Shown piece by piece: positions 1-64,000 of a DNA stretch of 64,000 nucleotides (positions within the stretch are counted from its first letter, which is position 1; every line of letters begins with the position of its first letter). The translations under genes and the position numbers were made by a program. This DNA is from Thermoplasmata archaeon. GTDB lineage: Archaea; Thermoplasmatota; Thermoplasmata; RBG-16-68-12. Where the stretch lies: assembly GCA_035636595.1 (NCBI GenBank), contig DASPYU010000009.1, forward strand, positions 31,705 to 95,704, read 5' to 3'. The notes below the pieces were generated by a model. It had not been told where the DNA came from and searched no databases. It saw only the letters and a program-made list of their open reading frames with translations.

Positions 1-234
1 GACATCAACCAGGAAGGCGAGATCACGGTCATCCACGCGAAGGCGCCCGTCGCGGAGATGTTCGGCTTCGCGTCCGCGATCCGCTCCGCGACCCAGGGCC
101 GCGCCCTTTGGTCCACCGAGAACAGCGGCTTCGAGGCGGTGCCGGGCAATCTGCAGTCCGAGGTCGTGCGATCGATTCGCACGCGAAAGGGCTTGCCGCC
201 AGAGCCGTACGACGAAGCGTACTACGCGGCGTGA
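1..234 (+). CDS. fusA: Translation elongation factor aEF-2, C-terminal fragment; 5' end lies outside the window
   Basis: Frame 1 translates to the conserved EF-2/EF-G C-terminus (..[37 protein letters not shown]..), ending at TGA 232-234. It sits upstream of EF-1alpha and S10, the usual archaeal arrangement. Confidence 0.85.
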
Positions 235-284
235 ATGCAGAGGTCATAAACGCACGTCGGGCGTATGCGTTCCGAGCGTGGGCC

Positions 285-839
285 ATGACGACGGACCGAC
301 GATTCTCTCGTTTCAGTAAATCTCCCGCCACCGCGGCGTTCAGCATCACGGAGATCCCGGACGATGGCGTGTGTCTCTCCGCATTCCTCATCGTGACCGA
401 GGCCCGCGATTCCAGAAAGGTCCTCATGGGCCACATGAATCCAAAGGCCCCATGGGACCACATCGGTGCCCTCGATCCGTCGCGCGTCGAGGCGCACTCC
501 CGCGGATGGATGCTGCCGTCTTCCCATCTCATCTTCCGCGAATCGCCGGACGATGCCGCCCGACGCATTGTCCGGGAGCAACTTGAGTTGCCCGACCTCG
601 CGCTCTCCGGTCCCACGGTGGTCTCGGAGGTCTACACGCCGAAACGGTTCCCGGGTACGGCGCACCACTGGGATCTCGAATTCTTGTTCCGCGGCCAGCT
701 TGCCGCCGCCGACGTTGGCCATCCTGCGGCGTGGAAGGAATTGGCGTTCGTCGACCTGCGCCGCACAAGCAAGTCGGAGATCGCGCGGTCCCACGAAGAC
801 GTCATCGAGTCGGCGGGCCTCCGCTTCGGCGGACAGTAA
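285..839 (+). CDS. Hypothetical protein, possibly NUDIX-like hydrolase
   Basis: This is the internal-ATG part of track ORF 108..839. It has a Nudix-box-like stretch (GHMNPKAPWDH..RESPDDAARRIVREQLELP), and the region upstream of the ATG at 285 is R/G-rich. Product assignment is weak. Confidence 0.4.
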   Translation: MTTDRRFSRFSKSPATAAFSITEIPDDGVCLSAFLIVTEARDSRKVLMGHMNPKAPWDHIGALDPSRVEAHSRGWMLPSSHLIFRESPDDAARRIVREQLELPDLALSGPTVVSEVYTPKRFPGTAHHWDLEFLFRGQLAAADVGHPAAWKELAFVDLRRTSKSEIARSHEDVIESAGLRFGGQ

Positions 840-944
840 GTCGGTTCCGTCCTCCATGCGCTCGTTTCCTATGGAGAAAATCGCCCGCGTGGGATAAGCA
901 TAAATATGACAGGATGATAGGGTGCGACCTACAGGGTAGAAACC

Positions 945-2216
945 ATGCCCGCGAAGCCGCACCTCAACCTCGTGTTCATCGGCCACGTCGACCACGGAAA
1001 GTCGACGACCGTCGGCCGGATCCTCTACGACACGGGGAACATCGACCCGCACGAACTCGAGAATCTCAAGAAGCTCGCCGAGCAAATGGGCAAGGCCACG
1101 TTCGAATTCGCCTTCGTCATGGACCAGGTCAAGGAGGAGCGGGAGCGCGGCCTCACGATCGACGTCGCGCACAAGCGCTTTGACACGGACAAGTACTACT
1201 TCACGATCATCGACGCCCCCGGCCACCGGGACTTCGTCAAGAACATGATCACGGGCACGTCCCAGGCGGACGCGGCGGTCCTCGTCGTCGGCGCGGCGGA
1301 AGGCGTCCAGACGCAGACGAAGGAGCACATCTTCCTGGCCCGCACCCTCGGCGTGGAGCAGCTCATCGTCGCGATTAACAAGATGGACGCGACGAAACCG
1401 CCCTTCGCGGAGGCGCGGTACACTGAGCTGAAGACCGAGCTTTCGACCCTGCTCAAGGGCGTCGGTTACAAGGTGGACCGGATCCCGTTCATCCCGATCA
1501 GCTCGTACAAGGGCGAGAACATCACGAAGCCGAGCACGAAGATGGCGTGGTACAAGGGATCGGCCCTCGTGCCGGCGCTGAACGACCTCACGGTCCCGCC
1601 GAAGCCGACGAACCTCGCGCTCCGGCTGCCGGTCCAAGACGTGTACTCGATCACGGGAGCCGGCACCGTCCCGGTCGGCCGCGTCGAGACGGGCGTCCTA
1701 AAGGTTGGCATGAAGATCCACTTCATGCCCTCGGACAAGGTCGGCGAAGTGAAGTCGATCGAGATGCACCACGAGCAGATCCCCCAGGCGGAACCGGGGG
1801 ACAACGTCGGTTTCAACGTCCGAGGCATCGACAAGAAGGACCTCCGGCGCGGCGACGTCGCGGGTCCGACGGACCACCCGCCGACCGTCGCGAAGTCCTT
1901 CACCGCACAGATCGTCGTGCTGAATCATCCGAGCGTCATCACGGCCGGGTACACCCCGGTCTTCCACGCCCACACGGCCCAGGTCGCGTGCACCTTCGAG
2001 GAGATCATCGCGGCCCTCGACCCGAAGACGGGCGCGCCGAAGCCCGAGAAGCCCGACTTCCTCAAGACCGGCGACGCGGCCCGCGTGAAGATCCGGCCGA
2101 CGAAGCCCCTCGTCATCGAGGCCTTCAAGGCCTTCCCGCAGATGGGGCGTTTCGCCATCCGGGACATGGGGCAGACCGTCGCCGCGGGTCAGGTCATCGA
2201 CGTCGAGAAGCGGTGA
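945..2216 (+). CDS. tuf: Translation elongation factor aEF-1alpha (EF-Tu family GTPase)
   Basis: 423 aa with G1 [17 protein letters not shown] and NKMD motifs. Full-length match to EF-1alpha/EF-Tu. Confidence 0.95.
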
Positions 2217-2250
2217 CCTCCATTCCGCCTTCCCGTCCCTAGGTTGCACC

Positions 2251-2562
2251 ATGGCCCAGAAGGCGCGGATCTCGCTCAGCGGGACGGACCCGAAGAAAGT
2301 CGACAACGTGTGCCAGCAGATCAAGCTGATCAGCGAGCGCACCGGCGTCGCGATGTCCGGCCCGATCCCGTTGCCGACGAAGCGCCTCGTCGTCCCGGTC
2401 CGCAAGTCCCCCGACGGCGAGGGCAGCGAGACCTGGGACCGCTGGGAGATGCGGATTCACAAGCGGCTCATCGACCTCGACGCGGACGAGCGCGCGCTCC
2501 GGCAGCTCATGCGCATCCAGGTGCCGGACGGCGTGAACATCGAGATCGTGCTCCGATCGTAA
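2251..2562 (+). CDS. rps10: 30S ribosomal protein S10
   Basis: 103 aa ([31 protein letters not shown]..) matching uS10, 34 nt downstream of EF-1alpha. Confidence 0.95.
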
Positions 2563-2568
2563 GGGTCC

Positions 2569-3114
2569 TCACCGCGCTTGCATGTACGTTCGCGCGAGCG
2601 CGAGCAACGCCACGATGTCCACGAGGAAGAGGCCGAATCCCGCGGCGATCGTCGCCGTCGGAATCGTCACCGCGACGATCAGCACGATCGGCCCGAAGCC
2701 CGTGACGGATGCGAAGGCCACGGGCCACGCCCACACCCGGCGTCCGAGGAACCCGATGCCGGTCGCGAACGCGACGAGCGCGGCGTAGCCGCTCAGGAAC
2801 GCGTGGCCGAGTTCGTCGAACCGCGCCCACAGGATGGCGGCGAGGACCGAGATGATCCACAGACCAGCGGGTGCCATCGCGGGCCACGGCCGCGAGTCCG
2901 CCGCGATGCTCACGAGGCACAGGATCACCGCCACGACGCCGGCGATCGCGACGACCCACCACGGAGCTACGGTGACCTTGCCGTACGCGATCCCCGCCGC
3001 GAGGAGGACGATGCCTCCGGCCACGAGGCTCAAGCCGACGAACCATCGCAGCGCCCTCTCCGTGCGCGGGGTCACTTCATCCCCATCCGCATGGGACAGA
3101 AAAGCATTCGCCAT
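2569..3114 (-). CDS. Hypothetical integral membrane protein (5-6 predicted TM helices)
   Basis: 181-aa ORF with several hydrophobic helices. I do not recognise a family. Confidence 0.45.
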   Translation of the reverse strand: MANAFLSHADGDEVTPRTERALRWFVGLSLVAGGIVLLAAGIAYGKVTVAPWWVVAIAGVVAVILCLVSIAADSRPWPAMAPAGLWIISVLAAILWARFDELGHAFLSGYAALVAFATGIGFLGRRVWAWPVAFASVTGFGPIVLIVAVTIPTATIAAGFGLFLVDIVALLALARTYMQAR

Positions 3115-3134
3115 CCCGAGGGAGACGGCGGCTC

Positions 3135-4748
3135 TCAGCTGGGTCCCGACTTCCTGCGACGCCGGATCGCCAGGTACGCGGAGCCCACCGCGATTGCGCC
3201 GAGGATGAGGATCAGGATCCAGAAGTCCGTCGCGGGCGCTCCTTGGGGCGAAGGCGCGCTGCCGCCGTAGATGAACGGCACGCTGGCTTCCGCCACATTG
3301 CCCGCTTTGTCCGTCGCCCGGACGGTCACGAAGTGCGGCCCGATTGAGGGCGATGCGACCGTGTACGTCGTCGCGCCCGTCGCCACGACGGGAGGCCCGC
3401 CATCGATTTGGACCTCGACGCGGTCGAGCCCCGAGCCGCTATCGGAAGCGGTCCAGTCCACGGTCAGAGTCCCGTAGACCGTGGAGCCACTCGCCGGATT
3501 CTGCAATCCGACGGAAGGCCGCGTCGCATCGACGGTCACGGAGATCGTCGTCTGAGCGGTGTTACCCGCGCGATCGAACGCATTGATCACGACGGTCCGC
3601 GCGCCTTCGGCGACGTTCGGGAACGCGTAACCCGCTGCCTCATTGACCCGCACCGGGGTCGCGCCGTCGAGCGAGAGTTCGTAGTGATCGATGCCGGAGA
3701 CGGCATCGGAGCCGAGCCACAACAGCTGGAGCTGCTTCGTGTTCACGTACGGACCCTTCGGCGCGACCACGTTCAGGACCGGAGGCGTCGTGTCGACGCC
3801 GAACCCCAGGGTCTGCGACGCGAAGTTCCCCGCACCGTCGGTCGCGAGCAGGTTGATGACGTGGGCCCTTTCGTCGAGGTTCGTGAGCGCATAGGAGGTC
3901 GCTCCCGCCGCAAGGTCGACGGGAGAACTCGAATCGACGGTGAGGCGGAGCGAAGCGATCCCCGCTCCCAAGTCTTGAGCGGTCCACCGCACGTCGACGT
4001 CGTTCGTGCTCACGAAGGCGCCTCGCTGCGGCGACGTGATGTCGAGGGCCGGGGCGTTCGAGTCGTAGTGGAACGGGATCACGAGCTGCGCCGCGTTGCC
4101 CGCGCGGTCCGTCGCCGTGACCATGGCCGTGTGGTCCCCTTGGGTCGTCAAGGCCAGGTCCGTCTGTCCGCTCGCGTCCGTGAAGGCCATCGGCGCCGCG
4201 CCGTCGAGCGAGACATTGATCGCGTCGACGCCGGAGACCGCGTCCTGCGCGACCCACTTCAGGACCTTGCGGCTCGTCCACTCGCCGGGGACCGGCGTCG
4301 CGACGAAGAGGTCCGGCGGGCGCGTGTCGAGGGTCGTGGCCGCCTTGACGCGGTCCGGGCCCGGCTCCCGCCAGTGGCCGCGGTCCACCGCGACCGTCGA
4401 GAACGCATACACGTCCTCGCCGCCTGTGTAGTACGTGTCGAAGGGGATCGTGCCGTTGAGCTCGTCCGTGCCGAAGCCGCGTTGGCCGTACCACTCGCCG
4501 CTCGGATTCCAAGGGGGCGCGTAGAGGGTCCAGTTCGGCGAGCGCGTGCTCCGGTAGTAGAGCTCGGTCCAGAAGACGCCGCTGTTCCCTGCGCTCCCGT
4601 TGGCGGTGAAGTTGAGGGAGACGACCTGCTGGTTCGTGTACTCTCGGAGGGGCGCCAGGTCCGACTCCGGGAGGCGGTCCGCGCCGACGGTGGTCAACGG
4701 AGACGATACCGGAAAGAGTCCCACGCTCGGAAGATACGCGGCCAACAC
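3135..4748 (-). CDS. Cell-surface protein with tandem Ig-like/PKD-like beta domains and a C-terminal TM anchor
   Basis: 537 aa with an N-terminal hydrophobic signal, repeated ~90-aa T/S/V-rich beta-domain segments, and a C-terminus [25 protein letters not shown] (TM helix plus basic tail, typical archaeal surface anchor). Confidence 0.6.
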
Positions 4749-4999
4749 CAGGCCGGCGACTAGAATGGCGGCGAGTGTCGCGACCCTCCTCGACGCGATG
4801 GAACCCCTCGCGCGGCACCATGCCGGGATGGTACATAGCCCTTCCGTCGCGAGGCAGCATCGGGAGGCGGAGGACCATATGTCGGGATGAATAAAAAGGT
4901 TCGATGAACCATTTCACGGTTCGAGGGGACCCGCCTCCACTCCCATCATCGAGGGCCACGCGGAAAGCTTCATCTCTCCCGCGGCGCTGTGCGCGCGTC

Positions 5000-5071
5000 G
5001 GGCCGGTAGATCAGCGGAAGATCGCCTGCTTTGCAAGCAGGAAGTCCTGGGTTCAAATCCCAGCCGGTCCA
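5000..5071 (+). tRNA. tRNA-Ala (anticodon UGC)
   Basis: 72-nt cloverleaf: acceptor GGGCCGG/CCGGTCC with the G3:U70 alanine identity pair, anticodon stem CCTGC/GCAGG with loop TTTGCAA, T-loop TTCAAAT. CCA is not encoded. A T-rich stretch follows at ~5080-5090. Confidence 0.85.
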
Positions 5072-5260
5072 CTCCAGTTCCATACCTGCCGAGGTTCAAA
5101 TCTACTTTTAGGACCGTCCCGGACTTAGTTTTGGGATCGTCTGCTTGGCCCTGCGCGAGCCATGGAACCGGGCTCCTGTCAGGCACGGAGTGGGTTCAGC
5201 GGGAACGAGGGCGGACCACATCATAATCCGAACAGAAGGGGGCGTCCGGCGCCGCGACCT

Positions 5261-5752
5261 TTAGTCAGAAGTCCGAGAGCTTTCATTCTCGAACTTCACT
5301 GACGAGAGGATCTTGAGAACGGTGGTGAGCTCTGAGGCACCAATGGGAGTAGACGCGTCTCTCGTGGGTAGAGTATAGGTCACAATCAGAGCGATTGCTC
5401 CGCCAACGAGGTACCAGCTGTGAACGGTCGTCAAGTCATCCGTAGGTGTCAACTTGCCCGTGCTCATCGCGTAAACTGCAACTCTCCCACCCAACTGGAC
5501 GCGCTCCGACCCAGCCGTTTTCTTCAAGACGTCATCCAGCAGGCCAACGGCCGGAGCTGGGGACCCTCGCGCGTCCTTGAACTTGTATCCTCGCAGCCGC
5601 AGGTTGCCCAATCCGCCCGCCGTATTCCAGAATTGTGGAACGCCGTCCTCGTCGGGCTCTTGCTTCCAATCCTCGGGATATTCGACCGCGTACCAATTAT
5701 CCGGCGCCAGATAACGCTTCAAGGTCAACGCACGGATATCTCCGAAGCTCAC
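5261..5752 (-). CDS. Hypothetical protein (GTG start) inside a lower-GC, direct-repeat-flanked segment
   Basis: 163-aa ORF with no recognisable family. Local GC is visibly lower than the surroundings (~52% against ~65%). Confidence 0.4.
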   Translation of the reverse strand: MSFGDIRALTLKRYLAPDNWYAVEYPEDWKQEPDEDGVPQFWNTAGGLGNLRLRGYKFKDARGSPAPAVGLLDDVLKKTAGSERVQLGGRVAVYAMSTGKLTPTDDLTTVHSWYLVGGAIALIVTYTLPTRDASTPIGASELTTVLKILSSVKFENESSRTSD

Positions 5753-6100
5753 AAAAATGTAAGGCGCCCGCCCTTCAAGGGCGGGCTTGGCGGGGAACGG
5801 GGGCTACGACAACAGAATCCGAACAGAGGGGGCTTCCGTCGCTAGGGGTCTGAACCTCAACAAGTACAAGCCCCAGCCTGTCCACTCTGCCGACGCACCG
5901 CGGAGTCGTCTAGCGGCGACGATGCTTGATCCGATGCGAGGGGCCCTTGGCCTTGCCGCGGCGGGCACGACGTCGCGCGGCCCGCGTCATCCGGATTTCC
6001 TTGCGCGCCACGCGCGCGGGAGGATTCAACCGCTATTTGAACCAAAGCCTGTCAGAGACAAACGAAAAATGTGAAAGGGGCCCGCGGACCGCAGGCCGTT

Positions 6101-6622
6101 TCATCCGACCGTGACATGGCCCAGGACCGGCGTGAAGGTCCAGCCGGAGGCCGTCATCACGATGGACCTCGACAAGTCGATGTCGACGGTCAGGGTCGTC
6201 GTGCTGCCGGAACGAATCTCGAAGGGCGTCGTCGTCTTCAGCTCGCCGGACGGGACCGTGAACACGACGTTCGTGCCGTTCGTCAGGGTTCCCGTCGCGG
6301 ACGCGACGACGATCCGGATCTGCGTGTACTTCCCCGGGCCGAACCGCGCGCTCGCGAGCAGCTCGGAGACGTTCACGAAGGACGCGAGATCGATCGTCGT
6401 CCGGGCGAGCGAGACGTTGTGCCACCCGGAATCGTTCCCGGCCCCGGCCTCGTGGATCCACACGTCCGTGAACGCGATGTTCACGTGGGACCACGCGCCG
6501 GGCGCATCCTGGACGCGGACGTCCATGGCGCCCTCGTACAGGTACACGTACGCCGCGAACCCGCCGAGGACGACGAGGGCCGCCAGGACCAGTGCGAGGA
6601 TTGCGCGTCGCATTCCCTTCAT
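6101..6622 (-). CDS. Hypothetical secreted or membrane-anchored protein
   Basis: 173 aa with an N-terminal signal/TM segment (MKGMRRAILALVLAALVVLGGFAAYVYL) and a T/S-rich beta-type domain carrying NxS/T sequons. Confidence 0.5.
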   Translation of the reverse strand: MKGMRRAILALVLAALVVLGGFAAYVYLYEGAMDVRVQDAPGAWSHVNIAFTDVWIHEAGAGNDSGWHNVSLARTTIDLASFVNVSELLASARFGPGKYTQIRIVVASATGTLTNGTNVVFTVPSGELKTTTPFEIRSGSTTTLTVDIDLSRSIVMTASGWTFTPVLGHVTVG

Positions 6623-6707
6623 CCTCCGGCATTCGGCTGGTCGCGCGAGGTCAATAAGGCTTGTTGGACGGACGTCGAAACGACGCCGGATGGAATCAGA
6701 ATCGATA

Positions 6708-7406
6708 TCATACGCCCGAATAGAGGCGGTCCGCGAGCTCCGTTGGGAGTCCTCCCTTCCGGATCTCCGAGGCCACGGAATCGATGTCGTACGAGACGCG
6801 CCGCACGTCGAACGTTCGGCGGGCGAGGTCGAGCACGCCCCATGCGGCGCGCGGATCCCCGTCCCGGGGCTGTCCGACGCTTCCCGGATTCACCAGGATG
6901 CCGGACCGAAATCGGAGGACCATCGGCAGGTGCGTGTGGCCCAGGATCACGAACGGCGCGGCGGCCATCCGGACCATCGCCTCGTCGGCGGTCCACAGAA
7001 AGACGTACTCGTCGTCGTTCCGCGGGCTGCCGTGGTACATGGCGACGGGGCCCTCGGGCATCGGGACGCGGATGCGGTCCTCCAGGTCCTTGAGGTATCC
7101 GACGGAGGCGGGCGTCATGTGGATCCTCGTCCAACGGATGGCCTCGGCGGCCAGCTCGTTGAACCACGACGTGTCCCCGCCGAGCACGCCCCGGTCGTGG
7201 TTGCCGCGGATCGCGCGCACCCCCCGCGCGTGCAGCAAGTCTAGGACCTCGTTCGGCCACGGATTGTAGCCGACCAAGTCGCCAGCGACCCAGATCCCGT
7301 CCGCGCCCGTGCGGTCCACGTCCGCGAGGACGGCCTGAAGGGCCGGGAGATTGGAGTGAACGTCCGAGAGGACCGCGAGGCGCAACGGCCGGCCGAAGGC
7401 CCTCAC
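6708..7406 (-). CDS. Metallophosphoesterase (calcineurin-like, YfcE/MJ0936-type)
   Basis: LSDVHSN..GDLVGY..GNHD.. metal-binding motifs in a 232-aa protein. Confidence 0.8.
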   Translation of the reverse strand: MRAFGRPLRLAVLSDVHSNLPALQAVLADVDRTGADGIWVAGDLVGYNPWPNEVLDLLHARGVRAIRGNHDRGVLGGDTSWFNELAAEAIRWTRIHMTPASVGYLKDLEDRIRVPMPEGPVAMYHGSPRNDDEYVFLWTADEAMVRMAAAPFVILGHTHLPMVLRFRSGILVNPGSVGQPRDGDPRAAWGVLDLARRTFDVRRVSYDIDSVASEIRKGGLPTELADRLYSGV

Positions 7407-7450
7407 CCTATTTCAGGCCGTCCGGAGCATTAGCCCACACTCTCCGGAGG

Positions 7451-7470
7451 TTAACCTTGTTTAAGGTTAA
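7451..7470. promoter_or_regulatory. Palindromic motif TTAACCT-N6-AGGTTAA in a divergent promoter region
   Basis: Perfect 7-bp inverted arms with an A/T-rich 6-bp spacer, lying between the divergent genes at 7406(-) and 7650(+). The same motif recurs at 47502..47521. Confidence 0.45.
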
Positions 7471-7649
7471 CATCGCGAGGCGCCCGGGTTCGGCCGTATG
7501 GTCCCCCCGAAGTCGCCCACACCAATTTCGGCCGATGGCCCCCGCTTCGCGTCAATCTGCAGGAACCAACTCGAATGCACATCTTTAATAGCCATAGGCC
7601 CCGTAGGCCGGCCATCCGAGCCCTGAAGGGATCGGATAGTAGGTAGTGA

Positions 7650-7835
7650 ATGGACGAAGACAGAGGCGGAAGACGAGGCGGAGGCGGCGGCGGTTACGAC
7701 CGAGGCCCGCGTACAATGTACGACGCGGTGTGCTCGGACTGCGGCCAAGCCACCCAGGTCCCGTTCAAACCGGACCCGGCCCGACCCGTCTACTGCCGAG
7801 ATTGTTTCGCAAAGCGCCGGCCGCGACGGTTCTAA
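7650..7835 (+). CDS. Small zinc-ribbon protein with a Gly/Arg-rich N-terminus
   Basis: 61 aa: N-terminal RGG-like stretch, then CSDCG..x16..YCRDCF (CxxC..CxxC zinc ribbon). Confidence 0.5.
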   Translation: MDEDRGGRRGGGGGGYDRGPRTMYDAVCSDCGQATQVPFKPDPARPVYCRDCFAKRRPRRF

Positions 7836-8052
7836 ATCGATAACGGCAGCGTTCGAACCTTTTTCGTTCGAGCTCCCAACCCGCCGTGCGGCTGGCGCGG
7901 AGCTCGTTTTTCCTTATCCCGATTTGAGCAGGCGATCGCCTCAAGGCCAGGGTCCTCGCGGCGACGTTCCTCGCCGTAGTTGGACCGCCTCGCTAGATCG
8001 TGCCGGGCGATCGCGTAGCCACCGCCGGCCGATGGCAAGTCCTCGATGGGGG

Positions 8053-8229
8053 TCAGGGGCGCCGAATGGGCTTGTCCACGTAGCATCGCGCCGGATCGCC
8101 CCAGATGTACACCCGCTGGGCCCGATGCGCGCCCGTCCCTGTGATGACGAATACGCGGCCGACCTTCCGACCGACCGCGGCCAGCTTCTCCCCGGCGACG
8201 CACTCGCCGACCCCTCGAAGTTCAGCCAA
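8053..8229 (-). CDS. Hypothetical small protein immediately downstream of the RHH regulator
   Basis: ~58 aa from a TTG that overlaps the stop of the upstream regulator. No recognisable family. Confidence 0.25.
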   Translation of the reverse strand: MAELRGVGECVAGEKLAAVGRKVGRVFVITGTGAHRAQRVYIWGDPARCYVDKPIRRP

Positions 8230-8557
8230 CGACTTTCCCCTCCTTCGCCAGGGATCCCGCGATGCGGAACGCGAGGTCCAGGTCCATCCCAAGCGCTTCC
8301 GCGATATCCGTCACGTAGGTCGCGGGCCGCCCTTTCAGGTACCGCAGGACGGCGGCTCGGGCCTTCGCCTCGGTCCACTCCTTCACGACGACGATACGAG
8401 CTTCCCGGAGCTCGTCCACGTAGCTCTCCACGGCCCGCTCCACAAATTCGGTCCGCGAGCGCATTCGCGTGCGCCGAACAAGCGCATCGATCTCCTCGAG
8501 CATCTTTCGAGGCAGCCGCAGGGAAATCGTGGGTTTGCGGTTGGGTGAGGATTGCAT
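8222..8557 (-). CDS. Transcriptional regulator: ribbon-helix-helix (CopG family) N-terminus plus C-terminal winged-helix-like domain
   Basis: Start taken at the internal ATG of track ORF 8222..8671. RHH signature ISLRLPRKMLEEIDALV..RSRTEFVERAV, C-terminal part HTH-like. Tandem 9-mers overlap the start. Confidence 0.6.
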   Translation of the reverse strand: MQSSPNRKPTISLRLPRKMLEEIDALVRRTRMRSRTEFVERAVESYVDELREARIVVVKEWTEAKARAAVLRYLKGRPATYVTDIAEALGMDLDLAFRIAGSLAKEGKVVG

Positions 8558-8576
8558 GCATTGCACGCATTGCACT
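8551..8576. promoter_or_regulatory. Tandem 9-mer direct repeat (GTGCAATGC on the gene strand, ~2.8 copies) overlapping the RHH regulator start codon
   Basis: Plus strand reads ATTGCAT GCATTGCAC GCATTGCAC. RHH proteins typically bind short direct repeats, so this is a candidate autoregulatory operator. Confidence 0.4.
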
Positions 8577-8726
8577 CCCTCTACATGAAGACACGCCCTA
8601 CCGGTACGATACCCGCTTCTCCTGGGTGGATGGTCGGCCCTTTCCTCGGTTCGTTTCGCGCGGTGACGCACGGCGAGCGATGCGGGCGGTCAATCCTTAT
8701 CGTAGTCGCCTGTCTATCCGGACTCC

Positions 8727-9458
8727 GTGGACCGGATCGAAGTCGCCAAGGGCATCGAGGCGACTCGGGACTTCGCGCTCTTCCTCCGGGATGAACGAGC
8801 GCTCGTGATCTCTGACCTTCATCTCGGCTTCGAGGGCGCTCTCGCGGAGCAGGGCGTCTCAATCCCGCGATTCCAGCGGCGCGTGATCCTCGAGCGGCTG
8901 GGGAAGATGCTCGACCGCGTCAAGGCGGAGCAGGTCGTCATCGCCGGCGACTTCAAGCACGAATTCTCGAAGAACCTCGTCGACGAGTGGGTCGAAGTCA
9001 AGCAGGTGTTGCGGTTTCTGAAAGAACGCGTTACCCCGGTCCTCGTCCGGGGGAACCACGACAACTACCTCGCGACGATCCTCGGGGACCTTGGACTCAC
9101 GCTGCACGAACGTGCAGACATCGGCAACATGACCATCGTCCACGGCCATGAGGAAGTCTCGACGCTTCACCCGATCGTCATGGGCCACGAGCATCCCGCG
9201 GTCAAGTTGAAAGACGAACTCGGCGCGGTCGTGAGCGTGCCCGCCTTCCTCGTCATGGAGTCGCTGATCGTCCTCCCCGCGTTCAGTCCGCTCGCCCTCG
9301 GCGTCGATGTCTCCGCATACCCGTACCTCTCGCCCATCCTGAACCGCACGCTGATCGATGAGGCGCGCGTGATCGGCGTCGACGAGAAGGAAGGCCTCCT
9401 CGACTTCGGCCGCGTCGCGGGCCTGAAGTCAATCCGCGCGGCGCTCTTGATGAAGTGA
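8727..9458 (+). CDS. Metallophosphoesterase (ICC/SbcD-like phosphoesterase family)
   Basis: VISDLHLG..IAGDFKHEF..VRGNHDN..VHGHEE metal-ligand motifs in a 243-aa protein. Confidence 0.75.
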   Translation: MDRIEVAKGIEATRDFALFLRDERALVISDLHLGFEGALAEQGVSIPRFQRRVILERLGKMLDRVKAEQVVIAGDFKHEFSKNLVDEWVEVKQVLRFLKERVTPVLVRGNHDNYLATILGDLGLTLHERADIGNMTIVHGHEEVSTLHPIVMGHEHPAVKLKDELGAVVSVPAFLVMESLIVLPAFSPLALGVDVSAYPYLSPILNRTLIDEARVIGVDEKEGLLDFGRVAGLKSIRAALLMK

Positions 9459-9725
9459 GGGTTCGGTCTCCGCGGTCTTCGCCGCAGACGGGGGCGCCGG
9501 ACTCTCGGCGGCCCGAGCCCCAATGACGGCAGCGAATCCAAAGATCCAGATGATGATGGCGAAGAAGAACGTAAGCGCCGAATATTGCGCGTCGCTAGGC
9601 GCCGTGCCGAACAGCATCACGATCACGCCGAGAAGGCCCAGCATCAGACCGACGTGACCGAGGGCAGTCGACTCGGACATGCGGTACTCCCTCCCGATTG
9701 GCCGTGCCATCGTCGGCCGGACCAC
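9429..9725 (-). CDS. Small hypothetical membrane protein
   Basis: Two hydrophobic helices (LGHVGLMLGLLGVIVMLFG.., FFFAIIIWIFGFAAVIGA). The start may instead be the internal Met at ~9680. Confidence 0.35.
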   Translation of the reverse strand: MVRPTMARPIGREYRMSESTALGHVGLMLGLLGVIVMLFGTAPSDAQYSALTFFFAIIIWIFGFAAVIGARAAESPAPPSAAKTAETEPSLHQERRAD

Positions 9726-9809
9726 TGCCGAAACGCCGCCCCGCGGTCATAAGTCTATCGAGACCGCGCTTAGGTTTATCGGTACCTCGCCGCTCCCGGT
9801 CCAACTTCC

Positions 9810-11480
9810 ATGGTCGCCGACATCGAGATAGCGCAGAGCGCGCCCATGCGGCCGATCACCGACGTGGCCCAGGGCCTCGGGCTCGCGCGCGGCGACCTGA
9901 TCCTGAAGAGCGATTACGTGGCGAAGGTCCGCCTCGCGGCGGTCGACCGGGTCCGCAAGGCCCGCCAGGGGAAGCTCGTCCTCGTGACGGGCACGACGCC
10001 CACCCGGTACGGGGAAGGCAAGACCCTCACGACCGTCGGACTCGGCCAGGCGCTCACCCGGCTCGGGACGAAGGCGGTCGTCGCGGTCCGCGAGCCCTCC
10101 CTCGGGCCCGTCTTCGGCACGAAGGGCGGGGCCACGGGCGGTGGCCAATCGCAGGTCCTCCCGATGGAGGAGATCAACCTCCACTTCACGGGGGACATCC
10201 ACGCGGTCGGGGCGGCGAACAACCTCATCGCGGCCGTCATGGACGCGCACATCTTCCACGGGAACGAACTCGATCTCGATCCGACGCGCGTTCTGTTGCC
10301 ACGATGCTTAGACATGAACGACCGCCAGTTGCGGAACATCGTCACGGGCCTCGGCGGCCCGAAGCACGGCGTGCCGCGGGAGGACGGCTTCATCATCACC
10401 GCGGCGAGCGAGGTCATGGCGATCCTCTGCCTGACGGAAGGCATCAAGGACCTGAAGGAGCGGCTCGAGCGGATCGTCGTGGCGTACGACCGGCGGGAGC
10501 ATCCCGTCCGCGCGGGCGACCTGACCGTCCACGGCGCCGCCGCGATCCTACTCAAAGACGCCCTCATGCCGAACCTCGTCCAGACCCTCGAAGGCACGCC
10601 CGCGTTCGTCCATGGCGGGCCGTTCGCGAACATCGCTCACGGGCACAGCACGGTCCTCGCGGACCGCTTGGCCCTCGGCGTTGGCGACGTCGTCGTCACG
10701 GAAGCAGGTTTCGGATCCGACCTCGGCGGGGAGAAATTCGTAGACCTCGTGTGTCGCCAGAGCGGCCTGCGACCCGACGCGGCGGTCCTCGTCGCGAGCG
10801 TTCGCGCGCTGAAGCACCACGGCGGCGTCAAGAAGAAGGACCTCGCCTCGGAGGACCTGAAGGCCCTCACCGTGGGGTTCGCGAACCTCGACGCGCACAT
10901 CCGGATCCTGCAGACCCTCGGCATGACGCCGGTCGTCGCCGTGAACCGCTTCGCGACGGACACGGACCGCGAGGTCGATGCGATCGTCGACCACAGCCAG
11001 GACCTCGGCGTCCGCGCGGCGGTCCACACGTGCCATCGCGATGGCGGGGCGGGCGGCGAGGCCCTCGCGCGGCTCGTGCTCGACGCGACGAAGGCGTCCC
11101 TGCATTCCGTCCGATTCGTCTACAAGGACGAGGACTCGCTCGAGGAGAAGGTGGCGAAGGTCGCCACGTCAATCTACGGCGCGGCCGGCGTGAAGTTCGA
11201 TGCGGCGGCGCTCGACGACCTCGAGCGCCTCGAGGCCGCCGGCATGCAAGGCCTCCCGATCTGCATCGCGAAGACCCAGCTCTCGCTCTCCGACGACGAA
11301 CGAGCGCTCGGAGCGCCGAGAGGCTGGACCCTGCAGGTCCGCGGCATCCGGCCGTCCGCCGGCGCGGGATTCCTCGTCTTCCTCGCGGGGGACATCATGC
11401 GCATGCCCGGCCTCGGCGAAGAGCCCGCGGCGCTCGCCATGGACATCGACGAGAGCGGACACATCAAGGGCCTCTTCTGA
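9810..11480 (+). CDS. fhs: Formate--tetrahydrofolate ligase (FTHFS)
   Basis: 556 aa with the FTHFS hallmarks TPTRYGEGKTLTTVGL, GPVFGTKGGATGGG and EEINLHFTGD, matching bacterial-type Fhs over its full length. Confidence 0.9.
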   Translation: MVADIEIAQSAPMRPITDVAQGLGLARGDLILKSDYVAKVRLAAVDRVRKARQGKLVLVTGTTPTRYGEGKTLTTVGLGQALTRLGTKAVVAVREPSLGPVFGTKGGATGGGQSQVLPMEEINLHFTGDIHAVGAANNLIAAVMDAHIFHGNELDLDPTRVLLPRCLDMNDRQLRNIVTGLGGPKHGVPREDGFIITAASEVMAILCLTEGIKDLKERLERIVVAYDRREHPVRAGDLTVHGAAAILLKDALMPNLVQTLEGTPAFVHGGPFANIAHGHSTVLADRLALGVGDVVVTEAGFGSDLGGEKFVDLVCRQSGLRPDAAVLVASVRALKHHGGVKKKDLASEDLKALTVGFANLDAHIRILQTLGMTPVVAVNRFATDTDREVDAIVDHSQDLGVRAAVHTCHRDGGAGGEALARLVLDATKASLHSVRFVYKDEDSLEEKVAKVATSIYGAAGVKFDAAALDDLERLEAAGMQGLPICIAKTQLSLSDDERALGAPRGWTLQVRGIRPSAGAGFLVFLAGDIMRMPGLGEEPAALAMDIDESGHIKGLF

Positions 11481-11521
11481 TCGAGCAAAGCGACATACGC
11501 GACCGCCGCGTTCGCCGCCCG

Positions 11522-12127
11522 ATGTCCCAGCCGACGACGTGGTGGGAGGGCCTCTACGCCACCTCGGACGTCTCGAGTCTCCCGTGGTACACGCCGAACC
11601 TCGATGCCGATTTCGCAGCGGCCCTCGCGAAACACCGCCTCGGGGGTGCGCGCGTCCTCGACCTGGGGACCGGTCCCGCGACCCACGCAATCGCCCTCGC
11701 GCGCAAGGGGTTCGAGGTGGTCGCGAGCGACATTTCTCCGAGCGCCATCCGGAAGGCAAAACGCGCCGCGAGCACGGCAGGAGTGCAGATCGAATTCCAT
11801 GTCGACGACATCTTGCGGTCGAGGCTCAAGCCGGGCCTTGTCGATGTGATTCTGGATCGCGGCGTGTTCCATGTCCTCCCTCCGGAGAAGCGGCCCTCGT
11901 ACGTGGACACCGTTCGGCGCATTCTGCGGCCGAAGGGATGGCTGTTCCTCAAGTGCTTCTCCAACAAACAATGCGGAACGTTCGGACCGTATCGAATCGC
12001 CGCTCGGGAACTCCGGGAATATTTCCGGGAGAAGTTCGAGATTGAGTCGATCGTCGACACGGTCTTCGAGGGAACGCTGAAACCGAATCCGAAGGCCCTC
12101 GTGGCGACGTTCCGTCGGAACGATTGA
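11522..12127 (+). CDS. Small class I SAM-dependent methyltransferase (TPMT/TehB-like)
   Basis: Real C-terminal 202 aa of composite track ORF 9698..12127. Has the SAM motif I VLDLGTGPATHAIALARKG. It is a paralogue of 44708..45298. Confidence 0.7.
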   Translation: MSQPTTWWEGLYATSDVSSLPWYTPNLDADFAAALAKHRLGGARVLDLGTGPATHAIALARKGFEVVASDISPSAIRKAKRAASTAGVQIEFHVDDILRSRLKPGLVDVILDRGVFHVLPPEKRPSYVDTVRRILRPKGWLFLKCFSNKQCGTFGPYRIAARELREYFREKFEIESIVDTVFEGTLKPNPKALVATFRRND

Positions 12128-12134
12128 AGGGATC

Positions 12135-12893
12135 TCAGAACCGAGAGCGGAATCGCTCCACAAGGTCCCGATTGCCAACGTAGGTGGGGACCGTCTGATC
12201 GATCGTCGTGGCGGCGACATCGAGGATCCGCTCGGTCCCCGTCGTCCCCGCCCCACCCGCGGCCCCGGCGATGAAGGCGATTGGGTTGGACTCGAAGTGG
12301 AGTCGGTACTTCCCGCTGGGCTTGTCGACTTGCGCGGGATATGCGAAGAAGCCGCCGTAGTGCAAGACCTGATTGAAGTCGGCGACGAAGGAGCCGCCGT
12401 AGCGGAGATTCAGCAGCTCCCGCTCGATCTCCCCGACGAACGCCTTGACCTCGGGAATCCATTTATCGCGGTGGCCACCCAGCCCGTAGAGCTTCCCTTT
12501 CTCCGGGAGCCGAAGACCCTCTTCGATCAACAGGAACTCTTCGGACCGGCCCGATTTGCGCGCGACGAACTCGTGGACGCCATCTGCGGTTGCGTAGACG
12601 AACGTCGTGGCAGGGCCGTAGATCATGTATCCCGCGGCGAACATCTCGGACCCGCGGGCCGGAAGCGTCTTCCCATCGAAGATCCCGAAGATCGTCCCGA
12701 ACGTGTTGTTGCTCTTGACGTTCGAGGAGCCGTCGAGCGGGTCCAGGACGATCGAGAATCGCCCGCCGCCCACGCGCTGGACTTCGCCCATCTCCTCGGA
12801 GGCGACGTGCGAGACGAGCTTCGAATCCCGAAAGGCACGCACGAAGAGATCGTTCATCCATACGTCGAGTTCGAGCTGCTGCTCTCCGTACAC
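12135..12893 (-). CDS. fbp: Fructose-1,6-bisphosphatase class 1, N-terminus uncertain
   Basis: DPLDGSSN metal-binding motif and FBPase class I similarity over the whole ORF. The track start is a GTG, and in-frame homology continues upstream of it (see findings). Confidence 0.8.
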   Translation of the reverse strand: MYGEQQLELDVWMNDLFVRAFRDSKLVSHVASEEMGEVQRVGGGRFSIVLDPLDGSSNVKSNNTFGTIFGIFDGKTLPARGSEMFAAGYMIYGPATTFVYATADGVHEFVARKSGRSEEFLLIEEGLRLPEKGKLYGLGGHRDKWIPEVKAFVGEIERELLNLRYGGSFVADFNQVLHYGGFFAYPAQVDKPSGKYRLHFESNPIAFIAGAAGGAGTTGTERILDVAATTIDQTVPTYVGNRDLVERFRSRF

Positions 12894-13041
12894 GTTGCGG
12901 GTCGCCGCGGGATCCCTTCGGACCGGCAGCTCGCGTCGAATCCGCGTCGCGAGGCCCGCGAACCGCGAGAACAGGCGGCCGAGATCGCGGTCCGCCTTGC
13001 CGGCGTGCTGCGCCAGCGTGACGCCGGCCTTCGGTCCGCCG

Positions 13042-14034
13042 CTAGTAGCCGACGTACCATCCCTCGAACTGATCCAGGAGTTTCTCCTTGCCGCCGTAGA
13101 AGTCCCACCACGGTCGTGCGTGGCGATGGGCGAGGTCCGCGAGGACCTGGAAATTCTTCACGCCCTGCGATCGCACGTACGCGAGCTGCGCCTCGAGGCC
13201 TTTCTCGCGGAAGGCGTCCTTCCAGATCGCGCGACCCGCGAGGAAGCCGGACGCGCCGCCCTGGCAGGCGAGTTCCACGAGGTTCCGGAAGACCCCGAAT
13301 TCCGCTCCCGCGCTTAGGACGACCCAAGGGACTTTCGTCGCGCGGCTGAGTCGCTCGCAGTTCTTCCGGAGTTCCTCCGGGTTCGACGTCGCCTTCGGGT
13401 CCCCCGGGAATTCGGCTTTCAGGACATCGAGCCCCAGAGGAGACAGGGCTTCCGCAGTGCGGATGACGAGGTCGGCCTTGTGCTGCGCGAACGCCTCCTC
13501 GCCCTCATCCACGGGATAGGACATCGGCTCGCACACGAACGCGAGATCGAGACGCCGGCATTCGTCGGCCACGGACCGGACGACCTTCACCTGATGATCG
13601 ACGACCTCTCGAGGCGCGTCGGGATTGAAGAAGATCAGGAGCTTCGCGGCGCTGGCACCGAGCCGCTTCACCTTCTCGACATTCCAGCCGTCAAGGAGCT
13701 TCGTGAGCCGCCAGTTCCCCTTCTTCTCATAGCCCGAGGTCTCGAGAGACACCAGAAGTCCCGTCCTGCCCGGGAGCGCGAAGCGGTTGACTGACGGGCC
13801 AACGCCGAACTCTGGATCGAGGAGATAGCCGCTGGCGAATGGCGCGAGGGCTTGCGTGACGCCGAGTTTCACGGCCTCCATCTCCGCATACGTAGAGGCC
13901 TTCGGGTTCTCCGGGTGGAGCATCTTCTGCAGGCTCCCCCGCTGGTCCATCGCGATCATCGTGAAGCGGCCCGTGTCGTCCGAAATCTGCTGGAGGCCGC
14001 GGAGCTTGCCGACGGAAATCCGCACTGGAACCAC
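13042..14034 (-). CDS. Class I aldolase of the LacD (tagatose-1,6-bisphosphate aldolase) family, probably acting as FBP aldolase
   Basis: Matches LacD blocks: AMDQRGSLQKML (AFDQRGALKRMM in LacD), LLDPEFG, VLKAEFP, VLSAGAEF, GFLAGRAIW. It sits directly upstream of fbp on the same strand. Confidence 0.75.
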   Translation of the reverse strand: MVPVRISVGKLRGLQQISDDTGRFTMIAMDQRGSLQKMLHPENPKASTYAEMEAVKLGVTQALAPFASGYLLDPEFGVGPSVNRFALPGRTGLLVSLETSGYEKKGNWRLTKLLDGWNVEKVKRLGASAAKLLIFFNPDAPREVVDHQVKVVRSVADECRRLDLAFVCEPMSYPVDEGEEAFAQHKADLVIRTAEALSPLGLDVLKAEFPGDPKATSNPEELRKNCERLSRATKVPWVVLSAGAEFGVFRNLVELACQGGASGFLAGRAIWKDAFREKGLEAQLAYVRSQGVKNFQVLADLAHRHARPWWDFYGGKEKLLDQFEGWYVGY

Positions 14035-14328
14035 CCCGACGGTTCGCGAAAAGGGCGGCGCGGTATTGACCTTTGTGGCCGCGAAAAAACGCGGAATGGA
14101 CGCTCTCCGACCGTGGATTTTCTCTCGATTGAAACAATCGACCGCGTCACGAACTCCGAACGCGTTAGTGGCAAGATGGGACCGTGGACGAGCGTGATGT
14201 GGCTCTTGTGGTCCTCTCCAATCGACCTTTGATTCAGCGCACGATGGCGATACGTTCGGCGGAAGCGAGGTAATCGACCAAGGAGGTAACTATATCAGCG
14301 GACCCGCAGCTCTTGCTCTGAGGGTTAC

Positions 14329-16524
14329 TTGTCCCACGGCATCCAGGCCGCGATTCTTCTTGTTGCCCTCGCTGTCGTCGTTCACCTGTCCGTGCCGACT
14401 GCGGACGCCTGGGCGCGCCCGAAACTCAGTTCTGACTCCTGGCTTCCCCCTGAGTCGTCACCGCTCCCCAAGGTTGCGCTAGAAGACCGCCCTCGTTTCT
14501 CGAATCCGCTCGGGAAGGTAGGTCTTGTGGTCGACCCAAATCGACCTAGAGCGTACGTCACAGGCTACGACTCCGTCATCGTCTATTCGACGCTTACGTC
14601 CGAGATCGAAGCACAGATTCCCGTGCGCGCGAACCCCGTGGCTCTCGCGATAAATCCCGCGGCGACGACCCTCTATGTGGGACACGCCGGGAACCGGTCC
14701 ATTCTGGCGATCAACCTCTCGACCTTGTCCGTCACACGCGTCCTCCCAACGGCATTCCTGGTTTGGGATCTTGTCGCCCCCACCAACGAAACCCTCGTCG
14801 CAACAGCCCATGAGGAAAATTGGGTCGACCAACAGCCGTACATCCTCAACTCGACTGACGGAACGGTGCTCGGGCGTCTTTGCGACCCCTCATGGTGCAT
14901 CGTATTTGAAAACAGCTTGGCGACCGTCAGTGCCGACCGCAATTGGCTTTTCCTCGTCGAACCCGCACAGCCCAACTACTTCAGTCGGTTCAGCAAAGGA
15001 CCGGAGCCCTGGAACTGGACCTTTGTCTCCAAGAAAGGCGACCATGGTGTGACGGGCACGAATGCGCAGGATGCCGTCGTTTCCCCTGATACCCAGTATC
15101 TCTACGTCGCGACCAACGGGGACGGGCTCCTTCAGTTCGATGCGACGAATTTCACAATCACGCGGAGGTACGGCACGGCTACAGACTTCTCTGCTGTGGC
15201 TTTATCTCCTTCCGGGAATCAGGTCCTGGGGTGTGCATTCGATGCCGCCCTCCACGTGTTCGATTCGAACGGCCAACCCTTGGTCGACTATCCGCTGCCA
15301 TGGCCGGTTGCGATCGCTCGCCCCTTGCCGGGGGGATATCGATACGCGGCGAGCGCAGGATCCGTCCTCATCATCGTCGGCGGAACGACGCTTACGCCGA
15401 CAAACCCCTACCCGATCTTCGCGGATTCCCGCCCCACGCTGGAGGCTACACTCGCTACGAACCTTAGCGTGGCCGATCTAAGTTTCGAGATGGACCTGGA
15501 TGGAGCTCCAATTGCAGCAACTCTGGACGAAAGCCAGATGATGCTTCGAGGCGTCCCGAATGGTCCGCTCCCGGACGGCAACTACTCCGTCGTGGCAGTC
15601 GCCTCTCGGCAAGGAACCGTAGTGGCGTCCGCAAGCTGGACCTTCGCCGTCGACACGACTCCACCACGCATCGCCTTCGAGCCGCTCCCCGCTGTGGTTC
15701 ACGATTCAGCCATCACCGTACGCGGGACCGTTGAGGATGCGCACCTCTGGAACGTGACCGTGGCGGGCCAGCCGGTGGCGTTCACCTACTGGATGGGCAC
15801 CGTAGCTCAGTTTCAGGCGGTTGTCGGACTCTGGCCCGGAAACAACTCAATCCCCATGATCGCCTCTGATGTCGCGGGGAATCGAGCTTCGATCAACATT
15901 GCGATCGCCTTCGAGCCGCTCTTCGAGTCCTTCTCGGCCGACCTCGGCCACTTCCGCATTCTTGCTCCCATAGGATGGCAGACAAAGGAAGCCGGAGAGC
16001 CGCGCGAAGGCGGTGCCTCACTCCTCATGCCCGGAGGCACGCGCGATGGCACGGCGAACGTTCTCATTTCCTGGCAATCGGCGGTGCTGTGGGGCACTTA
16101 CTCAGAAGCTCGGTCCCTTCTCGAACAGGATTTGCGGGCTCGATCCCTGGACAACTCACCGTATGGGCATTCGATCGTCGAGACGAGCTACGACGGGCAT
16201 CCCGCTGCGCTGGCGACGTTTTCGTTTCCTCCGTCGCCGTATGCGGGCTACCTCGCCCTCGCAGTAGTTGTTGATGGCGACTGGGGTCTGTATTGGAGTC
16301 TGCAGGGGAGCGCGGTCGGGAACGCGACATCCTACGGAACGGTAGTGAGCGAATCAATGGCATCGATTGACATTCTTCAAGCGCCTCCGCCCTCGCTGTA
16401 TTATCGGTTCGCCCAAGCGCATGACGTACTGCTAGCCATCGGGCTCGCCGCAACGGCCCTGGAAGGAACAGTCATGCTGTCGTTGGTTCTCCGACAGAGG
16501 CGGCAGGCGCGGAAGGCTGCGTGA
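14329..16524 (+). CDS. Large cell-surface protein with YVTN-type beta-propeller and Ig-like domains, C-terminally membrane-anchored
   Basis: 731 aa: signal peptide, repeated YVTG../LYVG.. propeller-like blades, C-terminal TM LLAIGLAATALEGTVMLSLVL followed by RQRRQARK. Confidence 0.55.
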   Translation: MSHGIQAAILLVALAVVVHLSVPTADAWARPKLSSDSWLPPESSPLPKVALEDRPRFSNPLGKVGLVVDPNRPRAYVTGYDSVIVYSTLTSEIEAQIPVRANPVALAINPAATTLYVGHAGNRSILAINLSTLSVTRVLPTAFLVWDLVAPTNETLVATAHEENWVDQQPYILNSTDGTVLGRLCDPSWCIVFENSLATVSADRNWLFLVEPAQPNYFSRFSKGPEPWNWTFVSKKGDHGVTGTNAQDAVVSPDTQYLYVATNGDGLLQFDATNFTITRRYGTATDFSAVALSPSGNQVLGCAFDAALHVFDSNGQPLVDYPLPWPVAIARPLPGGYRYAASAGSVLIIVGGTTLTPTNPYPIFADSRPTLEATLATNLSVADLSFEMDLDGAPIAATLDESQMMLRGVPNGPLPDGNYSVVAVASRQGTVVASASWTFAVDTTPPRIAFEPLPAVVHDSAITVRGTVEDAHLWNVTVAGQPVAFTYWMGTVAQFQAVVGLWPGNNSIPMIASDVAGNRASINIAIAFEPLFESFSADLGHFRILAPIGWQTKEAGEPREGGASLLMPGGTRDGTANVLISWQSAVLWGTYSEARSLLEQDLRARSLDNSPYGHSIVETSYDGHPAALATFSFPPSPYAGYLALAVVVDGDWGLYWSLQGSAVGNATSYGTVVSESMASIDILQAPPPSLYYRFAQAHDVLLAIGLAATALEGTVMLSLVLRQRRQARKAA

Positions 16525-16596
16525 CTCGTCCCCACGGATAACTCGCTGCCTTCATCGGCAGAGTCTATTTCATCGGGGAGCGCGCTCTCCCTCTCG

Positions 16597-17268
16597 GTGC
16601 GGCTCCCAGCCATCGTACTGAACTTCAAAACGTATCCCGAGATCCTGGGCAAGAAGGGCTGGGAGCTCGCGAAGCGTTTTGCGGCCGTCGAAGACGACAC
16701 AGGTGCGTCGATCGTCCTTGCCCCACCGATGTCCGATCTCGCCCACATTGCGAAGCTCGTGCACATCCCCGTCATCGGCCAACACGTGGATGCCCTCGAG
16801 CCGGGCCAGACGACCGGATGGACGCCGCCCGAGGCGCTCCTCGAGGCGGGCGCTGCGGGGACGCTCATCAATCACAGCGAGCGCAAGGTCGCCTGGGAGG
16901 AGATGGCGAAGGTCATCCCCCGATGCCGGCAACTCGGACTCGAAGTGATCGCGTGCGCGGACGAGCCGGCGGAGGCGGAGACCCTCGCGAAGCTCTCGCC
17001 CGAGTATATCGCGATCGAGCCTCCGGAGCTAATTGGCGGCGACGTGAGCGTAACGACCGCGCGACCCGAGGTCGTCTCCGGGGCGGTCGATCGGATCCTT
17101 GCGGTGAACCCGCGTGTCCGAGTCCTGTGCGGTGCCGGCGTCAAGACAAGGAAGGATGTCGCGAAGGCCCTCGAGCTCGGCACCTCCGGTGTCCTCGTCG
17201 CGTCGGGCGTCGTGAAGGCGAAGGATCCGGAGAAGGCGTTGCGCGATCTGGTGAAAGGGCTGCGCTGA
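16597..17268 (+). CDS. tpiA: Triosephosphate isomerase, archaeal type
   Basis: 223 aa with VLNFKTY, GQHVD and INHSERK motifs characteristic of archaeal TIM. Confidence 0.9.
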   Translation: MRLPAIVLNFKTYPEILGKKGWELAKRFAAVEDDTGASIVLAPPMSDLAHIAKLVHIPVIGQHVDALEPGQTTGWTPPEALLEAGAAGTLINHSERKVAWEEMAKVIPRCRQLGLEVIACADEPAEAETLAKLSPEYIAIEPPELIGGDVSVTTARPEVVSGAVDRILAVNPRVRVLCGAGVKTRKDVAKALELGTSGVLVASGVVKAKDPEKALRDLVKGLR

Positions 17269-17333
17269 CGGACGCGCGGTTGTAGCGTGCCTGTACGCAA
17301 GCCGCTTATGCCGCCCCGCGGCCGTCGACGTGC

Positions 17334-19391
17334 GTGCGCGACCCGGGACCGGCGCTCGCGACGTTCGTCGTGGCGCTCGTCCTGGCGTCGTCCTCCCCCT
17401 GGGCGGGTGGCGGTGTCGAGACCCTTGGCACTCCCCCTCCTCGGACCGCACCCGCTCTTTTTCCACGGGGGGATGGCGGAGCGAGCCTCCTTCTGACACG
17501 CGTCTACGCGAACTCCGCGCGAGACGACGAGTTCGTCGAAATCGCGAATCTCGGGTCGGAGTCCCGCGACCTCGTGGGATGGTCGCTAACGGATGGCGAG
17601 GCGACCGCTACGTTCCCGCTCGATTCGATCATCCCGGCGGCCGGTCGGCTCTTGGTGGTACGGAACTCGACGAGCTACGCCGAGGACACGCTCGCGATCG
17701 CGGATTTCACGTGGGAGAGCGGCCTCGTTCGTCGGATGGAGGGTGGCATCCTCCGGCTCGCCGACGCGGGCGACGAGGTCCGCCTGCTCGATCAGACCCG
17801 CACCACCGTCGACGCGTACGTGTGGGGGAACTCGGACGACAACGGTCCTGGATGGACCGGCCCTCCCGCGGTAGCCATGGGGCGCGGCGAGATCGCCGTG
17901 CGCACATCGGACGGACTCGGAGGTTGGACCGATACGGATGCCGCCGAGGACTGGGCCGGGGTGCGACATCACCGCCTAGGACAATCGAGTTTCGGACTGT
18001 CCACGTTCGAGATTCGTGGTCGAATCACTCCGGTCCTGTCCCCGGACGCGGGCGATGTGCCGCTGCTTTCGTTCCTCGCCTCCGCGACGCGCTCCCTTGA
18101 TCTCGGCGTCTACACCTTGACAAGTGAGCGGATCGGCGCGGCGCTGGCAAATCTCGCGGAGCGCGGCGTCCACGTTCGAGTCCTCGTGGACGGAGCGCCC
18201 GTCGGCGGCGTCGAGGACGAAGAGAAACGGATCCTCAGCGGACTCGTTCGTGCCGGCGCGGAGGTGAGATGGCTTGCGGGAGGGACGGATGTCGTCAAGA
18301 GATACCGCTACCTGCACGCGAAGTACGCGGTCGCGGACGGCCGCGCGGCCTGGATCGGGTCCGAGAATTTCGGGGCTGCCGGGTTCCCCTCCGGCAATGG
18401 GGATGGCAATCGCGGATGGTCCGCCATCATCGATGACTCCGAGATTGCGCGCGCCCTCGCGGCCGTGTTCGATGCGGACTTCGACTCCCGTCGCCGCGAC
18501 TCGATCCCCGTGCCGCTCACCTCGTTGGACCCGCTTCCGCCACCGCCCGTCGTTTCCCCATGGAGTCCGTCTCTCGATGGGACCGTCCGACCCGCACGCC
18601 TGCTCATCGCCCCCGACAACGCGCTCGATCCCGGTGGCCTCTTGGACGCCATGGCGTCCGCGCAGGACCGCATGTGGATCGAGGCGTTCTACGTCGACGA
18701 GGCGTGGCGAGACGCACCGAACGCGTTGGTCGAGGCGGCGTTCGCGGCGGCGCGCCGCGGCGTCTCCGTGCGGATCGTACTCGATGGGAGCTGGTGGTCG
18801 GTCGGGGAAGGTTCCTCCGGGAATGATCGGATCGTCGAACGCCTCAACGGCCGAGCGCGGAACGAGAGCCTGGACTTGGAGGCTCGGCTTCTGGAACCGC
18901 GAGGCCGCATCGAGCGGCTCCACAACAAGGGCCTCGTCATCGACGGACGCACCGTCCTCGTCTCGAGCATGAACTGGGCCCTCGGGTCCGCCACGGAGAA
19001 TCGGGAGATCGGGATCCTCGTCGAGGACCCGGATCTTGCGGCGTTCTTCGAGGCCGCGTTCGCCGCGGACTGGGACGGACGCCCCACGTCCGGGGTCGAC
19101 GCGTGGCGGCTCGAGGATCCCGCGGTCCTCCTCGGACTGTACGCGTTCGTCGCGGCCGCGTCCGCGATTTCGCTGCGGAAACTGAGAGTCGGGTCCAAAG
19201 GCATAAAGCCCCGCGAGAGGCTGCGAACGCGTGCCTCCCTCGGAGCTCATCTCCGCCGCGGACCTGGAGAAGTTCGGGTACTGCCCGCTGAGCTGGTGGC
19301 TCAGCCGCGGGCTCGCGCCGGAGGAAGGCGCCGAGCTCGCGGAGGGCGAGAAGAAGCACGAGGCCGCCTCCGCGGACCTGAAGGGGATTGA
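17334..19391 (+). CDS. Secreted PLD-superfamily protein: N-terminal lamin-tail domain plus two HKD motifs, C-terminal TM anchor
   Basis: Signal peptide, an LTD-like segment (DEFVEIANLGSESRDLVGWSLTDGE), HKD motif 1 (YLHAKYAVADGRAAWIGSENF), HKD motif 2 (RLHNKGLVIDGRTVLVSSMNW), then TM LLGLYAFVAAASAISL. The ORF runs on 160 nt into the next gene in another frame. Confidence 0.7.
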   Translation: MRDPGPALATFVVALVLASSSPWAGGGVETLGTPPPRTAPALFPRGDGGASLLLTRVYANSARDDEFVEIANLGSESRDLVGWSLTDGEATATFPLDSIIPAAGRLLVVRNSTSYAEDTLAIADFTWESGLVRRMEGGILRLADAGDEVRLLDQTRTTVDAYVWGNSDDNGPGWTGPPAVAMGRGEIAVRTSDGLGGWTDTDAAEDWAGVRHHRLGQSSFGLSTFEIRGRITPVLSPDAGDVPLLSFLASATRSLDLGVYTLTSERIGAALANLAERGVHVRVLVDGAPVGGVEDEEKRILSGLVRAGAEVRWLAGGTDVVKRYRYLHAKYAVADGRAAWIGSENFGAAGFPSGNGDGNRGWSAIIDDSEIARALAAVFDADFDSRRRDSIPVPLTSLDPLPPPPVVSPWSPSLDGTVRPARLLIAPDNALDPGGLLDAMASAQDRMWIEAFYVDEAWRDAPNALVEAAFAAARRGVSVRIVLDGSWWSVGEGSSGNDRIVERLNGRARNESLDLEARLLEPRGRIERLHNKGLVIDGRTVLVSSMNWALGSATENREIGILVEDPDLAAFFEAAFAADWDGRPTSGVDAWRLEDPAVLLGLYAFVAAASAISLRKLRVGSKGIKPRERLRTRASLGAHLRRGPGEVRVLPAELVAQPRARAGGRRRARGGREEARGRLRGPEGD

Positions 19392-20229
19392 GACCCACGA
19401 GGCCCGGGCCCGCGAGGCCGAGACGGGCGTGATGTACTTCGCGATCGCGGCGTCGATCGTCGCGATCCTGGGCCTGAATTTCCTCTCCGCGTCCGCGTTG
19501 CAGGTCGCGCAGATCCTCGGGGCGATCGCCCTCATTTGGCTCCTCGCCGCCGTCTATTTCCTCTACCGCGCGGAGACGCTTGCGACGCCGGAGGAGAAGC
19601 TCCTCTCGGAACGAGTCATCCTGGGATTCGCGATGGCCGCTGCGGTCATCGCGACGGCCGCCGTCTCGTTCCCCGGGTTCGAGAACCAGGCCCTCGCCCA
19701 AGGGTTCGAGGCGATCGCGCTCGTCTGGCTCATCGGCGCGTCGTTCTTCCTGTACCGCTCGATCGGCGCGCTCGCCGTCGCGCTCGCGACCCGCCTGAAG
19801 TACCAAGTGAAAGGCGACCTTGTGTACATCGACTCGACCGCCGAGAAGCCGAAGCTCTTCGTGTCGAAGCGGCACGGCCTGTCCGGCCGGCCCGACGCGG
19901 TCGTGATGGACGGGGACCAGCACATCCCCGTGGAGATCAAGACCGGACGCGTGCCGCGCGGGCCGCTGTTCTCGCACATCCTGCAGGTCGTCGCGTACTG
20001 CTTCCTCCTCGAGGAGGAATACGGCAAGGCGCCTCCGTATGGGATCGTCCGCTACGGGGACACGAACTACGAGATCGAGTACAACGAGGATCAGAAGAAG
20101 CTCCTGATGCAGAAGCTCACGGAGATGCGCGCGGCGATCACGAAAGGCGAGGCGCACCGGAACCACAACCGGCCGGGAAAGTGCGTCCACTGCTCCCGCC
20201 GCAGCGGGTGCCCGGAGCGGCTGGCCTAA
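19231..20229 (+). CDS. Cas4-like (DUF83, RecB-family PD-(D/E)xK) nuclease with a four-TM-helix insertion
   Basis: GTG start. N-terminal ISAADLEKFGYCP (Cas4 N-terminal Cys), RecB motifs GRPDAVV and IPVEIK, QxxxY (LQVVAY), and C-terminal CVHCSRRSGC (C-x2-C-x5-C, Fe-S). An inserted ~130 aa (MYFAIAASIVAILGL.., ILGAIALIWLLAAVYFLY, VILGFAMAAAVIATAAV, FEAIALVWLIGASFFLY) predicts 4 TM helices. Confidence 0.7.
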   Translation: MPPSELISAADLEKFGYCPLSWWLSRGLAPEEGAELAEGEKKHEAASADLKGIETHEARAREAETGVMYFAIAASIVAILGLNFLSASALQVAQILGAIALIWLLAAVYFLYRAETLATPEEKLLSERVILGFAMAAAVIATAAVSFPGFENQALAQGFEAIALVWLIGASFFLYRSIGALAVALATRLKYQVKGDLVYIDSTAEKPKLFVSKRHGLSGRPDAVVMDGDQHIPVEIKTGRVPRGPLFSHILQVVAYCFLLEEEYGKAPPYGIVRYGDTNYEIEYNEDQKKLLMQKLTEMRAAITKGEAHRNHNRPGKCVHCSRRSGCPERLA

Positions 20230-20564
20230 GGCTCCTTCTTCTTGTCGCCGAGGACCACGCCGAGGCGCGCCGCGATCTGCTCGACCCGGTCCGTGAGCTC
20301 GCGGATCTCCTGGCGCATCCGCAGCATCTCCTGCTCGAACGGCGTGAAGCCTTGCGTCGAGAGGACGCGGTGCGACACGAACATCCCGAGGAAGACCGCG
20401 CCGACGATCGACAGCACGGAGATCAGCATGAGGGCGAAGACGAACGTCAGGAACGATCCGATGATGTTGCCCGGGGTGATGAAGCCCGTGACGACGCCGA
20501 TCTCGACCGCCACGAGGACCCCGACGACGAGGATCCAGAGGAGCGTCCAGCGGGAGATCCTCAC
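20226..20564 (-). CDS. Small membrane protein with a C-terminal coiled-coil tail
   Basis: GTG internal start of track ORF 20226..20786. Three TM helices, then EQEMLRMRQEIRELTDRVEQIAARL. Confidence 0.4.
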   Translation of the reverse strand: MRISRWTLLWILVVGVLVAVEIGVVTGFITPGNIIGSFLTFVFALMLISVLSIVGAVFLGMFVSHRVLSTQGFTPFEQEMLRMRQEIRELTDRVEQIAARLGVVLGDKKKEP

Positions 20565-21067
20565 GGCAGCGTCCCCCGACGCGGGATCGACCAGCGGAAG
20601 TCGTTCGGCGCGGTGACGGTGATCACCGTGTTCCGGTTGTCCGCCTCGTACGGGAACGTGAAGACCATGACGGTGCGGTTGTCCGAGTTCTTCTCCGCAT
20701 GGCCCGTGAGGTTGTATTCGAAGTAGTTCCCTTGCTGGTCGACGAAGTATGCGTGCAGGGAGAACGTCGCGTTCGACGGAATCCACGTGTGCTCCTCATA
20801 TGTGTCGAACCAGTCGTAGGCCTGGTTCGCGGCCGGCTCGGACCCGTTCGTCGTCAGGCGGATCTCATCGTACCGGTACGCCTGGACCGCCGCACCCAGG
20901 TTGATGATGAACGTCGAGTCGTTCGCGGACATCCCGACGATCAGGAGGGGCCAGGACGTGAGCTCCGTCGTCGGTCGCCCGAGGAGACTGGGCGTCGCGA
21001 GGATGAGCCCCACGAGCGCCACGATCGTCAGGGCCATCAGGCCCCGATTCCACACCGCGCGCTCCAC
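20561..21067 (-). CDS. Hypothetical secreted or anchored glycoprotein-like protein
   Basis: N-terminal signal/TM plus a domain with many NxS/T sequons (NDS, NGS, NAT, NLT, NRT). Its stop overlaps the downstream start by 4 nt, suggesting an operon. Confidence 0.45.
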   Translation of the reverse strand: MERAVWNRGLMALTIVALVGLILATPSLLGRPTTELTSWPLLIVGMSANDSTFIINLGAAVQAYRYDEIRLTTNGSEPAANQAYDWFDTYEEHTWIPSNATFSLHAYFVDQQGNYFEYNLTGHAEKNSDNRTVMVFTFPYEADNRNTVITVTAPNDFRWSIPRRGTLP

Positions 21068-21117
21068 GTTCGCTCAGAAAGAGGGGTCCGATAATAAACG
21101 TTCGGCGCGCACCGCCG

Positions 21118-21468
21118 TCACGCGGTCTCGGGCCCGAAATGCAGGAGGGAGGCGAAGCCGAACAGGCACGCGCTCACGACCGCCGCGAGGAAATTCGTCG
21201 AGGCGCCTTCGATCGTGCCGTAGGCGAGGTATCCGATGGCGGGAATCGCGAACGACGCGGCGCTGAACAAACCGCTCGAGAGCCAGAGGAACTTCCGGAT
21301 GCGGGCGGTGAAGGTGAGCTCGACTTCCTCTTCGCGCTCGACCGGGGCCGAACCGATGACGAACTTCCAGGTCTGGGCGAGGAGCTTCCAGATCCGGGCG
21401 AGGATGGAGGCGCCCGGGGTCTCGACCGGTGCCGGCGGAACCGAGACGGGTTCCGTGACCGTCGCCAT
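21118..21468 (-). CDS. Small hypothetical membrane protein
   Basis: 116 aa with two C-terminal hydrophobic helices. Confidence 0.4.
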   Translation of the reverse strand: MATVTEPVSVPPAPVETPGASILARIWKLLAQTWKFVIGSAPVEREEEVELTFTARIRKFLWLSSGLFSAASFAIPAIGYLAYGTIEGASTNFLAAVVSACLFGFASLLHFGPETA

Positions 21469-21681
21469 CCGCCGCGCGGACGTCCGGCGAGGACCATCTA
21501 CGTGCCGCGTCGATTATCGCGTCTGAGTCTCACCGGTCGAACGAACGGAGGGCGTCGATGGCCCGCTCAACACCAAAAGAAAATGGGTGGCGTTTGCGGC
21601 CACCCAGTTGGGGGGGAGGTAATCGTGACAGATCCCGACGGACCCGCTCACCCCTCTGGCGGCATCCCGTCCCTTCCAGCG

Positions 21682-21921
21682 TTATTTCTGCATGTACTCC
21701 CGCTTGAACGCCTCTGCCTCCGCGAGGGTGCGTTCCGCGTCCTGCATCTTCTTGAGCTTCTCCGTGACGAGTTCCACGCGGGCGTAGACGAAGTCGCGGA
21801 TCGCCGCGCGCACCGCCTCCGAGCGGCTCGGGAAGTCGTCGACCTGCACGAGGAAGTCGAGCGCTTTCAGATACCGCGCGGGGAGGCGCAGCGTGATCTT
21901 TTCCTTGTCCGCATCCCGCAT
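21682..21921 (-). CDS. Ribbon-helix-helix (CopG family) DNA-binding protein
   Basis: 79 aa with ITLRLPARYLKALDFLV..SRSEAVRAAIRDFV, the RHH pattern. Confidence 0.6.
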   Translation of the reverse strand: MRDADKEKITLRLPARYLKALDFLVQVDDFPSRSEAVRAAIRDFVYARVELVTEKLKKMQDAERTLAEAEAFKREYMQK

Positions 21922-22077
21922 TTCCGTCGCCCCACCGTGTATGTCAAACCGACCTCGTTTGACTGACGGTTGTCGGGCGGAAGGAGTCCACGCTATATAA
22001 TGATTCTGGGCGCGGAATCAAACGAAGCAACTGCGCTTCGTGTGGAACGCATCATCTCGTTCGTCGCCTCCTGGTGA

Positions 22078-23271
22078 TTGGTGCTCGGTGTGCGACCTGG
22101 AGCGAATCGTTTATCGGGGCTGCGCCGCTTCGTCGGGCTCGTGGTCCCGGCGCCCTCGGACATCTTCCTGCTCCCGGGTCCGGTCAAGATGGATCGCCGC
22201 GTGATCGAGGCGATGGCGGTCCCGGCGATGAACCATCGCGGGCCCGAGTTCAAGGAGGTCCTCGCGGAGATCCGGACGCTCACCCAATACGCATTCGGGA
22301 CGACCGGCCCCGTCGCGGTGCTCTCGGGGTCCGGCACCGCGGGCCTCGAGGCGCTCGTGACCGGCCTACTGCGCAAGCCGGACGCCGTCCTGAATCTCGT
22401 GAACGGGAAATTCAGCGAGCGGTTCCACGAGCTCTGCCAAGTCTTCTCGACGCCGACCGCGCTCCCGTTCGAGTGGGGGACCGCGGTCGATCCCGCGGCG
22501 GTTGCCGAGGCGATGGACGCCCGGCGATACAAGGCGGTCACGTTGTGTTGGAACGAGACGTCCACGGGCCTGACGAATCCCATCGCGGACATCGCGAAGG
22601 CCGTGAAGGAGCGGGGCGCGCTCTTCCTCGTTGACGGCATCACGGCCGTGGGCGGCCTCGAGAACCGCATGAGCGCGTGGGGCGTCGACGGACTGGTCGT
22701 CGGGTCGCAGAAGTGCCTCGCAGCCCCTGCGGGTCTCAGTGCGGTCGCCCTCTCGCCACGGGCCTACGAGTCGCTTCATGGCGACACGTCGTTCTACGCG
22801 AACCTCAAGGCGCACATCGACGCGCTGGAGAAAGAAGACACGCCATTCACTCCCGCCGTGCCGCTGTTCCTGGCGTACCGCGAGGCGCTTCGCGTCCTCC
22901 GGGAGGAAGGACTCGAGCATCGCATTGCGCGGACTCGGAAACTCGCCGCGGCGGCCCGGGCCGCGTTCGACGCGCTGGGCCTTGCCCTGTATCCGGACCG
23001 CCGGTTCGCGTCGGACACCGTGACCGCAATCCGGTATCCCGAGAGGATGGACGATTCCAAGTTCCGGAAGATCCTCCGCGAGAAGCATCGAACGATCGTC
23101 GCGGGCGGCCAGGCGCAGCTGAAGGGCAAGATCTTCCGGATCGGCCACATGGGCATCTGCTCGTTCGAGGACCTCCGAGCCGGCTTCGCCGCCATCGAGC
23201 AGACGCTCGCGGAACTGGGGCGGTCCGTCGAGACCGGGGCGGCCGTCGAGGCCATCGCGAGCCGCGCGTGA
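22078..23271 (+). CDS. Class V aminotransferase (AGXT/SGAT/PSAT family, PLP-dependent)
   Basis: LLPGPV..EAM N-terminal block and the PLP-lysine motif VVGSQKCL. The track start is TTG; a GTG at ~22141 giving MVPAPSDIFLLPGP is a plausible alternative. Confidence 0.8.
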   Translation: MVLGVRPGANRLSGLRRFVGLVVPAPSDIFLLPGPVKMDRRVIEAMAVPAMNHRGPEFKEVLAEIRTLTQYAFGTTGPVAVLSGSGTAGLEALVTGLLRKPDAVLNLVNGKFSERFHELCQVFSTPTALPFEWGTAVDPAAVAEAMDARRYKAVTLCWNETSTGLTNPIADIAKAVKERGALFLVDGITAVGGLENRMSAWGVDGLVVGSQKCLAAPAGLSAVALSPRAYESLHGDTSFYANLKAHIDALEKEDTPFTPAVPLFLAYREALRVLREEGLEHRIARTRKLAAAARAAFDALGLALYPDRRFASDTVTAIRYPERMDDSKFRKILREKHRTIVAGGQAQLKGKIFRIGHMGICSFEDLRAGFAAIEQTLAELGRSVETGAAVEAIASRA

Positions 23272-23277
23272 CGGCCG

Positions 23278-24258
<981 letters not shown>

Positions 24259-24290
24259 TCACCGCGGTAAGGGAACCCGGAGAAAAGGGT

Positions 24291-25352
24291 TTACGGCTTC
24301 TTTCGAAACCGCTGCGCCGCAAAGACGACAAGGGCTCCAGCAACGGCGCCACCGAACACGCCGAGGCCAATCCAAGTCCATGGAGTACTGGCCGAGGCCG
24401 CGGCGGCCACGGCAACGGAGAAGCGCGTTGTGGTCGCGTAGCCGCCGGAATCCGTCACGACGAGCGTGATGACATACGTCCCCGCGGACGCGTAGACGTG
24501 GGTTGGGCTCGACTCGGTGCTCGTGGTCCCGTCCCCGAAGTCCCACCGATACGTGTAGGGGGGCGATCCGCCGGAGACCGTCGACGAGAATTGAAGGGCC
24601 CCGGGTCCCACCGCGGTCACGGGCTCGACGATTGGCACGACACTGAGGTTCACGAGGGCACGCGACACGTTGACGAAGAGCACATTCGACAGCGTGTCCT
24701 GACGGTGGTCGACCCCGCCGCTGTCGTACACGATCAGCCACGCCGTGAAGTTGCCGCTCGTCAGGTAGATGTGCACCGGATTGGAATCGGGACTCTGCGC
24801 GCCGTCACCGAGGGTCCAATGGTATTCGTACGGCGGCGTCCCGCCCGTTACCTGACTCGAGAACGCCACCGTGAGGGGCAGTGTGCCGTCCATCGGCGTC
24901 GCGGCGATCGATGCCTCGAGCGTGGGAGGCGGCGGGGGAGGCGGGGTCGTGACCGTGATCGGGTACGATCGGTTGCTCGTCAGGCCCCCGGTGTCTCGCA
25001 CTTCGAGGAGGACCCAATACGTCGCGGGGGAATCGAACGTGTGCGTCGCGTTCTTCTCCGTGGACCACGGGGTGTCCCACGTGCCGTCGCCCTCCCAGTC
25101 CCAATGGACCTCGAGCGCGGTGACCGGGTCCTCCTGGTCGAAGACCTTCGCCCAGAAACTGAAGAGCGTCGTGGTGTTCCCGCCGCCGGGATAGTAGCTG
25201 TAGTTGGCATACGGCGGCGTGTTCGCGAGCGGCGATGGGGACGTACTTCGCTTCGGGAGGCGAGACGCGCTCGGGGAAGCGAACCCCGCCACGGCGATCG
25301 TCAGAAGGACCGCTAGCACGAGACCGATTCGGGCCGCGGGACGGCCGCCCAT
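24291..25352 (-). CDS. PKD-domain cell-surface protein with a C-terminal TM anchor
   Basis: Internal ATG (MGGRPAARIGLVLAVLL, signal peptide) of track ORF 24291..25967. Two PKD domains (YEYHWTLGDG, YTYRWDFGDG), a poly-Pro linker, and C-terminal TM plus RFRKKP. Confidence 0.7.
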   Translation of the reverse strand: MGGRPAARIGLVLAVLLTIAVAGFASPSASRLPKRSTSPSPLANTPPYANYSYYPGGGNTTTLFSFWAKVFDQEDPVTALEVHWDWEGDGTWDTPWSTEKNATHTFDSPATYWVLLEVRDTGGLTSNRSYPITVTTPPPPPPPTLEASIAATPMDGTLPLTVAFSSQVTGGTPPYEYHWTLGDGAQSPDSNPVHIYLTSGNFTAWLIVYDSGGVDHRQDTLSNVLFVNVSRALVNLSVVPIVEPVTAVGPGALQFSSTVSGGSPPYTYRWDFGDGTTSTESSPTHVYASAGTYVITLVVTDSGGYATTTRFSVAVAAAASASTPWTWIGLGVFGGAVAGALVVFAAQRFRKKP

Positions 25353-25445
25353 CGTTATCACCCTCCTCGGGCACCTAGGGCGGGACGGCGGAAAGCCTTT
25401 TCGCGAGGACAACAACGAAATCGGACCACCGCTTGTCTCGCTCCG

Positions 25446-26330
25446 ATGACGGCGGCCGACCGCGGGCCCCTCCTGTACGCCTATCGCCCGATCCCGGCGA
25501 ATCCGATGACGGTCGCGCTGCTGCTCCTCGTGCTCGTCGTGACGTTCCTCATCGGGCCGATCGCCGCAGGTCCGGAGGGGCTGTGGCCGCTCGGAGGATT
25601 CTGCTTCCTGCCCCTTGGCGTCCTCCTCGTCGCGATGACGGTGTACAAGCCGAGCCCCACTTTCGTATTCGAGGACGGAATCGAGATCTCGCTTCCGCTG
25701 TGGCGGCGGATCCTCGGCGAACGACGGTACTACGCCTGGTCGGAGATCCGCGACGTCTATCCGCGCAGCTACGAGGTCGCCGGCTCGTTCCTCTCGCCGT
25801 TCGCGTCGTCCGCAGGGACTCTCGTCCAGACGGGAATCGGACTGGAGACGACCGCCGGCCGCCCACTCCTGATCCGCTTCACGCCCGGCTCGATCCAGGC
25901 GTTCCGCGCCGAGACCCAAGGCTTCGTCGACGCGATGACCGTGATCCGGGATCGATTCGCGCGGCACGGCGCGCGGATGGTCACGACGGCGCGGGCGTTC
26001 AGCGACGCGGAGGTGCTCGCGATGCAGGCGCGTGCTCGGGAGCCGCTCGTCTCAATCGTCGGCGTGTTCCTCGCGTTCTTCCTTCCGCCATCGATCGTGG
26101 CGGCGATCTTGCTCGTCGCAACGGCGGTCCACGCCGAGCTCACGACGCCGCTCATCGGCATCGCTCTGGCCATCGCTCTCTTTCCCCCCGCCGCGTCGAT
26201 GGCGCGCACCCTCCGTCAGAGCGAGCGACGGAACGCGCTGCTCTCCGAACTCGCGAAGTACCAGGAACATCTCCGAGAGGATGCGGGGGCCACCTTCGCC
26301 GAATCCCGAGCCGGACAAAGTTACCCTTGA
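25446..26330 (+). CDS. Hypothetical membrane protein
   Basis: 294 aa with N- and C-terminal TM helix pairs flanking a soluble domain. No recognisable family. Confidence 0.45.
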   Translation: MTAADRGPLLYAYRPIPANPMTVALLLLVLVVTFLIGPIAAGPEGLWPLGGFCFLPLGVLLVAMTVYKPSPTFVFEDGIEISLPLWRRILGERRYYAWSEIRDVYPRSYEVAGSFLSPFASSAGTLVQTGIGLETTAGRPLLIRFTPGSIQAFRAETQGFVDAMTVIRDRFARHGARMVTTARAFSDAEVLAMQARAREPLVSIVGVFLAFFLPPSIVAAILLVATAVHAELTTPLIGIALAIALFPPAASMARTLRQSERRNALLSELAKYQEHLREDAGATFAESRAGQSYP

Positions 26331-26377
26331 ACAAGGGTAACCTGCGCGTCCCACCACGGAGCGGAGGCTGGTCTCCG

Positions 26378-27586
26378 CTAGGATTCAACCAGGCGTACCT
26401 TGTTAGGATTGCTGACGTCGTAGACGCGGCCCCGCCACCGGAGGATCCGCGGTCTTCGCGTCCGAATCAGTCCCCACGCCATGACCCACGGGACGGCTAG
26501 CGAGGCGATTGCGCTTCGCCACCCGGGAACCTTCCACGCCGCCGCGATCTCCGGGTTACCGGAGAAGAGGGCCGATCGACGGAGGATCGCCTTCGCGATC
26601 GCGAACGGCGGCGGCATGAGAAACAGGACCGCCGGGACGAGATAGATCGGACCGAGGGCGACCGAGAGCAGGAGCGACCCGATCCCGAACAGGACGGCGC
26701 CGTCCAAGACCGCGAACGACGCGACGGCGTAGCGGCGAACGATGGGCAGGTAGAGGGTCGCCATCGTCATTTGGCGCACGCACCACTCCAGGCACGTCTC
26801 GCGGGTCGCTCCCTCGAAGGTCCCAACGAGAGCCGCCGGCGCGTAGGCGATCTTGAGGCCGGCCTCGCGGACGGCTTGCGTCAACACGAGATCATCGCTG
26901 AGGACATTCTGCCACCGATCCGCCAAGTGCAAGGATCGAACCGCATCCCGACGCACCGCGCACGAACCTCCCCATGCGAACGCGCGCTTCGGGTCGAACA
27001 AGACGTTCGCGCTGACGGCGTTCCATTCCGCGCGGACGAGGGACCAGAACGTCGGCCGCGGCGGCAGATACCATCGGAACCCGGTCGCCACGCCGACGCT
27101 CGAGTCCGCGAGCGGCTGCACGAGCTGCCGCAACCAATCGTTCGTGGGTCGGATGTCGGAATCGGCGAATACGACGAGCTCGTCCTCGTCCGCCAAATGC
27201 GTGAGGGCCGATCGAAGCGCGTTCACTTTGCCTCGGAGCGGGCCCGCATCGGACACGCAGACATCGACGCGGATGCGCGGAAATTCGGCGGCGATTTCGC
27301 GCACGCGGACCGCGGCCGGATCGCCCGCCTCGTCCGCGACGACGAGCACCCGGAACCCGGGATACCGCTGCGACAGGATCGCGCATACGTTCTCATCGAA
27401 TCCCTCATCGAGGCCGCGAACCGGGAGGAGGATGACCGCTCGCGGGAGGAACGCACCGAAGCCCGAACGCATCGCGCGGCGCACGGCGGCCCGGAGCCGA
27501 ATCCCCAGGACGATGGACACGACGTTCGGAATCAGGGCCAGGAACGCGAGGACTGTCAGGGCGATCCACAGCGGATCCGAGGACAC
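26378..27586 (-). CDS. Family 2 glycosyltransferase (ceramide-glucosyltransferase/HpnI-like, membrane-bound)
   Basis: GTG internal start of track ORF 26378..28429 (the N-terminal 281 aa of the track ORF are R-rich artefact). N-terminal TM, GT2 DxD region (VVFADSDI), C-terminal TM helices. Confidence 0.7.
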   Translation of the reverse strand: MSSDPLWIALTVLAFLALIPNVVSIVLGIRLRAAVRRAMRSGFGAFLPRAVILLPVRGLDEGFDENVCAILSQRYPGFRVLVVADEAGDPAAVRVREIAAEFPRIRVDVCVSDAGPLRGKVNALRSALTHLADEDELVVFADSDIRPTNDWLRQLVQPLADSSVGVATGFRWYLPPRPTFWSLVRAEWNAVSANVLFDPKRAFAWGGSCAVRRDAVRSLHLADRWQNVLSDDLVLTQAVREAGLKIAYAPAALVGTFEGATRETCLEWCVRQMTMATLYLPIVRRYAVASFAVLDGAVLFGIGSLLLSVALGPIYLVPAVLFLMPPPFAIAKAILRRSALFSGNPEIAAAWKVPGWRSAIASLAVPWVMAWGLIRTRRPRILRWRGRVYDVSNPNKVRLVES

Positions 27587-27636
27587 GCGGGCCGAGGTAC
27601 GGGGGCACCGGTTAAAGCTTTGACCGCCCGACCGCC

Positions 27637-28146
27637 CTAGCGGGGGAGTTGGGCGACCGCGTGTCCGCAATACGGGCAATGGGCGAACTCGATCGACATG
27701 AGCATGCCGCACGAGGTGCAAGCCCGCTGCCGGATCGGCTCGCGCACGATCCCGGGCTCCGACGCCCCGACGACGATCGCGATCGCGCCGCCGGTGATGG
27801 AGAGCGCCATCCCGACGAGGAACCCGCCGAGGGAGAAGATGCTCAGGGCGCCGAACACCACGGTCACGATCCCCCACACGACCCCGAACCGCGGTTGCAC
27901 GAACCCCATCACGGCCCCGACGATTACGAGGATGCCGGAGACGATGCCCAGGAAGAGGCCGTACACGCCGAAGAGGAACGGGCCTCCGCCTACGCCATAA
28001 TAAGGCGAGAAGATGTACGGAATGTAGATCGCGATCACGGTCTCGATGAGAATCCCCCCAACCAGGCCGAAGACGAACGACACCGCTATACGGCTGTCCC
28101 GGATCATGGCACCCCTCGATCCGGCATCGGCGGTAGGGGATATCAT
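27637..28146 (-). CDS. Gly-rich polytopic membrane protein with a C-terminal CxxC..CxxC zinc ribbon
   Basis: Internal ATG of track ORF 27637..28350. Four TM helices, then RACTSCGMLMSIEFAHCPYCGH. Confidence 0.5.
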   Translation of the reverse strand: MISPTADAGSRGAMIRDSRIAVSFVFGLVGGILIETVIAIYIPYIFSPYYGVGGGPFLFGVYGLFLGIVSGILVIVGAVMGFVQPRFGVVWGIVTVVFGALSIFSLGGFLVGMALSITGGAIAIVVGASEPGIVREPIRQRACTSCGMLMSIEFAHCPYCGHAVAQLPR

Positions 28147-28172
28147 GGTTCGGGAATCGGTCGGGCCTAGCC

Positions 28173-28505
28173 TCACGCGCCGACCCACACATCGTCGCCT
28201 TCGACCCGCACCTCGAACGTCCGCAGCCGGGCCGCCGGGTTGATCGTGTTCGCGCCGGTGCGCACGTCGTACTCCCATCCGTGCATCGGGCACGTGACGA
28301 TCGGGCCGTCGAGCTCGCCCTCGCCGACGGGCCCGCCGCGATGGAGGCACACGTTCGAGACGGCGAAGAATCGGCCGTCGACGTTGAACAGGGCGACCGG
28401 ATGGCCTTGCACGACGACCACGCAGCCACGGCCCGGCGGGACGTCCGCCGTCCGCGCGACGCGCACGAACGAGACCATCGACCTCACGAGCGGCCTCTCC
28501 CCCAT
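28173..28505 (-). CDS. Rieske [2Fe-2S] domain protein (NirD/small ferredoxin-like)
   Basis: CLHRGG..x17..CPMHGWEY, the Rieske CxH..CxxH ligands. An alternative start is the ATG at 28478. Confidence 0.7.
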   Translation of the reverse strand: MGERPLVRSMVSFVRVARTADVPPGRGCVVVVQGHPVALFNVDGRFFAVSNVCLHRGGPVGEGELDGPIVTCPMHGWEYDVRTGANTINPAARLRTFEVRVEGDDVWVGA

Positions 28506-28559
28506 GAAGCTTGCGAACCTTTATGGCGCCCGCCCCGGATGGATGGGCGGGTCTTCCTC

Positions 28560-28835
28560 ATGACGCGCGAGGAGCACGCGAAGTTCATGGCGCAATGCAA
28601 GGAGTTCGTCCTCAACATGAACCGGCTCGAGCAGCGGATCGGCAAGCTCGACGAAGGCATGACGAAGGACGAGCAACGCGCCGCGTTCAAGGAGATCTTC
28701 GAGTGGCTCGGGACCACGACCGAGATCCCGCCGAATTCGTACACCCGCGAATGGGCCCGCGAGTTGCTCGCCGCGGTCGGCGCCATGGCCCAGTACGACA
28801 AGTACGAAGGATCGGCGGACGCCTACATCGCGTAG
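28560..28835 (+). CDS. Hypothetical small protein
   Basis: 91-aa real part (MTREEHAKFMAQCKEF..) of track ORF 28281..28835. No recognisable family. Confidence 0.35.
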   Translation: MTREEHAKFMAQCKEFVLNMNRLEQRIGKLDEGMTKDEQRAAFKEIFEWLGTTTEIPPNSYTREWARELLAAVGAMAQYDKYEGSADAYIA

Positions 28836-28935
28836 GTCACTCGGAATTCCGCTCAATTGGGCAGAAGGCGTGTCGAGTTCGGGTCGACGCGATCCCTTGG
28901 AACGTACGAGGCGAAACCTTATTCTCGCCACGGAC

Positions 28936-30525
28936 ATGCGTGAGCCTCGAGGGCGTGGGATCGTGGAATTCCGGAACGAACGGACGTGGCAGAACGCGGT
29001 CGAGATGGGGAAGACGGAGGAGTTCCACGCGAAATACGAAGCCGCGGTCGACAAGGTCCGCGCGGGATTCGGGGCCAAGCACCCGATGGTCATCGACGGC
29101 AACGAAGTCTGGGCCATCGCGACGTTCAAGGACCTGAGTCCGGCGGACACGCAGCTCGTCCTCGGGCTCTTCCAGAAAGGCACGCGCACGCACGCGAAGC
29201 AGGCGATCAAGGCGGCGAAGGCCGCGTTCCCGGCGTGGTCCGCGACCCCGTACACGGAGCGCGTGCGGACGTTGCAGCGCGCGGCCGACCTCATCAGCGA
29301 ACGGAAGTTCGAGTACGCGGCAGTCATGTCCTTCGAGAACGGAAAGAACCGCTACGAGGCGATGGCGGACGTCGACGAGGCCGCGGACCTGATCCGCTGG
29401 TACGCTGCGGAGATGCTCCGAAACCAGGGATACGAGCATGCGATGGGGCAGTTCCTCCCCGGCGAGGCGACGAGGAGCGTGCTCAAGCCCTACGGCGTCT
29501 GGGCCGTCATCGCGCCGTTCAATTTCCCGCTCGCAATCGCCGCAGGCATGACCACGGGCGCACTCGTCACGGGAAACGCGGTCGTCTTCAAGCCCGCGAG
29601 CGACACGCCCTTCATGGGCCTGAAGCTCACAGAGGTCCTCCGCGAGGCCGGCGTGCCTCCCGGAGCTTTCAACTACGTGACCGGCCCCGGCAACACGGTC
29701 GGACAGGAACTCGTCGACAACCCGGACATCGACGGCTTCGTGTTCACCGGATCTCGCGCGGTGGGCCTGAAGGCGTTCCGGGCGTTCACGGATACGAGAC
29801 CGAAGCCGATCATCACGGAAATGGGCGGGAAGAATCCGGCGATCGTCACGGCCAGCGCGGATCTCGAGAAGGCCGCGCTCGGAGTCATGCGGGCGGCCTT
29901 CGGGTACGGTGGCCAGAAGTGCTCCGCCTGCTCCCGCGTCCTCGTCGACCGACGGGTGAAGGACGCGTTCCTCGAGCGGCTCGTCGCGGAGACGCAGAAG
30001 ATCAAGATCGGGGACCCGACGGTCCGCGACGTGTACCTCGGGCCCGTCATCAACGATGCCGCGGTCAAGACCTACGAGGCCGCCATCGCCGAGATCAAGC
30101 GGTCGAAGGGCAAGATCCTCGCGGGCGGGAAGGCACTCAAGGGAAGCGGGCGCTTCGTCGAGCCGACGATCGTCGACGACCTGCCGCGGGAGCACCGGAT
30201 TAACAAGGAAGAGTTGTTCGTGCCGATCCTGTCGATCCTCGAGGTGGACGGCCTCGAGGATGCGGTCCACGTGGCGAACGACGTGGAGTACGGCCTGACG
30301 GCGGGCATCTTCACGCGCGAACCGTCGGAGCTGCGGCGCTTCTTTGCCGAAGTCCAGGCGGGCGTCCTCTATGCGAACCGCGCGGCGGGCGCGACGACCG
30401 GGGCGGTCGTCGGCGTGCAACCGTTCGGCGGGTGGAAGATGTCTGGGATCTCGGGCAAAGCAGCCGGCGGGCACCACTACCTGCCGCAATTCCTGCGGGA
30501 GCAGAGCCAGTCGGAGTACGTCTGA
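28936..30525 (+). CDS. rocA: L-glutamate gamma-semialdehyde (1-pyrroline-5-carboxylate) dehydrogenase, ALDH superfamily
   Basis: Internal ATG (MREPRGRGIVEFRNE..), matching the P5CDH N-terminus. ALDH motifs ITEMGGKNP and the catalytic Cys QKCSACS, plus a P5CDH-type C-terminus (QPFGGWKMSG). Confidence 0.8.
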   Translation: MREPRGRGIVEFRNERTWQNAVEMGKTEEFHAKYEAAVDKVRAGFGAKHPMVIDGNEVWAIATFKDLSPADTQLVLGLFQKGTRTHAKQAIKAAKAAFPAWSATPYTERVRTLQRAADLISERKFEYAAVMSFENGKNRYEAMADVDEAADLIRWYAAEMLRNQGYEHAMGQFLPGEATRSVLKPYGVWAVIAPFNFPLAIAAGMTTGALVTGNAVVFKPASDTPFMGLKLTEVLREAGVPPGAFNYVTGPGNTVGQELVDNPDIDGFVFTGSRAVGLKAFRAFTDTRPKPIITEMGGKNPAIVTASADLEKAALGVMRAAFGYGGQKCSACSRVLVDRRVKDAFLERLVAETQKIKIGDPTVRDVYLGPVINDAAVKTYEAAIAEIKRSKGKILAGGKALKGSGRFVEPTIVDDLPREHRINKEELFVPILSILEVDGLEDAVHVANDVEYGLTAGIFTREPSELRRFFAEVQAGVLYANRAAGATTGAVVGVQPFGGWKMSGISGKAAGGHHYLPQFLREQSQSEYV

Positions 30526-30717
30526 TTCCAACCGTCCGAGACCCGATTCACGCCGGCAAATCGCTCCATATCGATTCGCGATTTCCCCCGTGATCGCCCA
30601 AGATTTTCGAGGGCTGTCCTAAGATGTGCGGTGAATCTATTTATAGCGTCCGCCGAATCCCTGTCAGGTTGTAGCACGTGCGGGGGTATTGGGGCCCCTC
30701 GCCATGCTGGTGGGGTT

Positions 30718-33351
30718 ATGCCAGGGGAGGAGAAGCACTCGAGTTGGCGGCGCAGTGAACGAAGAGTCGTTGCGGCGATCGTGACCGCCGTCCTCATCTC
30801 GACGGTCTTGCTTTCGGCGTTCCTCGCCGTCGCGTATCCCGCGGCCGCGTCCGCCGCTCGGGGCGTCAACCCCGCCCAGGCATCTCGCACGCTGCGAATC
30901 GGCGTTTCCGGCCTGACCGCCGTAACGTTGAACCCGAACGCGATCACTCTTGTCCTCGAGTTCATCCCCGTGTACAACGTCTACAGCACGCTCGTCACCC
31001 GCGACGCCTCGCTCAGCATTGTCCCGGACCTCGCGTACCGATGGGAACCTCCCTCCGACGGCGTCACGTGGACGTTCCACCTCGTGTCGAACGCGTACTT
31101 CACGGACCCCATGAATCCCGCGGACCGCAGTCATCCGGTCACCGCGGATGACGTGGTCTTCTCCTATTACCTCGTCAAGAACAACACGGGCAGCATCCTG
31201 AATTCCTACACGTCCCAGATCGACCGGATTGAGAAGGTCGATACGTACACCGTGCGCATCGTCACCAAGGCGCCGTTCGCGGCGATGGACTCGACCCTGA
31301 CCGCCGTCCCGATCTTCCCCATGTATCTGTGGCAATCGATCCGGAACCCCGTCACGCAGGAACCGTTCCCGTACCCGGTCGGGTCCGGTGCGATGTACTA
31401 CGATCCGAACAGCGACCTGTCCGCAGTGATCATCCTGCACCGCAACCCGAACTACTTCGGCGACGCGATGTACTGCCAGCTTTCCCGGCCGGAAGAGGTG
31501 CGGTTCATCCTGTACACCTCCTCGGGCACGATGATCGACGAATTCGGGTCCGGGTCGAACAAGCTCGATGCGATCTTCAACATCCCGGCGTCGAGCTTCC
31601 TGAACGCGCCGGCCCTCCAGCAATCGACCGTGAGCCGAATCCAGGTCTCCGGCGGATTCGTTGGCGAAGTCGCGGCGAACGCGATGACGGACACGCTCCG
31701 CGCCCAGTACCAGCAGTTCCACACGGGACACAACAGCCAGATCCTCGCGACGAACCAGGTCGTCCGGCAGGCGGTCGCGATGAGCATCGACCGGGCCGCG
31801 ATCGTCCGGTATGCCTACCAGGGCCTCGCGACGCTCGGCGACAGCTTGGTGCCGTCGAGCAACCCATGGCACTACCCGATCCCGCCGGCGAATCAGTACG
31901 ATTTCGATCCCGCCGCCGCGCGCGCGATGCTGAACGCCGCGGGATGGGCCTACGATTCCGCGGGCAACCCCGCGACCGCGACGACGACCCCGCTCTACAA
32001 AGCGGGCGGCACACAGGGCCTCGTCTTCCGCTTCTACACGCCGGACAACCACCCGGAGTTCGAGCCCGCGGTGGCGAACATCACCGCGTGGTTGGGCCAG
32101 GCGGGCATCCAGACGACCGACTCGCGGGGCAACTACGTCCCCGGATACGAACTCAAGCCCGTGAACCAGATGAACAGCATCTGGAAAGCGCTCGATTACG
32201 ACATCTGGCTGTGGGACTGGGTCTTCAGCCGGGTCTCGGACCCGTCGCTCGACATCCTCGAGGTGCAGACGACCGACGCGATCGGGCCCACGAGCGACAA
32301 CGGATACTCGAACGCGACGTTCGACGCACTGTACAACGAGTCCTTGGTCACCGTCAACCCGTCCGACCGCCGCAACATCACGAACACGATGCAGCAGATG
32401 CTCTACGACTACGCGTCGTACATCATCCCCTACTACGCGGACGACCTGTACGCGGTCACGAGCGACCCCGGACTCGGCAACGGCTGGCAGAACTGGGGCG
32501 ATTGGACGAAGCGTCCCGGCCTCACCGTGGACAGCTCGCTCCCGGCGCTGTACTTCAACCTGTATCCCGCGGACAACCCGCCACCGGTGATCAGCGCGTT
32601 CCCCGCCGTCGACTTCGTCTCGGGGGCCCCGGCCTCCGTGAGCGTCGTGGCGTCCGATCCGAACGACGTGACGCTGTCGTACACCTGGGACTTCGGGGAC
32701 GGGACCGCTCCGGAGACGACGTCCACCGCCAGCACGACGCACACGTACGCGAGCCCGGGCACGTACGCGCTCAAGGTGCGCGTGACGGACACGGAATGGC
32801 CGACGTGCGCGACCTCTACCGCGACGATCAGTCCCGGCACGGCGAACGGACCTCCGAGTGCGACCTTGGGCTTCCAGTTCCCCGCGTCGGGCCACGGCTG
32901 GGAGCACCAAGCGGTGAACTTCAGCGTGACCGTCTCCGACCCGGAGGGCGACCCGCTCTACATCACCTGGGCGTTCGGGGACCAGGCGACCGCGACGAAC
33001 TACGTCACCTCGACGTCGTCGCCGACGACCGTCACGCAGAGCCACGTGTACGCGTCGCCCGGAAACTACAGCTTCGCCGTCAACGTCACGGACAACCAAA
33101 CGGGCGCCGGGCACATCCAGTCGAAGCCCGCGAACATCCCGATCTGGACGACTCCGACAGGTGGCGGTGGAGGCGGCGGTCCAGGCCCCGGCGTGAATCC
33201 GCTCATCAACTACGGCGTGCCCCTCGGCATCGTGGCCGTCATCCTGATCGCGGCGGCGGTCGTCCTGATCCGTCGGAGCCGGGCGCGAACGAAGGAGGAA
33301 CGGGAGGAGGAACCTCCGAGGCAGCCACCGCCTCCGCCCCCGCCATCCTGA
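30718..33351 (+). CDS. ABC transporter substrate-binding protein (family 5, Opp/Dpp type) fused to two PKD domains and a C-terminal TM anchor
   Basis: Internal ATG (MPGEEK.., signal anchor). SBP_bac_5-like region, PKD motifs (SYTWDFGDG, ITWAFGD), and C-terminal TM (LGIVAVILIAAAVVLI) followed by RRSRARTKEEREEEPPRQPPPPPPPS. Confidence 0.8.
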   Translation: MPGEEKHSSWRRSERRVVAAIVTAVLISTVLLSAFLAVAYPAAASAARGVNPAQASRTLRIGVSGLTAVTLNPNAITLVLEFIPVYNVYSTLVTRDASLSIVPDLAYRWEPPSDGVTWTFHLVSNAYFTDPMNPADRSHPVTADDVVFSYYLVKNNTGSILNSYTSQIDRIEKVDTYTVRIVTKAPFAAMDSTLTAVPIFPMYLWQSIRNPVTQEPFPYPVGSGAMYYDPNSDLSAVIILHRNPNYFGDAMYCQLSRPEEVRFILYTSSGTMIDEFGSGSNKLDAIFNIPASSFLNAPALQQSTVSRIQVSGGFVGEVAANAMTDTLRAQYQQFHTGHNSQILATNQVVRQAVAMSIDRAAIVRYAYQGLATLGDSLVPSSNPWHYPIPPANQYDFDPAAARAMLNAAGWAYDSAGNPATATTTPLYKAGGTQGLVFRFYTPDNHPEFEPAVANITAWLGQAGIQTTDSRGNYVPGYELKPVNQMNSIWKALDYDIWLWDWVFSRVSDPSLDILEVQTTDAIGPTSDNGYSNATFDALYNESLVTVNPSDRRNITNTMQQMLYDYASYIIPYYADDLYAVTSDPGLGNGWQNWGDWTKRPGLTVDSSLPALYFNLYPADNPPPVISAFPAVDFVSGAPASVSVVASDPNDVTLSYTWDFGDGTAPETTSTASTTHTYASPGTYALKVRVTDTEWPTCATSTATISPGTANGPPSATLGFQFPASGHGWEHQAVNFSVTVSDPEGDPLYITWAFGDQATATNYVTSTSSPTTVTQSHVYASPGNYSFAVNVTDNQTGAGHIQSKPANIPIWTTPTGGGGGGGPGPGVNPLINYGVPLGIVAVILIAAAVVLIRRSRARTKEEREEEPPRQPPPPPPPS

Positions 33352-33435
33352 TTACCCCGGAGCGGCTGAGCATTGCTCGAGTCGGAGAGGTGAGAAAGCA
33401 CGAGCAGCCTCCTCAGGGTCGTCGCTCGGCGCGTC

Positions 33436-34407
33436 GTGAATGCCGCCATCACGATGTTCGGGATCATCTGCCTCAACTACGTCCTCATCCGGCTGATGCC
33501 CGGGAGCGCGGACCTCGCGATCGTGCCCCGTGACCCGAAGTACGCGGGCTTCCGCGAGTACCAGATCGCGCTGTTCGGACTCGACAAGACCCCGCTCGAG
33601 CAGTTCGTCATCTACCTGCAGAAGCTCTTCACCCTCGACTGGGGCGTATCGTACTTCTACAAGCGGCCCGTGGTCCAGATCCTCGCGGTCGACCTGTCGT
33701 GGACCCTCCTGCTCGTGGGCACCGCGACCGTCTTCACGATCTTGATCGGCATGGCGATGGGGGCCTACGCCGCGGTGCGGAGAGGCAAGCCGTTCGACTA
33801 CCTCTCGACGGGATTCGCGATCTTCTTCTACGGGATGCCCATCTTCTGGCTCGGGCTCGTCCTCCAGGCGGCCTTCCGGAAGAACTCGCCCGTCACGGAC
33901 TACTTCTCGTGGTGGCCCTCGCTGCCGGTCCAAGGATACTACGACGACAACTTGGTCCCATGGCGGTGGGACTGGATCCACATCGGCGACGCGACGGTCC
34001 ACCTCATCCTCCCCGCGGCGACGCTCGCCCTCGGGACGCTCGCGGGGATCTCGCTCGTCATGAAGAGCTCCCTCATCGACGTGATGACGGAGGACTTCGT
34101 CACGACGGCGCGGGCGAAAGGGCTGAATGAGCGGGTCATCCTGCGGCGGCACATCTTCCCGAACGGGCTCCCGCCGATGGTCTCCCTCATCGCGCTCGAC
34201 ATCGCGTTCATCCTCGGCGGCGCGTACCAGGTCGAGTACGTCTTCAACTACAAGGGGATCGGCTACCGGACGATCGAGGCGATCGAGAACCTCGACTACC
34301 CGCTGCTTCAATTCATCATCGTGATTGGAGGCGCCGCCGTCGTGCTCGCGAACCTCGTCTCCGATTTTGTCCTGCTCCTGCTCGACCCGCGAATCAAGAT
34401 TACCTGA
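33436..34407 (+). CDS. ABC transporter permease (DppB/OppB type)
   Basis: GTG start. BPD_transp_1 signature region (..LIDVMTEDFVTTARAKGL..) and six TM helices. Confidence 0.85.
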   Translation: MNAAITMFGIICLNYVLIRLMPGSADLAIVPRDPKYAGFREYQIALFGLDKTPLEQFVIYLQKLFTLDWGVSYFYKRPVVQILAVDLSWTLLLVGTATVFTILIGMAMGAYAAVRRGKPFDYLSTGFAIFFYGMPIFWLGLVLQAAFRKNSPVTDYFSWWPSLPVQGYYDDNLVPWRWDWIHIGDATVHLILPAATLALGTLAGISLVMKSSLIDVMTEDFVTTARAKGLNERVILRRHIFPNGLPPMVSLIALDIAFILGGAYQVEYVFNYKGIGYRTIEAIENLDYPLLQFIIVIGGAAVVLANLVSDFVLLLLDPRIKIT

Positions 34408-34415
34408 GGTGATGG

Positions 34416-35333
34416 ATGGCCGAAGTCGTCGAAGGCATCCGGATCGTCTCCCCGTTCCGCGCGCGCGCGACGGTCATGTACCGCCGCCTCCACGACGTCT
34501 GGAGCCAGATCGCGCACAACCGCTCCGCCATGCTGGGACTCGCCATCCTCGTGTTCTTCGTCGTCCTCGCGATCGCGGCCCCTTGGCTCGCGCCCTACGG
34601 GCCGTTGCAGGCGGTCCCCGACGCGCTGCCCCTGACGCGGGCGACGTCGGCGCATCCGCTCGGCGTGAATCAACTCGGATACGACATCTTCTCCCAAGTC
34701 ATCTGGGGCACGCGCGTCTCGCTCATCGTCGGCATCCTCTCCGCGCTCGTCGCGAGCGTCATCGGCACCGCGGTCGGCCTCATCTCGGGCTTCGTCGGCG
34801 GCTGGCTCGACGAGGTCATCATGCGCTTCAACGACGTCGTCCTCTCGATCCCGTGGCTCGTCCTGATGATCGTCATCGCCGCGCGCATCGGGAACCTCGA
34901 CCTGTGGGGCATCATCTTCGTGATCGGCTTCACGGGATGGTCCATCACGGCGCGCGTCATCCGAGGCCAGGTCCTCAGCCTCAAAGAGCGCATGTTCGTC
35001 GAACGCGGCAAGATGATCGGCTCGTCGAACGCGCACATCGTAATCCGGCACATTTTCCCGAACGCCTTCCCGATCGTCTTCGCGAACACGATCCTGACGG
35101 TCGCGGTGTCGATCATCTCGGAGAGCGTCCTCGCGTTCCTCAACCTGTCCGTCCGGAACACGGTGAGCTGGGGCCGGGTCATCGCGGAGGCGTTCAAGTA
35201 CAACGCGATCACGATCGGGATGCCAGGATGGATCATCGTCCCCGGCCTCTGCCTCGTCTTCCTCGTCTTCGGCTTCTACCTCTTCGGGTACGCGCTCGAT
35301 GAGATCCTGAATCCGCGCCTTCGGAGGCGCTAG
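34416..35333 (+). CDS. ABC transporter permease (DppC/OppC type)
   Basis: Typical OppC architecture with EAA-like loop (..ITARVIRGQVLSLKERMFVERGKMIG..). Confidence 0.85.
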   Translation: MAEVVEGIRIVSPFRARATVMYRRLHDVWSQIAHNRSAMLGLAILVFFVVLAIAAPWLAPYGPLQAVPDALPLTRATSAHPLGVNQLGYDIFSQVIWGTRVSLIVGILSALVASVIGTAVGLISGFVGGWLDEVIMRFNDVVLSIPWLVLMIVIAARIGNLDLWGIIFVIGFTGWSITARVIRGQVLSLKERMFVERGKMIGSSNAHIVIRHIFPNAFPIVFANTILTVAVSIISESVLAFLNLSVRNTVSWGRVIAEAFKYNAITIGMPGWIIVPGLCLVFLVFGFYLFGYALDEILNPRLRRR

Positions 35334-35350
35334 AAACGACCCTCCTTGAG

Positions 35351-36334
35351 GTGCGCGACCTCAGCGTCGAATTCGACACGCGCGCCGGGAAAGTGCACGC
35401 GGTCGAGGGCGCCTCGTTCGACGTGGCGGAAGGGGAGGCGCTCGGCCTCGCGGGCGAGTCGGGTTGTGGGAAGACGACGACGGCCCTCTCCCTGATGCGC
35501 CTCCTCCCGGCGAACGGCCACATCGTCGAAGGGACCGTGCGGCTGGACGGCCGCAACCTGGTCCGCTCCTCCGAGGCGGCGTTGCAGAAAATCCGGTGGA
35601 AGAAAATCTCGATCATCTTCCAGGGAGCGATGAATTCCCTGAACCCGGTCCAGCGGATCGGGAAGCAGATCGCCGAACCGATCATCCTGCATGAAGGGGC
35701 GACCAAGGAAGCGGCGACCGCTCGCGCCGGACAGCTCTTGGAGCTCGTCGGGATTTCCCGGGAGCGGCTCAGCGACTATCCCCACGAATTCTCCGGAGGG
35801 ATGCGGCAGCGGGTGATGATCGCGATGGCCCTCGCGTGCAACCCGAACCTCGTGATCGCGGACGAACCCGTGACGGCCCTCGACGTGATGATCCAGGCGC
35901 AGATCCTGGAGCTCCTCGAGCGGCTTCGCCGGGAGTTGGGCCTCTCCATGATCCTCATCTCCCACGATCTCTCCGTCCTTGCGGAGACGTGCGACCGGGT
36001 CGCGATCATGTACGCGGGGAAGATCGTCGAGACGGGCCCGGTCGTCGACGTGTTCTCGGACCCCAAGCATCCGTACACGCAGGGGCTCGTCGCCGCGTTC
36101 CCGGACGTCCGCGGGCCCCGGATCATGCCGGAGGCGATCCCCGGCGATGTGCCGAGTCTCATTTCCCCGCCGTCGGGCTGCGTGTTCCATCCGCGGTGCA
36201 AGTTCTCCTTCGACCGATGCACGACCGCCGAGCCCGCCCTCTCGGAACTGAGCCCCGGACGTCGGGCGGCCTGCTTCCTGTTTCCCGAAGTCACGGAGGT
36301 GCCGGCACGGCCAGCTCGCGCAGCCGAGACATGA
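35351..36334 (+). CDS. ABC transporter ATP-binding protein (DppD/OppD type)
   Basis: Walker A GESGCGKTT, signature FSGGMRQRV, Walker B LVIADEPVTALD, and a C-terminal Opp-type extension with CxxC. Confidence 0.85.
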   Translation: MRDLSVEFDTRAGKVHAVEGASFDVAEGEALGLAGESGCGKTTTALSLMRLLPANGHIVEGTVRLDGRNLVRSSEAALQKIRWKKISIIFQGAMNSLNPVQRIGKQIAEPIILHEGATKEAATARAGQLLELVGISRERLSDYPHEFSGGMRQRVMIAMALACNPNLVIADEPVTALDVMIQAQILELLERLRRELGLSMILISHDLSVLAETCDRVAIMYAGKIVETGPVVDVFSDPKHPYTQGLVAAFPDVRGPRIMPEAIPGDVPSLISPPSGCVFHPRCKFSFDRCTTAEPALSELSPGRRAACFLFPEVTEVPARPARAAET

Positions 36335-38133
36335 TCCGCGTTCGGGACCTCCGGGTCTGGTACCCGCTCCGAAAAGGGCTGTTCGGTGAACTGCTCGGCC
36401 GGCAACCCGAGTGGGTGCGCGCCGTCGACGAAATCTCGTTCGACGTGCGCACGGGCGAGGTCCTGTGCCTCGTCGGCGAGAGCGGATGCGGGAAGACCTC
36501 TACGGGCAAGGCGATCTTGCAACTCGCTGACGCGACGGGCGGGGACGTCTTCATCGAGATCCCCGACGCGGAGTTTGACCGGTTCCGCGCCGCCTCCAAG
36601 AAGAAAGACGAACCGGAATCCGCGAAGCTCGTGGACGAAACCCGCCGCAAGTACTCCGTCTCCTGGAAGGAAAAGTTCCGGTGGACCCGATTCGACATCA
36701 TGAGCCTCGCGACGATGATCGAGGCCGCGGTCCTCCTGGCATTCGTGGTCCCGGCCGCGATCCTCGGACTCTTCTCGGACCCGTTCACGAACTCGTGGAA
36801 CACGCTGGGCTTTGCCGTCGCGGTCGGTGCCATCGTGGGTGCGGTCGCGAGTTTGCCGCCGGCCCGCGCATGGCGTCGCCTCCCCATCGTCGTCGCGGTC
36901 CTGTCGATCGTCCTCGTGGTCCTCGGCGGCATCCCGACGTTCTACTTCCGGGACCTGGTGGCTCCGGGTACCGGCGGGTTCGGATCGACCGCGCTATCGA
37001 TGGCGTGGGAGCGCGATCTGTTCGGGCTCTTGATTGCCACCGCCTTCGCACCGATCGTCGCGGCGGCGATGTCGGCTTTGATCGTCGACGTGAGGCAACG
37101 GACCGGAGGCCTCGGCGGAATGCGCATGCGCGGAATGCGCCGGCGCCTTCAAATGATCTTCCAGGATCCGTACGAGTCCCTCAATCCGAAGCAGTCGGTA
37201 TACGAGATCGTCTCCGAGCCGCTCGTCGTGAACCGGATCACGCGGAATCCCGAGGAAATCACCGAGCTGGTCCAGAGCGCGCTCCGCGACGCCGGACTGC
37301 GTCCCCCGGAGGAGTTCATGTTCCGCTTCCCGCACGAACTCAGCGGCGGACAGCGGCAACGCGTCTCCATCGCAGCGGCCCTCGTCCTGCAACCGGACTT
37401 CATCGTCGCGGACGAGCCGGTGTCGATGCTGGACGTCTCCATCCGGACGGGGATCCTGCAGCTCATGATGGACCTGCGGAAATCCCGCGGCCTCACGTAC
37501 CTGTTCATCACCCACGACCTCTCGCTCGCCTGGGTGATCGCGGACCGCATCGCCGTCATGTACTTGGGCAAAATCGTGGAACTCGGCACCGCGGAACAGG
37601 TGATCGGCCAGCCGAAGCACCCGTACACCCAAGCTCTCATCTCCGTGGTTCCGAGCCCGGATCCGCGCAAGCGGGTCCAGCGGATGATCCTGAAAGGCGA
37701 ACGGCCCGATCCCGTCAACATTCCGACGGGTTGCCGCTTCCATCCAAGGTGCCCAATGGCGTTCGAGCCGTGCGGTTGGAACTCCGAGGAGGTCGTCGCC
37801 GAGCTCACGGCCCTGCAAGCCGACGGCCGATTACCCGGCGTCGCCGCGATCTCCGTCCAGGGCTTGCACAACGTCACGATGACGGTGGCTCCGGGCGCCT
37901 CGGCGGAAAGCACGGTCGCGGCGGTCCGGGCCGCGGTCGCGGCGGGACGCAACGCACGGCTTGGACTGAAAGGCGTCTCGAGGGTTGAGGCGAAGGGCGG
38001 GTCCATCGAGATCTCTTTGAACGCCTGGTTCGTGCCCGAACTCGTCGAGCTCGCGCCGGAGAATTCCGTGGCTTGCCATCTCATCACGCCGCCGTCGACG
38101 GAGGCCGCGGCCGTCACGGCCGGAGCCGACTGA
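36331..38133 (+). CDS. ABC transporter ATP-binding protein (OppF/DppF type) with a ~220-aa four-TM insertion in the nucleotide-binding domain
   Basis: ATG overlaps the previous stop (ATGA). Walker A GESGCGKTST, then an inserted segment with 4 hydrophobic helices (LATMIEAAVLLAFVVPAAILGLF, FAVAVGAIVGAVASL, LPIVVAVLSIVLVVLGGIP, LLIATAFAPIVAAAMSALIV). After it come the Q-loop IFQDPYESLNP, signature LSGGQRQRV, Walker B IVADEPVSMLD and an Opp C-terminal domain. Confidence 0.75.
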   Translation: MIRVRDLRVWYPLRKGLFGELLGRQPEWVRAVDEISFDVRTGEVLCLVGESGCGKTSTGKAILQLADATGGDVFIEIPDAEFDRFRAASKKKDEPESAKLVDETRRKYSVSWKEKFRWTRFDIMSLATMIEAAVLLAFVVPAAILGLFSDPFTNSWNTLGFAVAVGAIVGAVASLPPARAWRRLPIVVAVLSIVLVVLGGIPTFYFRDLVAPGTGGFGSTALSMAWERDLFGLLIATAFAPIVAAAMSALIVDVRQRTGGLGGMRMRGMRRRLQMIFQDPYESLNPKQSVYEIVSEPLVVNRITRNPEEITELVQSALRDAGLRPPEEFMFRFPHELSGGQRQRVSIAAALVLQPDFIVADEPVSMLDVSIRTGILQLMMDLRKSRGLTYLFITHDLSLAWVIADRIAVMYLGKIVELGTAEQVIGQPKHPYTQALISVVPSPDPRKRVQRMILKGERPDPVNIPTGCRFHPRCPMAFEPCGWNSEEVVAELTALQADGRLPGVAAISVQGLHNVTMTVAPGASAESTVAAVRAAVAAGRNARLGLKGVSRVEAKGGSIEISLNAWFVPELVELAPENSVACHLITPPSTEAAAVTAGAD

Positions 38134-39250
38134 GGCGCTCGAACAGCCGATGGAACCGCGAGACGTGCGATCCGGGCACAAGCCGCGATGGGACCGGCGT
38201 CAGAGCGGGCCATGGCGCGACGGTCGTGCGCCATCGAGCGAGGATGTACGCACACGGGACGAACGTGGCGGCCCCGAGCAGGAGGCCGAGGTTCAGGATG
38301 CCCGTCGTCGTGGTGAGGAGCCCCGCGAGCGGCTCGATGATCACGAGACCGAGCGTGTACGCGAACGCGCCCATCGAGAGGACCGTCGCCCGCTGCCCCG
38401 GCTCGAGCCTCCGATTCAGGAACGCGGTCGTGAGCGCGGGCTGCAGGCTCCACACGACGTAAATCGGAATCTGGAAGAGGATCGCTCCCGGATACTGACC
38501 GACGCCGAACATCGCGAAGAACGAAGCCGATGCGAGGAGGACGAGCAACGCGATCGTCCCGAACTCCCCGAGGAAGCGGGAGATCTCGCCCGCGAAGCCG
38601 GACCATAACGCCGCGACCAAGAGGAACGCGGAGATCGAGACCGCGATCTCGGGATCGGAGAGGCCGAGGAACCGCAAGTAGAGGGGACGGAAGATCGACA
38701 TCGCATACAGGGTGATCCCGAGGAACACTCCGATGCCGATGAGCAGCGCGACGCCTTCCCGCCGACGCACGACGCGCAGTCCCTGGACCAACTGTTGCGC
38801 GTACGTGGGCTCCGTGATTCGCTCGACCGACGGTTCGAGGAAGGTCCACGCGACGCCGACCGCCACGAGGTTCCACGCGGCTCCGACGAACAGGGTCACG
38901 CGGAGATCGTGGACGACTTGAACGAGGGCGCCGCCCGCGAACGCACCCGCGGAGTTCGCGAGGAGTTGGATCATCGTGTTGCGGCCGATGTACCGCGGGA
39001 ACTCCGACTCGTGTCCCGCCTCGAGGAGCGTCTCGTACAGGTACGCGGACGTCCCGATCGAGAAAGCGGCACCGAGCGACCAGACCACGTTGGCGCCGAC
39101 GTATCCGACGAACGTCGTCCCAAGGCCGTAGCCGAGGATCCCGGCGGACCGGATCACCTCGCTCACGATAATCGTCTTCTTGCGGCCGACGCGATCCGCC
39201 ATGACGCCAACCGGGAGCTGGAAGACGAGGAGTCCGACCCAGAACGCCAC
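38114..39250 (-). CDS. MFS transporter, N-terminus uncertain
   Basis: 11 TM helices in 378 aa with the MFS motif A region (GVMADRVGRKK). An in-frame TM1-like sequence lies upstream of the GTG start without a canonical start codon. Confidence 0.7.
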   Translation of the reverse strand: MAFWVGLLVFQLPVGVMADRVGRKKTIIVSEVIRSAGILGYGLGTTFVGYVGANVVWSLGAAFSIGTSAYLYETLLEAGHESEFPRYIGRNTMIQLLANSAGAFAGGALVQVVHDLRVTLFVGAAWNLVAVGVAWTFLEPSVERITEPTYAQQLVQGLRVVRRREGVALLIGIGVFLGITLYAMSIFRPLYLRFLGLSDPEIAVSISAFLLVAALWSGFAGEISRFLGEFGTIALLVLLASASFFAMFGVGQYPGAILFQIPIYVVWSLQPALTTAFLNRRLEPGQRATVLSMGAFAYTLGLVIIEPLAGLLTTTTGILNLGLLLGAATFVPCAYILARWRTTVAPWPALTPVPSRLVPGSHVSRFHRLFERLSRLRP

Positions 39251-39549
39251 GTCGACCAGGGTGAAGTCGAAGTCGGACGCGAGGTTGCCGCGAATCCAGA
39301 GTGCCCAGAACGGAATCCAGAGCGCGAAGGCGGACGCCGCTTGGTACGCGTAGAAACGACGGACGCGTCGGCGGAGCTCGGGCAGAATGTATCACCGCGT
39401 CTGAAACGCACGATTCTGAACCTTCTATTTAGACGATGACGCTCGCGCACATCCGCGATGCGTTCCGCGAAACGCTAACAAAATCCGAGGCCCCATCCCA
39501 TGCGAACGGACCCATCCAGGGAATCTATAAGACCCCTTGGGCAATCGTT

Positions 39550-39623
39550 ATGGTGGTGTTGGGTTTCACTAACTCGGATACGCGTTGGACGAGATCTTCA
39601 ATCCGCGGCTGAGGAAGCGGTGA
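39550..39623 (+). pseudogene. Remnant of the 3' end of an OppC-type permease gene, marking a duplication boundary
   Basis: It translates to ..LGYALDEIFNPRLRKR*, matching the C-terminus of the permease at 34416..35333 (..FGYALDEILNPRLRRR*). Homology breaks just upstream, and there is no upstream ORF body. Confidence 0.45.
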
Positions 39624-39624
39624 C

Positions 39625-40605
39625 ATGCCCCTGCTGACCGTCAAGGGGCTGAAGACGTACTTCGAAACGCAGGAGGGCGACGTGAAGGCCGTGGACGGCG
39701 TCGACTTCACGCTCGGCGAGGGGGAGAGCCTCGGCCTCGCGGGCGAGAGCGGCTGCGGCAAGACGACCGCCGCCTTGTCGATCATGCGGCTCCTCCCTTC
39801 GAACGGCCGGATCGTCGACGGCACGATCGACTACATGGGCTACGACCTCGCGCGCATCCGGGAGAACCAGCTCCGCGGCATCCGATGGAAGCACATCTCG
39901 ATCATCTTCCAGGGCGCGATGAACGCGCTGAACCCGGTGAAGCGGATCGGCGACCAGATCGCGGAGCCGATCATCCTCCACGACAAGGTGGACAAGGAGG
40001 CCGCCATGAAACGCGTCGGGGAGCTCCTCGAACTCGTCGGAATCTCCCGCGAGCGGGGGAGCGAGTACCCGCACGAGTTCTCCGGCGGGATGCGCCAGCG
40101 CGTCATGATCGCGATGGCCCTGGCTTGCAACCCGCGCATCGTGATCGCGGACGAGCCGGTGACCGCACTGGATGTCATGATTCAGGCGCAGATCCTGGAA
40201 CTCCTCGAGCGACTGAAACGCGAACTGGACCTCTCGATGATCCTCATTTCCCACGACCTCTCCGTCATGGCGGAGACGTGCGACTCGATGGCGATCATGT
40301 ACGCGGGGAAGATCGTCGAGACGGGGAGCGTGCGGGACGTGTTCAAGAACGCGAAGCATCCGTACACGAAGGATCTCATCGGCGCGTTCCCGGACATCGA
40401 GGGACCTCAGACGCTGCCGGCGTACATCCCCGGCCTGCTGCCGAGCCTGATCCATCCGCCGCTCGGATGCCGCTTCCATCCGCGATGTAAGTACGCATGG
40501 CAGCTGTGCATCGACCAGGAGCCGCCCCTCGATCCGGTGGGCGAAGGACACCTCGCCGCGTGCCACCTGAATACGACGACGCCGCCCGCGAAGGGAGGCG
40601 CGTGA
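39625..40605 (+). CDS. ABC transporter ATP-binding protein (DppD/OppD type), paralogue of 35351..36334
   Basis: About 70% amino-acid identity to the first DppD-like ATPase, with the same motifs. Confidence 0.85.
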   Translation: MPLLTVKGLKTYFETQEGDVKAVDGVDFTLGEGESLGLAGESGCGKTTAALSIMRLLPSNGRIVDGTIDYMGYDLARIRENQLRGIRWKHISIIFQGAMNALNPVKRIGDQIAEPIILHDKVDKEAAMKRVGELLELVGISRERGSEYPHEFSGGMRQRVMIAMALACNPRIVIADEPVTALDVMIQAQILELLERLKRELDLSMILISHDLSVMAETCDSMAIMYAGKIVETGSVRDVFKNAKHPYTKDLIGAFPDIEGPQTLPAYIPGLLPSLIHPPLGCRFHPRCKYAWQLCIDQEPPLDPVGEGHLAACHLNTTTPPAKGGA

Positions 40606-40606
40606 C

Positions 40607-42349
40607 ATGGCGCGCGAACCGTACCTCGTCCTGCGGAACTTTCGCGTCTGGTTCGAGAAGCGACGCGGCTTCTTCGAGGCCCTCCGCAAGGCCGAGCCCG
40701 AATACGTGCGCGCGGTCGACGGCGTCGATCTCGACGTTGGGCGAGGCGAGGTGTTCTGCCTCGTCGGGGAGAGCGGCTGCGGCAAGACGACGACGGGCAA
40801 GGGGATCCTGAAGCTCGTCGAGCCGACCGGTGGCGACGTGTTCGTCGGCGTGCCGCCGGCCACGCTCTCGCGGTATGAGGCCGCCAACGCGGGCGGAGAC
40901 GAACGCACGCTCGAGGATATCCGCCAGCGGTACTCGCTCTCTTGGAAGGAGCACCGCCCGTGGTCGATCCCGGATCTGCTGATCCTCGCCGTCGTCATCG
41001 TGGGCGCCGCCGTCCTCGCGACGATCCTGCCCGCACTCGTCGCCGCCTCGTTCTTCCACATGCCCTTCACCAACGGCGGGAGCGTCGTCGCGGAGGCGAT
41101 CGTCGCGGGGCTCCTCCTCGCGTTCTTCGGAAGCCTGCCACCGACGCGACCCACGCCGCGCGTCGCGGCGGTCCTCGGGCTGGTCAGTCTCGTCGTCTTC
41201 AACGTCGGGGCGTTCGTCAGCCTCGTGTTCTCGGGCTACCTGGATTCCGGCGCGGTCTACGGGGCGACGTACTGGGGCGTCGGGGCGATCTCGATGCTCG
41301 GCGGGTCGCTGTTCGCGTTCATCACCGCCACCGTGACGGCTCGGATCATCATCCGCATGCGTCTGCACGAAGAGGGACTCGAGGGCGTGAAGATCCGGAG
41401 CCTCCGAAGGAAGCTACAGATCATTTTCCAGGATCCGTACGAATCCCTGAACCCGAAGCACTCCGTGTACGACATCGTCTCGGAGCCGCTCATCGTGAAT
41501 CGGGTCAGCCGCAACCGCGCCGAGACGGAGGCGCGGGTCGAGCAGGCCCTCTACGATGCGGGCCTCCGGCCACCGCGAGACTTCCTGTTCCGGTTCCCGC
41601 ACGAACTCAGCGGCGGACAGCGGCAGCGCGTTTCGATCGCCGGGGCCCTCGTCCTCGATCCGGAATTCCTCGTCGCCGACGAGCCGGTCTCCATGCTCGA
41701 CGTGTCGATCCGCACGGAGATCATCGAGTTGCTGCTCGAGCTCCGCGAGAAGAAGGGACTCACGTACCTGTTCATCACGCACGACCTCTCCCTCGCCTGG
41801 GTCCTCGCCGACCGGATCGGGGTCATGTATCTGGGGAAGATCGTCGAGCAAGGCCCGACGCGCGAGCTGATCAAGAATCCGCGGCATCCGTACACGAAGG
41901 CGCTTGTCTCCGTCGTGCCGGTCCCGGACCCGGACCGCCGGCGCGAGCGGATCATCCTGAAGGGTGAGCGGCCGGATCCCTCGGCCATCCCGGCCGGGTG
42001 CCGGTTCCATCCCCGATGCCCGGTCGCCTTCGAGCGATGCGGGTGGACCGCGGAGGAGGTCGTCGCGGACCTCAAAGGCCTCGTCGCGGGACAGCCGACG
42101 GAGAGCCTGTTCGCCGGCGCGAGACCGGACGGCCCGCTCGCGTTCGTCTTGCCCGGTGCCCCGACCGGCGTCGAGTCGACCCTCCGGGATCTCGTCGCGC
42201 ATCGAGCCGAGGAGATCCGCGCCCTCAAGGCGATCACCACGATCGAGCGGTCGGATGGCGGCGTTCGCGTCTCGTTGCACGACTTCACCGAGCCAGACCT
42301 GAAGTCGATCACGGCGGACACCCAGGTGTCGTGCCACCTATTCGCCTGA
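40607..42349 (+). CDS. ABC transporter ATP-binding protein (OppF/DppF type) with a four-TM insertion, paralogue of 36331..38133
   Basis: Same architecture: Walker A, ~200-aa insertion with 4 TM helices (LLILAVVIVGAAVLATILPALV, VVAEAIVAGLLLAFFGSL, VAAVLGLVSLVVFNVGAFVSLVF, GVGAISMLGGSLFAFITATV), then IFQDPYESLNP, LSGGQRQRV and LVADEPVSMLD. Confidence 0.75.
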   Translation: MAREPYLVLRNFRVWFEKRRGFFEALRKAEPEYVRAVDGVDLDVGRGEVFCLVGESGCGKTTTGKGILKLVEPTGGDVFVGVPPATLSRYEAANAGGDERTLEDIRQRYSLSWKEHRPWSIPDLLILAVVIVGAAVLATILPALVAASFFHMPFTNGGSVVAEAIVAGLLLAFFGSLPPTRPTPRVAAVLGLVSLVVFNVGAFVSLVFSGYLDSGAVYGATYWGVGAISMLGGSLFAFITATVTARIIIRMRLHEEGLEGVKIRSLRRKLQIIFQDPYESLNPKHSVYDIVSEPLIVNRVSRNRAETEARVEQALYDAGLRPPRDFLFRFPHELSGGQRQRVSIAGALVLDPEFLVADEPVSMLDVSIRTEIIELLLELREKKGLTYLFITHDLSLAWVLADRIGVMYLGKIVEQGPTRELIKNPRHPYTKALVSVVPVPDPDRRRERIILKGERPDPSAIPAGCRFHPRCPVAFERCGWTAEEVVADLKGLVAGQPTESLFAGARPDGPLAFVLPGAPTGVESTLRDLVAHRAEEIRALKAITTIERSDGGVRVSLHDFTEPDLKSITADTQVSCHLFA

Positions 42350-42456
42350 GGTCGGATGCGGCCCCGCCCCGGCGAGCTGACGCGGGACCAACCCGCGTGA
42401 GCCGTGTCGCATAAAGGCTTACAAGGCAACCCGTTCTTCCGGGCCTTGGAGAAGCC

Positions 42457-43287
42457 ATGGAGAAGCTCGTCATCACGATCGCGCCGACGGGCTCGGTCCC
42501 GACGAAGAAGGACACGCCGCACGTGCCCGTGACGCCGGACGAGATCGCCGAGACCGCCTATCGATGCGAGCAGGAAGGCGCGTCGATCATCCACGTCCAT
42601 TGTCGCGACGAGGTCGAGCGGCCCACCTCGAAGTTCGAGATCTTCAAGGAGACCGTCGACAAGATCCGCAAGCGCACGAAACTCATCGTGATGACGTCGA
42701 CGAGCGGGATCGCGGCCGCGACCGACGCGGATCGGGCGGCGCCGCTGAAGACGAAACCGGAGATGGGCAGCCTCACGACGGGCTCGCTGAACTTCGCAGG
42801 CCGCAAGCCCTCCGTCGTCTACGTGAACACGATCAAGACGGTGCAGTTCCTCGCGAAGACGATGCTCGACTCGGGCATCAAACCGGAGATCGAGGCGTTC
42901 GACGTCGGCTTCATCCAGCAGGGGAACCGACTCGTCGAGGCGGGGCTCGTCAAGGAGCCCGCGCACTTCCAGCTCGTCATGGGCGTGGACGGCGGCATCC
43001 CCGCGACGCCGGACAACCTCATGCACATGCGGAATCAGCTCCCGCCCACCGCGACGTACGTCGTGGCGGGGATGTCGCGGATGCAGCTGCCCATGACGAC
43101 GATGGCCATCGTGCTCGGCGGCCACGTCCGCGTCGGATTGGAGGACAACCTCTACCTGAAGAAGGGCGTGCTGGCGCGGAACGAAGAGCTGGTCGCCCGG
43201 GCGCGGCACCTCGCCGAAGACCTGCAGCGGGAAGTCGCCAGGCCGGACGAAGCGCGCACAATCATGGGGCTCGCCCCGCGTGCGTGA
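42457..43287 (+). CDS. kce: Beta-keto acid cleavage enzyme (BKACE/DUF849; 3-keto-5-aminohexanoate cleavage enzyme Kce-like)
   Basis: 276 aa: MEKLVITIAPTG.., HVH..RD, and TIM-barrel BKACE similarity over the full length. Confidence 0.8.
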   Translation: MEKLVITIAPTGSVPTKKDTPHVPVTPDEIAETAYRCEQEGASIIHVHCRDEVERPTSKFEIFKETVDKIRKRTKLIVMTSTSGIAAATDADRAAPLKTKPEMGSLTTGSLNFAGRKPSVVYVNTIKTVQFLAKTMLDSGIKPEIEAFDVGFIQQGNRLVEAGLVKEPAHFQLVMGVDGGIPATPDNLMHMRNQLPPTATYVVAGMSRMQLPMTTMAIVLGGHVRVGLEDNLYLKKGVLARNEELVARARHLAEDLQREVARPDEARTIMGLAPRA

Positions 43288-44598
43288 TCACGCCGCGACA
43301 CTCTCTTCGACCGCACGGAGCGTCTGGCGAACGGCGGCGTCGTCGTGAACCGTCGAGAGGTAGAAAGGCTTCTCCGGTTTCACGAAGACGCTCCTCTCGA
43401 GCAACGAGACGTCCAGATTCTTTCTCCGTCGACTGTCCGCGCGCAACATGTCTCGATAGTTACGTAGGGGGCCTTCCATGAAAAGGATCGAGAAGACCGC
43501 GCCGACTTGCGGTACGTTTGCGCGGATGTCTTCCTCTCGGAGGATGCGCTCGATTCCCGACGCCAAGGTCCGGGTTTTCGCGAGCAGATCGTCGAACACG
43601 CCATCTACCTCGAGTTCGTCGAGCGTGGCCATCCCGGCCGCGAGTGCGGGCGGATACCCGGCGAACGTGCTGCTGTGGAAGAACTCGTCCCGGTCGGGGT
43701 CCGCGAGGTCCAAAATGTCCGACCGGCCGAGGAATGCGCCGCACGGGAGTCCGCCGCCGATGATTTTCCCGAGGCACGTCAGGTCCGGCGTAACCCCGTA
43801 CGCCTGTTGCGCGCCGCCGAACGTGAGACGGAAGCCGCTCATCACTTCGTCGAAGATGAGCGGGATGTCGAAGTGAGTCGTGATTTCTCGAAGTCCTTTG
43901 AGGAATTCCGGATCGGGCGCAATGATCGATCGCTCGACGGGCTCGAGGATTACGCAGGCCAGGAGCTCCGCATGTCCGCGGATCCTGGCTTCGGTCTCGG
44001 GCAGATCGTTGAAGGGAAGGACGAGCGTGTTTTTGAGGACCGAGTCGGGCGTGCCGCGCGAACCGGACACGGGGACCAGATGCTCCGACTCCGCGGGCGA
44101 ATGACTGACGAGGAATTCGTCGACGCCTCCGTGGTAGTGGCCCTCGAACTTCGCAATCACCGGACGGCGGCGATACGCCCGTGCGATGCGCACCGCGTGG
44201 ATCGTGGCCTCCGTGCCGGACACCGTGAAGCGCAACTTGCCGTCCGGCCGGAAGATCCGCAAGAGCCGCTCCGCATACGTCGCCTCGAGCTCGTGCGGCG
44301 TCCCGAACATCGTCGTCCCGGCCGAGTCGAGGGCGTCGCGGATCGCCTTCATCACGCGCGGATGGCCGTGGCCCAGGATCAGTGGACCGAAGGACAGGCA
44401 GTAGTCGATGTACTCGTTCCCGTCCAGATCCCAGAGGCGGCAGCCGGAGGCCCTGCGCATCGCGATCGGGTACGGATCGAAGTACTTGACATTCGCCGTC
44501 ACGCCCCCGGGCATCGACTTCCGAGCGCGCTCCGCGTACGACTTCGAAGCCTTCGTGCGATCGACGAGTTTCGCGGGCTTCGTTGTGGCCTTCGCCAT
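43288..44598 (-). CDS. Class III aminotransferase (glutamate-1-semialdehyde 2,1-aminomutase/HemL-like family)
   Basis: Internal ATG (MAKATTKPAKLVDRTKASKSYAERARKSMPGGV..) of track ORF 43288..44709. Class III PLP-fold similarity throughout. Confidence 0.8.
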   Translation of the reverse strand: MAKATTKPAKLVDRTKASKSYAERARKSMPGGVTANVKYFDPYPIAMRRASGCRLWDLDGNEYIDYCLSFGPLILGHGHPRVMKAIRDALDSAGTTMFGTPHELEATYAERLLRIFRPDGKLRFTVSGTEATIHAVRIARAYRRRPVIAKFEGHYHGGVDEFLVSHSPAESEHLVPVSGSRGTPDSVLKNTLVLPFNDLPETEARIRGHAELLACVILEPVERSIIAPDPEFLKGLREITTHFDIPLIFDEVMSGFRLTFGGAQQAYGVTPDLTCLGKIIGGGLPCGAFLGRSDILDLADPDRDEFFHSSTFAGYPPALAAGMATLDELEVDGVFDDLLAKTRTLASGIERILREEDIRANVPQVGAVFSILFMEGPLRNYRDMLRADSRRRKNLDVSLLERSVFVKPEKPFYLSTVHDDAAVRQTLRAVEESVAA

Positions 44599-44707
44599 GG
44601 AGACGAATCGCGATGACCGGACGGCCGATATAGTCTTCGCAGACGGCCATCGAGACCTCTTATACCGCGTCGGCGATGCGCGGTTTGGACGAGGAGGTCG
44701 AATCGAC

Positions 44708-45298
44708 ATGGGAGGTCGTGGAGACTTCGAAAAATCCTACGCAACCGGGGACACGCCGTGGGACTCCGGGGTCCCGAGCGCGGAACTGATGCGCGTGCTC
44801 GACGCCGGCTTGTTGCCCGGAAAGACCGCGCTCGAGATCGGATGCGGCACCGGGACGAATGCCATCGCGCTCGCACGTCGAGGATATCGGGTGACCGCGG
44901 TCGATCTCGTCGACCTCGCGGTCCGGCGGGCGCGGGAGAAGGCGAAGAAGGCGGGCGTCGAGATCGACTTTCGCGTGGGAGACGCAACTCGAATGGATCT
45001 CGGCGGACCGTACGATGTCGTGTTCGACCGGGGCGTCTATCACGGCGTTCGCGTCCGGGCTCTCCCCGCGTTCCTGAAATTGCTCCAGCGGGTGACGCAC
45101 AAGGGCTCCCGCTGGCTGTGCCTCGCAGGGAACGCGAAGGAACCCACGGAAGAGGGCCCGCCCGTCGTGAGCGAACAGGAGTTCAGATCCGAGCTCGGAC
45201 CGTTGTTCAACTTCCTCGAGGTGCGCGAGTTCCGGTTCACACTCAACCGCGAGGGCTTCCGGCCCCTCGGCTGGTCCATCCTCATGGAACGCCGCTAG
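44708..45298 (+). CDS. Small class I SAM-dependent methyltransferase (TPMT/TehB-like), paralogue of 11522..12127
   Basis: Internal ATG of track ORF 44408..45298. Motif I ALEIGCGTGTNAIALARRG. Confidence 0.6.
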   Translation: MGGRGDFEKSYATGDTPWDSGVPSAELMRVLDAGLLPGKTALEIGCGTGTNAIALARRGYRVTAVDLVDLAVRRAREKAKKAGVEIDFRVGDATRMDLGGPYDVVFDRGVYHGVRVRALPAFLKLLQRVTHKGSRWLCLAGNAKEPTEEGPPVVSEQEFRSELGPLFNFLEVREFRFTLNREGFRPLGWSILMERR

Positions 45299-45358
45299 GT
45301 CGGCATCGGATCGCGGCGACGAAACACATTCAATTGCGTCGCTCTCATCGGGGGACGG

Positions 45359-45901
45359 ATGCGCCTGCTCACGGGCCCCGGCCGACCGAAGCGGTTCTTC
45401 GACCGGCTCGCGAGTCGATACGATCGGATCAATGCGCGGCTCTACAAGCGCGAGTGGCTCGACCGGGTCCGCGACGCGATCCGGGGAGAACGCGTCTTGG
45501 ATGTGGGCGTCGGCACGGGGTTCACCACGAACCACCTCGACGGGGCCGTCGGAATCGATCTGTCGAGGGAGATGCTCCGCCGTGCCCGGTATCGCGGCCA
45601 TCTCGTCCAAGCGGACTTCACGCGTCCTCCGTTCCGCGGCCCGACGTTCGACTCCGTTGTCTTCGCAGGATCCCTGTACTATCTGGCGAGCGCGGCGGAA
45701 GGGCTTCGGATTGCCGAAGGGTTGCTCCGCCATGGAGGGCGGGTCGTCATCCTCTCGCCGGCGACTCCCCTGCTCTCGCCCTTCGTCCCGATCTTCACGG
45801 AATCCGACTACACCGCGTTCTTCCAGTGGGCGGGCCTGCGCCCCTTGTCGTACGAACGGTTGAACTGGGCCGCGTGCCTCGTCATCGCGGAGAAGCCGTA
45901 G
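45359..45901 (+). CDS. Class I SAM-dependent methyltransferase (Methyltransf_11/UbiE-like)
   Basis: VLDVGVGTGF motif I in a 180-aa protein. Confidence 0.6.
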   Translation: MRLLTGPGRPKRFFDRLASRYDRINARLYKREWLDRVRDAIRGERVLDVGVGTGFTTNHLDGAVGIDLSREMLRRARYRGHLVQADFTRPPFRGPTFDSVVFAGSLYYLASAAEGLRIAEGLLRHGGRVVILSPATPLLSPFVPIFTESDYTAFFQWAGLRPLSYERLNWAACLVIAEKP

Positions 45902-46014
45902 TCTCGGGCTTGTGGATCGGACACGGCCGGCCCGCCTTGCAGAAGCGGCACTTCTCCGGCTTCGTCACGGGGAGCGGCTTGATCATCCGGCCATACTTGC
46001 GGCGCGGCATGGCC

Positions 46015-47379
46015 TCAGACGGCCTCGACGAGCGCCATCTCCGTCTGGCCATGCTTCAGCGTCTCGGCGACTTCCTCGAACGCGTCGAGGTGCGCTTGCA
46101 CATCGGCCTTCGTGTGCGCGACGGACATCGTCCACTGCTCGTCGGGCCCCGTGGCCATCGGGATGACCCCGCGGTTCATCATCGCCGTGTTGTAGCCCCA
46201 CCACCGGCCCACGTCGACGTCCTGGAAGGACCGCCAATCCGTCACCTCGTGGCGGGTGAAGTGCACGGTGCCGCTGATTCCGCCGGCCTGGATCCGCATC
46301 GTGAGCCGATGGTCCCGGACGATGTCCGTGTAGCCTTTCGCGAGCGCGTTCCCCATCCGTTGCGCGTACTGCATCCCGGACCGCGTGAGGATCTTCGTCA
46401 TCGTGACGAGTCCCGCGGACATGCTGAGCGGATTCGCGTTGAAGGTCCCCGCGTGGGCGATCTGGCCGGGGATGACCTGGTCCATGATCGAGGCTTTCCC
46501 GCCGACCGCCGCCACGGGGAAGCCGCCGCCGATCGCCTTGCCGAAGACCTTTACGTCCGGGGTGACGCCGAACGCCTCCTCCGCGCCGCCGTACCACTTG
46601 CCGCACGTCTTGACCTCGTCGAAGATCAGGACCGCGCCGATCTCGTCCGCGAGGGCCCGCAACCCTTCGAGGAACCCTGGCTTCGGCTGCACGTATCCCA
46701 TGTTCATCGGGACCGGTTCGAGGATGATTCCCGCGATGTCGTCGGCGTGTTCGGTCGCGAGAGCCTCGGTCGACGCGAGGTCGTTGAAGGGCGCGATCAC
46801 CGCAGTCTCGACGAGTTCCTTCAGGAGGCCCTTCGAGGACGGCACGGGGTTCGGACGCTTCGGGTCGCCCGAGACCTCTTTCCGCGGCTTGATGGAGACC
46901 ATGAGCGCGTCGTGCGAGCCGTGGTAGCAGCCTTCAAACTTCAGGATCCGCTTGCGGCCCGTGACGGCCCGCGCGAGGCGCACAGAGAACAGGGTCGCGT
47001 CCAAGCCGGACATCGAGAACTTGAGGCGGTCGACCGCGAAGCGCTTGCAGATGTGCTCCGCGAGCGGCCCGGCATCGGCGGACTCGTATCCGAAGATCGT
47101 GCCGTTCGAGACGCGCTCCCGCATTGCCTTCGCGAGGATGGGATGGCTGTGGCCCGCGACGAGCGCGCCGAAGGCCATGTTGAAGTCGATGTACTCGTTG
47201 CCGTCGACGTCCCAGACGCGCGATCCTTTGGCCTTGCGGACGAACAGCGGATGCGGGTCCACGAGGCGGTAGTTGCTATTCACCCCGGAAGGAATGTGCC
47301 GCTTCGCGGCCTCCCAGGCGCGCGCGGACTTCCTCGTCCGCCGCTGAAACGTCTGGAGCTCTTCCTCCCACATTTGCAT
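46015..47379 (-). CDS. Class III aminotransferase (HemL-like family), second copy
   Basis: 454 aa: IPSGVNS.., GSR.WDVDGNEYIDF, class III PLP fold. Paralogous to 43288..44598. Confidence 0.8.
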   Translation of the reverse strand: MQMWEEELQTFQRRTRKSARAWEAAKRHIPSGVNSNYRLVDPHPLFVRKAKGSRVWDVDGNEYIDFNMAFGALVAGHSHPILAKAMRERVSNGTIFGYESADAGPLAEHICKRFAVDRLKFSMSGLDATLFSVRLARAVTGRKRILKFEGCYHGSHDALMVSIKPRKEVSGDPKRPNPVPSSKGLLKELVETAVIAPFNDLASTEALATEHADDIAGIILEPVPMNMGYVQPKPGFLEGLRALADEIGAVLIFDEVKTCGKWYGGAEEAFGVTPDVKVFGKAIGGGFPVAAVGGKASIMDQVIPGQIAHAGTFNANPLSMSAGLVTMTKILTRSGMQYAQRMGNALAKGYTDIVRDHRLTMRIQAGGISGTVHFTRHEVTDWRSFQDVDVGRWWGYNTAMMNRGVIPMATGPDEQWTMSVAHTKADVQAHLDAFEEVAETLKHGQTEMALVEAV

Positions 47380-47501
47380 GATATCGATGGGTCTGCGCGT
47401 CGGAAGGCGCGCATACTATAAACCGTTTCGCGAGAAATTCGAATCACGTTGCGAGTTACTCCATTGGAGGCCGTTCGGAGACCATCGGCACGATGAATGA
47501 A

Positions 47502-47521
47502 TTAACCTTAAACGAGGTTAA
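47502..47521. promoter_or_regulatory. Second copy of the palindromic motif TTAACCT-N6-AGGTTAA in a divergent promoter region
   Basis: Arms identical to the site at 7451..7470, with an A/T-rich spacer. It lies between the divergent aminotransferase (-) and D-aminoacylase (+) genes. Confidence 0.45.
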
Positions 47522-47596
47522 CTTCACGCTGCGTCCCGATCGCTTCCGACGGCCCGAGCGAATGACGTTATACACTCCGCTCCTCTTTGGGCGGCC

Positions 47597-49234
47597 GTGG
47601 CCTTCGACATCGTGATCCGAGATGGCCGCGTCCTCGACGGGACGGGCGCGACATGGAGGGCCGCGGACATCGGCGTTCGTCGTGGCGTGATCGCCCGCGT
47701 GGGACGCTTCGGAAAATCGAAGGCCGGTCGCACGATCGACGCGAAGGGCCTCTACGTCGCGCCGGGCTTCATCGACATCCACACGCACAGCGACGTCGGG
47801 ATCCTCGTCGAGCCGACCGCCGACTGCGCCGTGCGGCAAGGCGTGACGACCCATGTGATCGGGAACTGCGGCGATTCGCCCGCGCCGATCGGGGAGGCGT
47901 ACCGCGACCTCGCGGTACGGCGGTTCGAGTACTACGCGCTGGCGAGGGATTGGACCTGGTCGACGTACCGCGAGTACCTCGCATACATGGAGCGGACCGG
48001 CGTCGGCATCAACATCGCCGGCCTCGTCGGGCATGGGAGCGCGCGGCTCGCGGTGATGGGGTTCGAGGAGCGGCCTCCGACGCGGGACGAGCTGCGGGCC
48101 ATGAAGGCCCACGTGGACGAGGCGATGCGCGCCGGCGCGTTCGGGATGAGCACGGGGCTCGTGTACCCGCCGGGGTGCTTCGCCGACACGGAGGAGGTCG
48201 TCGAGCTCGCGCGGGTCGTCGCGCGGCGCAGCGGCTTCTACGCCTCGCACATCCGCGGGGAGCGGGAGACGATCGTCGACGCGGTCCGGGAATGCATCGA
48301 GATCGGCGAGATGGCGGGATGCCCGGTCCAGATCAGCCACAACAACCCGAAGTACGGCGGCCTCGGGAAGTCGGACGAGATCCAGGCCCTCTGGGAAGCG
48401 GCACGGGCGCGCGGCATCGACGTCCTCGCAGACAACGATGCGCACACGGACTTCGGGCCGCCGCTCAGCCATGCGTTGCCGCAATGGACGCAGAAGCTGA
48501 CGACGGACGAACGCATCGCGATGCTGCGGGACCCCGCGAAGCGAGAGGACCTGAAGTCCGAGATCAAGGCCGACAAGCGCCCCGGTGCCGGATACGTCGG
48601 CTTGCTCGTCCATGAACGGTTCGACCGAATCTGGATCCTGCGGTGTCTGGGTGATCCCGCCAAGGAAGGGCTCACGTTCGCGCAGCTCGCGGAGCGTCGC
48701 GGCGTTGATCCGTGGACCGCGTTCTTCGACGTGATCGTCGACGAACGGGACGCGGCCGTCGGCCTATTCGACTACATGGACCCGGAGGAGATCAAGCGGA
48801 CGTTGCGGCACCCGCTCGTCATGATCTGCTCCGACGGGTGGGTCGCGCCGAAGGACGCCCGCACCTCGCCGACGGCGCCGTACCAACCGTGCACCTACGG
48901 CGAATTCCCGGGGATCCTGGAGCGGTTCGTCGTGAAGGAACACGTGCTCCGCCTGGAGGATGCGATCCACAAGATGACGGGGATGCCCGCCGCGCGACTC
49001 GGCCTCGGGGACCGGGGCCTCCTCCGGCCCGGATTCGCCGCAGATGTCGTCGTCTTCGACTTGCCGCGCGTCCGCGATCGCGCGACGAACCTGTGGCCTC
49101 ACACGCATCCGTTCGAGAATTATCCCCATGGCCACCCGGAGGGGATCGACTGGGTCCTCGTGAACGGGACCGTGGCGGTCGAGCAAGGAGAGCCGACCGG
49201 GGCGCTCGCGGGACGGGTCTTGCGGCACCCCTAA
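47597..49234 (+). CDS. N-acyl-D-amino-acid deacylase (D-aminoacylase), amidohydrolase superfamily
   Basis: 545 aa with the metal-binding HTHSD motif (GFIDIHTHSD). Full-length similarity to D-aminoacylases. Confidence 0.8.
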   Translation: MAFDIVIRDGRVLDGTGATWRAADIGVRRGVIARVGRFGKSKAGRTIDAKGLYVAPGFIDIHTHSDVGILVEPTADCAVRQGVTTHVIGNCGDSPAPIGEAYRDLAVRRFEYYALARDWTWSTYREYLAYMERTGVGINIAGLVGHGSARLAVMGFEERPPTRDELRAMKAHVDEAMRAGAFGMSTGLVYPPGCFADTEEVVELARVVARRSGFYASHIRGERETIVDAVRECIEIGEMAGCPVQISHNNPKYGGLGKSDEIQALWEAARARGIDVLADNDAHTDFGPPLSHALPQWTQKLTTDERIAMLRDPAKREDLKSEIKADKRPGAGYVGLLVHERFDRIWILRCLGDPAKEGLTFAQLAERRGVDPWTAFFDVIVDERDAAVGLFDYMDPEEIKRTLRHPLVMICSDGWVAPKDARTSPTAPYQPCTYGEFPGILERFVVKEHVLRLEDAIHKMTGMPAARLGLGDRGLLRPGFAADVVVFDLPRVRDRATNLWPHTHPFENYPHGHPEGIDWVLVNGTVAVEQGEPTGALAGRVLRHP

Positions 49235-49305
49235 GTCGACGGGCTGTCTCAACCGCGATAACGGCGGCGCAGTGTTGATATTTCCCGCAGACGAGTCTTC
49301 GTCGC

Positions 49306-49872
49306 TTGGAGCTAACGGGCGTTCTCAAGGCCAAGATCTGCATGATCGGCGAGGCCGCCGTCGGCAAGACTTCGCTGATCCGGCGGTACGTCGAGGACGC
49401 GTTCGAGGATCGGTACATCTCGACGCTCGGAAGCAAGGTCAGCCTCAAACGGATCTGGCTCACGCCGAAGAGCGATCCGGGCAAGCAACTCGAGGTCCAG
49501 CTTTCGATCTGGGACCTCATCGGAGAGCGTTCGTACCTGGAGTCGCTTCACCAGGAATACCTGCGCGGCTCGCAAGGCATCATCGCCGTGTGCGATGTGA
49601 CTCGCTACTCCTCGTTCGAGGCGCTGGATCAATGGATCCCGGCGGCCCTTCGCATATCGGGCGAAGTACCCATCGCGATCATCGTCAACAAGACGGACCT
49701 GAAAGACCAGGTCATGGTCCTCTACGACGAGAACGAGCCGCAGCAGAAGGCGGAGAAGTATGGCGGCTTCGCGGCGTGGACAAGCGCGAAGTCGGGTGAG
49801 AACGTGAATCCCGTCTTCGGCCGTCTTGTCCTCGGAATCGTGAGGCGGATCGCGACCGCTGACGCGGATTAG
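49306..49872 (+). CDS. Small Ras-superfamily GTPase (Rab/Ras-like)
   Basis: TTG start. G1 GEAAVGKTS, switch-I Thr (YISTLG), G3 WDLIGE (DxxG with Glu where Ras has Gln61), G4 NKTD, G5 SAK. Confidence 0.7.
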   Translation: MELTGVLKAKICMIGEAAVGKTSLIRRYVEDAFEDRYISTLGSKVSLKRIWLTPKSDPGKQLEVQLSIWDLIGERSYLESLHQEYLRGSQGIIAVCDVTRYSSFEALDQWIPAALRISGEVPIAIIVNKTDLKDQVMVLYDENEPQQKAEKYGGFAAWTSAKSGENVNPVFGRLVLGIVRRIATADAD

Positions 49873-49884
49873 GACCTCCGCCAC

Positions 49885-51342
49885 CTAACGCTCCGCCCGT
49901 CGACGGAGGAGCTCGCGGAGTTCCACCAACGGAAAGGCGAGGAATCGTCGGCTCTGGCGGTGCGCCCGGGCTGAGATGGCCTCGGCGGACAGGAACGCAG
50001 CCTTGAGGTCCTCGAGTTCTTTTCGCGGAGAGAAGAACGCATAGATAGGGATCCCGACCCCGAGCAGGACCACCGCGATCGCAATGACGGTCGGACTCAC
50101 CAGGGCCATGAGGACAATCGAAAACGCCGCGCCTGCGAGGGGGATGGCGCGCTTGAACCGGAGTTCTCCGGAGAGCCGCGGGTGCTTTCGTTCCAGAAGG
50201 ATCGTCGAGATGCAGGTGGCGAAGTACGCGAAACCCAGTAGGAACACCGCGCTGCTGATGAGGTCTGTCAGCCCGCCGAGCAGGCTGGCGACATACGCGG
50301 CCACGCACAGGATCACGAGTCCGAGGAACGGCGTCTTGAACGTCTTGTGCTTCCGACTGAACACCGCCGGGAGGAGACCGTCGGTCGACATCGCATAGGC
50401 GAGCCGCGAGGTCCCAACGGTCCCGGACTCGTCCGCGCCGGTGATCGAGAGCAGGGCCCCGACCCCCACGATCAGGACAATTGCGCTCGTCAAGGCGGCC
50501 GGGGCGCTGAACATCGCTCGCGCCGCATCAATCAACGGACTGCTGGAGGAGGACAACGCCGGTCCGCCGACGGACCCGACGACGACGAAGTTCGTGAGGA
50601 AGTAGAACCCGATCACGATCATCATGCCCGTGACGATCGCCTTGGGGATCGTCTTCCGCGGCGTGACGATCTCGTCCGTGGGGAGAGTCGATAGCTCGAA
50701 CCCCGCATAAGCCCAGAAGATGAGCACGAGCGCGCGGCCGAACGCAGAGGCATCTCCGGTGAAGAACGGGACGAGGTTCGCCTGGAAGTCGCCCGGCCGC
50801 CAGACGATGAATGCGATGCCGCCGAGGATGATCAGCACCAGCGGACTCAACTTCGCAACGGTTAGCGCGTCGTTCACGCGGCCGGCGACCTTGACGCCGA
50901 CGATGTTCGTGCCCAAGATGATCGCGATGAACACGGCCTTCAGGATCGCCTGGCCGAGCGCGTCAACCCCTGGGACCAGCGAGACGAAGTACTGCGTGAA
51001 CGCGACGGGGAACACCGCGAGCGAGAACCACTCCGCTAGAAGGAGGCCCCAGCCCACGATGAATCCGGCGAAAGGCCCGACCGCCTCCTTGACGTATGCG
51101 TACGGCCCGCCGACTTTCGGCAGGATCATGACGCAATAGGCGAAGGTGAGTGCGATCACCATCGCGATCACGCCCGCGAGGACCCAGACCAGAAGAGATG
51201 CGGGGCCGATGAGTCGTGCGCCGATCGCCGTCGCGACGTAGACGTCCGCGCCGATGATCGACCCGACGACCAGACTCGTCACGTCGAAGGAATCGAGCTT
51301 GCCCTTCGATCCGGTCGTCCGTTGCTCGCCGCCGCGCGCCAC
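49885..51342 (-). CDS. Amino acid permease (APC superfamily)
   Basis: 485 aa with 12 TM helices and APC-family N-terminal motifs. Confidence 0.8.
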   Translation of the reverse strand: MARGGEQRTTGSKGKLDSFDVTSLVVGSIIGADVYVATAIGARLIGPASLLVWVLAGVIAMVIALTFAYCVMILPKVGGPYAYVKEAVGPFAGFIVGWGLLLAEWFSLAVFPVAFTQYFVSLVPGVDALGQAILKAVFIAIILGTNIVGVKVAGRVNDALTVAKLSPLVLIILGGIAFIVWRPGDFQANLVPFFTGDASAFGRALVLIFWAYAGFELSTLPTDEIVTPRKTIPKAIVTGMMIVIGFYFLTNFVVVGSVGGPALSSSSSPLIDAARAMFSAPAALTSAIVLIVGVGALLSITGADESGTVGTSRLAYAMSTDGLLPAVFSRKHKTFKTPFLGLVILCVAAYVASLLGGLTDLISSAVFLLGFAYFATCISTILLERKHPRLSGELRFKRAIPLAGAAFSIVLMALVSPTVIAIAVVLLGVGIPIYAFFSPRKELEDLKAAFLSAEAISARAHRQSRRFLAFPLVELRELLRRRAER

Positions 51343-51399
51343 GGCGGGCGAAGGAACCGAGGGATTAAAGGAGTGGCTTTGCCGGCGGGCCGGCGAAGG

Positions 51400-52520
51400 T
51401 CACTCCCAACGGAACAGCTTGGTCGCGAGACCGAAGGTGACCGCGGCGAACGCCGCGAGGACACCGAGATCCACCGCGATGTCGGCGAGTCCCGCTCCGC
51501 GGATCATGACCGCGCGGAGGGCGTCGGAAAAGTACGTGAGCGGCATCATGTACGCGAGGATCTGGACCGCCTGCGGCAGTCGTTCGATCGGGATGAAGAC
51601 GCCGCCGAGGAAGAACATCGGGAACGTCACCAGGCCCGTGAGGTTTTCCGCGCTGTCGGCGCTCCGTGAGACCGAGGAGACGAAGAACCCGAGGGAGATG
51701 AAGACGAGCGCGCCGAACAACGCGGCGACGATCAAGGTGAGGAAGTTGCCGACGATGTGCACGCCGAACGCGAACACCGCCAGGGCCAACAACAGTCCCG
51801 TCTGCACCAAGCTGATGAGCAGGGCGGGCACGATTCGACCGGCGAGAATGTACGCGGCGCCCGCAGGCGTGGCGTGGAGCCGCTTCAGGATTCGCTTCTC
51901 GCGGGACGACACGATGAACAGGGCCAGCCCATACACCCCGCTCTGCATGATCGCCATGGCGACGATGCCGGGCGCGAGGAAGTCGATGTAATCGAGGGAC
52001 TGCGCGGTGACCGCTTCCGGGGCCACGGCCAGCGTCGTCGATCGGTTCGTCGCGGTGCGGAAGAATGCGTCCGAGACCTCGCGCACCGTCTGCAGTGCGA
52101 CCTGGCCTGAACCCTGCTCGTCGATGCCCCAATAGGCGAGGAGGGCGAGCGTCGCGTTCTTGTCTCCGGTCGGCGAGGTCTGGTTGTCCATGAACCCGCC
52201 GAAACCGCGCGGCACGATCACGAGGATGTCCAGGGTCCCGCCCTTGACCGCCGCGAGGCCCGCGTCCCGATCCGTGTAGTTCGCAAGCTGGAACGGAAGC
52301 GACTCGTTCGCGAACGTGGTCCACAGGGCCGTCGACCACGTGGTGCCGTCTTGATCCATCATTCCGACGTGGAACGAGACGGGGTCCGCGCGCCCGAAGC
52401 CCAAGCCGAGGAGACCCATGAAGATGACCGGGAACAGGATCGCCCAAACCAGGGTGGCGCGGTCCCGAAAGAACATCTTCAGGTTCGCCACGACCCACCG
52501 CGGGAAGCCGGTCGGCATCT

Positions 52521-52524
<4 letters not shown>
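51400..52524 (-). CDS. ABC-2 family transporter permease
   Basis: 374 aa: N-terminal TM, large extracytoplasmic loop, C-terminal 5-TM ABC-2 domain. Confidence 0.75.
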
Positions 52525-53432
<908 letters not shown>

Positions 53433-53589
53433 GGCGCCGTGCGAACTCGAACGTCCCGCATAAAGCTGTGGCGCGGTACGGGGCAATCCCCGATTGCTCG
53501 AGCGAAATGGTTTCGCCGACGCGGAACGAAAGAAGGAAGGGCGGAGACGCGGGACTCGCTTCGGGTCCGTCGGTCTCCGCGGTTGCGGA

Positions 53590-54012
53590 TCACTCGAATT
53601 CTCGTAGGTTGCGGCTGTCCTCGTCGAACACCTGGGCGAGGTTGGACAAAGCTCCCTTGCGGATCGTTTCGTCGTCCGCTCCAGCGGCCTTGTAGTCGCC
53701 GACGACGATGACCTTCGTCTTGTCCTTGCCCATCGGGATGTAGACGTGCGCTTGCTTCGTACCCTTCGTCGTTCCTTCGAGCACCTCGAGCTCGTGGCCG
53801 AACGGCGGATCCATCGTCATCCGCCAGATCTGCTCTTCCTTGCCGCCGCGCGGGCTCTTGGTCTCCACGCGCAGCTTCATCGTGTTGCCCTTCTGCTCGA
53901 GGACCTTCTGGCTGAGAATCGACTCGTGCACGTGATTCTCCGGGTCCTGGATGTATTTCCAGATTTTTTCCACTGGTTCGTTGAACACGCCATCGTCTTT
54001 GACGTAGACCAT
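53590..54012 (-). CDS. Hypothetical protein, possibly SRPBCC (START/Bet v1-like) fold
   Basis: 140-aa soluble protein. The family call is weak. Confidence 0.4.
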   Translation of the reverse strand: MVYVKDDGVFNEPVEKIWKYIQDPENHVHESILSQKVLEQKGNTMKLRVETKSPRGGKEEQIWRMTMDPPFGHELEVLEGTTKGTKQAHVYIPMGKDKTKVIVVGDYKAAGADDETIRKGALSNLAQVFDEDSRNLREFE

Positions 54013-54124
54013 CTCGTTTCCTCCGGATCGAACGACCGACCCAGCGGTCCTACCCCGCTCGGGTATTTCAAGGGCGTGCGAAACGGGTCAATCCCGGCCT
54101 TCATGAATGAACAGTTCGGTCGAA

Positions 54125-55006
54125 TCACGATCTCACTGGCATGGCCAAGGCGGATTTCGAAATCTCTGCGCGCACGAGGCCGTGGGCGAAGTCCGTCCCG
54201 ATGAACATCTCGCGATTCAGGGTGATGCGGAAGGACTCAACCCCCGGGAGTTTCCCGAGGGCGTGGGTCTTTGTCGTGACCTCACCGAGATTGCTCGCGC
54301 GGCAGAGGAGGTACTTCGCCGGCGGCTCCTGCGCCTCGTGCACGACAAACGCGTCTCCGAGAACGCCTCGCAACGCCGCCGAGGGAGCCGCGCCGAAGAC
54401 CGCGATGTGATAGACGAGTTCTCCGGCATCCGCGAGTGCGCCGAGGAGGGGCACGATCGAAACCGTCTCCGTCCGTAGCATCCGGTCGAGATGCTTTCGC
54501 ACCGTCTTTGGACTCAGGCCGGTTGAGGCCGCAAGATCCTCGATCGAGAGAACGGGTCCGTCGATTACCGCTTCGATAATCCGCCAGTCGAGTCGCGACA
54601 ACGGATCACGAGGGGTTCCGTGGGCGATCGCGTGGCCCGCGGGGGTCTGTCGCAACACCTTCGCCAGAGTGGCGAGGCTCTGATCCACGTTTCGGGACCA
54701 CGTTTCAATCGTGATCCCTCCGTCGAGCTTCCATGCGACCCACGCGACGTCCGGCGCGTCCAGGGCGGCGGCCTGGGCCTCCTCTCGGGACCAGTCCCCA
54801 TCGAAGAAGACGAGGAGATCTTCGCGGCCGAAGACGACCGGATCGATGGAAGTCCAGAATCCTTTGAGGATCCCGCGTCGCTCGAGCCGCCGCAGCCGAC
54901 CGCGGACGGCGGGTGCCGAGAGCGAGACCCCGCGGCCCAGGGATTGGAGACTCTGCCTCGAGTTCTCGTAGAGGGCGACCAGCAGCCGGAAGTCCTTCGA
55001 ATCCAC
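54125..55006 (-). CDS. Transcriptional regulator with two tandem Lrp/AsnC-type HTH domains
   Basis: DFRLLVALYENSRQSLQSLGRGVSLSAPAVRGRLRRLERRGIL and DWRIIEAVIDGPVLSIEDLAASTGLSPKTVRKHLDRM, both HTH_AsnC-like. Confidence 0.6.
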   Translation of the reverse strand: MDSKDFRLLVALYENSRQSLQSLGRGVSLSAPAVRGRLRRLERRGILKGFWTSIDPVVFGREDLLVFFDGDWSREEAQAAALDAPDVAWVAWKLDGGITIETWSRNVDQSLATLAKVLRQTPAGHAIAHGTPRDPLSRLDWRIIEAVIDGPVLSIEDLAASTGLSPKTVRKHLDRMLRTETVSIVPLLGALADAGELVYHIAVFGAAPSAALRGVLGDAFVVHEAQEPPAKYLLCRASNLGEVTTKTHALGKLPGVESFRITLNREMFIGTDFAHGLVRAEISKSALAMPVRS

Positions 55007-55135
55007 CTTTCGACCGGTCCGAAGTCAGCAGGGTCCGCGTATAAAGCTCCATCAATCACCGAGGGCTCCGCGAGCGTGGACGCCGACCGCCACACGGCGA
55101 CAAGCGATTTAGGCGCGACGCACAATCGCCGAGCG

Positions 55136-55387
55136 ATGCAAGGAAGGACCTGGAAGGCATCGGCTCCCGATGGGCCCGAGAAGGTCCGCGCGATGCTCGT
55201 GCGGAGAGGAGCGATCGAAGACCGGGACCTCAAGAATCCCCACGAGCTCTGGCGCGTCCGAATCGACAAGGTCGTGTTCACGGCCTACAAGACGGGATCC
55301 ATCTATTGCAACGGCGGGGTCCTTCCCGAACTCGCGTTCCTCTACAAATCAATCGAGCAGATCCTCGGGGCGACCGGGGTTTCGTAG
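55136..55387 (+). CDS. Hypothetical small protein
   Basis: 83-aa real part of track ORF 54620..55387. No recognisable family. Confidence 0.3.
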   Translation: MQGRTWKASAPDGPEKVRAMLVRRGAIEDRDLKNPHELWRVRIDKVVFTAYKTGSIYCNGGVLPELAFLYKSIEQILGATGVS

Positions 55388-55396
55388 ACGGATCGG

Positions 55397-56002
55397 TCAG
55401 ACCACTGGTTTCGTCGGGCTTCTGCGACCGAACGCGATCTCCCACAAGACCAGGATGGCGCCGGCGGCCGCGACGGGGACCCCGACCTCGAATAGGTCGA
55501 AGGCAAAGAAGATCGCCGAGAACACGATCAAGAAAATCCCGAACTGCGCTAGCCGCTCGTGCCTCCCGACTCGGAGGACATCCTTGACTTGGGTCCAGTA
55601 CCGAGTCATCAAAATCACCAGAATGACGCCCGCCATGGCGGCGACGAAGAAGTCGAGCGTCAGTCCCGAGTAGTAATCCTCGAACGTCAGGAGCAACCCT
55701 ACCTCGTCGCCGATGAACCCGGCCCCGACGCCGAACACGACCGCGTAGATGCGCTCGAGGTTAGGGTCGTCGTAGGCGATGCCCAACCACCCGGCAACGA
55801 TCACCATCGCCAATCCATACCAGAAATGATGGAAATGGATGCCGCTCTGCGTGATGATCATCAGGTTCGGGAAGGCGAGGTGGAATATCCGGGCCCCGAA
55901 GAATCCCGCGGTGAAGGCGATGCTGGCCAGGAACGACAGCCCATGCTTGTAGGGAGTTGTCCTCATCTCGGAGAACATGCCGCGGCAATGGCGCGGCCTC
56001 AA
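55397..56002 (-). CDS. Hypothetical membrane protein
   Basis: About 6 TM helices. The start may be the internal Met at ~55978. Confidence 0.45.
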   Translation of the reverse strand: MRPRHCRGMFSEMRTTPYKHGLSFLASIAFTAGFFGARIFHLAFPNLMIITQSGIHFHHFWYGLAMVIVAGWLGIAYDDPNLERIYAVVFGVGAGFIGDEVGLLLTFEDYYSGLTLDFFVAAMAGVILVILMTRYWTQVKDVLRVGRHERLAQFGIFLIVFSAIFFAFDLFEVGVPVAAAGAILVLWEIAFGRRSPTKPVV

Positions 56003-56093
56003 ATAAAGAGCGGCCGGCGTGCCGCCCGATTCGCGAAAAGAATATACCTAGAACCGGTTCCCCTCGCGATCAAGAATCTCCTGCGATGAAGGC

Positions 56094-57320
56094 ATGTTGA
56101 ACTCCGGAGATGTCGCGTGGGTCATCGCCGCCACGGCGCTAGTCATGATCATGACCCCAGCGCTCGGGTTCTTTTACGGGGGCCTGGTTCGGCGGAAAAA
56201 CCTCGTATCGACGATCTTCCAGTGTCTCGCGATCTTCGCCGTCGTCAGCCTCGTGTGGGCGCTCTGGGGATACAGCTTCGCGCTCGGACCCAGCGTACTC
56301 GGAGGATTCATCGGAGACTGGTCCAAGGTCGGCCTCAACAACGTCGGGGCCGCGCCGAACGACGGCTACTCGTCGACGATCCCGGAGCTCCTCTACTTCG
56401 CGTTCCAACTGAAATTCGCGGCGATCACCCCCGCGCTGATCATCGGCGCCTTCGCGGAACGAATCCGCTTCAAGTCCATGCTGATCTTCATGGTCCTCTG
56501 GACCACGTTCATCTACCTGCCCATCGCGCACTGGAACTGGGCCGTTGGCGGGTGGCTCCGTACGTTGGGCGTGATCGATTTCGCGGGTGGACTGGTCGTC
56601 CACACCGCCGCGGGAGTGTCTGCCCTATCGGCCGCCCTCGTGCTTGGACGACGCAAGGACGTCGCACCGAACACGGAGATCCGGCCGAACAACATTCCCT
56701 ACGTCATGCTCGGCGCGGCGTTCCTGTGGTTCGGCTGGTTCGGATTCAACGCAGGGAGCGCGCTCGCGGCGGATGCCGTGGCCGTCAACGCGCTCGTCGT
56801 GACGAACCTGGCCGCAGCCGGCGCGGGCGTGAGCTGGATGATGACCGACTGGATTCGTAAGGGCAAGCCGTCCGCGGTTGGACTGTCGGTCGGAGCGGTG
56901 TGCGGTCTCGTCGCGATCACGCCGGCATCGGGGTACGTCGGCCCGATGGCCTCCATCGTCATCGGGTTGGTCGCCGGTGTGCTCTGCAACCTCGTCGCCG
57001 GATGGAGGGCTCGGACGAGGCTGGACGACTCCCTCGACGTCTTCGCGTGTCACGGGGTCGGAGGCATCTGGGGGACGATCGCCACCGGGATGTTCGCCAC
57101 GACCCTCGTCAACCCGGCGGGTCGGGACGGGTTGTTCTTCGGGAATCCGGGTCAGGTTGTCTCGCAGGTCGTGGGCGTGATCGTGGTCGTCGCGTTCGCT
57201 TTCTTCGGATCGTACGCGCTGTTGCGAATCATCGATCGATTCAGTCCAATCCGGGTGAGCGAGGCGGACGAGGTTGCGGGCCTCGACATGACGCAGCATG
57301 GAGAAGAAGCATACACCTGA
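56094..57320 (+). CDS. amt: Ammonium transporter (Amt/MEP family)
   Basis: 408 aa with 11 TM helices and Amt signature regions (DFAGG.VVH, GWFGFN). Confidence 0.9.
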   Translation: MLNSGDVAWVIAATALVMIMTPALGFFYGGLVRRKNLVSTIFQCLAIFAVVSLVWALWGYSFALGPSVLGGFIGDWSKVGLNNVGAAPNDGYSSTIPELLYFAFQLKFAAITPALIIGAFAERIRFKSMLIFMVLWTTFIYLPIAHWNWAVGGWLRTLGVIDFAGGLVVHTAAGVSALSAALVLGRRKDVAPNTEIRPNNIPYVMLGAAFLWFGWFGFNAGSALAADAVAVNALVVTNLAAAGAGVSWMMTDWIRKGKPSAVGLSVGAVCGLVAITPASGYVGPMASIVIGLVAGVLCNLVAGWRARTRLDDSLDVFACHGVGGIWGTIATGMFATTLVNPAGRDGLFFGNPGQVVSQVVGVIVVVAFAFFGSYALLRIIDRFSPIRVSEADEVAGLDMTQHGEEAYT

Positions 57321-57341
57321 GTCCTTCGACGGATGATGGGA

Positions 57342-57414
57342 TGGGCTCGACCGGATTCGAACCGGTGACCTTCGCCATGTCAAGGCGATGTCATAGCCAC
57401 TAGACCACGAGCCC
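57342..57414 (-). tRNA. tRNA-Val (anticodon GAC)
   Basis: 73-nt cloverleaf on the minus strand: acceptor GGGCTCG/CGAGCCC, anticodon stem TCGCC/GGCGA with loop TTGACAT, T-arm ACCGG-TTCGAAT-CCGGT. CCA is not encoded. Confidence 0.85.
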
Positions 57415-57538
57415 GCGGCGCCGCCTAACCTCGCGGCCCGCTTAAGGCTTTCTCCGGCGTTGCTCGATGAACGCAGCGGCACCAAAAACCGTATGAGGCT
57501 TGATGACCTCGCACGGCCGATCACGAGGCTCTCAGGCC

Positions 57539-58636
57539 ATGACGTCGAGGGACAACTTCGAGTTCGCGCACCAGCACCGCAACGAGGTCGCATGGATGTC
57601 CCAGAACACGAACACGCTCCCCGTGCACCCACCGATCCTCGATGCGATCCGGACGAGCGTGGATGAGCAGGAGTTCCACCTGTATCCGCGGAGGGCCGGT
57701 GTCCTTGGCCTCTCCGAAGCCATCCAGGAGGATCTCGGCCTCGACGACGTCGACATGATCCTCACCAATGGCGGGATCGAGGGGGAATACATCGCGACCC
57801 GCGCGCTCCTGAAGGCCGGCGACGAGGTCCTGTCGACGGACCCAGCCTTCCTACCGATCCACGACCAGGTCGCCATGACGGGCGGCCGTGCCCTCGAGGT
57901 CGACATCTACCGCAAGCCGTACGTCCTCACGCCGGAACTCGCCGCCGAGGCGCTCACCCCGACAACGAAGATGCTCCTCGTGATCGATCCGAACAATCCT
58001 CTCGGATCCGGGTACGACCGGTCCCAAGTGAAAGGGCTCGCGGAGATCGCCCGGGACCACGGGCTCTGGCTCATCGACGACATTACCTACCGCGATTTCA
58101 GCGCGAACCACGTGCTCGCGACCGACTTCTATCCCGAGAAAACGCTCCTGTCCTACTCGTTCAGCAAGGCTCCCGGCCTCGCGGGGATGCGGATTGGCGC
58201 GATCCTAGGGCCTCCGGACACGATCAAGTCCCTCCGCAAGTACGATACGAATGTCCTTGGAGTGAACGTCCTCGCGCAGCGCGCGGCTCTCGCAGCCTTG
58301 CGGACGAAGAACGAGTGGCTGCCCGGAGTGCGGCGCATCTGCGAGAAGAATCAGGAAACGATCCGGCGCGCGGTCTCCAAGGTGGACGGGGCGACGCTCC
58401 CTGTATATCCCTCGAGAGCGAACATGTTTGTGATTGACCTCGCGCAGACTCGTGCGAACCCGGAGGTGGTCGAGGAACGTCTCCTCTTCAATCATCTGGT
58501 GCACACGCGAGCCGGTTCGTATCTTTCGAAGAAACATGGGCGTGAATTCCTCCGCGTTTCGTTCACCGTCTCCGAGGCGGACTGCACACGCTTCGCGACG
58601 GCATTCCCGGCTGTCATGGAGAAGCTCGCGGCGTGA
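57539..58636 (+). CDS. Class I/II PLP-dependent aminotransferase (aspartate/aromatic aminotransferase family)
   Basis: Internal ATG (MTSRDNFEF..). SFSKAPGLAGMRIG PLP-lysine motif and DPNNPLG. Confidence 0.8.
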   Translation: MTSRDNFEFAHQHRNEVAWMSQNTNTLPVHPPILDAIRTSVDEQEFHLYPRRAGVLGLSEAIQEDLGLDDVDMILTNGGIEGEYIATRALLKAGDEVLSTDPAFLPIHDQVAMTGGRALEVDIYRKPYVLTPELAAEALTPTTKMLLVIDPNNPLGSGYDRSQVKGLAEIARDHGLWLIDDITYRDFSANHVLATDFYPEKTLLSYSFSKAPGLAGMRIGAILGPPDTIKSLRKYDTNVLGVNVLAQRAALAALRTKNEWLPGVRRICEKNQETIRRAVSKVDGATLPVYPSRANMFVIDLAQTRANPEVVEERLLFNHLVHTRAGSYLSKKHGREFLRVSFTVSEADCTRFATAFPAVMEKLAA

Positions 58637-58680
58637 CGCGACAGGCTCATAGCCGATGACGTCACTCCCGGAACGGGACC

Positions 58681-58887
58681 ATGGGATTCCTCCAGGAGCT
58701 CGCAGGCCGCGTCGAGGAGGTTGCCGAAGCCGGTGGCAAGTTTGCGGACGCCTTCGTGCGCACCGCAGGCGCGACGCTCTCCGGTGCCCTCGTTTTCGTG
58801 GACCGGGAACTCGGCTACGCCCAGCGGGCGGCGAAGAAGGCGACGGCCGGGAAACGGGAAGATCGCAAGGAGCGCGCGCCCAAGTAA
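58681..58887 (+). CDS. Hypothetical small protein
   Basis: 68-aa ORF in a lower-GC intergenic stretch, A/K-rich. It may not be coding. Confidence 0.2.
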   Translation: MGFLQELAGRVEEVAEAGGKFADAFVRTAGATLSGALVFVDRELGYAQRAAKKATAGKREDRKERAPK

Positions 58888-58944
58888 CGGTTCGTCTGGG
58901 TCACGCTGTTCCTTCGGATCGAGTCGGGCCTCGGCGGGTCCGCC

Positions 58945-59157
58945 CTACGGACCGGTCTCCGGCATCTCCGGCTCGCTCAGCGCCACCATCGCGGGCTCCC
59001 TACGCCGGGCTGCCCGCTTCTTTGGCTTCGAGACCTTGATTTTTTCCTGCGGGGGACGCCGAAGATGCGCCTCCGCCTTCATGATGTCCTCGAATTCCGC
59101 ATCGCACGTGCATTTGTAAACGGTTTTTTGTTCGACGTAGATGCTATGTCCTTTCAC
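58945..59157 (-). CDS. Hypothetical small basic protein with a C-x-C..H motif
   Basis: 70 aa, K/R-rich (..YKCTCDAEFEDIMKAEAHLRR..KIKVSKPKKRAARRR..), in an AT-richer region. Uncertain. Confidence 0.3.
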   Translation of the reverse strand: MKGHSIYVEQKTVYKCTCDAEFEDIMKAEAHLRRPPQEKIKVSKPKKRAARRREPAMVALSEPEMPETGP

Positions 59158-59309
59158 CGCACGTCACCGGAATTCGCAACCTACCTGTCCCCCACTTATA
59201 GTATTGCGAGAGGGTATCGCGTTTGGAAAAAAGGGATATCCAGAGTCCACTCGCGAAAGCTACTTAGCAGGCCGCGGCGCTAACGATTCACCGCCACGGG
59301 GAGGATTCG

Positions 59310-60815
59310 ATGGGCAAGTCCGAGTATCTCAACTACGTCAACGGCGAATGGGTCGCGTCCCACAAGGAAGCCACGTACACGGTGGTCAATCCCGCGACGG
59401 GCGGGAAGATCGCATCCGTGCCGCAATCGGACCTCGAAGACACGCGCGCGGCCATCGACGCGGCCCGCCAGGCGTTCGACAAAGGCAAGTGGCCCCGCAT
59501 GACGCCGGGCGACCGGTCCGCGGCGTTGTTCAAACTCGCGAACCTGATCGAGGCGGACATGGACCGACTCGCGCCGCTCGAGTCGATGAACCAGGGGAAG
59601 ACGATCAAACAGGCGCGGGACGGCGACATCCCGTTCTCCGTCGACAACTTGCGCTTCATGGCCGGAGCGGCCCGCACCCTCACCGGCCAGGCGTCGATGG
59701 AGTATGCGTACGGCGCGACGAGCATCATCCGACGCGAACCTGTTGGGGTCATTGGTCAGATCACCCCGTGGAACTATCCGTTCATGATGGCCATCTGGAA
59801 GCTCGCGCCCGCGTTGGCGGCCGGCAACACCGCGGTCCTGAAACCCGCCTCCCTCACGCCGCTCACGACGCTCGAACTCGGCAAACTGGTCGAGAAGGCG
59901 GGCCTTCCCCGGGGGACCGTGAACCTCATCACGGGACCGGGCTCCGTCGTCGGCGAAGAACTCGCGGCGAGCACGAAGGTCGACATGGTCTCCCTGACCG
60001 GCGACACCGCGACGGGCAAAGAGATCATGAACGCCGCGAAGTCGAACGTGAAGCGCCTCCATCTCGAGCTCGGCGGCAAGGCGCCGTTCATCGTCTTCGA
60101 TGACGCAAACCTCGCGGCTGCCGCGGAGGGCGCCGTCGCCGCATCGATGGTCAACGGAGGCCAGGACTGCACGCAGGCCGCCCGATTCCTCGTCCACGAG
60201 AAGCTGTACAAGAAGTTCCAGGACAAGTTCCTCGAACGCCTCAAGACGATCCGCCTCGGGGACCCGCTTCAGCGGTCCACGGACCTCGGACCCCTCGTGT
60301 CGCAGAAGCAACGGGAGAGGGTCGAGCAGTACGTCGAGATCGGCGAGGACGAGGGCGCGAAGCTCGCCCTGGGCGGGAAGCGGCCGAAAGGCAAGGCATT
60401 CTACAAGGGTTGGTACTACGAGCCGACCGCCTTCGTCGACACGGACCCCACGATGCGCATCGCGAAGGAGGAGGTCTTCGGGCCCGTCGTCAACGTGCAG
60501 CGGTTCTCGAACGAGGACGATGCGATCGAGGCGGCGAACGACGTCGTGTACGGCCTCTACTCCTCCGTCTGGACGAAGGACGTGCAGCGCGCGCACCGAG
60601 TCGCGAACGCGTTGCGGTTCGGCGCCGTCGAGATCAACGACCACCTGCCGCTCGTGAGCGAGATGCCGCACGGCGGGTACAAGCAAAGCGGCTTCGGGAA
60701 GGACCTGAGCGTGTACAGCCTCGAGGATTACACGGAGGTCAAGCACGTGTTCGTCGACCTGACGGATCAGGTCCGGAAGCCGTGGCATTACATGACGTTC
60801 GGCGATCCGACCTAG
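59310..60815 (+). CDS. NAD(P)-dependent aldehyde dehydrogenase (aminoaldehyde/betaine-aldehyde dehydrogenase-like)
   Basis: 501 aa: ITPWNYP, ELGGKAP, catalytic Cys in GQDCTQAAR. Full-length ALDH similarity. Confidence 0.9.
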   Translation: MGKSEYLNYVNGEWVASHKEATYTVVNPATGGKIASVPQSDLEDTRAAIDAARQAFDKGKWPRMTPGDRSAALFKLANLIEADMDRLAPLESMNQGKTIKQARDGDIPFSVDNLRFMAGAARTLTGQASMEYAYGATSIIRREPVGVIGQITPWNYPFMMAIWKLAPALAAGNTAVLKPASLTPLTTLELGKLVEKAGLPRGTVNLITGPGSVVGEELAASTKVDMVSLTGDTATGKEIMNAAKSNVKRLHLELGGKAPFIVFDDANLAAAAEGAVAASMVNGGQDCTQAARFLVHEKLYKKFQDKFLERLKTIRLGDPLQRSTDLGPLVSQKQRERVEQYVEIGEDEGAKLALGGKRPKGKAFYKGWYYEPTAFVDTDPTMRIAKEEVFGPVVNVQRFSNEDDAIEAANDVVYGLYSSVWTKDVQRAHRVANALRFGAVEINDHLPLVSEMPHGGYKQSGFGKDLSVYSLEDYTEVKHVFVDLTDQVRKPWHYMTFGDPT

Positions 60816-60847
60816 GCGGGTGCACGGGCGCCGTCCTCGCGCGGCGC

Positions 60848-62041
60848 TCAGGTGTCGAGGGAACGCTCCGACCACGCGAGCGGCAGTTCACGAGCGGCCC
60901 ACTCCTTGAAGACCCGCGCGGGATCCAGGGCCTCCGGCGGATGGACGCCGGGACCGGGCGCCGCCTTCTCGTCACCCATTAGGCCCACCCCGATCGCCGC
61001 ACCCACGGCGCTGAGGTAGTACGTCGCGATCGTCGATCGACGGCGGTTCGCTTCTTGATGGGTCATCGTGACGTCCCCCCGACGCACGAGCCGTTCGGAT
61101 CCTCGGGCCCCTTCGACCTCCGTCGACAGCGACGTCGCGCCGTGTAGCGGCAGCATGAGCGCGGACGGCTCCGGGAACGCGGACAACATCGCGCGTCGGA
61201 ACGCGACCATCTGATTCCCGACGCGGATGAGACGGGAGTCCGCGAGGAGTCCGAGACGGTCGAGCGAGATCAGCGCGCGCACGAGGTTCGGATCGAGCGC
61301 GTACTTGTAGTCGACCCGCCCCACGGGCTTGCCGAGGTATCGGGGCAGCGTCTTGACCTCCTCGTGGGACACGAGGTAGGTGCGCCGCACCCCGACGGGG
61401 GAGGGGAACGCGAACTCCTCCGCCTCGCTCAGCGGCTCGCGGTCCTCCAGTTTGCCATCGAGCCACACGGTCGGCCGCACGAGGATGTCCGACAGGAACG
61501 CCTCGCGCGAATAGGGCGGGAAGTGGTCCGAGCCGGAGAGGCTGACGATGTCGCCGCAGCGGATGCGGATCGCATCGACCCGATCGAAGCCGCTCGCCGC
61601 ATCGCGCGCCATGACGTTCGAAATCCCGGGATCGAGGCCGAATGAGATGAGGGCGGTGACCCCCTGCGCCTTGAATTGTTCGTCCATCTCGAGCTGCTCG
61701 AAAATCCCCGGCGGCCCTCCGGGCTCCCGCGGCCCCGTGGCAGCGACATCGAGGTAGTTCGCGCGCACCTGGAGGGCGGCTTGCATGAGCTCGAGGTTGT
61801 ACCGCGGGAGCGTCGCGTTGATGACGATGTCCGCGCCCTGGATCGCACGTACGATCCCCGCGTGGTTCTCGATGTTCAGCTGCATCGCCTCGATCGGGAC
61901 CCGGCCACGGATGCCGGTGAGGACGCGCGCCCGTTCCCCGTGCTGGTCGATCAGCAAGATCGACGTCATGTGCGGATCGACGCGGAGCTCCGACGCGAGG
62001 GTCCGGCCCAAGCCGCCGACGCCCAGGATGACGACCCGCAT
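60848..62041 (-). CDS. Saccharopine dehydrogenase family protein (NAD(P)-binding Rossmann domain plus C-terminal domain)
   Basis: MRVVILGVGGLGRTLASEL (GxGxxG) with similarity to the Sacchrp_dh_NADP family (saccharopine or carboxynorspermidine dehydrogenase-like). Confidence 0.7.
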   Translation of the reverse strand: MRVVILGVGGLGRTLASELRVDPHMTSILLIDQHGERARVLTGIRGRVPIEAMQLNIENHAGIVRAIQGADIVINATLPRYNLELMQAALQVRANYLDVAATGPREPGGPPGIFEQLEMDEQFKAQGVTALISFGLDPGISNVMARDAASGFDRVDAIRIRCGDIVSLSGSDHFPPYSREAFLSDILVRPTVWLDGKLEDREPLSEAEEFAFPSPVGVRRTYLVSHEEVKTLPRYLGKPVGRVDYKYALDPNLVRALISLDRLGLLADSRLIRVGNQMVAFRRAMLSAFPEPSALMLPLHGATSLSTEVEGARGSERLVRRGDVTMTHQEANRRRSTIATYYLSAVGAAIGVGLMGDEKAAPGPGVHPPEALDPARVFKEWAARELPLAWSERSLDT

Positions 62042-62102
62042 CGAGCGACCCAGGGAGTGTCGGAGGGTTTAGTCTTTTCGCGGCGGGAAGCGCGTCGCGT
62101 TC

Positions 62103-62909
62103 TCAGGTGCGGACGGCTTTCGCCCACCCGACGATCGCGTTCGCGGTCGCTTCGGGGGATTCCCACATGGGCATGTGTCCGATGTCGGGGAGGATGGCCC
62201 GCATCGGTGCGGACGCAGCTTCGGACACGGGGATGAGGGCGTCGGCCGTCCCGTGGACGACCAGTCGCGGACCCGATAACGAAGCGAACGCGGCCGTACG
62301 ATCCGGTCGGGCCGCCATCGCCGCGAGGGCCGCGATCACGCCGTCGGGGCGCGCGCGTTCGATGATCTGAGCGGCTCGAGGCCGCCACGCTGCCGCTCCG
62401 GTCGGGCCGACGAGTTTTTCCGCGAGTCCTGGAAGGAGGGCCTTCGCGCCTCCTGCGCGCACCTTCTCGATCGTCTCGAAACGGCCCTTTCGAGCCGCCT
62501 CGCTGTCGGCCGCCGTCCGCGATGAGACAAGACCCAACGCCGCGAGACCGGGTCGACGTTCGGCAAGCGCCAGCGCAACGTAGCCGCCGAAACTGTGACC
62601 CGCGACGGCAACGCGGTGTGACCCGAAGGCGTCCAGGAACTTCGCCACTTCGATCGCATAGTTCTCCACCGTCGCTTGTTCGAATTCCATCGGTGGACTG
62701 TCTCCGAATCCGGTGAGATCCGGCGAGAGCACGCGGAACCCTGCGCCCGCGATTCCGCTCATCACCGGCTGCCAAATCGAGCGGTTCAAGGGCCATCCGT
62801 GGAGGAGGACGACAATCGGATCCGGACCGTGTCCGGTGGCGTCGAACGCGAGCGTAGGCAATCTCCTTCGGCTCCTCTCAACCTCCGATCGTGAACCAGC
62901 AGCCGCCAC
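62103..62909 (-). CDS. Alpha/beta hydrolase fold protein
   Basis: HGWP oxyanion region, nucleophile elbow GHSFGG, C-terminal His. The track start is GTG; a TTG at ~62861 (..LPTLAFDATG) is an alternative. Confidence 0.7.
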   Translation of the reverse strand: MAAAGSRSEVERSRRRLPTLAFDATGHGPDPIVVLLHGWPLNRSIWQPVMSGIAGAGFRVLSPDLTGFGDSPPMEFEQATVENYAIEVAKFLDAFGSHRVAVAGHSFGGYVALALAERRPGLAALGLVSSRTAADSEAARKGRFETIEKVRAGGAKALLPGLAEKLVGPTGAAAWRPRAAQIIERARPDGVIAALAAMAARPDRTAAFASLSGPRLVVHGTADALIPVSEAASAPMRAILPDIGHMPMWESPEATANAIVGWAKAVRT

Positions 62910-63993
62910 CGGAGCCGCGTCCGGTGCCTTCGCCCCAGATCACGAAGTTCGTTCCGCGCGAGTCCGCCGCGATCCCGAAGTAATCGCCGTACGGGAACAC
63001 GTATCCGCTCGCGCTCTTGTACGACGCACCGCTCCCCAGATCCGACAACTGCACTTCGGTCGACCAGTGCGCGCCCGCATCCGTGGTGCGCCGGAAGAAC
63101 GTGTTCCACGCGGTCGGTCCGTTCCGGTTGTCCTGCCAGGCGACGCGGAAATCTCCGGAGGCGGGGCCGTGCGTGATGACGGGGAATCCGCTGTCTCCCG
63201 CGTCGTTCACGAGGCTCGGTTCGCTCCACGAGGCGCCGCCATCCGAGGACGTCCGCGCGAAGAGCGTCTTCGGCGCATCCGCCTGCGCGTTCTTCGAATA
63301 GACGACCATGATCGTTCCCGAGGAATCCATGTCCATCGCGATCTGGGCCTGGAACTCGTCCGTGATGCACACGGGGACGACGCATCCGGACGATTCCTCG
63401 CTGTGCTCGACCGGGAGAATCGTCCATGTCGCGCCGCCGTCCGTCGATTTCACGAGGACGAGATCGACGGGCCCGGTCCCCTTCGCGGTCTCGACGCTCA
63501 TCGAGAAAAAGGCGGTCCCGTCGGCCGCGACAACGCCGCTCTCCGGATAGTAGAACAGCGAGTTCGTTGAGGGCGTGAGCCGCACGGGCTTGCCGAAGGT
63601 GGCTCCCGCGTCATGCGACGCTGCGACGTAGGGATCTCCGTGATTCCATGCAATGTACACGCTCTCTCCGTCCGGGGATATCGCGAGCCACGGTTTGTCA
63701 CCCCATCCGGATCCGGAGCTGCCCGCGTTCACCGGCCGAGTCCACGTGGCCCCATGATCCGAGGATTTCGAGAGGGCCATGCCAGGATTCCAGTTGTCGA
63801 GCCACGCGACGAAGACGATACCATCGTTCGCGACCCGGATGATCGGGTCGGCCTGCCAAGGTCCCGCGATGTTGTTGCTGCGGCAATCGATCCCGCAGAT
63901 GAACTGCGGCGGTCCCCAAGACGCGCCGCTGTCCGGCGAGACGCGGATGAGGATCGACGGCTCGGGGCATTGGCGGCACTCCTTCGCATCCAT
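62878..63993 (-). CDS. BNR/Asp-box repeat protein (sialidase-like / Ycf48-like beta-propeller)
   Basis: Five Asp-box repeats (SSDHGATWT, STDGGATWT, SSDGGASWS, TTDAGAHWS, PDSGASWG). The N-terminus is at the window edge and may be incomplete. Confidence 0.7.
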   Translation of the reverse strand: MDAKECRQCPEPSILIRVSPDSGASWGPPQFICGIDCRSNNIAGPWQADPIIRVANDGIVFVAWLDNWNPGMALSKSSDHGATWTRPVNAGSSGSGWGDKPWLAISPDGESVYIAWNHGDPYVAASHDAGATFGKPVRLTPSTNSLFYYPESGVVAADGTAFFSMSVETAKGTGPVDLVLVKSTDGGATWTILPVEHSEESSGCVVPVCITDEFQAQIAMDMDSSGTIMVVYSKNAQADAPKTLFARTSSDGGASWSEPSLVNDAGDSGFPVITHGPASGDFRVAWQDNRNGPTAWNTFFRRTTDAGAHWSTEVQLSDLGSGASYKSASGYVFPYGDYFGIAADSRGTNFVIWGEGTGRGSGGGCWFTIGG

Positions 63994-64000
63994 CCCGGTC

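Follow-up and report, generated by a model that had tools for sequence, protein, structure and literature searches.

Domain architecture and predicted topology of the LTD-PLD protein

Within the 64-kb window (the whole stretch of DNA analyzed here), an uncultured Thermoplasmata archaeon encodes a protein that combines a lamin-tail domain (LTD) with a phospholipase D (PLD)-type catalytic domain. The open reading frame is a real gene and a member of a large uncharacterized family; an identical protein is available from NCBI (HYS99485.1) under the name 'phospholipase D-like domain-containing protein [Thermoplasmata archaeon]'. The gene overlaps a downstream gene for a Cas4-family nuclease. The features of the locus are the following (positions in the window):

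17306..17311, + strand: TATA-like element CTTATG, at -28..-23 of the PLD start codon
17334..19391, + strand: LTD-PLD gene, 685 aa, GTG start, stop codon at 19389-19391
17334..17399, + strand: N-terminal hydrophobic segment, residues 1-22, predicted Sec-type signal peptide or signal anchor (hydropathy, AlphaFold2)
17481..17963, + strand: lamin-tail domain, residues ~50-210, Ig-like beta-sandwich carrying a conserved N111-x-T sequon
18003..19088, + strand: two-lobed PLD catalytic domain, residues ~224-585
18315..18368, + strand: HKD motif 1, with H328, K330, D335, S343 and N345 (invariant alignment columns)
18921..18974, + strand: HKD motif 2, with H530, K532, D537, S545 and N547 (Pfam, alignments)
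19119..19187, + strand: C-terminal transmembrane anchor, residues 596-618 (hydropathy, AlphaFold2)
19188..19388, + strand: Arg/Lys-rich predicted cytoplasmic tail, residues 619-685 (pI 12, pLDDT <50)
19203..19208, + strand: ATAAAG, the TATA box of the Cas4-like gene, embedded in the PLD reading frame, at -28..-23 of the Cas4 GTG
19231..19391, + strand: 161-nt overlap of the two genes (PLD in frame 0, Cas4-like gene in frame +1)
19231..20229, + strand: Cas4-family nuclease gene (TIGR00372, alignments, hydropathy, AlphaFold2, Foldseek)

The preliminary description of this locus proposed a signal peptide, an LTD, a two-HKD PLD fold and a C-terminal anchor, and this architecture was confirmed by hydropathy, Pfam and the AlphaFold2 (AF2) model, with the N-terminal segment best termed signal-like. 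The strings that it quoted are all present, namely DEFVEIANLGSE...GWSL at residues 64-85, LHAKYAVAD at 327-335 and HNKGLVID at 530-537. The LTD is supported by a match to PF00932 at residues 50-165 (48.8 bits against a Pfam gathering cutoff of 34.3, E 1e-12) and by the Ig-like beta-sandwich fold of this region. PLDc_2 (PF13091) matches at two places (146 bits, cutoff 27, E 7e-43), with the PLDc active-site motif at residues 528-549, and the catalytic domain adopts the pseudo-dimeric alpha/beta fold of the PLD superfamily with a single active site where the lobes meet. Each HKD motif is complete (H328-x-K330-x4-D335-x6-G-S-x-N345 and H530-x-K532-x4-D537-x6-S-S-x-N547), and their catalytic residues are invariant across the 64 aligned homologs, as is a basic/aromatic stretch, K322-R-Y-R-Y326, directly N-terminal to HKD1 in the alignments.

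By hydropathy, the N-terminal hydrophobic segment spans residues 3-22 and the only transmembrane (TM) segment spans 596-615; in the AF2 model, a helix (residues 7-18) is followed by a disordered Pro-rich linker (23-48), the beta domain and the PLD core, with the TM helix (596-618) after these, and only 14 residues separate the catalytic domain from the anchor. Because a signal-like N-terminal segment is combined with a C-terminal TM segment and a basic tail, the catalytic domain is predicted to lie outside the cell, and the strongly basic character of the tail (pI 12, compared with 4.7 for the overall acidic ectodomain) is consistent with the positive-inside rule. The conserved N-x-T sequon, the AF2 model and the presence of the cell-surface domains CARDB and PKD in larger LTD-PLD paralogs further support this orientation. 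An equivalent of the N-terminal segment was detected in 105 of 139 family representatives and a C-terminal TM segment in 113, with both present in 83. We infer that this is a type-I membrane protein with a tethered, extracellular enzymatic part.

Far from unusual, the combination is common: the LTD+PLD unit occurs in at least 757 clusters at 50% identity (cluster representatives, E<=1e-30), and some members exceed 2000 aa and contain duplicated modules. A metagenome scan was seeded with an alignment of seven distant LTD-PLD proteins. In the literature library searched, no experimental characterization of the family came up, and a search for LTD in combination with phospholipase D returned nothing relevant.

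The overlap and the Cas4-like neighbor

The overlap of the PLD gene with the Cas4-like gene, noted in the preliminary description, is real, measures 161 nt and is conserved in the close clade; in the more distant clade, the PLD gene ends 4-45 nt upstream of the Cas4 start. The overlap contains the conserved N-terminus of the Cas4-like protein, including an Fe-S cysteine, and codon-position diversity indicates selection in the Cas4 frame only. Judged from this pattern of variation, the last 53 residues of the PLD protein (633-685) are a read-through passenger into the next gene, free of selection in the PLD frame, and are unlikely to serve a function themselves. Across the 139 representatives, the median length of the C-terminal tail is 10 aa, compared with 67 aa (residues 619-685) here. 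A GIKP motif is conserved in the PLD tail because the TATA box of the Cas4-like gene lies there.

Both genes are preceded by promoter-like elements. A (C/G)TTAT element occurs at the same distance from the PLD start codon in related loci, suggesting that the PLD gene has its own promoter and yields a leaderless transcript. Upstream of the Cas4 GTG, TAA is found at -27..-25 in all 26 overlap-clade loci, and most of the 17 further loci listed have a TATA-type box at the equivalent distance. These separate elements suggest separate leaderless transcripts, and the Cas4-like gene appears, on this sequence evidence, to be expressed from its own promoter and not to be an obligate partner of the PLD gene. 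A GAGG sequence is located 12-17 nt upstream of the Cas4 GTG. Obligate co-transcription, with the overlap and the GAGG sequence taken as signs of an operon, was considered and rejected once the conserved TATA box had been found. A scan for sigma-70 promoters and terminators, a model not applicable to archaea, gave nothing useful. The locus illustrates that a long and conserved gene overlap may look meaningful and yet bear selection in one frame only.

The neighbor is the more novel of the two genes. Its product matches TIGR00372 above the cutoff (80.9 bits against 65), Cas4 structures are the best Foldseek matches of its AF2 model, and it retains the RecB-type D...ExK core (D222, E235, K237) along with four Fe-S cysteines, one N-terminal (C18) and three C-terminal (C318, C321, C327), all invariant in the alignments. 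Between Cys18 and the nuclease core, hydropathy and the AF2 model reveal an insertion of four TM helices (~residues 67-182); literature searches turned up no relevant report of a Cas4 inserted in the membrane. At least one public annotation contains a truncated version of this gene. No CRISPR repeat array was detected in the 64-kb window, and the gene calls at three related loci include no cas genes (at the remaining loci, the comparison covered the genes of the window); the gene is a 'solo' Cas4, not associated with a CRISPR-cas locus.

Relatives of the catalytic domain

When a profile of the LTD-PLD protein was compared with PDB sequences, the matches were to 7e0m (6e-20), PLD3 (1.6e-13), Zucchini (5e-11), PLD4 (8e-11), NucT (6e-10) and Nuc (1.7e-8), whereas Streptomyces PLD and cardiolipin synthases (Cls) gave no match at E<=1e-3. 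By both fold and profile, the catalytic domain is nearest to the PLD3/PLD4 5' exonucleases, Serratia SpPLD and vaccinia F13, and is not close to cardiolipin synthases; PLD3/PLD4 are the closest structural class.

The endolysosomal 5'-3' exonucleases PLD3/PLD4 and the poxvirus F13/K4 proteins are eukaryotic or viral, with only ~20% sequence identity to the archaeal protein, and have an N-terminal type II helix anchor and no LTD, in contrast to the C-terminal anchor and LTD seen here. The residues with which human PLD3 contacts its substrate are Tyr411, which stacks on a base, Phe335, Trp367, His369 and Tyr437 (PMC12749308); in the profile alignment, the Tyr411 position is a gap and the other four fall in poorly aligned loops. 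In the Pfam and PDB comparisons, SpPLD of Serratia plymuthica (PDB 7e0m) is a 391-aa chain that lacks both the LTD and the C-terminal anchor; its authors pointed to loops resembling those of nucleases and to a basic loop that would poorly accommodate acyl chains, and left its substrate unsettled (PMC8004604). Nuc, NucT, BfiI and Zucchini are homodimers of ~150-200-aa chains with one HKD motif each, whereas the archaeal protein fuses two HKD lobes in a single chain.

A parallel in layout comes from a different enzyme fold. ExeM/Xds of Shewanella and Vibrio share with the archaeal protein an N-terminal signal peptide (a signal-like segment in the archaeal protein), an LTD, a phosphoesterase part and a C-terminal TM segment followed by basic residues. 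ExeM, in which the phosphoesterase part is a nuclease, stays attached to the cytoplasmic membrane and attacks DNA in the vicinity of the cell, with lower activity when the LTD is removed (PMC6085458). The catalytic part of ExeM consists of an OB-fold region and a metal-dependent EEP nuclease instead of a PLD fold, and Pfam detected no EEP or OB match in the archaeal protein. Moreover, ExeM is a bacterial, periplasm-facing protein with a GlyGly-CTERM/rhombosortase signal, and no such signal was seen in the archaeal protein.

Proposed function

We tentatively propose, with a probability of roughly 0.45, that the LTD-PLD protein is an extracellular, membrane-tethered phosphodiesterase whose likeliest substrate is extracellular nucleic acid. 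A nuclease is favored because the profile relatives are of the nuclease type, because ExeM and SpPLD provide precedents, and because the K-R-Y-R-Y stretch before HKD1 is invariant. The N-terminal signal-like segment would carry the chain across the membrane; outside, a flexible Pro-rich linker would lead to the Ig-like LTD, and the two HKD half-domains would pack to form one PLD-type active site, while the single C-terminal helix would hold the protein in the membrane with the basic tail in the cytoplasm. Enzymes of the PLD superfamily form a phospho-histidine intermediate, the second histidine activates water, and no metal is needed. By analogy, the histidine of one HKD motif would attack the phosphodiester to form such an intermediate and the other would activate water. 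Degradation of extracellular nucleic acid at the cell surface could then serve nutrient or phosphate scavenging, a role that would parallel those of the LTD-bearing, anchored ExeM and the membrane-tethered exonucleases PLD3/PLD4; for the archaeal protein, 5' exonuclease activity on ssDNA or ssRNA is a candidate activity only.

Several observations count against a nuclease: the ectodomain pI of 4.7 is atypical of many DNA-binding nucleases, the analysis identified no substrate-specific feature in the archaeal protein, the 14-residue linker to the TM anchor also suits an enzyme working on the membrane surface, and the genes conserved beside it in other lineages encode rhomboid and presenilin-type proteases instead of transporters for nucleosides or phosphate. 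The short linker and the acidic ectodomain would equally fit an extracellular phospholipase D or transphosphatidylase that cuts or exchanges phospholipid head groups, either remodeling the head groups of the cell's own outer leaflet, with formation of cardiolipin-like lipids, or using foreign bacterial lipids as a source of phosphorus or carbon. In line with such an activity, the nearest structures, PLD3/PLD4, have in one report also been described as acting on lipids, in BMP synthesis and as lipid transphosphatidylases (PMC12055030), and a role in targeting proteins to membranes has been suggested for LTDs (Mans et al. 2004, quoted in PMC6085458). Nevertheless, we consider a phospholipase possible but rather unlikely: the profile relatives are of the nuclease type and not Streptomyces-type PLD or Cls, the Cls and ClsB models score far under their cutoffs, the characterized LTD-bearing enzyme found in the literature search, ExeM, is a nuclease, and no lipid-metabolism genes are conserved beside the LTD-PLD gene at the compared loci.

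Genomic context of the gene pair

The preliminary description considered an extracellular PLD enzyme overlapping a Cas4-like nuclease an unusual pairing. The evidence bears out the architecture but lends no support to this pairing as a functional unit. Adjacency of the two genes is limited to one syntenic block, TIM-PLD-Cas4-...-Kae1, in which they are directly adjacent and on the same strand at every locus, with identities of 36 to 95% for PLD and 49 to 89% for the Cas4-like protein. Among the loci of more distant LTD-PLD genes, 76 of 80 have no Cas4-like gene within 5 kb, and the exceptions carry the TIM synteny. Conversely, the more distant Cas4-like genes at ~25 loci lie in a different context, with no PLD within 6 kb; in 12 of these, the upstream ORF belongs to one shared family, an example of which matches Pfam TPD (clustering of ORFs at these loci was noisy, owing to spurious high-GC ORFs, and only this TPD-domain neighbor was retained). 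Given that the flanking housekeeping genes for TIM, an aminotransferase and Kae1 are conserved equally well in the block, vertical inheritance explains the adjacency; the overlap is the inherited gene order of one lineage, not a conserved two-gene system, and the separate TATA-like boxes and the unselected PLD tail agree with this.

It is accordingly improbable that the LTD-PLD protein and the four-TM Cas4-like protein form one membrane-spanning module for DNA uptake or defense, in which the nuclease outside hands DNA to the nuclease inside, although the overlap or a gap of at most 45 nt is maintained throughout the block and both products are membrane proteins whose nuclease-type folds are predicted to lie on opposite sides of the membrane (AF2, hydropathy, Foldseek). 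More improbable still is a specific trans-membrane DNA-handling device in these Thermoplasmata, with DNA cut outside and processed inside for uptake or scavenging. Solved Cas4 proteins are described as forming toroidal oligomers (Lemak et al. 2013), and an oligomer of the four-TM Cas4 could conceivably line a pore, which is speculation by analogy. A defense system was also considered and rejected: PADLOC yielded only generic PLD (DrmC-type, MkoB/C, DpdK) and Cas4-type similarity, no defense-island context surrounds the pair, the DISARM DrmC model scores 78.5 bits against an NCBIfam cutoff of 133, and the DISARM partners (DrmA, DrmB, methylase) are absent from a neighborhood that consists of TIM, the Cas4-like gene, small membrane proteins, the aminotransferase and Kae1.

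Finally, a cytoplasm-facing cardiolipin or phosphatidylserine synthase is suggested by JGI homolog names ('cardiolipin synthase A/B', 'phosphatidylserine/phosphatidylglycerophosphate/cardiolipin synthase-like enzyme') and by weak matches to the ClsB (NF008427, 51 bits against a cutoff of 281) and Cls (TIGR04265, 33 against 290) models; ClsA/ClsB are membrane-associated members of the PLD superfamily with two HKD motifs. This reading is extremely improbable, given that both scores lie far under the cutoffs, that the profile search of PDB found no Cls, that the predicted topology is opposite, with a signal-like N-terminus, a C-terminal anchor and a basic tail instead of an N-terminal TM pair (or none) and a cytoplasmic catalytic domain, and that the LTD, and CARDB/PKD in paralogs, are additional. 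Neither outcome that the preliminary description named as refuting its reading was obtained: the domain searches do not place the protein among cardiolipin synthases, and the LTD similarity is supported.

Implications

The present results clarify a family whose database labels vary between 'cardiolipin synthase' and 'phospholipase D-like': they favor an enzyme that faces outward, is tethered to the membrane and is nearest to the PLD3/PLD4/SpPLD branch. If the substrate is extracellular DNA or RNA, these proteins would be part of phosphorus and nucleotide scavenging by uncultured soil and sediment archaea.

Domain architecture of the LTD-PLD protein

The gene at 17334-19391 (+), with a GTG start and a 685-aa product (window G+C, 60-68%), is real, and the preliminary description read its architecture correctly, down to the motif strings, every one of which is found in the translation. 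Pfam recognizes the lamin-tail domain (LTD, residues 50-165; 48.8 bits, cutoff 34.3) and, for the phospholipase D (PLD) fold, two PLDc_2 domains (146 bits) together with the PLDc active-site motif. Both HKD motifs (H328/K330/D335/S343/N345 and H530/K532/D537/S545/N547) are complete and unchanged across 64 homologues with 53-95% identity; an invariant K-R-Y-R-Y lies just before the first. Hydropathy delineates a hydrophobic N-terminal segment (3-22) and a single transmembrane (TM) segment (596-615), and the AlphaFold2 model (mean pLDDT 80.8, pTM 0.76) contains the following regions:

residues 7-18, N-terminal helix
after this helix, disordered Pro-rich linker
residues about 50-210, confident beta domain
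residues 224-582, PLD core
residues 596-618, TM helix
after the TM helix, unstructured tail

The proposed C-terminal anchor is supported by hydropathy and model alike, and the proposed signal peptide corresponds to a signal-like segment that is hydrophobic and helical. The ectodomain is acidic (pI 4.7) and the tail beyond the TM segment strongly basic (pI 12). An identical NCBI entry, HYS99485.1, is annotated [quoted passage not shown].

A family of PLD-fold enzymes with predicted surface anchoring

There are at least 381 close homologues at E<=1e-5; nearly all of the best 120 are about 615-730 aa long and share the LTD+PLDc_2 architecture, and the few that carry names come from Thermoplasmata/"Methanobacteriota" MAGs. 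Against 1.84 billion cluster representatives, exhaustively searched with HMMER, the protein had 5488 matches at E<=1e-3, of which 757 reached E<=1e-30; lengths ranged from about 550 to 2400 aa, and most of the 150 best matches aligned end to end over the complete LTD+PLD unit (query about 50-585). Six larger members were scanned with Pfam: in three, each about 2000 aa long or longer, it found four LTDs, four PLDc_2 domains and CARDB, consistent with duplicated LTD-PLD modules, two per giant protein, and in two, of about 870 aa, PKD. CARDB and PKD are typical cell-surface domains. Seven giant homologues (P0242-P0245, P0254, P0266, P0269) span 1900-2400 aa, and most have a TM helix in their C-terminal part, often with a long tail beyond it. 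An N-terminal hydrophobic segment is seen in 105, and a C-terminal TM in 113, of the 139 representatives that have 540 aa or more; the median length of the cytoplasmic tail is 10 aa. The architecture is, on these counts, common; a literature search found no characterised member. LTD-PLD joins, as a new member, a large and recognisable, though uncharacterised, family of surface-anchored PLD-fold enzymes.

Five lines of evidence lead us to predict that the catalytic domain is located outside the cell: the signal-like N-terminal segment; the C-terminal TM with its basic tail; the N111-x-T sequon, kept in 63 of 64 homologues; the surface domains of the paralogues; and the family-wide pattern of N-terminal segment and C-terminal TM.

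Genomic context

The gene belongs to a conserved block (TIM, LTD-PLD, Cas4-like, small membrane proteins on the minus strand, aminotransferase, Kae1), which recurs in some 50 loci of GTDB species genomes; in every one of them the PLD gene immediately precedes the Cas4-like gene. The relevant features are:

12135-17268, FBPase, DeoC-family aldolase and archaeal-type triosephosphate isomerase (TIM)
17306-17311, TATA-like box (C/G)TTAT of the PLD gene, -28 to -23 of its GTG, conserved in related loci
19203-19208, TATA-type box ATAAAG of the Cas4-like gene, -28 to -23 of its GTG, inside the PLD coding sequence
19231-20229 (+), Cas4-like gene
19231-19391, 161 nt where the PLD and Cas4-like genes overlap
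20226-21468 (-), genes for three small, putative membrane proteins, converging on the Cas4-like gene
22078-24258, aminotransferase and Kae1/TsaD

The flanking genes are housekeeping ones; the locus belongs to the core chromosome and is neither a mobile nor a defence island. There is no CRISPR array within the window, and the sole Rfam matches are tRNAs at 5000-5071 (+) and 57342-57414 (-).

The overlap noted in the preliminary description is real, and so is the Cas4-like start at 19231, because the encoded N-terminus (SAxDxEKxGYC18PLxWW) is conserved among full-length homologues. In the overlap, as sampled by 26 close-clade loci, the nucleotide diversity at the three codon positions of the Cas4 frame is 0.149, 0.110 and 0.357, a pattern that is the same downstream of the overlap; in the PLD frame, the lowest diversity (0.110) falls on the third position and the highest (0.357) on the first, and codon periodicity changes frame at 19231. 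Judged from these diversities, purifying selection in the overlap acts on the Cas4 frame only, so the apparent conservation of the PLD tail is a by-product; its conserved "GIKP" is explained by the ATAAAG box that encodes it. TAA occurs at -27 to -25 of the Cas4 GTG in all 26 overlap-clade loci, and TATATAA or GGTAAATA type boxes lie at the same distance in most of 17 other loci. The spacing of -28 to -23 is expected for archaeal leaderless transcripts, and since each GTG has such a box, the two genes appear to be separate transcription units; read-through is also possible.

The clade whose PLD proteins show 52% identity or more keeps the overlap. In the distant clade (36-42%), the PLD frame mostly closes 4-45 nt upstream of the Cas4 start or runs only slightly past it, indicating that the long PLD tail is a derived read-through, which fits the short median tail of the family. 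Locus L028 breaks the overlap rule inside the close clade, which may reflect a frameshift or assembly error.

Beyond the block, the two genes part. About 25 distant Cas4-like loci (about 50% identity) have unrelated contexts with no PLD gene within 6 kb. Among 80 metagenome loci with distant LTD-PLD genes (25-46% identity), a Cas4-like gene is downstream in three, all with TIM upstream, and one further locus has a weak partial Cas4-like match upstream on the opposite strand. Because distant relatives of either gene are mostly unpaired, the best explanation of the adjacency is that the block was inherited vertically, not that the two genes are obligate partners, and the probability of a functional link is small. 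What had seemed an unusual pairing comes down to lineage-specific synteny and an unselected read-through overlap: the pair is conserved in the syntenic block but absent from most distant loci.

Several other neighbours were observed. Twelve of the distant Cas4-like loci without PLD (type-B, L053-L084) have upstream ORFs of a single family, at a median distance of about 50 nt; the sole one scanned, in L069 (ends 2308, +), matches Pfam TPD (PF14811, CDIN1-like PD-(D/E)XK). In 32 of 76 distant LTD-PLD loci (L094-L160; G+C 25-53%), a rhomboid protease gene (PF01694) is downstream on the same strand after about 30-200 nt, mostly 100-130 (e.g. L156, 6815-7774 (+); L160, 7083-8009 (-)), followed in most by a convergent presenilin/SPP-type protease gene (PF06550). 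By analogy with what has been proposed for rhombosortase substrates, a rhomboid beside a C-terminally anchored protein could allow regulated release; the arrangement is not present in the window's lineage.

In the window, the 731-aa product of the gene at 14329-16524 (+) opens with a signal-like stretch, contains a beta domain of the Glucodextran_B type and has a C-terminal TM, after which comes RQRRQARK. Counterparts with 30-35% identity lie between DeoC and TIM in some related loci only, so this looks like a variable surface protein. The three small membrane proteins have no Pfam or PADLOC match. The gene for the first adjoins the Cas4-like gene throughout the block; in the window, the stop regions of the convergent genes overlap by 4 nt. 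A 186-aa ORF among the three is probably over-extended, since its counterparts in related loci are called at about 113 aa, and the third gene contains a 21-nt tandem duplication (21364-21404).

The Cas4-like neighbour

The 332-aa Cas4-like protein passes the Cas4 model TIGR00372 (80.9 bits, cutoff 65); its NCBI entry, HYS99486.1, is a 198-aa fragment. Four hydrophobic helices (about 67-182) separate the N-terminal Fe-S cysteine C18 from a RecB-type nuclease core (D222, E235, K237; C318, C321, C327) that matches type I-C Cas4, Cas4/Cas1 fusions, ACE1 and MGME1. With an even number of helices, the N-terminal cysteine and the core would face the same compartment, so the Fe-S cluster could still form. 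Relatives occur in 305 stretches of GTDB species genomes, and all 80 of those listed come from Thermoplasmata-type MAGs; the Cas4 phylogenomics paper makes no mention of TM-bearing Cas4 proteins.

Enzyme type and substrate

Placement among cardiolipin synthases, envisaged earlier as the contrary outcome, was not seen: the protein scores far below the curated cutoffs of the cardiolipin synthase (Cls), ClsB, NucT and DrmC models. Compared with PDB sequences, the family profile matches SpPLD of Serratia plymuthica best (7e0m, 6e-20), then PLD3 (1.6e-13), followed by Zucchini, PLD4, NucT, Nuc and then PS synthase (3.5e-5), with no Streptomyces-type PLD or Cls among the matches. The authors of the SpPLD study leave its substrate undecided and stress nuclease-like loops (PMC8004604). 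PLD3 and PLD4 are 5' exonucleases with established ssDNA contacts (PMC12749308); the position of hPLD3 Tyr411 is a gap in the family alignment, where the ssDNA-contact residues are not reliably mappable. The Shewanella extracellular nuclease ExeM, which is retained on the membrane, combines a signal peptide, LTD, nuclease and C-terminal anchor (PMC6085458), sharing the LTD and anchor with LTD-PLD and having a nuclease as its catalytic part. Action on lipid head groups is a serious rival; by analogy with its nearest relatives and with ExeM, LTD-PLD would act on nucleic acid, the favoured substrate. The substrate of the LTD-PLD family is worth follow-up, and so is the four-TM Cas4.

Follow-up and report, generated by a model that had tools for sequence, protein, structure and literature searches.

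In this work we have analysed p1, an ABC transporter ATPase of the OppF/DppF type from an uncultured soil member of the Thermoplasmata, whose nucleotide-binding domain (NBD) is interrupted by four predicted transmembrane (TM) helices. We put the probability that this architecture is a real and selected four-TM insertion within the NBD at about 90%, the membrane span itself being a prediction. In this group OppF is predicted to be a soluble subunit turned into a carrier of four membrane-spanning helices in its ATP-binding domain. The gene and its paralogue p2 lie in the window, by which we mean the whole stretch of 64,000 nucleotides that was analysed (Table 1).

Table 1. Positions in the window of the two ATPases, their parts and the associated genes
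Feature	Position	Strand	Remarks
Substrate-binding protein (SBP), SBP_bac_5 and two PKD domains	30631..33351	+	N-terminal TM or signal segment, C-terminal TM anchor
OppB-like permease	33436..34407	+	Six hydrophobic segments
OppC-like permease (OppC_N and BPD_transp_1)	34416..35333	+	Six hydrophobic segments
OppD1, canonical partner ATPase, 327 aa	35351..36334	+	No insertion; Fe-S Cys 277/283/290/308
p1, OppF/DppF-type ABC ATPase, 600 aa	36331..38133	+	Predicted four-TM insertion in NBD, second inserted domain in C-terminal Fe-S region
p1 NBD, N-terminal part, aa 1-75	36331..36555	+	Beta strands; Walker A GESGCGKT aa 49-56
p1 soluble helical hairpin, aa 76-103	36556..36639	+	AF2 helices 79-90 and 95-108; shorter version in TM-free archaeal relatives
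p1 cytoplasmic juxtamembrane motif RRKYSxxWKE..PW, aa 104-119	36640..36687	+	R105, S109 and W112 invariant
p1 predicted TM helix 1, aa 120-148	36688..36774	+	
p1 predicted TM helix 2, aa 155-173	36793..36849	+	Gly-rich
p1 basic cytoplasmic loop SLPPxRPxRR, aa 174-183	36850..36879	+	P177 invariant; P176, R179 and R183 at least 90%
p1 predicted TM helix 3, aa 184-210	36880..36960	+	
p1 outer loop with short helix, aa 211-229	36961..37017	+	Variable apart from W226
p1 predicted TM helix 4, aa 230-258	37018..37104	+	Ends at invariant R255
p1 Arg-rich return linker, aa 259-272, then NBD remainder	37105..37575	+	Q-loop IFQDP 276 (Q278), LSGGQ 337, Walker B FIVADEP 357, D-loop SMLD 365, H-loop ITHDL 393
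p1 oligo_HPY domain with Cys468, Cys474 and Cys481	37576..37782	+	C-x5-C-x6-C at 468; ligands 1-3 of the [4Fe-4S] cluster, assigned by homology to E. coli DppF
p1 alpha/beta domain of about 95 aa between Cys3 and invariant Cys582	37783..38076	+	Cys582 the presumed fourth cluster ligand
OppD2, canonical partner of p2, 326 aa	39625..40605	+	68% identical to OppD1
p2, paralogue of the same architecture, 580 aa	40607..42349	+	Walker A 54, Q-loop 273, Cys465/471/478/576
p2 predicted four-TM block, about aa 117-252	40955..41362	+	

Identity of the ATPase and its operon

Judged by their sequences, p1 and p2 are both ATPases of the OppF/DppF type with an intact catalytic apparatus and belong to peptide ABC importers, peptide transport being putative. 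The assignment of p1 to the OppF type in the original prediction was borne out by the Pfam matches to ABC_tran (1.4e-23, split into two stretches) and oligo_HPY (PF08352, 3.3e-21), by DppF/OppF as the best NCBIfam and PDB matches, and by the position of the gene at the end of an SBP-OppB-OppC-OppD-OppF operon, where its ATG shares bases with the stop codon of the oppD before it (ATGA, 36331-36334). Walker A, Q-loop, LSGGQ, Walker B, D-loop and H-loop were located in both proteins and are intact, and the claim that the motifs downstream of the insertion are intact holds. The best matches, E. coli DppF/OppF (8z1v, 8z21) and M. tuberculosis OppD (8j5q), reach a Foldseek E of 8e-22 with a TM-score of 0.82 on the target, and 1e-97 in phmmer. 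They have the NBD fold and motifs in common with p1, as well as a C-terminal oligo_HPY domain that carries a [4Fe-4S] motif of four cysteines, and their systems follow the same operon logic of an SBP, two permeases and two ATPases. The scores of p1 stay below the NCBIfam cut-offs both for DppF (NF043071 equivalog, 276.6 against 660 bits; NF008453 subfamily, 305.8 against 408 bits) and for OppF (NF011659 equivalog, 275.0 against 540 bits), which places it in the family but not among the equivalogs of the E. coli proteins. It is not a Mycoplasma-type long OppF (NF043078, 251.1 bits against an equivalog cut-off of 800), nor a fused TMD-NBD half-transporter, in which a recognisable ABC membrane domain comes before or after a contiguous NBD. 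In the Fe-S region the four cysteines of p1 (C468, C474, C481 and C582) show no variation among 76 sequences and conform to the four-Cys pattern of oligo_HPY, with putative [4Fe-4S] ligands; the fourth lies 101 residues past the third in p1 and 17 in E. coli DppF.

The five-gene operon was the setting of the insert-bearing gene at the loci examined, except for p2 in this genome, where OppD2 is the only adjoining gene of the system and no permease or SBP genes are neighbours; the full operon is present in the relatives L081 and L001. The SBP of the window probably begins at 30718, relatives having 877 aa, and its C-terminal TM anchor is formed by aa 862-880. Could the insertion stand in for permease helices which are missing? 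This idea was rejected, as both permeases have the normal six TM segments whether or not an insert is present, so that the insert adds to the permeases and replaces nothing.

The predicted membrane block

Known DppF, OppF and OppD proteins are peripheral and soluble, with about 45-50 residues from Walker A to the Q-loop, and OppD1 of the same operon has about 50, whereas 223 residues separate Lys55 of Walker A from Gln278 in p1 and include the four predicted TM helices; by this prediction p1 departs from the peripheral, non-membrane-spanning state of Opp/Dpp ATPases. Residues 75-259 of p1 stand where M. tuberculosis OppD has seven residues (8j5q_D 420-426), so the net insertion is about 180 aa, and the length of about 220 residues given in the original prediction is in fact the total spacing from Walker A to the Q-loop. 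The insertion sits in a loop that has on one side the beta-strand following the Walker A helix and on the other the strand leading into the Q-loop. A soluble helical hairpin is followed by a juxtamembrane motif, the four predicted TM helices with both ends cytoplasmic and an Arg-rich return linker, and about 20 residues separate the end of TM4 from the Q-loop glutamine downstream.

Several observations agree with the proposal that four hydrophobic helices lie inside the NBD. The 19-residue Kyte-Doolittle window reaches 1.9-2.7 in four segments of p1 and 1.77-2.83 in four segments of p2. Among 116 homologues, the predicted cytoplasmic loops contain on average 12.3 Lys and Arg residues and the outer loops 0.6, and the positive-inside bias is found in all 116, including members of low identity; the TM helices are 19-29 residues long, with almost no indels. 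AF2 models the TM block of the full-length protein with a pLDDT of 92-98, and the insertion alone with a mean pLDDT of 87.6 and a pTM of 0.78. The motifs and the four hydrophobic segments confirm the same architecture in p2. The two proteins are 49.6% identical overall and 29% within the insertion, where 50-60% had been claimed; the lower value strengthens the argument that the feature is old. The p1-type and the p2-type each have orthologues in other MAGs, as expected of an old and conserved feature, and the block is kept in both of these anciently diverged types.

Is it possible that there is no membrane segment at all, and that we are looking at a domain of hydrophobic helices packed inside a soluble assembly, or at an artefact of annotation or assembly in a genome rich in GC? 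DNA of 65% GC gives translations rich in Ala, Gly, Val and Leu in many frames, and one MAG has the gene in two pieces on a single contig (TLZ95917.1 and TLZ95929.1). However, the insert shares its reading frame with the two halves of the NBD on either side, and it is kept in more than 100 independently sampled homologues, which also excludes the fusion of a separate ORF by a frameshift. The spacing from Walker A to the Q-loop is 213-283 residues, in frame, in all but three of about 120 best homologues, the three being odd-length or truncated entries. Between the window and the comparison locus L087, from a 98.4%-identical genome (L085 and L086 are 100% identical to the window), the TM block differs by eight synonymous substitutions and one non-synonymous, a dN/dS of about 0.045 that rests on nine substitutions only. 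Together with the hydropathy and charge pattern kept in low-identity members and the high AF2 confidence, these data make an artefact or a soluble domain extremely improbable.

Conservation and distribution

In the alignment, conservation is concentrated in three cytoplasmic juxtamembrane elements, with top-residue frequencies of 0.73, 0.76 and 0.69, and not in the TM helices (0.45-0.49) or the outer loops (0.42-0.43). R255, G263 and R270 of the return linker and P177 of the cytoplasmic loop are invariant, and no helical periodicity or conserved face was found in any TM helix. Mean identity to p1 is 32% in the TM block and 84% in the NBD core.

The profile of the insertion, searched against 1.84 billion representatives, matches only 17 clusters, all of them this architecture or fragments of it save one spurious repeat protein, and no free-standing relative of the insertion was found among these representatives. 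It belongs to no Pfam family (noise-level matches to assorted membrane families only) and has no specific fold in the PDB. The taxonomic distribution is based on source names, and those seen were all of the kind "Thermoplasmata/Methanobacteriota/Euryarchaeota archaeon". In a GTDB scan run with the full-length alignment, only L001 and L027 were informative among the matches listed; most of the "long" matches listed arose from neighbouring oppD and oppF genes that had been run together, and generic matches to FQDPYESL/VGESGCGKT dominated. Databases list the insert-bearing proteins under generic names, as ordinary Opp/Dpp ATPases, and thus give no sign of the feature. A full-text literature search of a limited library gave no description of a TM-bearing insert in any ABC transporter ATPase. 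The original prediction that this is not a described Opp/Dpp architecture agrees with these searches, and a four-TM insert within the NBD appears undescribed for ABC transporters, as we could not find it described.

The closest proteins by NBD sequence are long OppFs of 427-460 aa without TM segments, found in other Thermoplasmata, Aciduliprofundum and Bathyarchaeia (e.g. L027 4917..6203, P0191-P0275). Like p1, they have a short soluble hairpin with an LRKYSL motif at the same site and an alpha/beta domain between Cys3 and Cys4, but they are without the four-TM block of about 145 residues; the L027 protein has a short linker, HMSKKK, at this point. The block may have been gained by the TM clade or lost by its TM-free relatives; both are compatible with a crude NJ tree. 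Large insertions in the N-terminal part of the NBD are tolerated elsewhere, as in the Mycoplasma-type long OppF and OppD (NF043078/NF043079), where the OppF profile holds several hundred additional residues ahead of the Q-loop. In CFTR, the regulatory insertion of NBD1 is a soluble insertion in the N-terminal part of the domain. To our knowledge neither the Mycoplasma Opp nor the CFTR NBD1 insertion has been described as membrane-spanning.

Perhaps the block is only a tolerated and largely neutral passenger, a hydrophobic segment which was acquired once, is kept since its removal would disrupt folding and does nothing more than associate with the membrane incidentally. Its low identity compared with the NBD core, the existence of TM-free relatives and the narrow distribution would all fit. 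We nevertheless find this quite unlikely, given that the helices are almost free of indels, the charge bias is universal among the 116 sequences, juxtamembrane residues are invariant, the block is retained in both paralogue types and its substitutions are mostly synonymous.

Possible roles of the insertion

What could four membrane helices do within an ATPase domain? We tentatively favour, while giving it somewhat less than an even chance, a built-in anchor or brace beside OppC which stabilises the asymmetric OppBCDF translocator. The four helices would form a compact bundle, making OppF an integral membrane protein, and this bundle would tie the outer edge of the NBD to the bilayer beside the permease partner. 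The helices and outer loops would be constrained merely to remain hydrophobic, while RRKYSxxWKE..PW, SLPPxRPxRR and the Arg-rich linker, some 20 residues before the Q-loop, would probably dock on the NBD, on the cytoplasmic face of the permease, or on both. The insert would stabilise the assembly of OppBCDF and take no part in the substrate path. Among the roles suggested, the conservation analysis favours such a tether or brace. In type I importers the Q-loop lines the groove for permease coupling, and with TM4 ending so close to it the geometry of an anchor is feasible. OppC is the expected partner by analogy with E. coli, where DppF pairs with DppC (PMC12136057). The stability of the E. coli Dpp complex depends on an oxidation-labile [4Fe-4S] domain (PMC12136057), and retention of the ATPase is thus a real vulnerability in this family. 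However, the TM-free relatives work without the block, so anchoring is not generally needed in the family.

The invariant residues of the cytoplasmic loops and the attachment beside the Q-loop strand would suit a regulatory role equally well. The bundle might sense something within or across the membrane, for instance the docked or anchored binding protein, the lipid state or the membrane potential, and gate ATP hydrolysis through the linker to the Q-loop strand. The presence of the insert in only one of the two ATPases provides a built-in asymmetry, and a signal across the membrane is a known requirement, as the E. coli Dpp translocator is inactive until DppA and ATP are bound (PMC12136057). 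On the other hand, conservation is lowest in the outer loops and TM helices (0.42-0.49), there is besides W226 no conserved external surface able to read a binding protein, and the mode of SBP anchoring is not correlated with the insert, which makes a regulatory transducer unlikely in our estimate.

Could the block instead be a docking site for the membrane anchor of the SBP, or an additional element lining the translocation pathway? Archaeal SBPs are membrane-tethered, and the one in the window has its C-terminal anchor. We consider both roles very unlikely: the L084 system has the insert together with an SBP that lacks a C-terminal anchor, for which reason we also rejected a tie between insert and anchor; the TM helices show no conserved face; the permeases already supply a full core of 6+6 TM segments; and, from general knowledge of the NBD fold, the attachment loop would lie away from the central pathway.

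The anchor or brace that we prefer, or likewise a modulator, has its nearest functional analogy in accessory helices such as that of LptC, which packs on the TMDs of the transporter in LptB2FGC. Such helices are likewise additional to the core TMDs and associated with the transporter, and they can modulate ATPase coupling, but they reside in a separate protein or in the permease and are not known within the ATPase domain, and no homology to our insert was found. It is possible, though we regard it as doubtful, that the ATPase is a true integral membrane protein whose bundle follows the motions of the NBD through the ATP cycle; the bundle would then be a third element in the membrane, coupled mechanically, which could gate or regulate transport or report the state of the membrane or of the SBP to the Q-loop. 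If this were true, it would be the first ABC transporter with a motor domain connected to the bilayer from inside its own fold.

The textbook ABC transporter has two membrane domains and two soluble, peripheral ATPase domains, which communicate only through coupling helices. An ATPase with a predicted membrane bundle in the loop that precedes the Q-loop strand breaks the rule of the soluble peripheral subunit, and the exception is both well defined and conserved. It is a natural experiment on the degree of NBD mobility required for transport, on the cohesion of a complex that otherwise relies for its assembly on a fragile [4Fe-4S] domain, and on the routes by which new membrane segments enter a soluble fold.

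Architecture and predicted topology of the insertion

By sequence, fold and operon, p1 (the OppF/DppF-type ABC ATPase) belongs to the Opp/Dpp ATPases. Pfam finds ABC_tran split over two stretches together with the oligo_HPY C-terminal domain, and the ATG of p1 overlaps the stop of the ATPase gene that precedes it (ATGA at 36331-36334), as expected of a translationally coupled operon gene. The best NCBIfam models are DppF/OppF, matched in two stretches with scores under the cut-offs, so p1 does not qualify as an equivalog of either E. coli DppF/OppF or the Mycoplasma long OppF. Walker A, Q-loop, LSGGQ, Walker B, D-loop and H-loop were all located in both p1 and its paralogue p2, which also has four hydrophobic segments; the original prediction was thus right that the motifs of the nucleotide-binding domain (NBD) are intact and that p2 shares the architecture. 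Opp/Dpp ATPases are usually peripheral subunits, a property from which p1 departs through its predicted TM helices. A fused half-transporter was ruled out, because the TM block is placed within the NBD and no ABC membrane-domain signature was found in it.

How large is the insertion? In p1, 223 residues lead from the Walker A lysine K55 to the Q-loop glutamine Q278, as against ~50 in OppD1, encoded directly upstream. An insertion of ~220 residues had been proposed; the insert is indeed large, but this figure is the total Walker A-Q-loop spacing, and since p1 residues 75-259 occupy the place of only 7 residues in M. tuberculosis OppD (alignment to 8j5q_D 420-426), the net insertion is ~180 aa. 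The four-TM block itself is ~145 aa long (p1 residues 117-262). TM-free archaeal OppF proteins (427-460 aa) have at this site a short soluble hairpin ending 'LRKYSLYHMSKKK', which places the block between 'RKYSxxWKE' and 'RxRxxRRxLQ'; the latter leads into the Q-loop strand, and TM4 ends ~20 residues ahead of the Q-loop glutamine.

The four TM helices claimed earlier are predicted by hydropathy, by AlphaFold2 and by a positive-inside bias. Four segments peak at 1.9-2.7 in p1 and at 1.77-2.83 in p2 (Kyte-Doolittle, 19-residue windows). The AlphaFold2 model of p1, made from a 76-sequence alignment, has a mean pLDDT of 83 and a pTM of 0.70, with ten-residue block means of 92-98 over most of the insertion, which on its own gave pLDDT 87.6 and pTM 0.78. 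Indels that change the helix lengths are almost absent among 116 homologues, and mean Lys+Arg is 12.3 over the three loops predicted as cytoplasmic vs 0.6 over the two predicted as outer, the inner count being the higher in 116/116. Both ends of the block have to be cytoplasmic because both join the NBD, and the even number of predicted helices and the charge bias agree with this.

Features of the operon region, the p1 insertion and the additional inserted domains (L-numbers, related loci in other genomes, with their own coordinates)
Feature	Nucleotides	Strand	Residues	Remark
SBP (SBP_bac_5 + PKD domains)	30631..33351	+		
OppB	33436..34407	+		
OppC	34416..35333	+		
OppD1	35351..36334	+		
p1	36331..38133	+	600 aa	
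MFS gene	38114..39250	-		
OppD2	39625..40605	+		
p2	40607..42349	+	580 aa	
BKACE	42457..43287			neighbour suggestive of catabolism
Class-III aminotransferase	43288..44709	-		neighbour suggestive of catabolism
Other neighbours suggestive of catabolism	28870..30525			
	46015..47379	-		
	47597..49234			
Soluble hairpin helices, p1			79-90 and 95-108	AlphaFold2
Juxtamembrane motif, p1			104-119	top-residue frequency 0.73
Predicted TM helix 1, p1			120-148	AlphaFold2
Predicted TM helix 2, p1			155-173	AlphaFold2
TM2-TM3 loop SLPPxRPxRR, p1			174-183	top-residue frequency 0.76
Predicted TM helix 3, p1			184-210	AlphaFold2
Short helix, p1			219-228	AlphaFold2
Predicted TM helix 4, p1			230-258	AlphaFold2
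Return linker, p1			255-272	top-residue frequency 0.69
C-terminal inserted domain, p1	37783..38076		485-582	
C-terminal inserted domain, p2	42050..42334		482-576	
OppD with helical-subdomain insertion, L083	6221..8017		598 aa	
OppD with helical-subdomain insertion, L084	6107..7468			
OppD with helical-subdomain insertion, L027	3543..4907			

Age, selection and distribution

Could the insertion be an assembly artefact? As originally predicted, it is not: of the ~120 best database homologues, all except three odd-length or truncated entries have Walker A and Q-loop 213-283 residues apart in a single frame. Because the insert has one half of the same domain on either side, it cannot have arisen by frameshift fusion of two genes. 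Mean identity to p1 is 32% in the TM block vs 84% in the NBD core; p1 and p2 are 49.6% identical overall and 29% in the insertion, where 50-60% had been supposed. Orthologues of both paralogue types occur in other metagenome-assembled genomes (MAGs), which bears out the claim of an old, conserved feature, and the two types form sister clades, so the insert predates the duplication. Between this genome and the 98.4%-identical GCA_009772795.1 (L087), the TM block differs by 8 synonymous changes and 1 non-synonymous, and the dN/dS of ~0.045 rests on these small counts, whose direction is nevertheless clear. Judged from sequence, the insert is real and selected.

Among 1.84 billion cluster representatives, an insertion-only profile, with which we mapped the spread of the insertion, had 17 matches at E<=1e-3, of which 15 reached E<=1e-10. 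Full-length proteins built like p1 (P0104, P0129, P0133, P0135), fragments of such proteins and one spurious repeat protein account for the matches; no free-standing four-TM relative was found among these representatives. Homologues come from MAGs named Thermoplasmata, Methanobacteriota or Euryarchaeota archaeon, and are named only 'oligopeptide/dipeptide ABC transporter ATP-binding protein' or 'ABC transporter ATP-binding protein' (HYS99504.1 is a member of p1's 90% cluster). The nearest proteins without the TM block are the OppF of 427-460 aa, from Thermoplasmata, Aciduliprofundum and Bathyarchaeia; GC is 39% at L027, the one TM-free Thermoplasmata locus examined. The main TM-bearing clade is monophyletic in a crude NJ tree built on the NBD core, and the divergent TM-bearing P0129 and P0135 fall beside or below the TM-free clade. 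The insertion appears to be limited to a clade of soil Thermoplasmata. In line with the predicted novelty, full-text searching of a limited library brought up no account of TM helices within the NBD of any ABC ATPase, which, given that limit, is absence of evidence.

In the subgroup P0003 and P0005-P0008 the Walker A-Q-loop spacing is 282-283 residues vs the usual ~222, and an extra ~60-aa Arg-rich, probably amphipathic helical stretch follows TM4 (…SESIQRVLRRLQRFSQRASAALLDRR…). In the P0008 cluster, two records on one 26.7-kb contig, TLZ95917.1 and TLZ95929.1 (218 aa and a 326-aa partial), make up the insert-bearing OppF of one MAG. The split could be a frameshift or assembly error in that MAG, and it is an example of annotation hiding the four-TM architecture.

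Operon, orphan pair and a second inserted domain

A five-gene SBP-OppB-OppC-OppD-OppF operon surrounds every TM-bearing homologue locus retrieved. OppB and OppC have the usual six hydrophobic segments each in systems with and without the insert alike; the insert is therefore additional and replaces nothing. The substrate-binding protein (SBP) is unusually long (877-906 aa); besides SBP_bac_5 and two PKD domains it has a stalk rich in Gly/Pro and a C-terminal TM anchor, beyond which the tail is basic and then Pro-rich. Judging by the 877 aa of relatives, it probably starts 29 codons downstream of the listed GTG. The genes around the operon (aldehyde dehydrogenase, BKACE, two class-III aminotransferases and an amidohydrolase; in relatives also peptidase S58) suggest peptide or beta-amino-acid catabolism. 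BKACE is named 3-keto-5-aminohexanoate cleavage enzyme in related MAGs.

In this genome the OppD2/p2 pair is without a dedicated permease or SBP. The ~5.1 kb with SBP2-OppB2-OppC2 in the related loci L081 and L001 correspond to ~160 bp (39380-39540) in the window, and their peptidase S58 gene 3' of p2 is absent; the intervals 39380..39625 and 42350..42456 mark this orphaning. The layout is the same in GCA_009772795.1, and both genes are intact and identical there. Possibly the pair works with the permeases of the first operon; alternatively, it may be a recent remnant.

In the [4Fe-4S] motif of both p1 and p2, a ~95-aa alpha/beta domain (pLDDT ~90, AlphaFold2) also separates the fourth cysteine from the third. 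These two cysteines lie 101 residues apart in p1 (C481-C582) and 98 in p2 (C478-C576); the spacing is 17 in E. coli DppF, and 18 in OppD1. This domain had no sequence match in Pfam or PDB, and the TM-free archaeal OppF share it with p1 as an extra C-terminal domain within the same motif. In divergent systems the helical subdomain of the partner OppD is enlarged by a long soluble insertion, which in L083 includes a copy of OppF's C-terminal inserted domain (…SRNPAASDLPPLAKVSLQGGAVRLTF…).

Possible function of the TM bundle

What could the four helices do? Conservation within the insertion centres on three cytoplasmic elements, the juxtamembrane motif (R105, S109 and W112 are invariant), the TM2-TM3 loop and the return linker. 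Top-residue frequency is lower elsewhere (TM helices 0.45-0.49, outer loops 0.42-0.43), and no conserved face was found in any TM helix of the insertion. We hypothesize, with a probability of about 0.45, that OppF has in this bundle a membrane anchor or brace of its own, which fixes it next to OppC. The NBD and/or the permease would be the docking surface for the conserved cytoplasmic elements, and the bundle would lie outside the substrate pathway and would make no contact with the binding protein. The Q-loop of type I importers lines the groove into which the permease coupling helix fits. Is it possible that the insertion instead regulates the ATPase via the Q-loop strand? We consider this main rival rather unlikely: the attachment point, and the asymmetry of an insert in only one of the two ATPases, would suit it, but the outer face of the insertion is unconserved.

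As to the anchor or brace, DppC is the pairing partner of DppF in E. coli, the [4Fe-4S] domain is needed for complex stability in E. coli and M. tuberculosis, and the E. coli DppBCDF complex falls apart on oxidation (PMC12136057). Perhaps, and this is speculation, a covalent membrane tether could offset the weakness that comes from an oxidation-labile [4Fe-4S] domain. On the models presented, the p1 system is an ordinary peptide importer, one ATPase subunit of which carries a structurally unprecedented, conserved insertion of four predicted TM helices.

Follow-up and report, generated by a model that had tools for sequence, protein, structure and literature searches.

The adjacent ATPase genes oppD2 and oppF2 are, with high probability, what a deletion has left of a full second Opp operon, and they probably persist as a transcribed, functional orphan pair. 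The window (the whole 64-kb stretch of DNA analysed here) retains a short 3' remnant of oppC2 directly upstream of oppD2. This remnant is orthologous to oppC2 of relatives in which the ancestral layout is intact, and both a promoter-like box and the native junction between the oppC2 stop and the oppD2 start have been kept (Table 1). The event itself is ordinary gene loss, noteworthy only because two ATPase genes have remained intact.

We propose the following course of events. The ancestor would have had the order SBP2-oppB2-oppC2-oppD2-oppF2 followed by a Peptidase_S58 gene, beside an MFS gene. In this Thermoplasmata-like soil archaeon lineage, one deletion, possibly at a short G(G/C)AATC microhomology, would have removed SBP2 through most of oppC2; it would have begun ~10 nt past the promoter box of operon 2 and spared the last 83 nt of oppC2. 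A second deletion would have taken out the S58 gene. The operon-2 promoter would still drive oppD2-oppF2, the oppC2 remnant serving as a ~65-70-nt leader, and the two gene products would form an orphan heterodimeric ATPase pair energising Opp-type permeases encoded elsewhere, the nearest candidate being B1C1.

Table 1 Features of operon 1, locus 2 and the sequence between them (window coordinates).
Feature	Position	Strand	Description or basis
Operon 1, complete Opp-type	30631..38133	+	Pfam matches, ORFs
SBP1	30631-33351	+	SBP_bac_5, two PKD domains, C-terminal anchor
oppB1	33436-34407	+	operon 1
oppC1	34416-35333	+	operon 1
oppD1	35351-36334	+	operon 1
oppF1	36331-38133	+	operon 1
MFS_1 transporter gene	38114..39391	-	Pfam MFS_1 2e-20; between operon 1 and locus 2
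Box A, CCTTCTATTTAGACGATG	39421..39438	-	AT-rich, MFS side of spacer; alignment
Box B, GGGAATCTATAAGAC	39519..39533	+	purine-rich and TATA-like; spacer alignment
Deletion junction, ...TATAAGAC-CCCTTGGGCAATC-GTTATGG...	39534..39548	+	alignment of spacers and oppC2 ends
oppC2 3' remnant	39541..39623	+	~8% of gene; blastn, translations
oppD2	39625..40605	+	intact Opp/Dpp-type ABC ATPase, 326 aa; ABC_tran and oligo_HPY
oppF2	40607..42349	+	intact Opp/Dpp-type ABC ATPase, 580 aa; Pfam
Peptidase_S58 gene 5' remnant, ATGCGGCCCCGCCCCGGCGAGCT...	42356..42380	+	comparison with S58 start of relatives

A frame-broken oppC2 end lies upstream of oppD2

Translated in the frame of position 39501, the sequence before oppD2 reads ...GVGFH-stop-LGYALDEIFNPRLRKR-stop, and the C-terminal end of the window's own OppC1 is ...FGFYLFGYALDEILNPRLRRR-stop. 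The initial annotation had pointed to this oppC-type 3' end, and the similarity is real and beyond chance. A tblastn search of the whole window with OppC1 matched 39561-39620 (75% over 20 aa, E=9e-5), and a blastn query from the Thermoplasmata relative L172 (related loci are given L numbers throughout), which extends from the MFS-SBP2 spacer through the end of oppC2, matched 39541-39624 (90.6% over 85 nt, E=8.6e-27). The remnant is thus slightly longer, at ~83 nt, than the ~70 bp first given. Its DNA identity is 92% (77/84 nt) to oppC2 of L172, 83% to L011 and 79% to L091, as against 66% to the window's own oppC1. In both L172 and the window this significantly similar segment lies directly upstream of oppD2, as in a deletion scar.

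The coding capacity of the remnant has been destroyed: a 1-nt deletion between 39569 and 39570 breaks the frame, TAA follows in frame at 39570-39572, and the original frame survives in no more than the final 16 codons. Upstream of the 1-nt deletion, the other frame encodes AIVMVVLGFT, a stretch identical in OppC2 of L172 and L011. The original TGA (39621-39623) is followed by one base and then the oppD2 ATG at 39625, so the native junction is kept, and its layout does resemble that of operon 1, as annotated. Apart from the 1-nt deletion and an adjacent TTA>TAA change, the differences from oppC2 of L172 and L011 are nearly all synonymous, which indicates that oppC2 was coding until recently. 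Neither an Rfam family nor an unusual RNA fold was found in the remnant and leader.

Relatives carry a complete operon 2 at the same place

A complete SBP2-B2-C2-D2-F2 operon occupies the same syntenic place in at least six relatives (L007, L008, L011, L091, L172 and L177). It consists of a canonical SBP_bac_5 gene and two BPD_transp_1 genes, then D and F, and is followed by peptidase S58. Locus 2 of the window is not such a complete importer operon: tblastn with SBP2, B2 and C2 matched only operon 1 and the remnant within the window, which agrees with the earlier statement that the locus has no binding protein or permeases of its own. Since the remnant is closest to the orthologous oppC2 and relatives have the full operon 2, we regard the truncated state as a deletion derivative.

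The same MFS gene flanks the full operon 2 in all four relatives with upstream sequence (L007, L008, L011, L172), and it is found at the same syntenic place in L007, L008, L009, L011, L090, L172, L173 and L179. It is an ancestral neighbour between both operons, whether operon 2 is full or truncated in the relatives. The annotation had placed it correctly between the two loci, but it was not caught between the halves of a duplication. Its start codon, usually GTG in relatives, is CTG in the window.

Operon 1, which carries its own D1F1, is an old paralogue of operon 2. Amino-acid identities between the two are 68% for D, 50% for F, 44-48% for B, 41-47% for C and 26% for SBP; the ~70% identity originally assigned to both ATPase pairs therefore fits D1/D2 and not F1/F2, while the view of D2/F2 as old paralogues of D1/F1 stands. 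The annotation had explained locus 2 as a later-diverged copy of oppD1, oppF1 and the tail of oppC1, the 3' half of operon 1, and had called for a nucleotide alignment of both loci. This alignment was obtained: 35284-36556 is collinear with 39574-40847 at 71%, starting inside the oppC2 remnant, and this, the matching junction layout and the D and F identities would all suit a duplication. We nevertheless consider that origin very improbable. The remnant resembles orthologous oppC2 far more than oppC1, a complete operon 2 stands at the same site in relatives, and F2 orthologues in other genomes are 56-82% identical to F2, compared with 50% for the in-genome F1. Both the remnant and F2 are thus nearer to genes elsewhere than to the neighbouring oppC1 and F1, which is not the pattern of a partial tandem duplicate. 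In addition, the B, C and SBP paralogues in relatives are at 26-48% identity, so the old paralogue is the whole operon and not its 3' half alone.

Two deletion junctions can be read from the relatives

Only 233 nt separate the MFS gene from oppD2, including the 83-nt oppC2 remnant. On the MFS side, box A is kept in 8 of 8 aligned intergenic regions, and the L172 spacer matches 39405-39441 by blastn (89% over 37 nt, E=3.7e-6); box A is a putative TATA-type promoter element of the MFS gene. Box B has counterparts upstream of SBP2 in L172 (GGGGAAGCTATAAGAC), L011 (GGGAATCTATAAAT), and L007 and L008 (GGGAAACTATTAAT). Its position and conservation suggest a putative operon-2 promoter, which in the window now lies ~90 nt upstream of oppD2. 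A second-frame reading of this region, QGIYKTPWAIVMVVLGFT (39518-39571), was first taken as a longer oppC2 remnant and was rejected: in the intergenic alignment its 5' part, GGGAATCTATAAGAC, is the box upstream of SBP2, and the sequence is oppC2-derived only from 39541 on.

The deletion junction lies ~10 nt after box B, and D2F2 are therefore probably still served by the operon-2 promoter. The motif G(G/C)AATC occurs ~14 nt after box B and also in oppC2 of intact relatives; because it is present at both sites, the deletion may have arisen through a short microhomology. In intact relatives the two junction sites are 4939-5005 nt apart (4186 nt in L011), from which we estimate a deletion of ~4.9-5.0 kb, and the scarcely diverged remnant suggests that it is recent. 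On the other side of the ATPase pair, the S58 remnant begins at the same distance from the F2 stop, and with the same initial codons, as the S58 gene in L007 (ATGCGTCCCCGCCCCCGCGATCT), L011, L172 and L173, and tblastn found no S58 gene in the window. On this comparison the fragment marks a second deletion of ~1 kb.

The source is a metagenome-assembled genome, and a related short contig, L174, has odd internal gaps, which could raise the suspicion that the truncation is a chimeric join or a collapsed contig. However, five further independent assemblies, derived from different samples and through different pipelines (ENA, NCBI, JGI), contain the identical 261-nt junction region, and the junction shows evolved features, namely the 1-nt deletion and substitutions, in place of a clean join. 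We therefore see practically no chance that the locus is an assembly artefact.

A separate clade has lost the same genes

SBP2-B2-C2 have also been lost in L009, L090, L173, L178 and L179, which form a monophyletic clade (bootstrap 99) with a junction unlike that of the window. In L178 the MFS gene is gone as well, and D2F2 stand directly behind Opp1 ABCDF. A single ancient deletion common to the window and the L009-type loci, with SBP2-B2-C2 regained by recombination in some lineages, would account for the similar spacing of box B from the oppD2 start codon (~90 nt in the window, ~80 nt in L009, L090 and L173), and for the closeness of the remnant to oppC2 of L172, which is sister to the L009 group and has the full operon; the poorly resolved D2 tree leaves room for it. 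We give this history little credence. The junctions are unalignable: the window has a near-pristine oppC2 end, whereas the ~80-nt leader of L009, L090 and L173 showed no similarity to oppC2 or to the SBP2 leader beyond that of shuffles. The F2 tree joins L172, which has the full operon, to the L009-type clade and leaves the window outside (92% bootstrap), and regain would need more events.

Our preferred reading is accordingly one of separate deletions, in which SBP2-B2-C2 disappeared on two occasions and S58 on several, with D2F2 spared each time. These event counts rest on F2 and the junction sequences. As the remnant is closest to L172 oppC2, yet the F2 tree sets the window outside the L172 clade, the operon may be a mosaic, and the gene trees are to be read with care. 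F2 scans of genome and metagenome contigs gave mainly distant Opp ATPases among the matches listed, the useful ones being L010, L011, L090 and L091. The sequences of the nearest other lineage (L170, L171, L175 and L176) are cut inside D2, and L174 is the same strain as the window, with internal gaps, and so does not help to date the deletion.

The ATPase genes are intact and probably functional

D2 and F2 both have the nucleotide-binding-domain elements Walker A, signature, Walker B and H-loop, visible in their alignments as GESGCGKT, FSGGMRQR/LSGGQRQR, ADEP and SHD/THD. ABC_tran (PF00005) was matched at 4.7e-25 in D2 and 4.7e-24 in F2, and oligo_HPY (PF08352), the C-terminal domain peculiar to peptide/nickel ATPases, at 1.1e-16 and 7.1e-22, respectively. 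Orthologues in full and truncated loci are 82-93% identical in amino acids to D2 of the window, and at least 90% in closer lineages. F2 has a C-terminal extension and a hydrophobic insertion of ~170 aa with four predicted membrane segments (mapped against 8j5q_D and by hydropathy), located past the Walker A region and ahead of the Q-loop. A suggestion that this insertion is widespread in Chloroflexota and elsewhere was withdrawn; the long matches behind it probably span a D gene together with the F gene next to it.

The dN/dS ratio is 0.03-0.10 for D2 and 0.16-0.27 for F2. In the members of the truncated clade tested (L009, L090 and L173), the values are 0.03-0.08 and 0.16-0.22 over dS 0.45-0.8, the same as in full-operon lineages (0.07 and 0.19). 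On the window branch, dN is 0.048-0.074 for F2, compared with 0.085-0.097 in the full-operon L007, and 0.022-0.028 for D2, with no excess. The pair thus lacks permease genes in locus 2 and is still under purifying selection in truncated relatives, which suggests that orphan D2F2 are probably functional.

The same deletion could instead have left oppD2-oppF2 as non-functional leftovers in early decay that serve no transporter. Since the window lineage seems to have undergone its deletion recently, the intact genes could simply not have had time to decay. Their neighbours are eroding (the S58 deletion and the GTG to CTG change at the MFS start), operon 1 has ATPases of its own, and the strain variant L174 (95% to F2) has lost 70 nt of D2, with a frameshift, and 84 nt (28 aa) of F2 in frame, gaps that may reflect either genuine decay in some of the population or a fault of the assembly. 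We hold such decay to be unlikely, if a good deal less so than the other alternatives discussed above, as both reading frames are intact without excess dN in the window, an independent clade with the same loss keeps D2F2 under strong purifying selection, and every loss of the surrounding genes has spared them.

If D2F2 are functional, as we favour, they may power other permeases. One tentative possibility, which we consider less likely than not, is that in soil Thermoplasmata an Opp-family D/F heterodimer is a shared energiser: the other operon-2 genes and S58 would be lost again and again in separate lineages, while selection would always keep D2F2 because they power other Opp-type permeases. 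The candidates would be B1C1 of operon 1; in L178, D2F2 lie directly after Opp1 ABCDF. No permease operon without ATPases was found within the 64-kb window or the flanks of relatives. More speculatively, the four-segment membrane insertion of OppF might let D2F2 sit alone in the membrane and dock to different permease pairs.

Comparison with known systems

At the level of annotation, these data trace an orphan ATPase pair to gene loss and not to partial duplication, with the ancestral state and both deletion junctions readable from relatives. The modest wider point is that the membrane and binding parts of an importer were lost twice independently while both ATPase genes remained under selection, which suggests that ATPase sharing may extend to the Opp/Dpp family and to archaea. 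To our knowledge, such sharing has hardly been examined in either. Our literature search returned nothing on orphan OppDF pairs, and multitask ATPases of sugar importers were the only useful match.

Opp/Dpp (PepT family) importers, such as M. tuberculosis OppABCD (8j5q) and E. coli DppBCDF/OppBCDF (8z1v, 8z21), share with D2 and F2 the ABC_tran and oligo_HPY domains and the adjacent order of D before F, and F2 matches 8j5q_D at E=9e-103. Unlike these systems, locus 2 of the window has no binding protein or permease genes beyond the oppC remnant, and the insertion in F2 sets it apart from the solved homologues. The locus also resembles decaying operons in which pieces of genes persist: where relatives have an intact orthologue in synteny, it has a short 3' fragment with a broken frame, an S58 5' remnant lies on the other side, and the junction shows possible microhomology. 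Unlike plain operon decay, the deletion has brought the distal genes up to the promoter-like box of their own operon, and may thereby have yielded a shortened, still expressed operon and not dead DNA; it offers an example of distal operon genes placed directly behind the operon's own putative promoter.

The multitask ABC importer ATPases MsmX of Bacillus subtilis and MsiK of Streptomyces are encoded apart from permease genes (PMC7658222). The D2F2 genes likewise stand apart from permease genes, are presumed to energise others, and are under purifying selection though unlinked. The known ATPases of this kind act as homodimers of a single protein in bacterial sugar (CUT1-type) importers, whereas D2F2 would be a D/F heterodimer of the peptide family in an archaeon, with sharing proposed for putative client permeases and an orphan state that goes back to a traceable deletion.

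The second ATPase pair is the remainder of a second Opp operon

The window (65% G+C) contains a complete Opp-type operon (operon 1) and, beyond an MFS gene, a second pair of ATPase genes, oppD2-oppF2 (locus 2), which is not a complete Opp operon. The closest named relatives of the sequence are Thermoplasmata archaeon MAGs, and GCA_009772795.1 WNGH01000038.1 is the same contig. Locus 2 is also present in five other assemblies; since its junction region is identical in all five, it is not an artefact. A small GTPase gene (Arf/Ras/Roc family matches) lies ~7 kb downstream, at ~49342-49872 (18736-19266 in the matching sequence L001).

Features of the two Opp loci and their surroundings (window coordinates)
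Feature	Position	Strand	Remark
SBP_bac_5 gene (SBP1)	30631-33351		operon 1; two PKD domains
oppB1	33436-34407		operon 1
oppC1	34416-35333		operon 1
oppD1	35351-36334		operon 1
oppF1	36331-38133		operon 1
MFS_1 gene	38114-39391	minus	
Spacer, MFS gene to oppD2			233 nt
Box A	39421-39438		MFS side of spacer
Box B	39519-39533		GGGAATCTATAAGAC; upstream of SBP2 in full loci
oppC2 remnant	39541-39623		83 nt; blastn/tblastn matches and translation
oppD2	39625-40605		
oppF2	40607-42349		
Peptidase_S58 (DmpA-like) 5' remnant	42356-42380		ATGCGGCCCCGCCCCGGCGAGCT; first ~23 nt, at normal offset after the F2 stop
BKACE gene	42457-43287		
Class-III aminotransferase gene		minus	

The initial annotation described an OppC C-terminal peptide before oppD2, with a permease stop, a few nucleotides and an ATPase start. 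Both are present: the translation ends ...H*LGYALDEIFNPRLRKR*, and a single base separates its TGA (39621-39623) from the oppD2 ATG. The remnant is longer than the ~70 bp proposed. In a search of the whole window, it matches the C-terminus of OppC1 (75% over 20 aa, E=9e-5), as had been noted, but the match of 39541-39624 to the oppC2 of a relative is much stronger (90.6% over 85 nt, E=8.6e-27). We compared the 85 nt that precede the oppD2 ATG with the corresponding oppC ends: identity is 92% to oppC2 of L172, a matching locus in another genome, and 83%, 79%, 70% and 65% to oppC2 of the loci L011, L091, L008 and L007, versus 66% to the window's own oppC1. The frame of the remnant is disrupted by the loss of 1 nt between 39569 and 39570; ahead of this point the other frame gives AIVMVVLGFT, a perfect match to OppC2 of L172 and L011. 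Unusual low-GC codons (GTT, TTG, GGT) are common to the remnant and L172 oppC2 (L172 8934-9017).

The genomic context of a series of F2 orthologues revealed a complete operon 2 at the same place in six loci (L007, L008, L011, L091, L172 and L177), in the order MFS (minus strand), SBP2, oppB2, oppC2, oppD2, oppF2 and Peptidase_S58, with BKACE adjacent or a few genes on. The MFS flank is seen in L007, L008, L011 and L172, the sequences of L091 and L177 beginning inside SBP2, and operon 1 lies upstream of the MFS gene in L007, L011 and L172, exactly as in the window. The many F2 orthologues (56-82% identity) are all nearer to F2 than its in-genome paralogue F1. Between the two operons, identity ranges from 26% (SBP) through 41-47% (C), 44-48% (B) and 50% (F) to 68% (D), indicating old whole-operon paralogues. 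The suggested old paralogy is thus upheld, and the ~70% identity assigned to the paralogue pairs fits D1/D2 but not F1/F2. Locus 2 had been explained as a duplicate of the 3' half of operon 1, which the closer match of the remnant to L172 oppC2 than to oppC1 and the six full relatives contradict. The second locus is real and its ATPase pair an orphan, as first interpreted; its origin is loss, not partial duplication, and it is a deletion derivative of the second operon.

Deletion junctions, number and age

When the spacer between MFS gene and SBP2 in full loci was aligned with that between MFS gene and oppD2 in truncated loci, two AT-rich boxes, A and B, proved to be conserved. Judged by position and conservation, box B resembles an archaeal purine-rich/TATA element. 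The deletion brought the region just past this promoter-like box together with the final 83 nt of oppC2, which start ~8 nt after the box, and kept the native oppC2-stop/oppD2-start junction GAGGAAGCGGTGACATG. L172 and L011 have G(G/A)GAATC ~14 nt past box B and, at the matching site within oppC2, GCAATC; the join in the window has the sequence GGGCAATC, which would be compatible with deletion at a short microhomology. In L007, L008 and L172 the two junction sites are separated by 4939-5005 nt, in L011 by 4186 nt. Transcription would start ~22-27 nt past the TATA-like box, giving a leader of ~65-70 nt that consists of the oppC2 remnant, and D2F2 would be translated as before the deletion. The remnant/leader matches no Rfam family and shows no unusual structure.

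SBP2-B2-C2 are also missing from five other loci (L009, L090, L173, L178 and L179), which have their own spacer type, with ~80 nt behind a variant of box B (AAAACGTTAAGG). No alignment of this spacer with the window remnant is possible, and its similarity to oppC2 or the SBP2 leader does not exceed that of shuffled sequences. In an F2 neighbour-joining tree, the five form one clade (bootstrap 99) with full-operon L172 as its sister (92), and the window pairs with L010 (99) outside both. The different spacers and tree positions suggest that SBP2-B2-C2 were deleted independently at least twice. The best match of the remnant is L172 oppC2, yet the F2 tree sets the window outside the L172 clade; given this conflict and a poorly resolved D2 tree, lineages may have exchanged parts of operon 2 by recombination. 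In L178 (ERZ28573601 scaffold_376), where the MFS gene has been deleted too, oppD2-oppF2 directly follow operon 1 on the same strand after 102 nt (8917-9018), so that seven genes, two ATPase pairs among them, form one array; SBP1 of L178 is seemingly split in two pieces.

Barring the 1-nt deletion and a neighbouring TTA>TAA, nearly every change that separates the remnant from L172/L011 oppC2 is synonymous for OppC2. As coding-region dS between these lineages is ~0.7-0.8, most divergence accrued while oppC2 was still a gene, so the window lineage underwent the deletion comparatively recently.

The S58 remnant runs into the BKACE upstream region, indicating that a second deletion took S58. The gene is intact in L007, L008, L011, L091, L172, L173 and L177, with L173 keeping it and its sisters L090 and L179 missing it, and no two of the loss junctions in the window, L010, L009 and L090 are alike. 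S58 losses are more frequent than SBP2-B2-C2 losses. A conserved box AA(A/C)G(C)TTAC, similar to the variant box B of L009-type loci, precedes BKACE (AAAGGCTTACAAGG in the window, 42413-42426; AACGCTTACCTACC in L007 and L010) and may be a local form of the promoter TATA element.

Are the orphan ATPases functional?

D2 and F2 are intact in the window, with all domains present. Within the older truncated clade (L009, L090, L173), dN/dS is 0.033-0.077 for D2 and 0.157-0.223 for F2 over a dS of 0.45-0.82, indistinguishable from the full-operon pair L007-L008 (0.069 and 0.185). In three-taxon branch estimates, the window branch has no excess of non-synonymous change (F2, 0.048-0.074 versus 0.085-0.097 for L007; D2, 0.022-0.028). 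ATPase-contacting permease regions are the best conserved between B1/B2 and C1/C2 (57-67% versus 47-48% overall); such conservation is expected for the family and is only weakly supportive. Taken together with the L178 layout, these observations lead us to favour a functional orphan pair working with permeases encoded elsewhere: with moderate confidence, a D2F2 heterodimer would energise other Opp-type permease pairs. Because the window lineage was truncated too recently, intact D2F2 genes fall short of proof in its own population. A short contig of the same strain (L174, GCA_009787515.1 WNGR01308292.1; window 39509-42628, 99-100% identity) lacks ~70 nt of oppD2 including Walker B, shifting the frame, and 84 nt (28 aa) of oppF2 in frame; these gaps may be assembly errors, or real population variants in which the orphan pair is decaying.

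Both OppF1 and OppF2 carry a ~170-aa hydrophobic insertion with four predicted membrane segments (OppF2 residues ~90-261, between the Walker A region and Q-loop; between positions 430 and 432 of M. tuberculosis Rv1281c, 8j5q_D) and a C-terminal extension of ~100 aa. This architecture is common to ~120 database clusters (573-609 aa), the named ones from Thermoplasmata or Methanobacteriota. We are not aware of any role reported for such a membrane insertion in Opp ATPases. The MFS gene starts GTG TC(C/G) GAG CTG in L172, L011 and L009. The window reads CTG CCC GAG CTC (39380-39391, minus strand), with a TGA four codons upstream. The first membrane helix has no ATG, GTG or TTG ahead of it, and the next in-frame start follows only beyond it (39250); translation may begin at a rare start codon, or the gene may be truncated N-terminally. 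L007 likewise lacks that GTG.

Comparison with known systems

Deletion scars with gene remnants are a well-known kind of genome change. Our literature search returned no report of orphan OppDF pairs arising by such deletion, and we consider the novelty low to modest. D2 and F2 both belong to the Opp/Dpp ATPase family and are ordinary representatives of it. For their putative sharing, the closest functional analogy is with MsmX and MsiK, the shared 'multitask' ATPases of sugar importers, which are single homodimeric bacterial proteins (PMC7658222).
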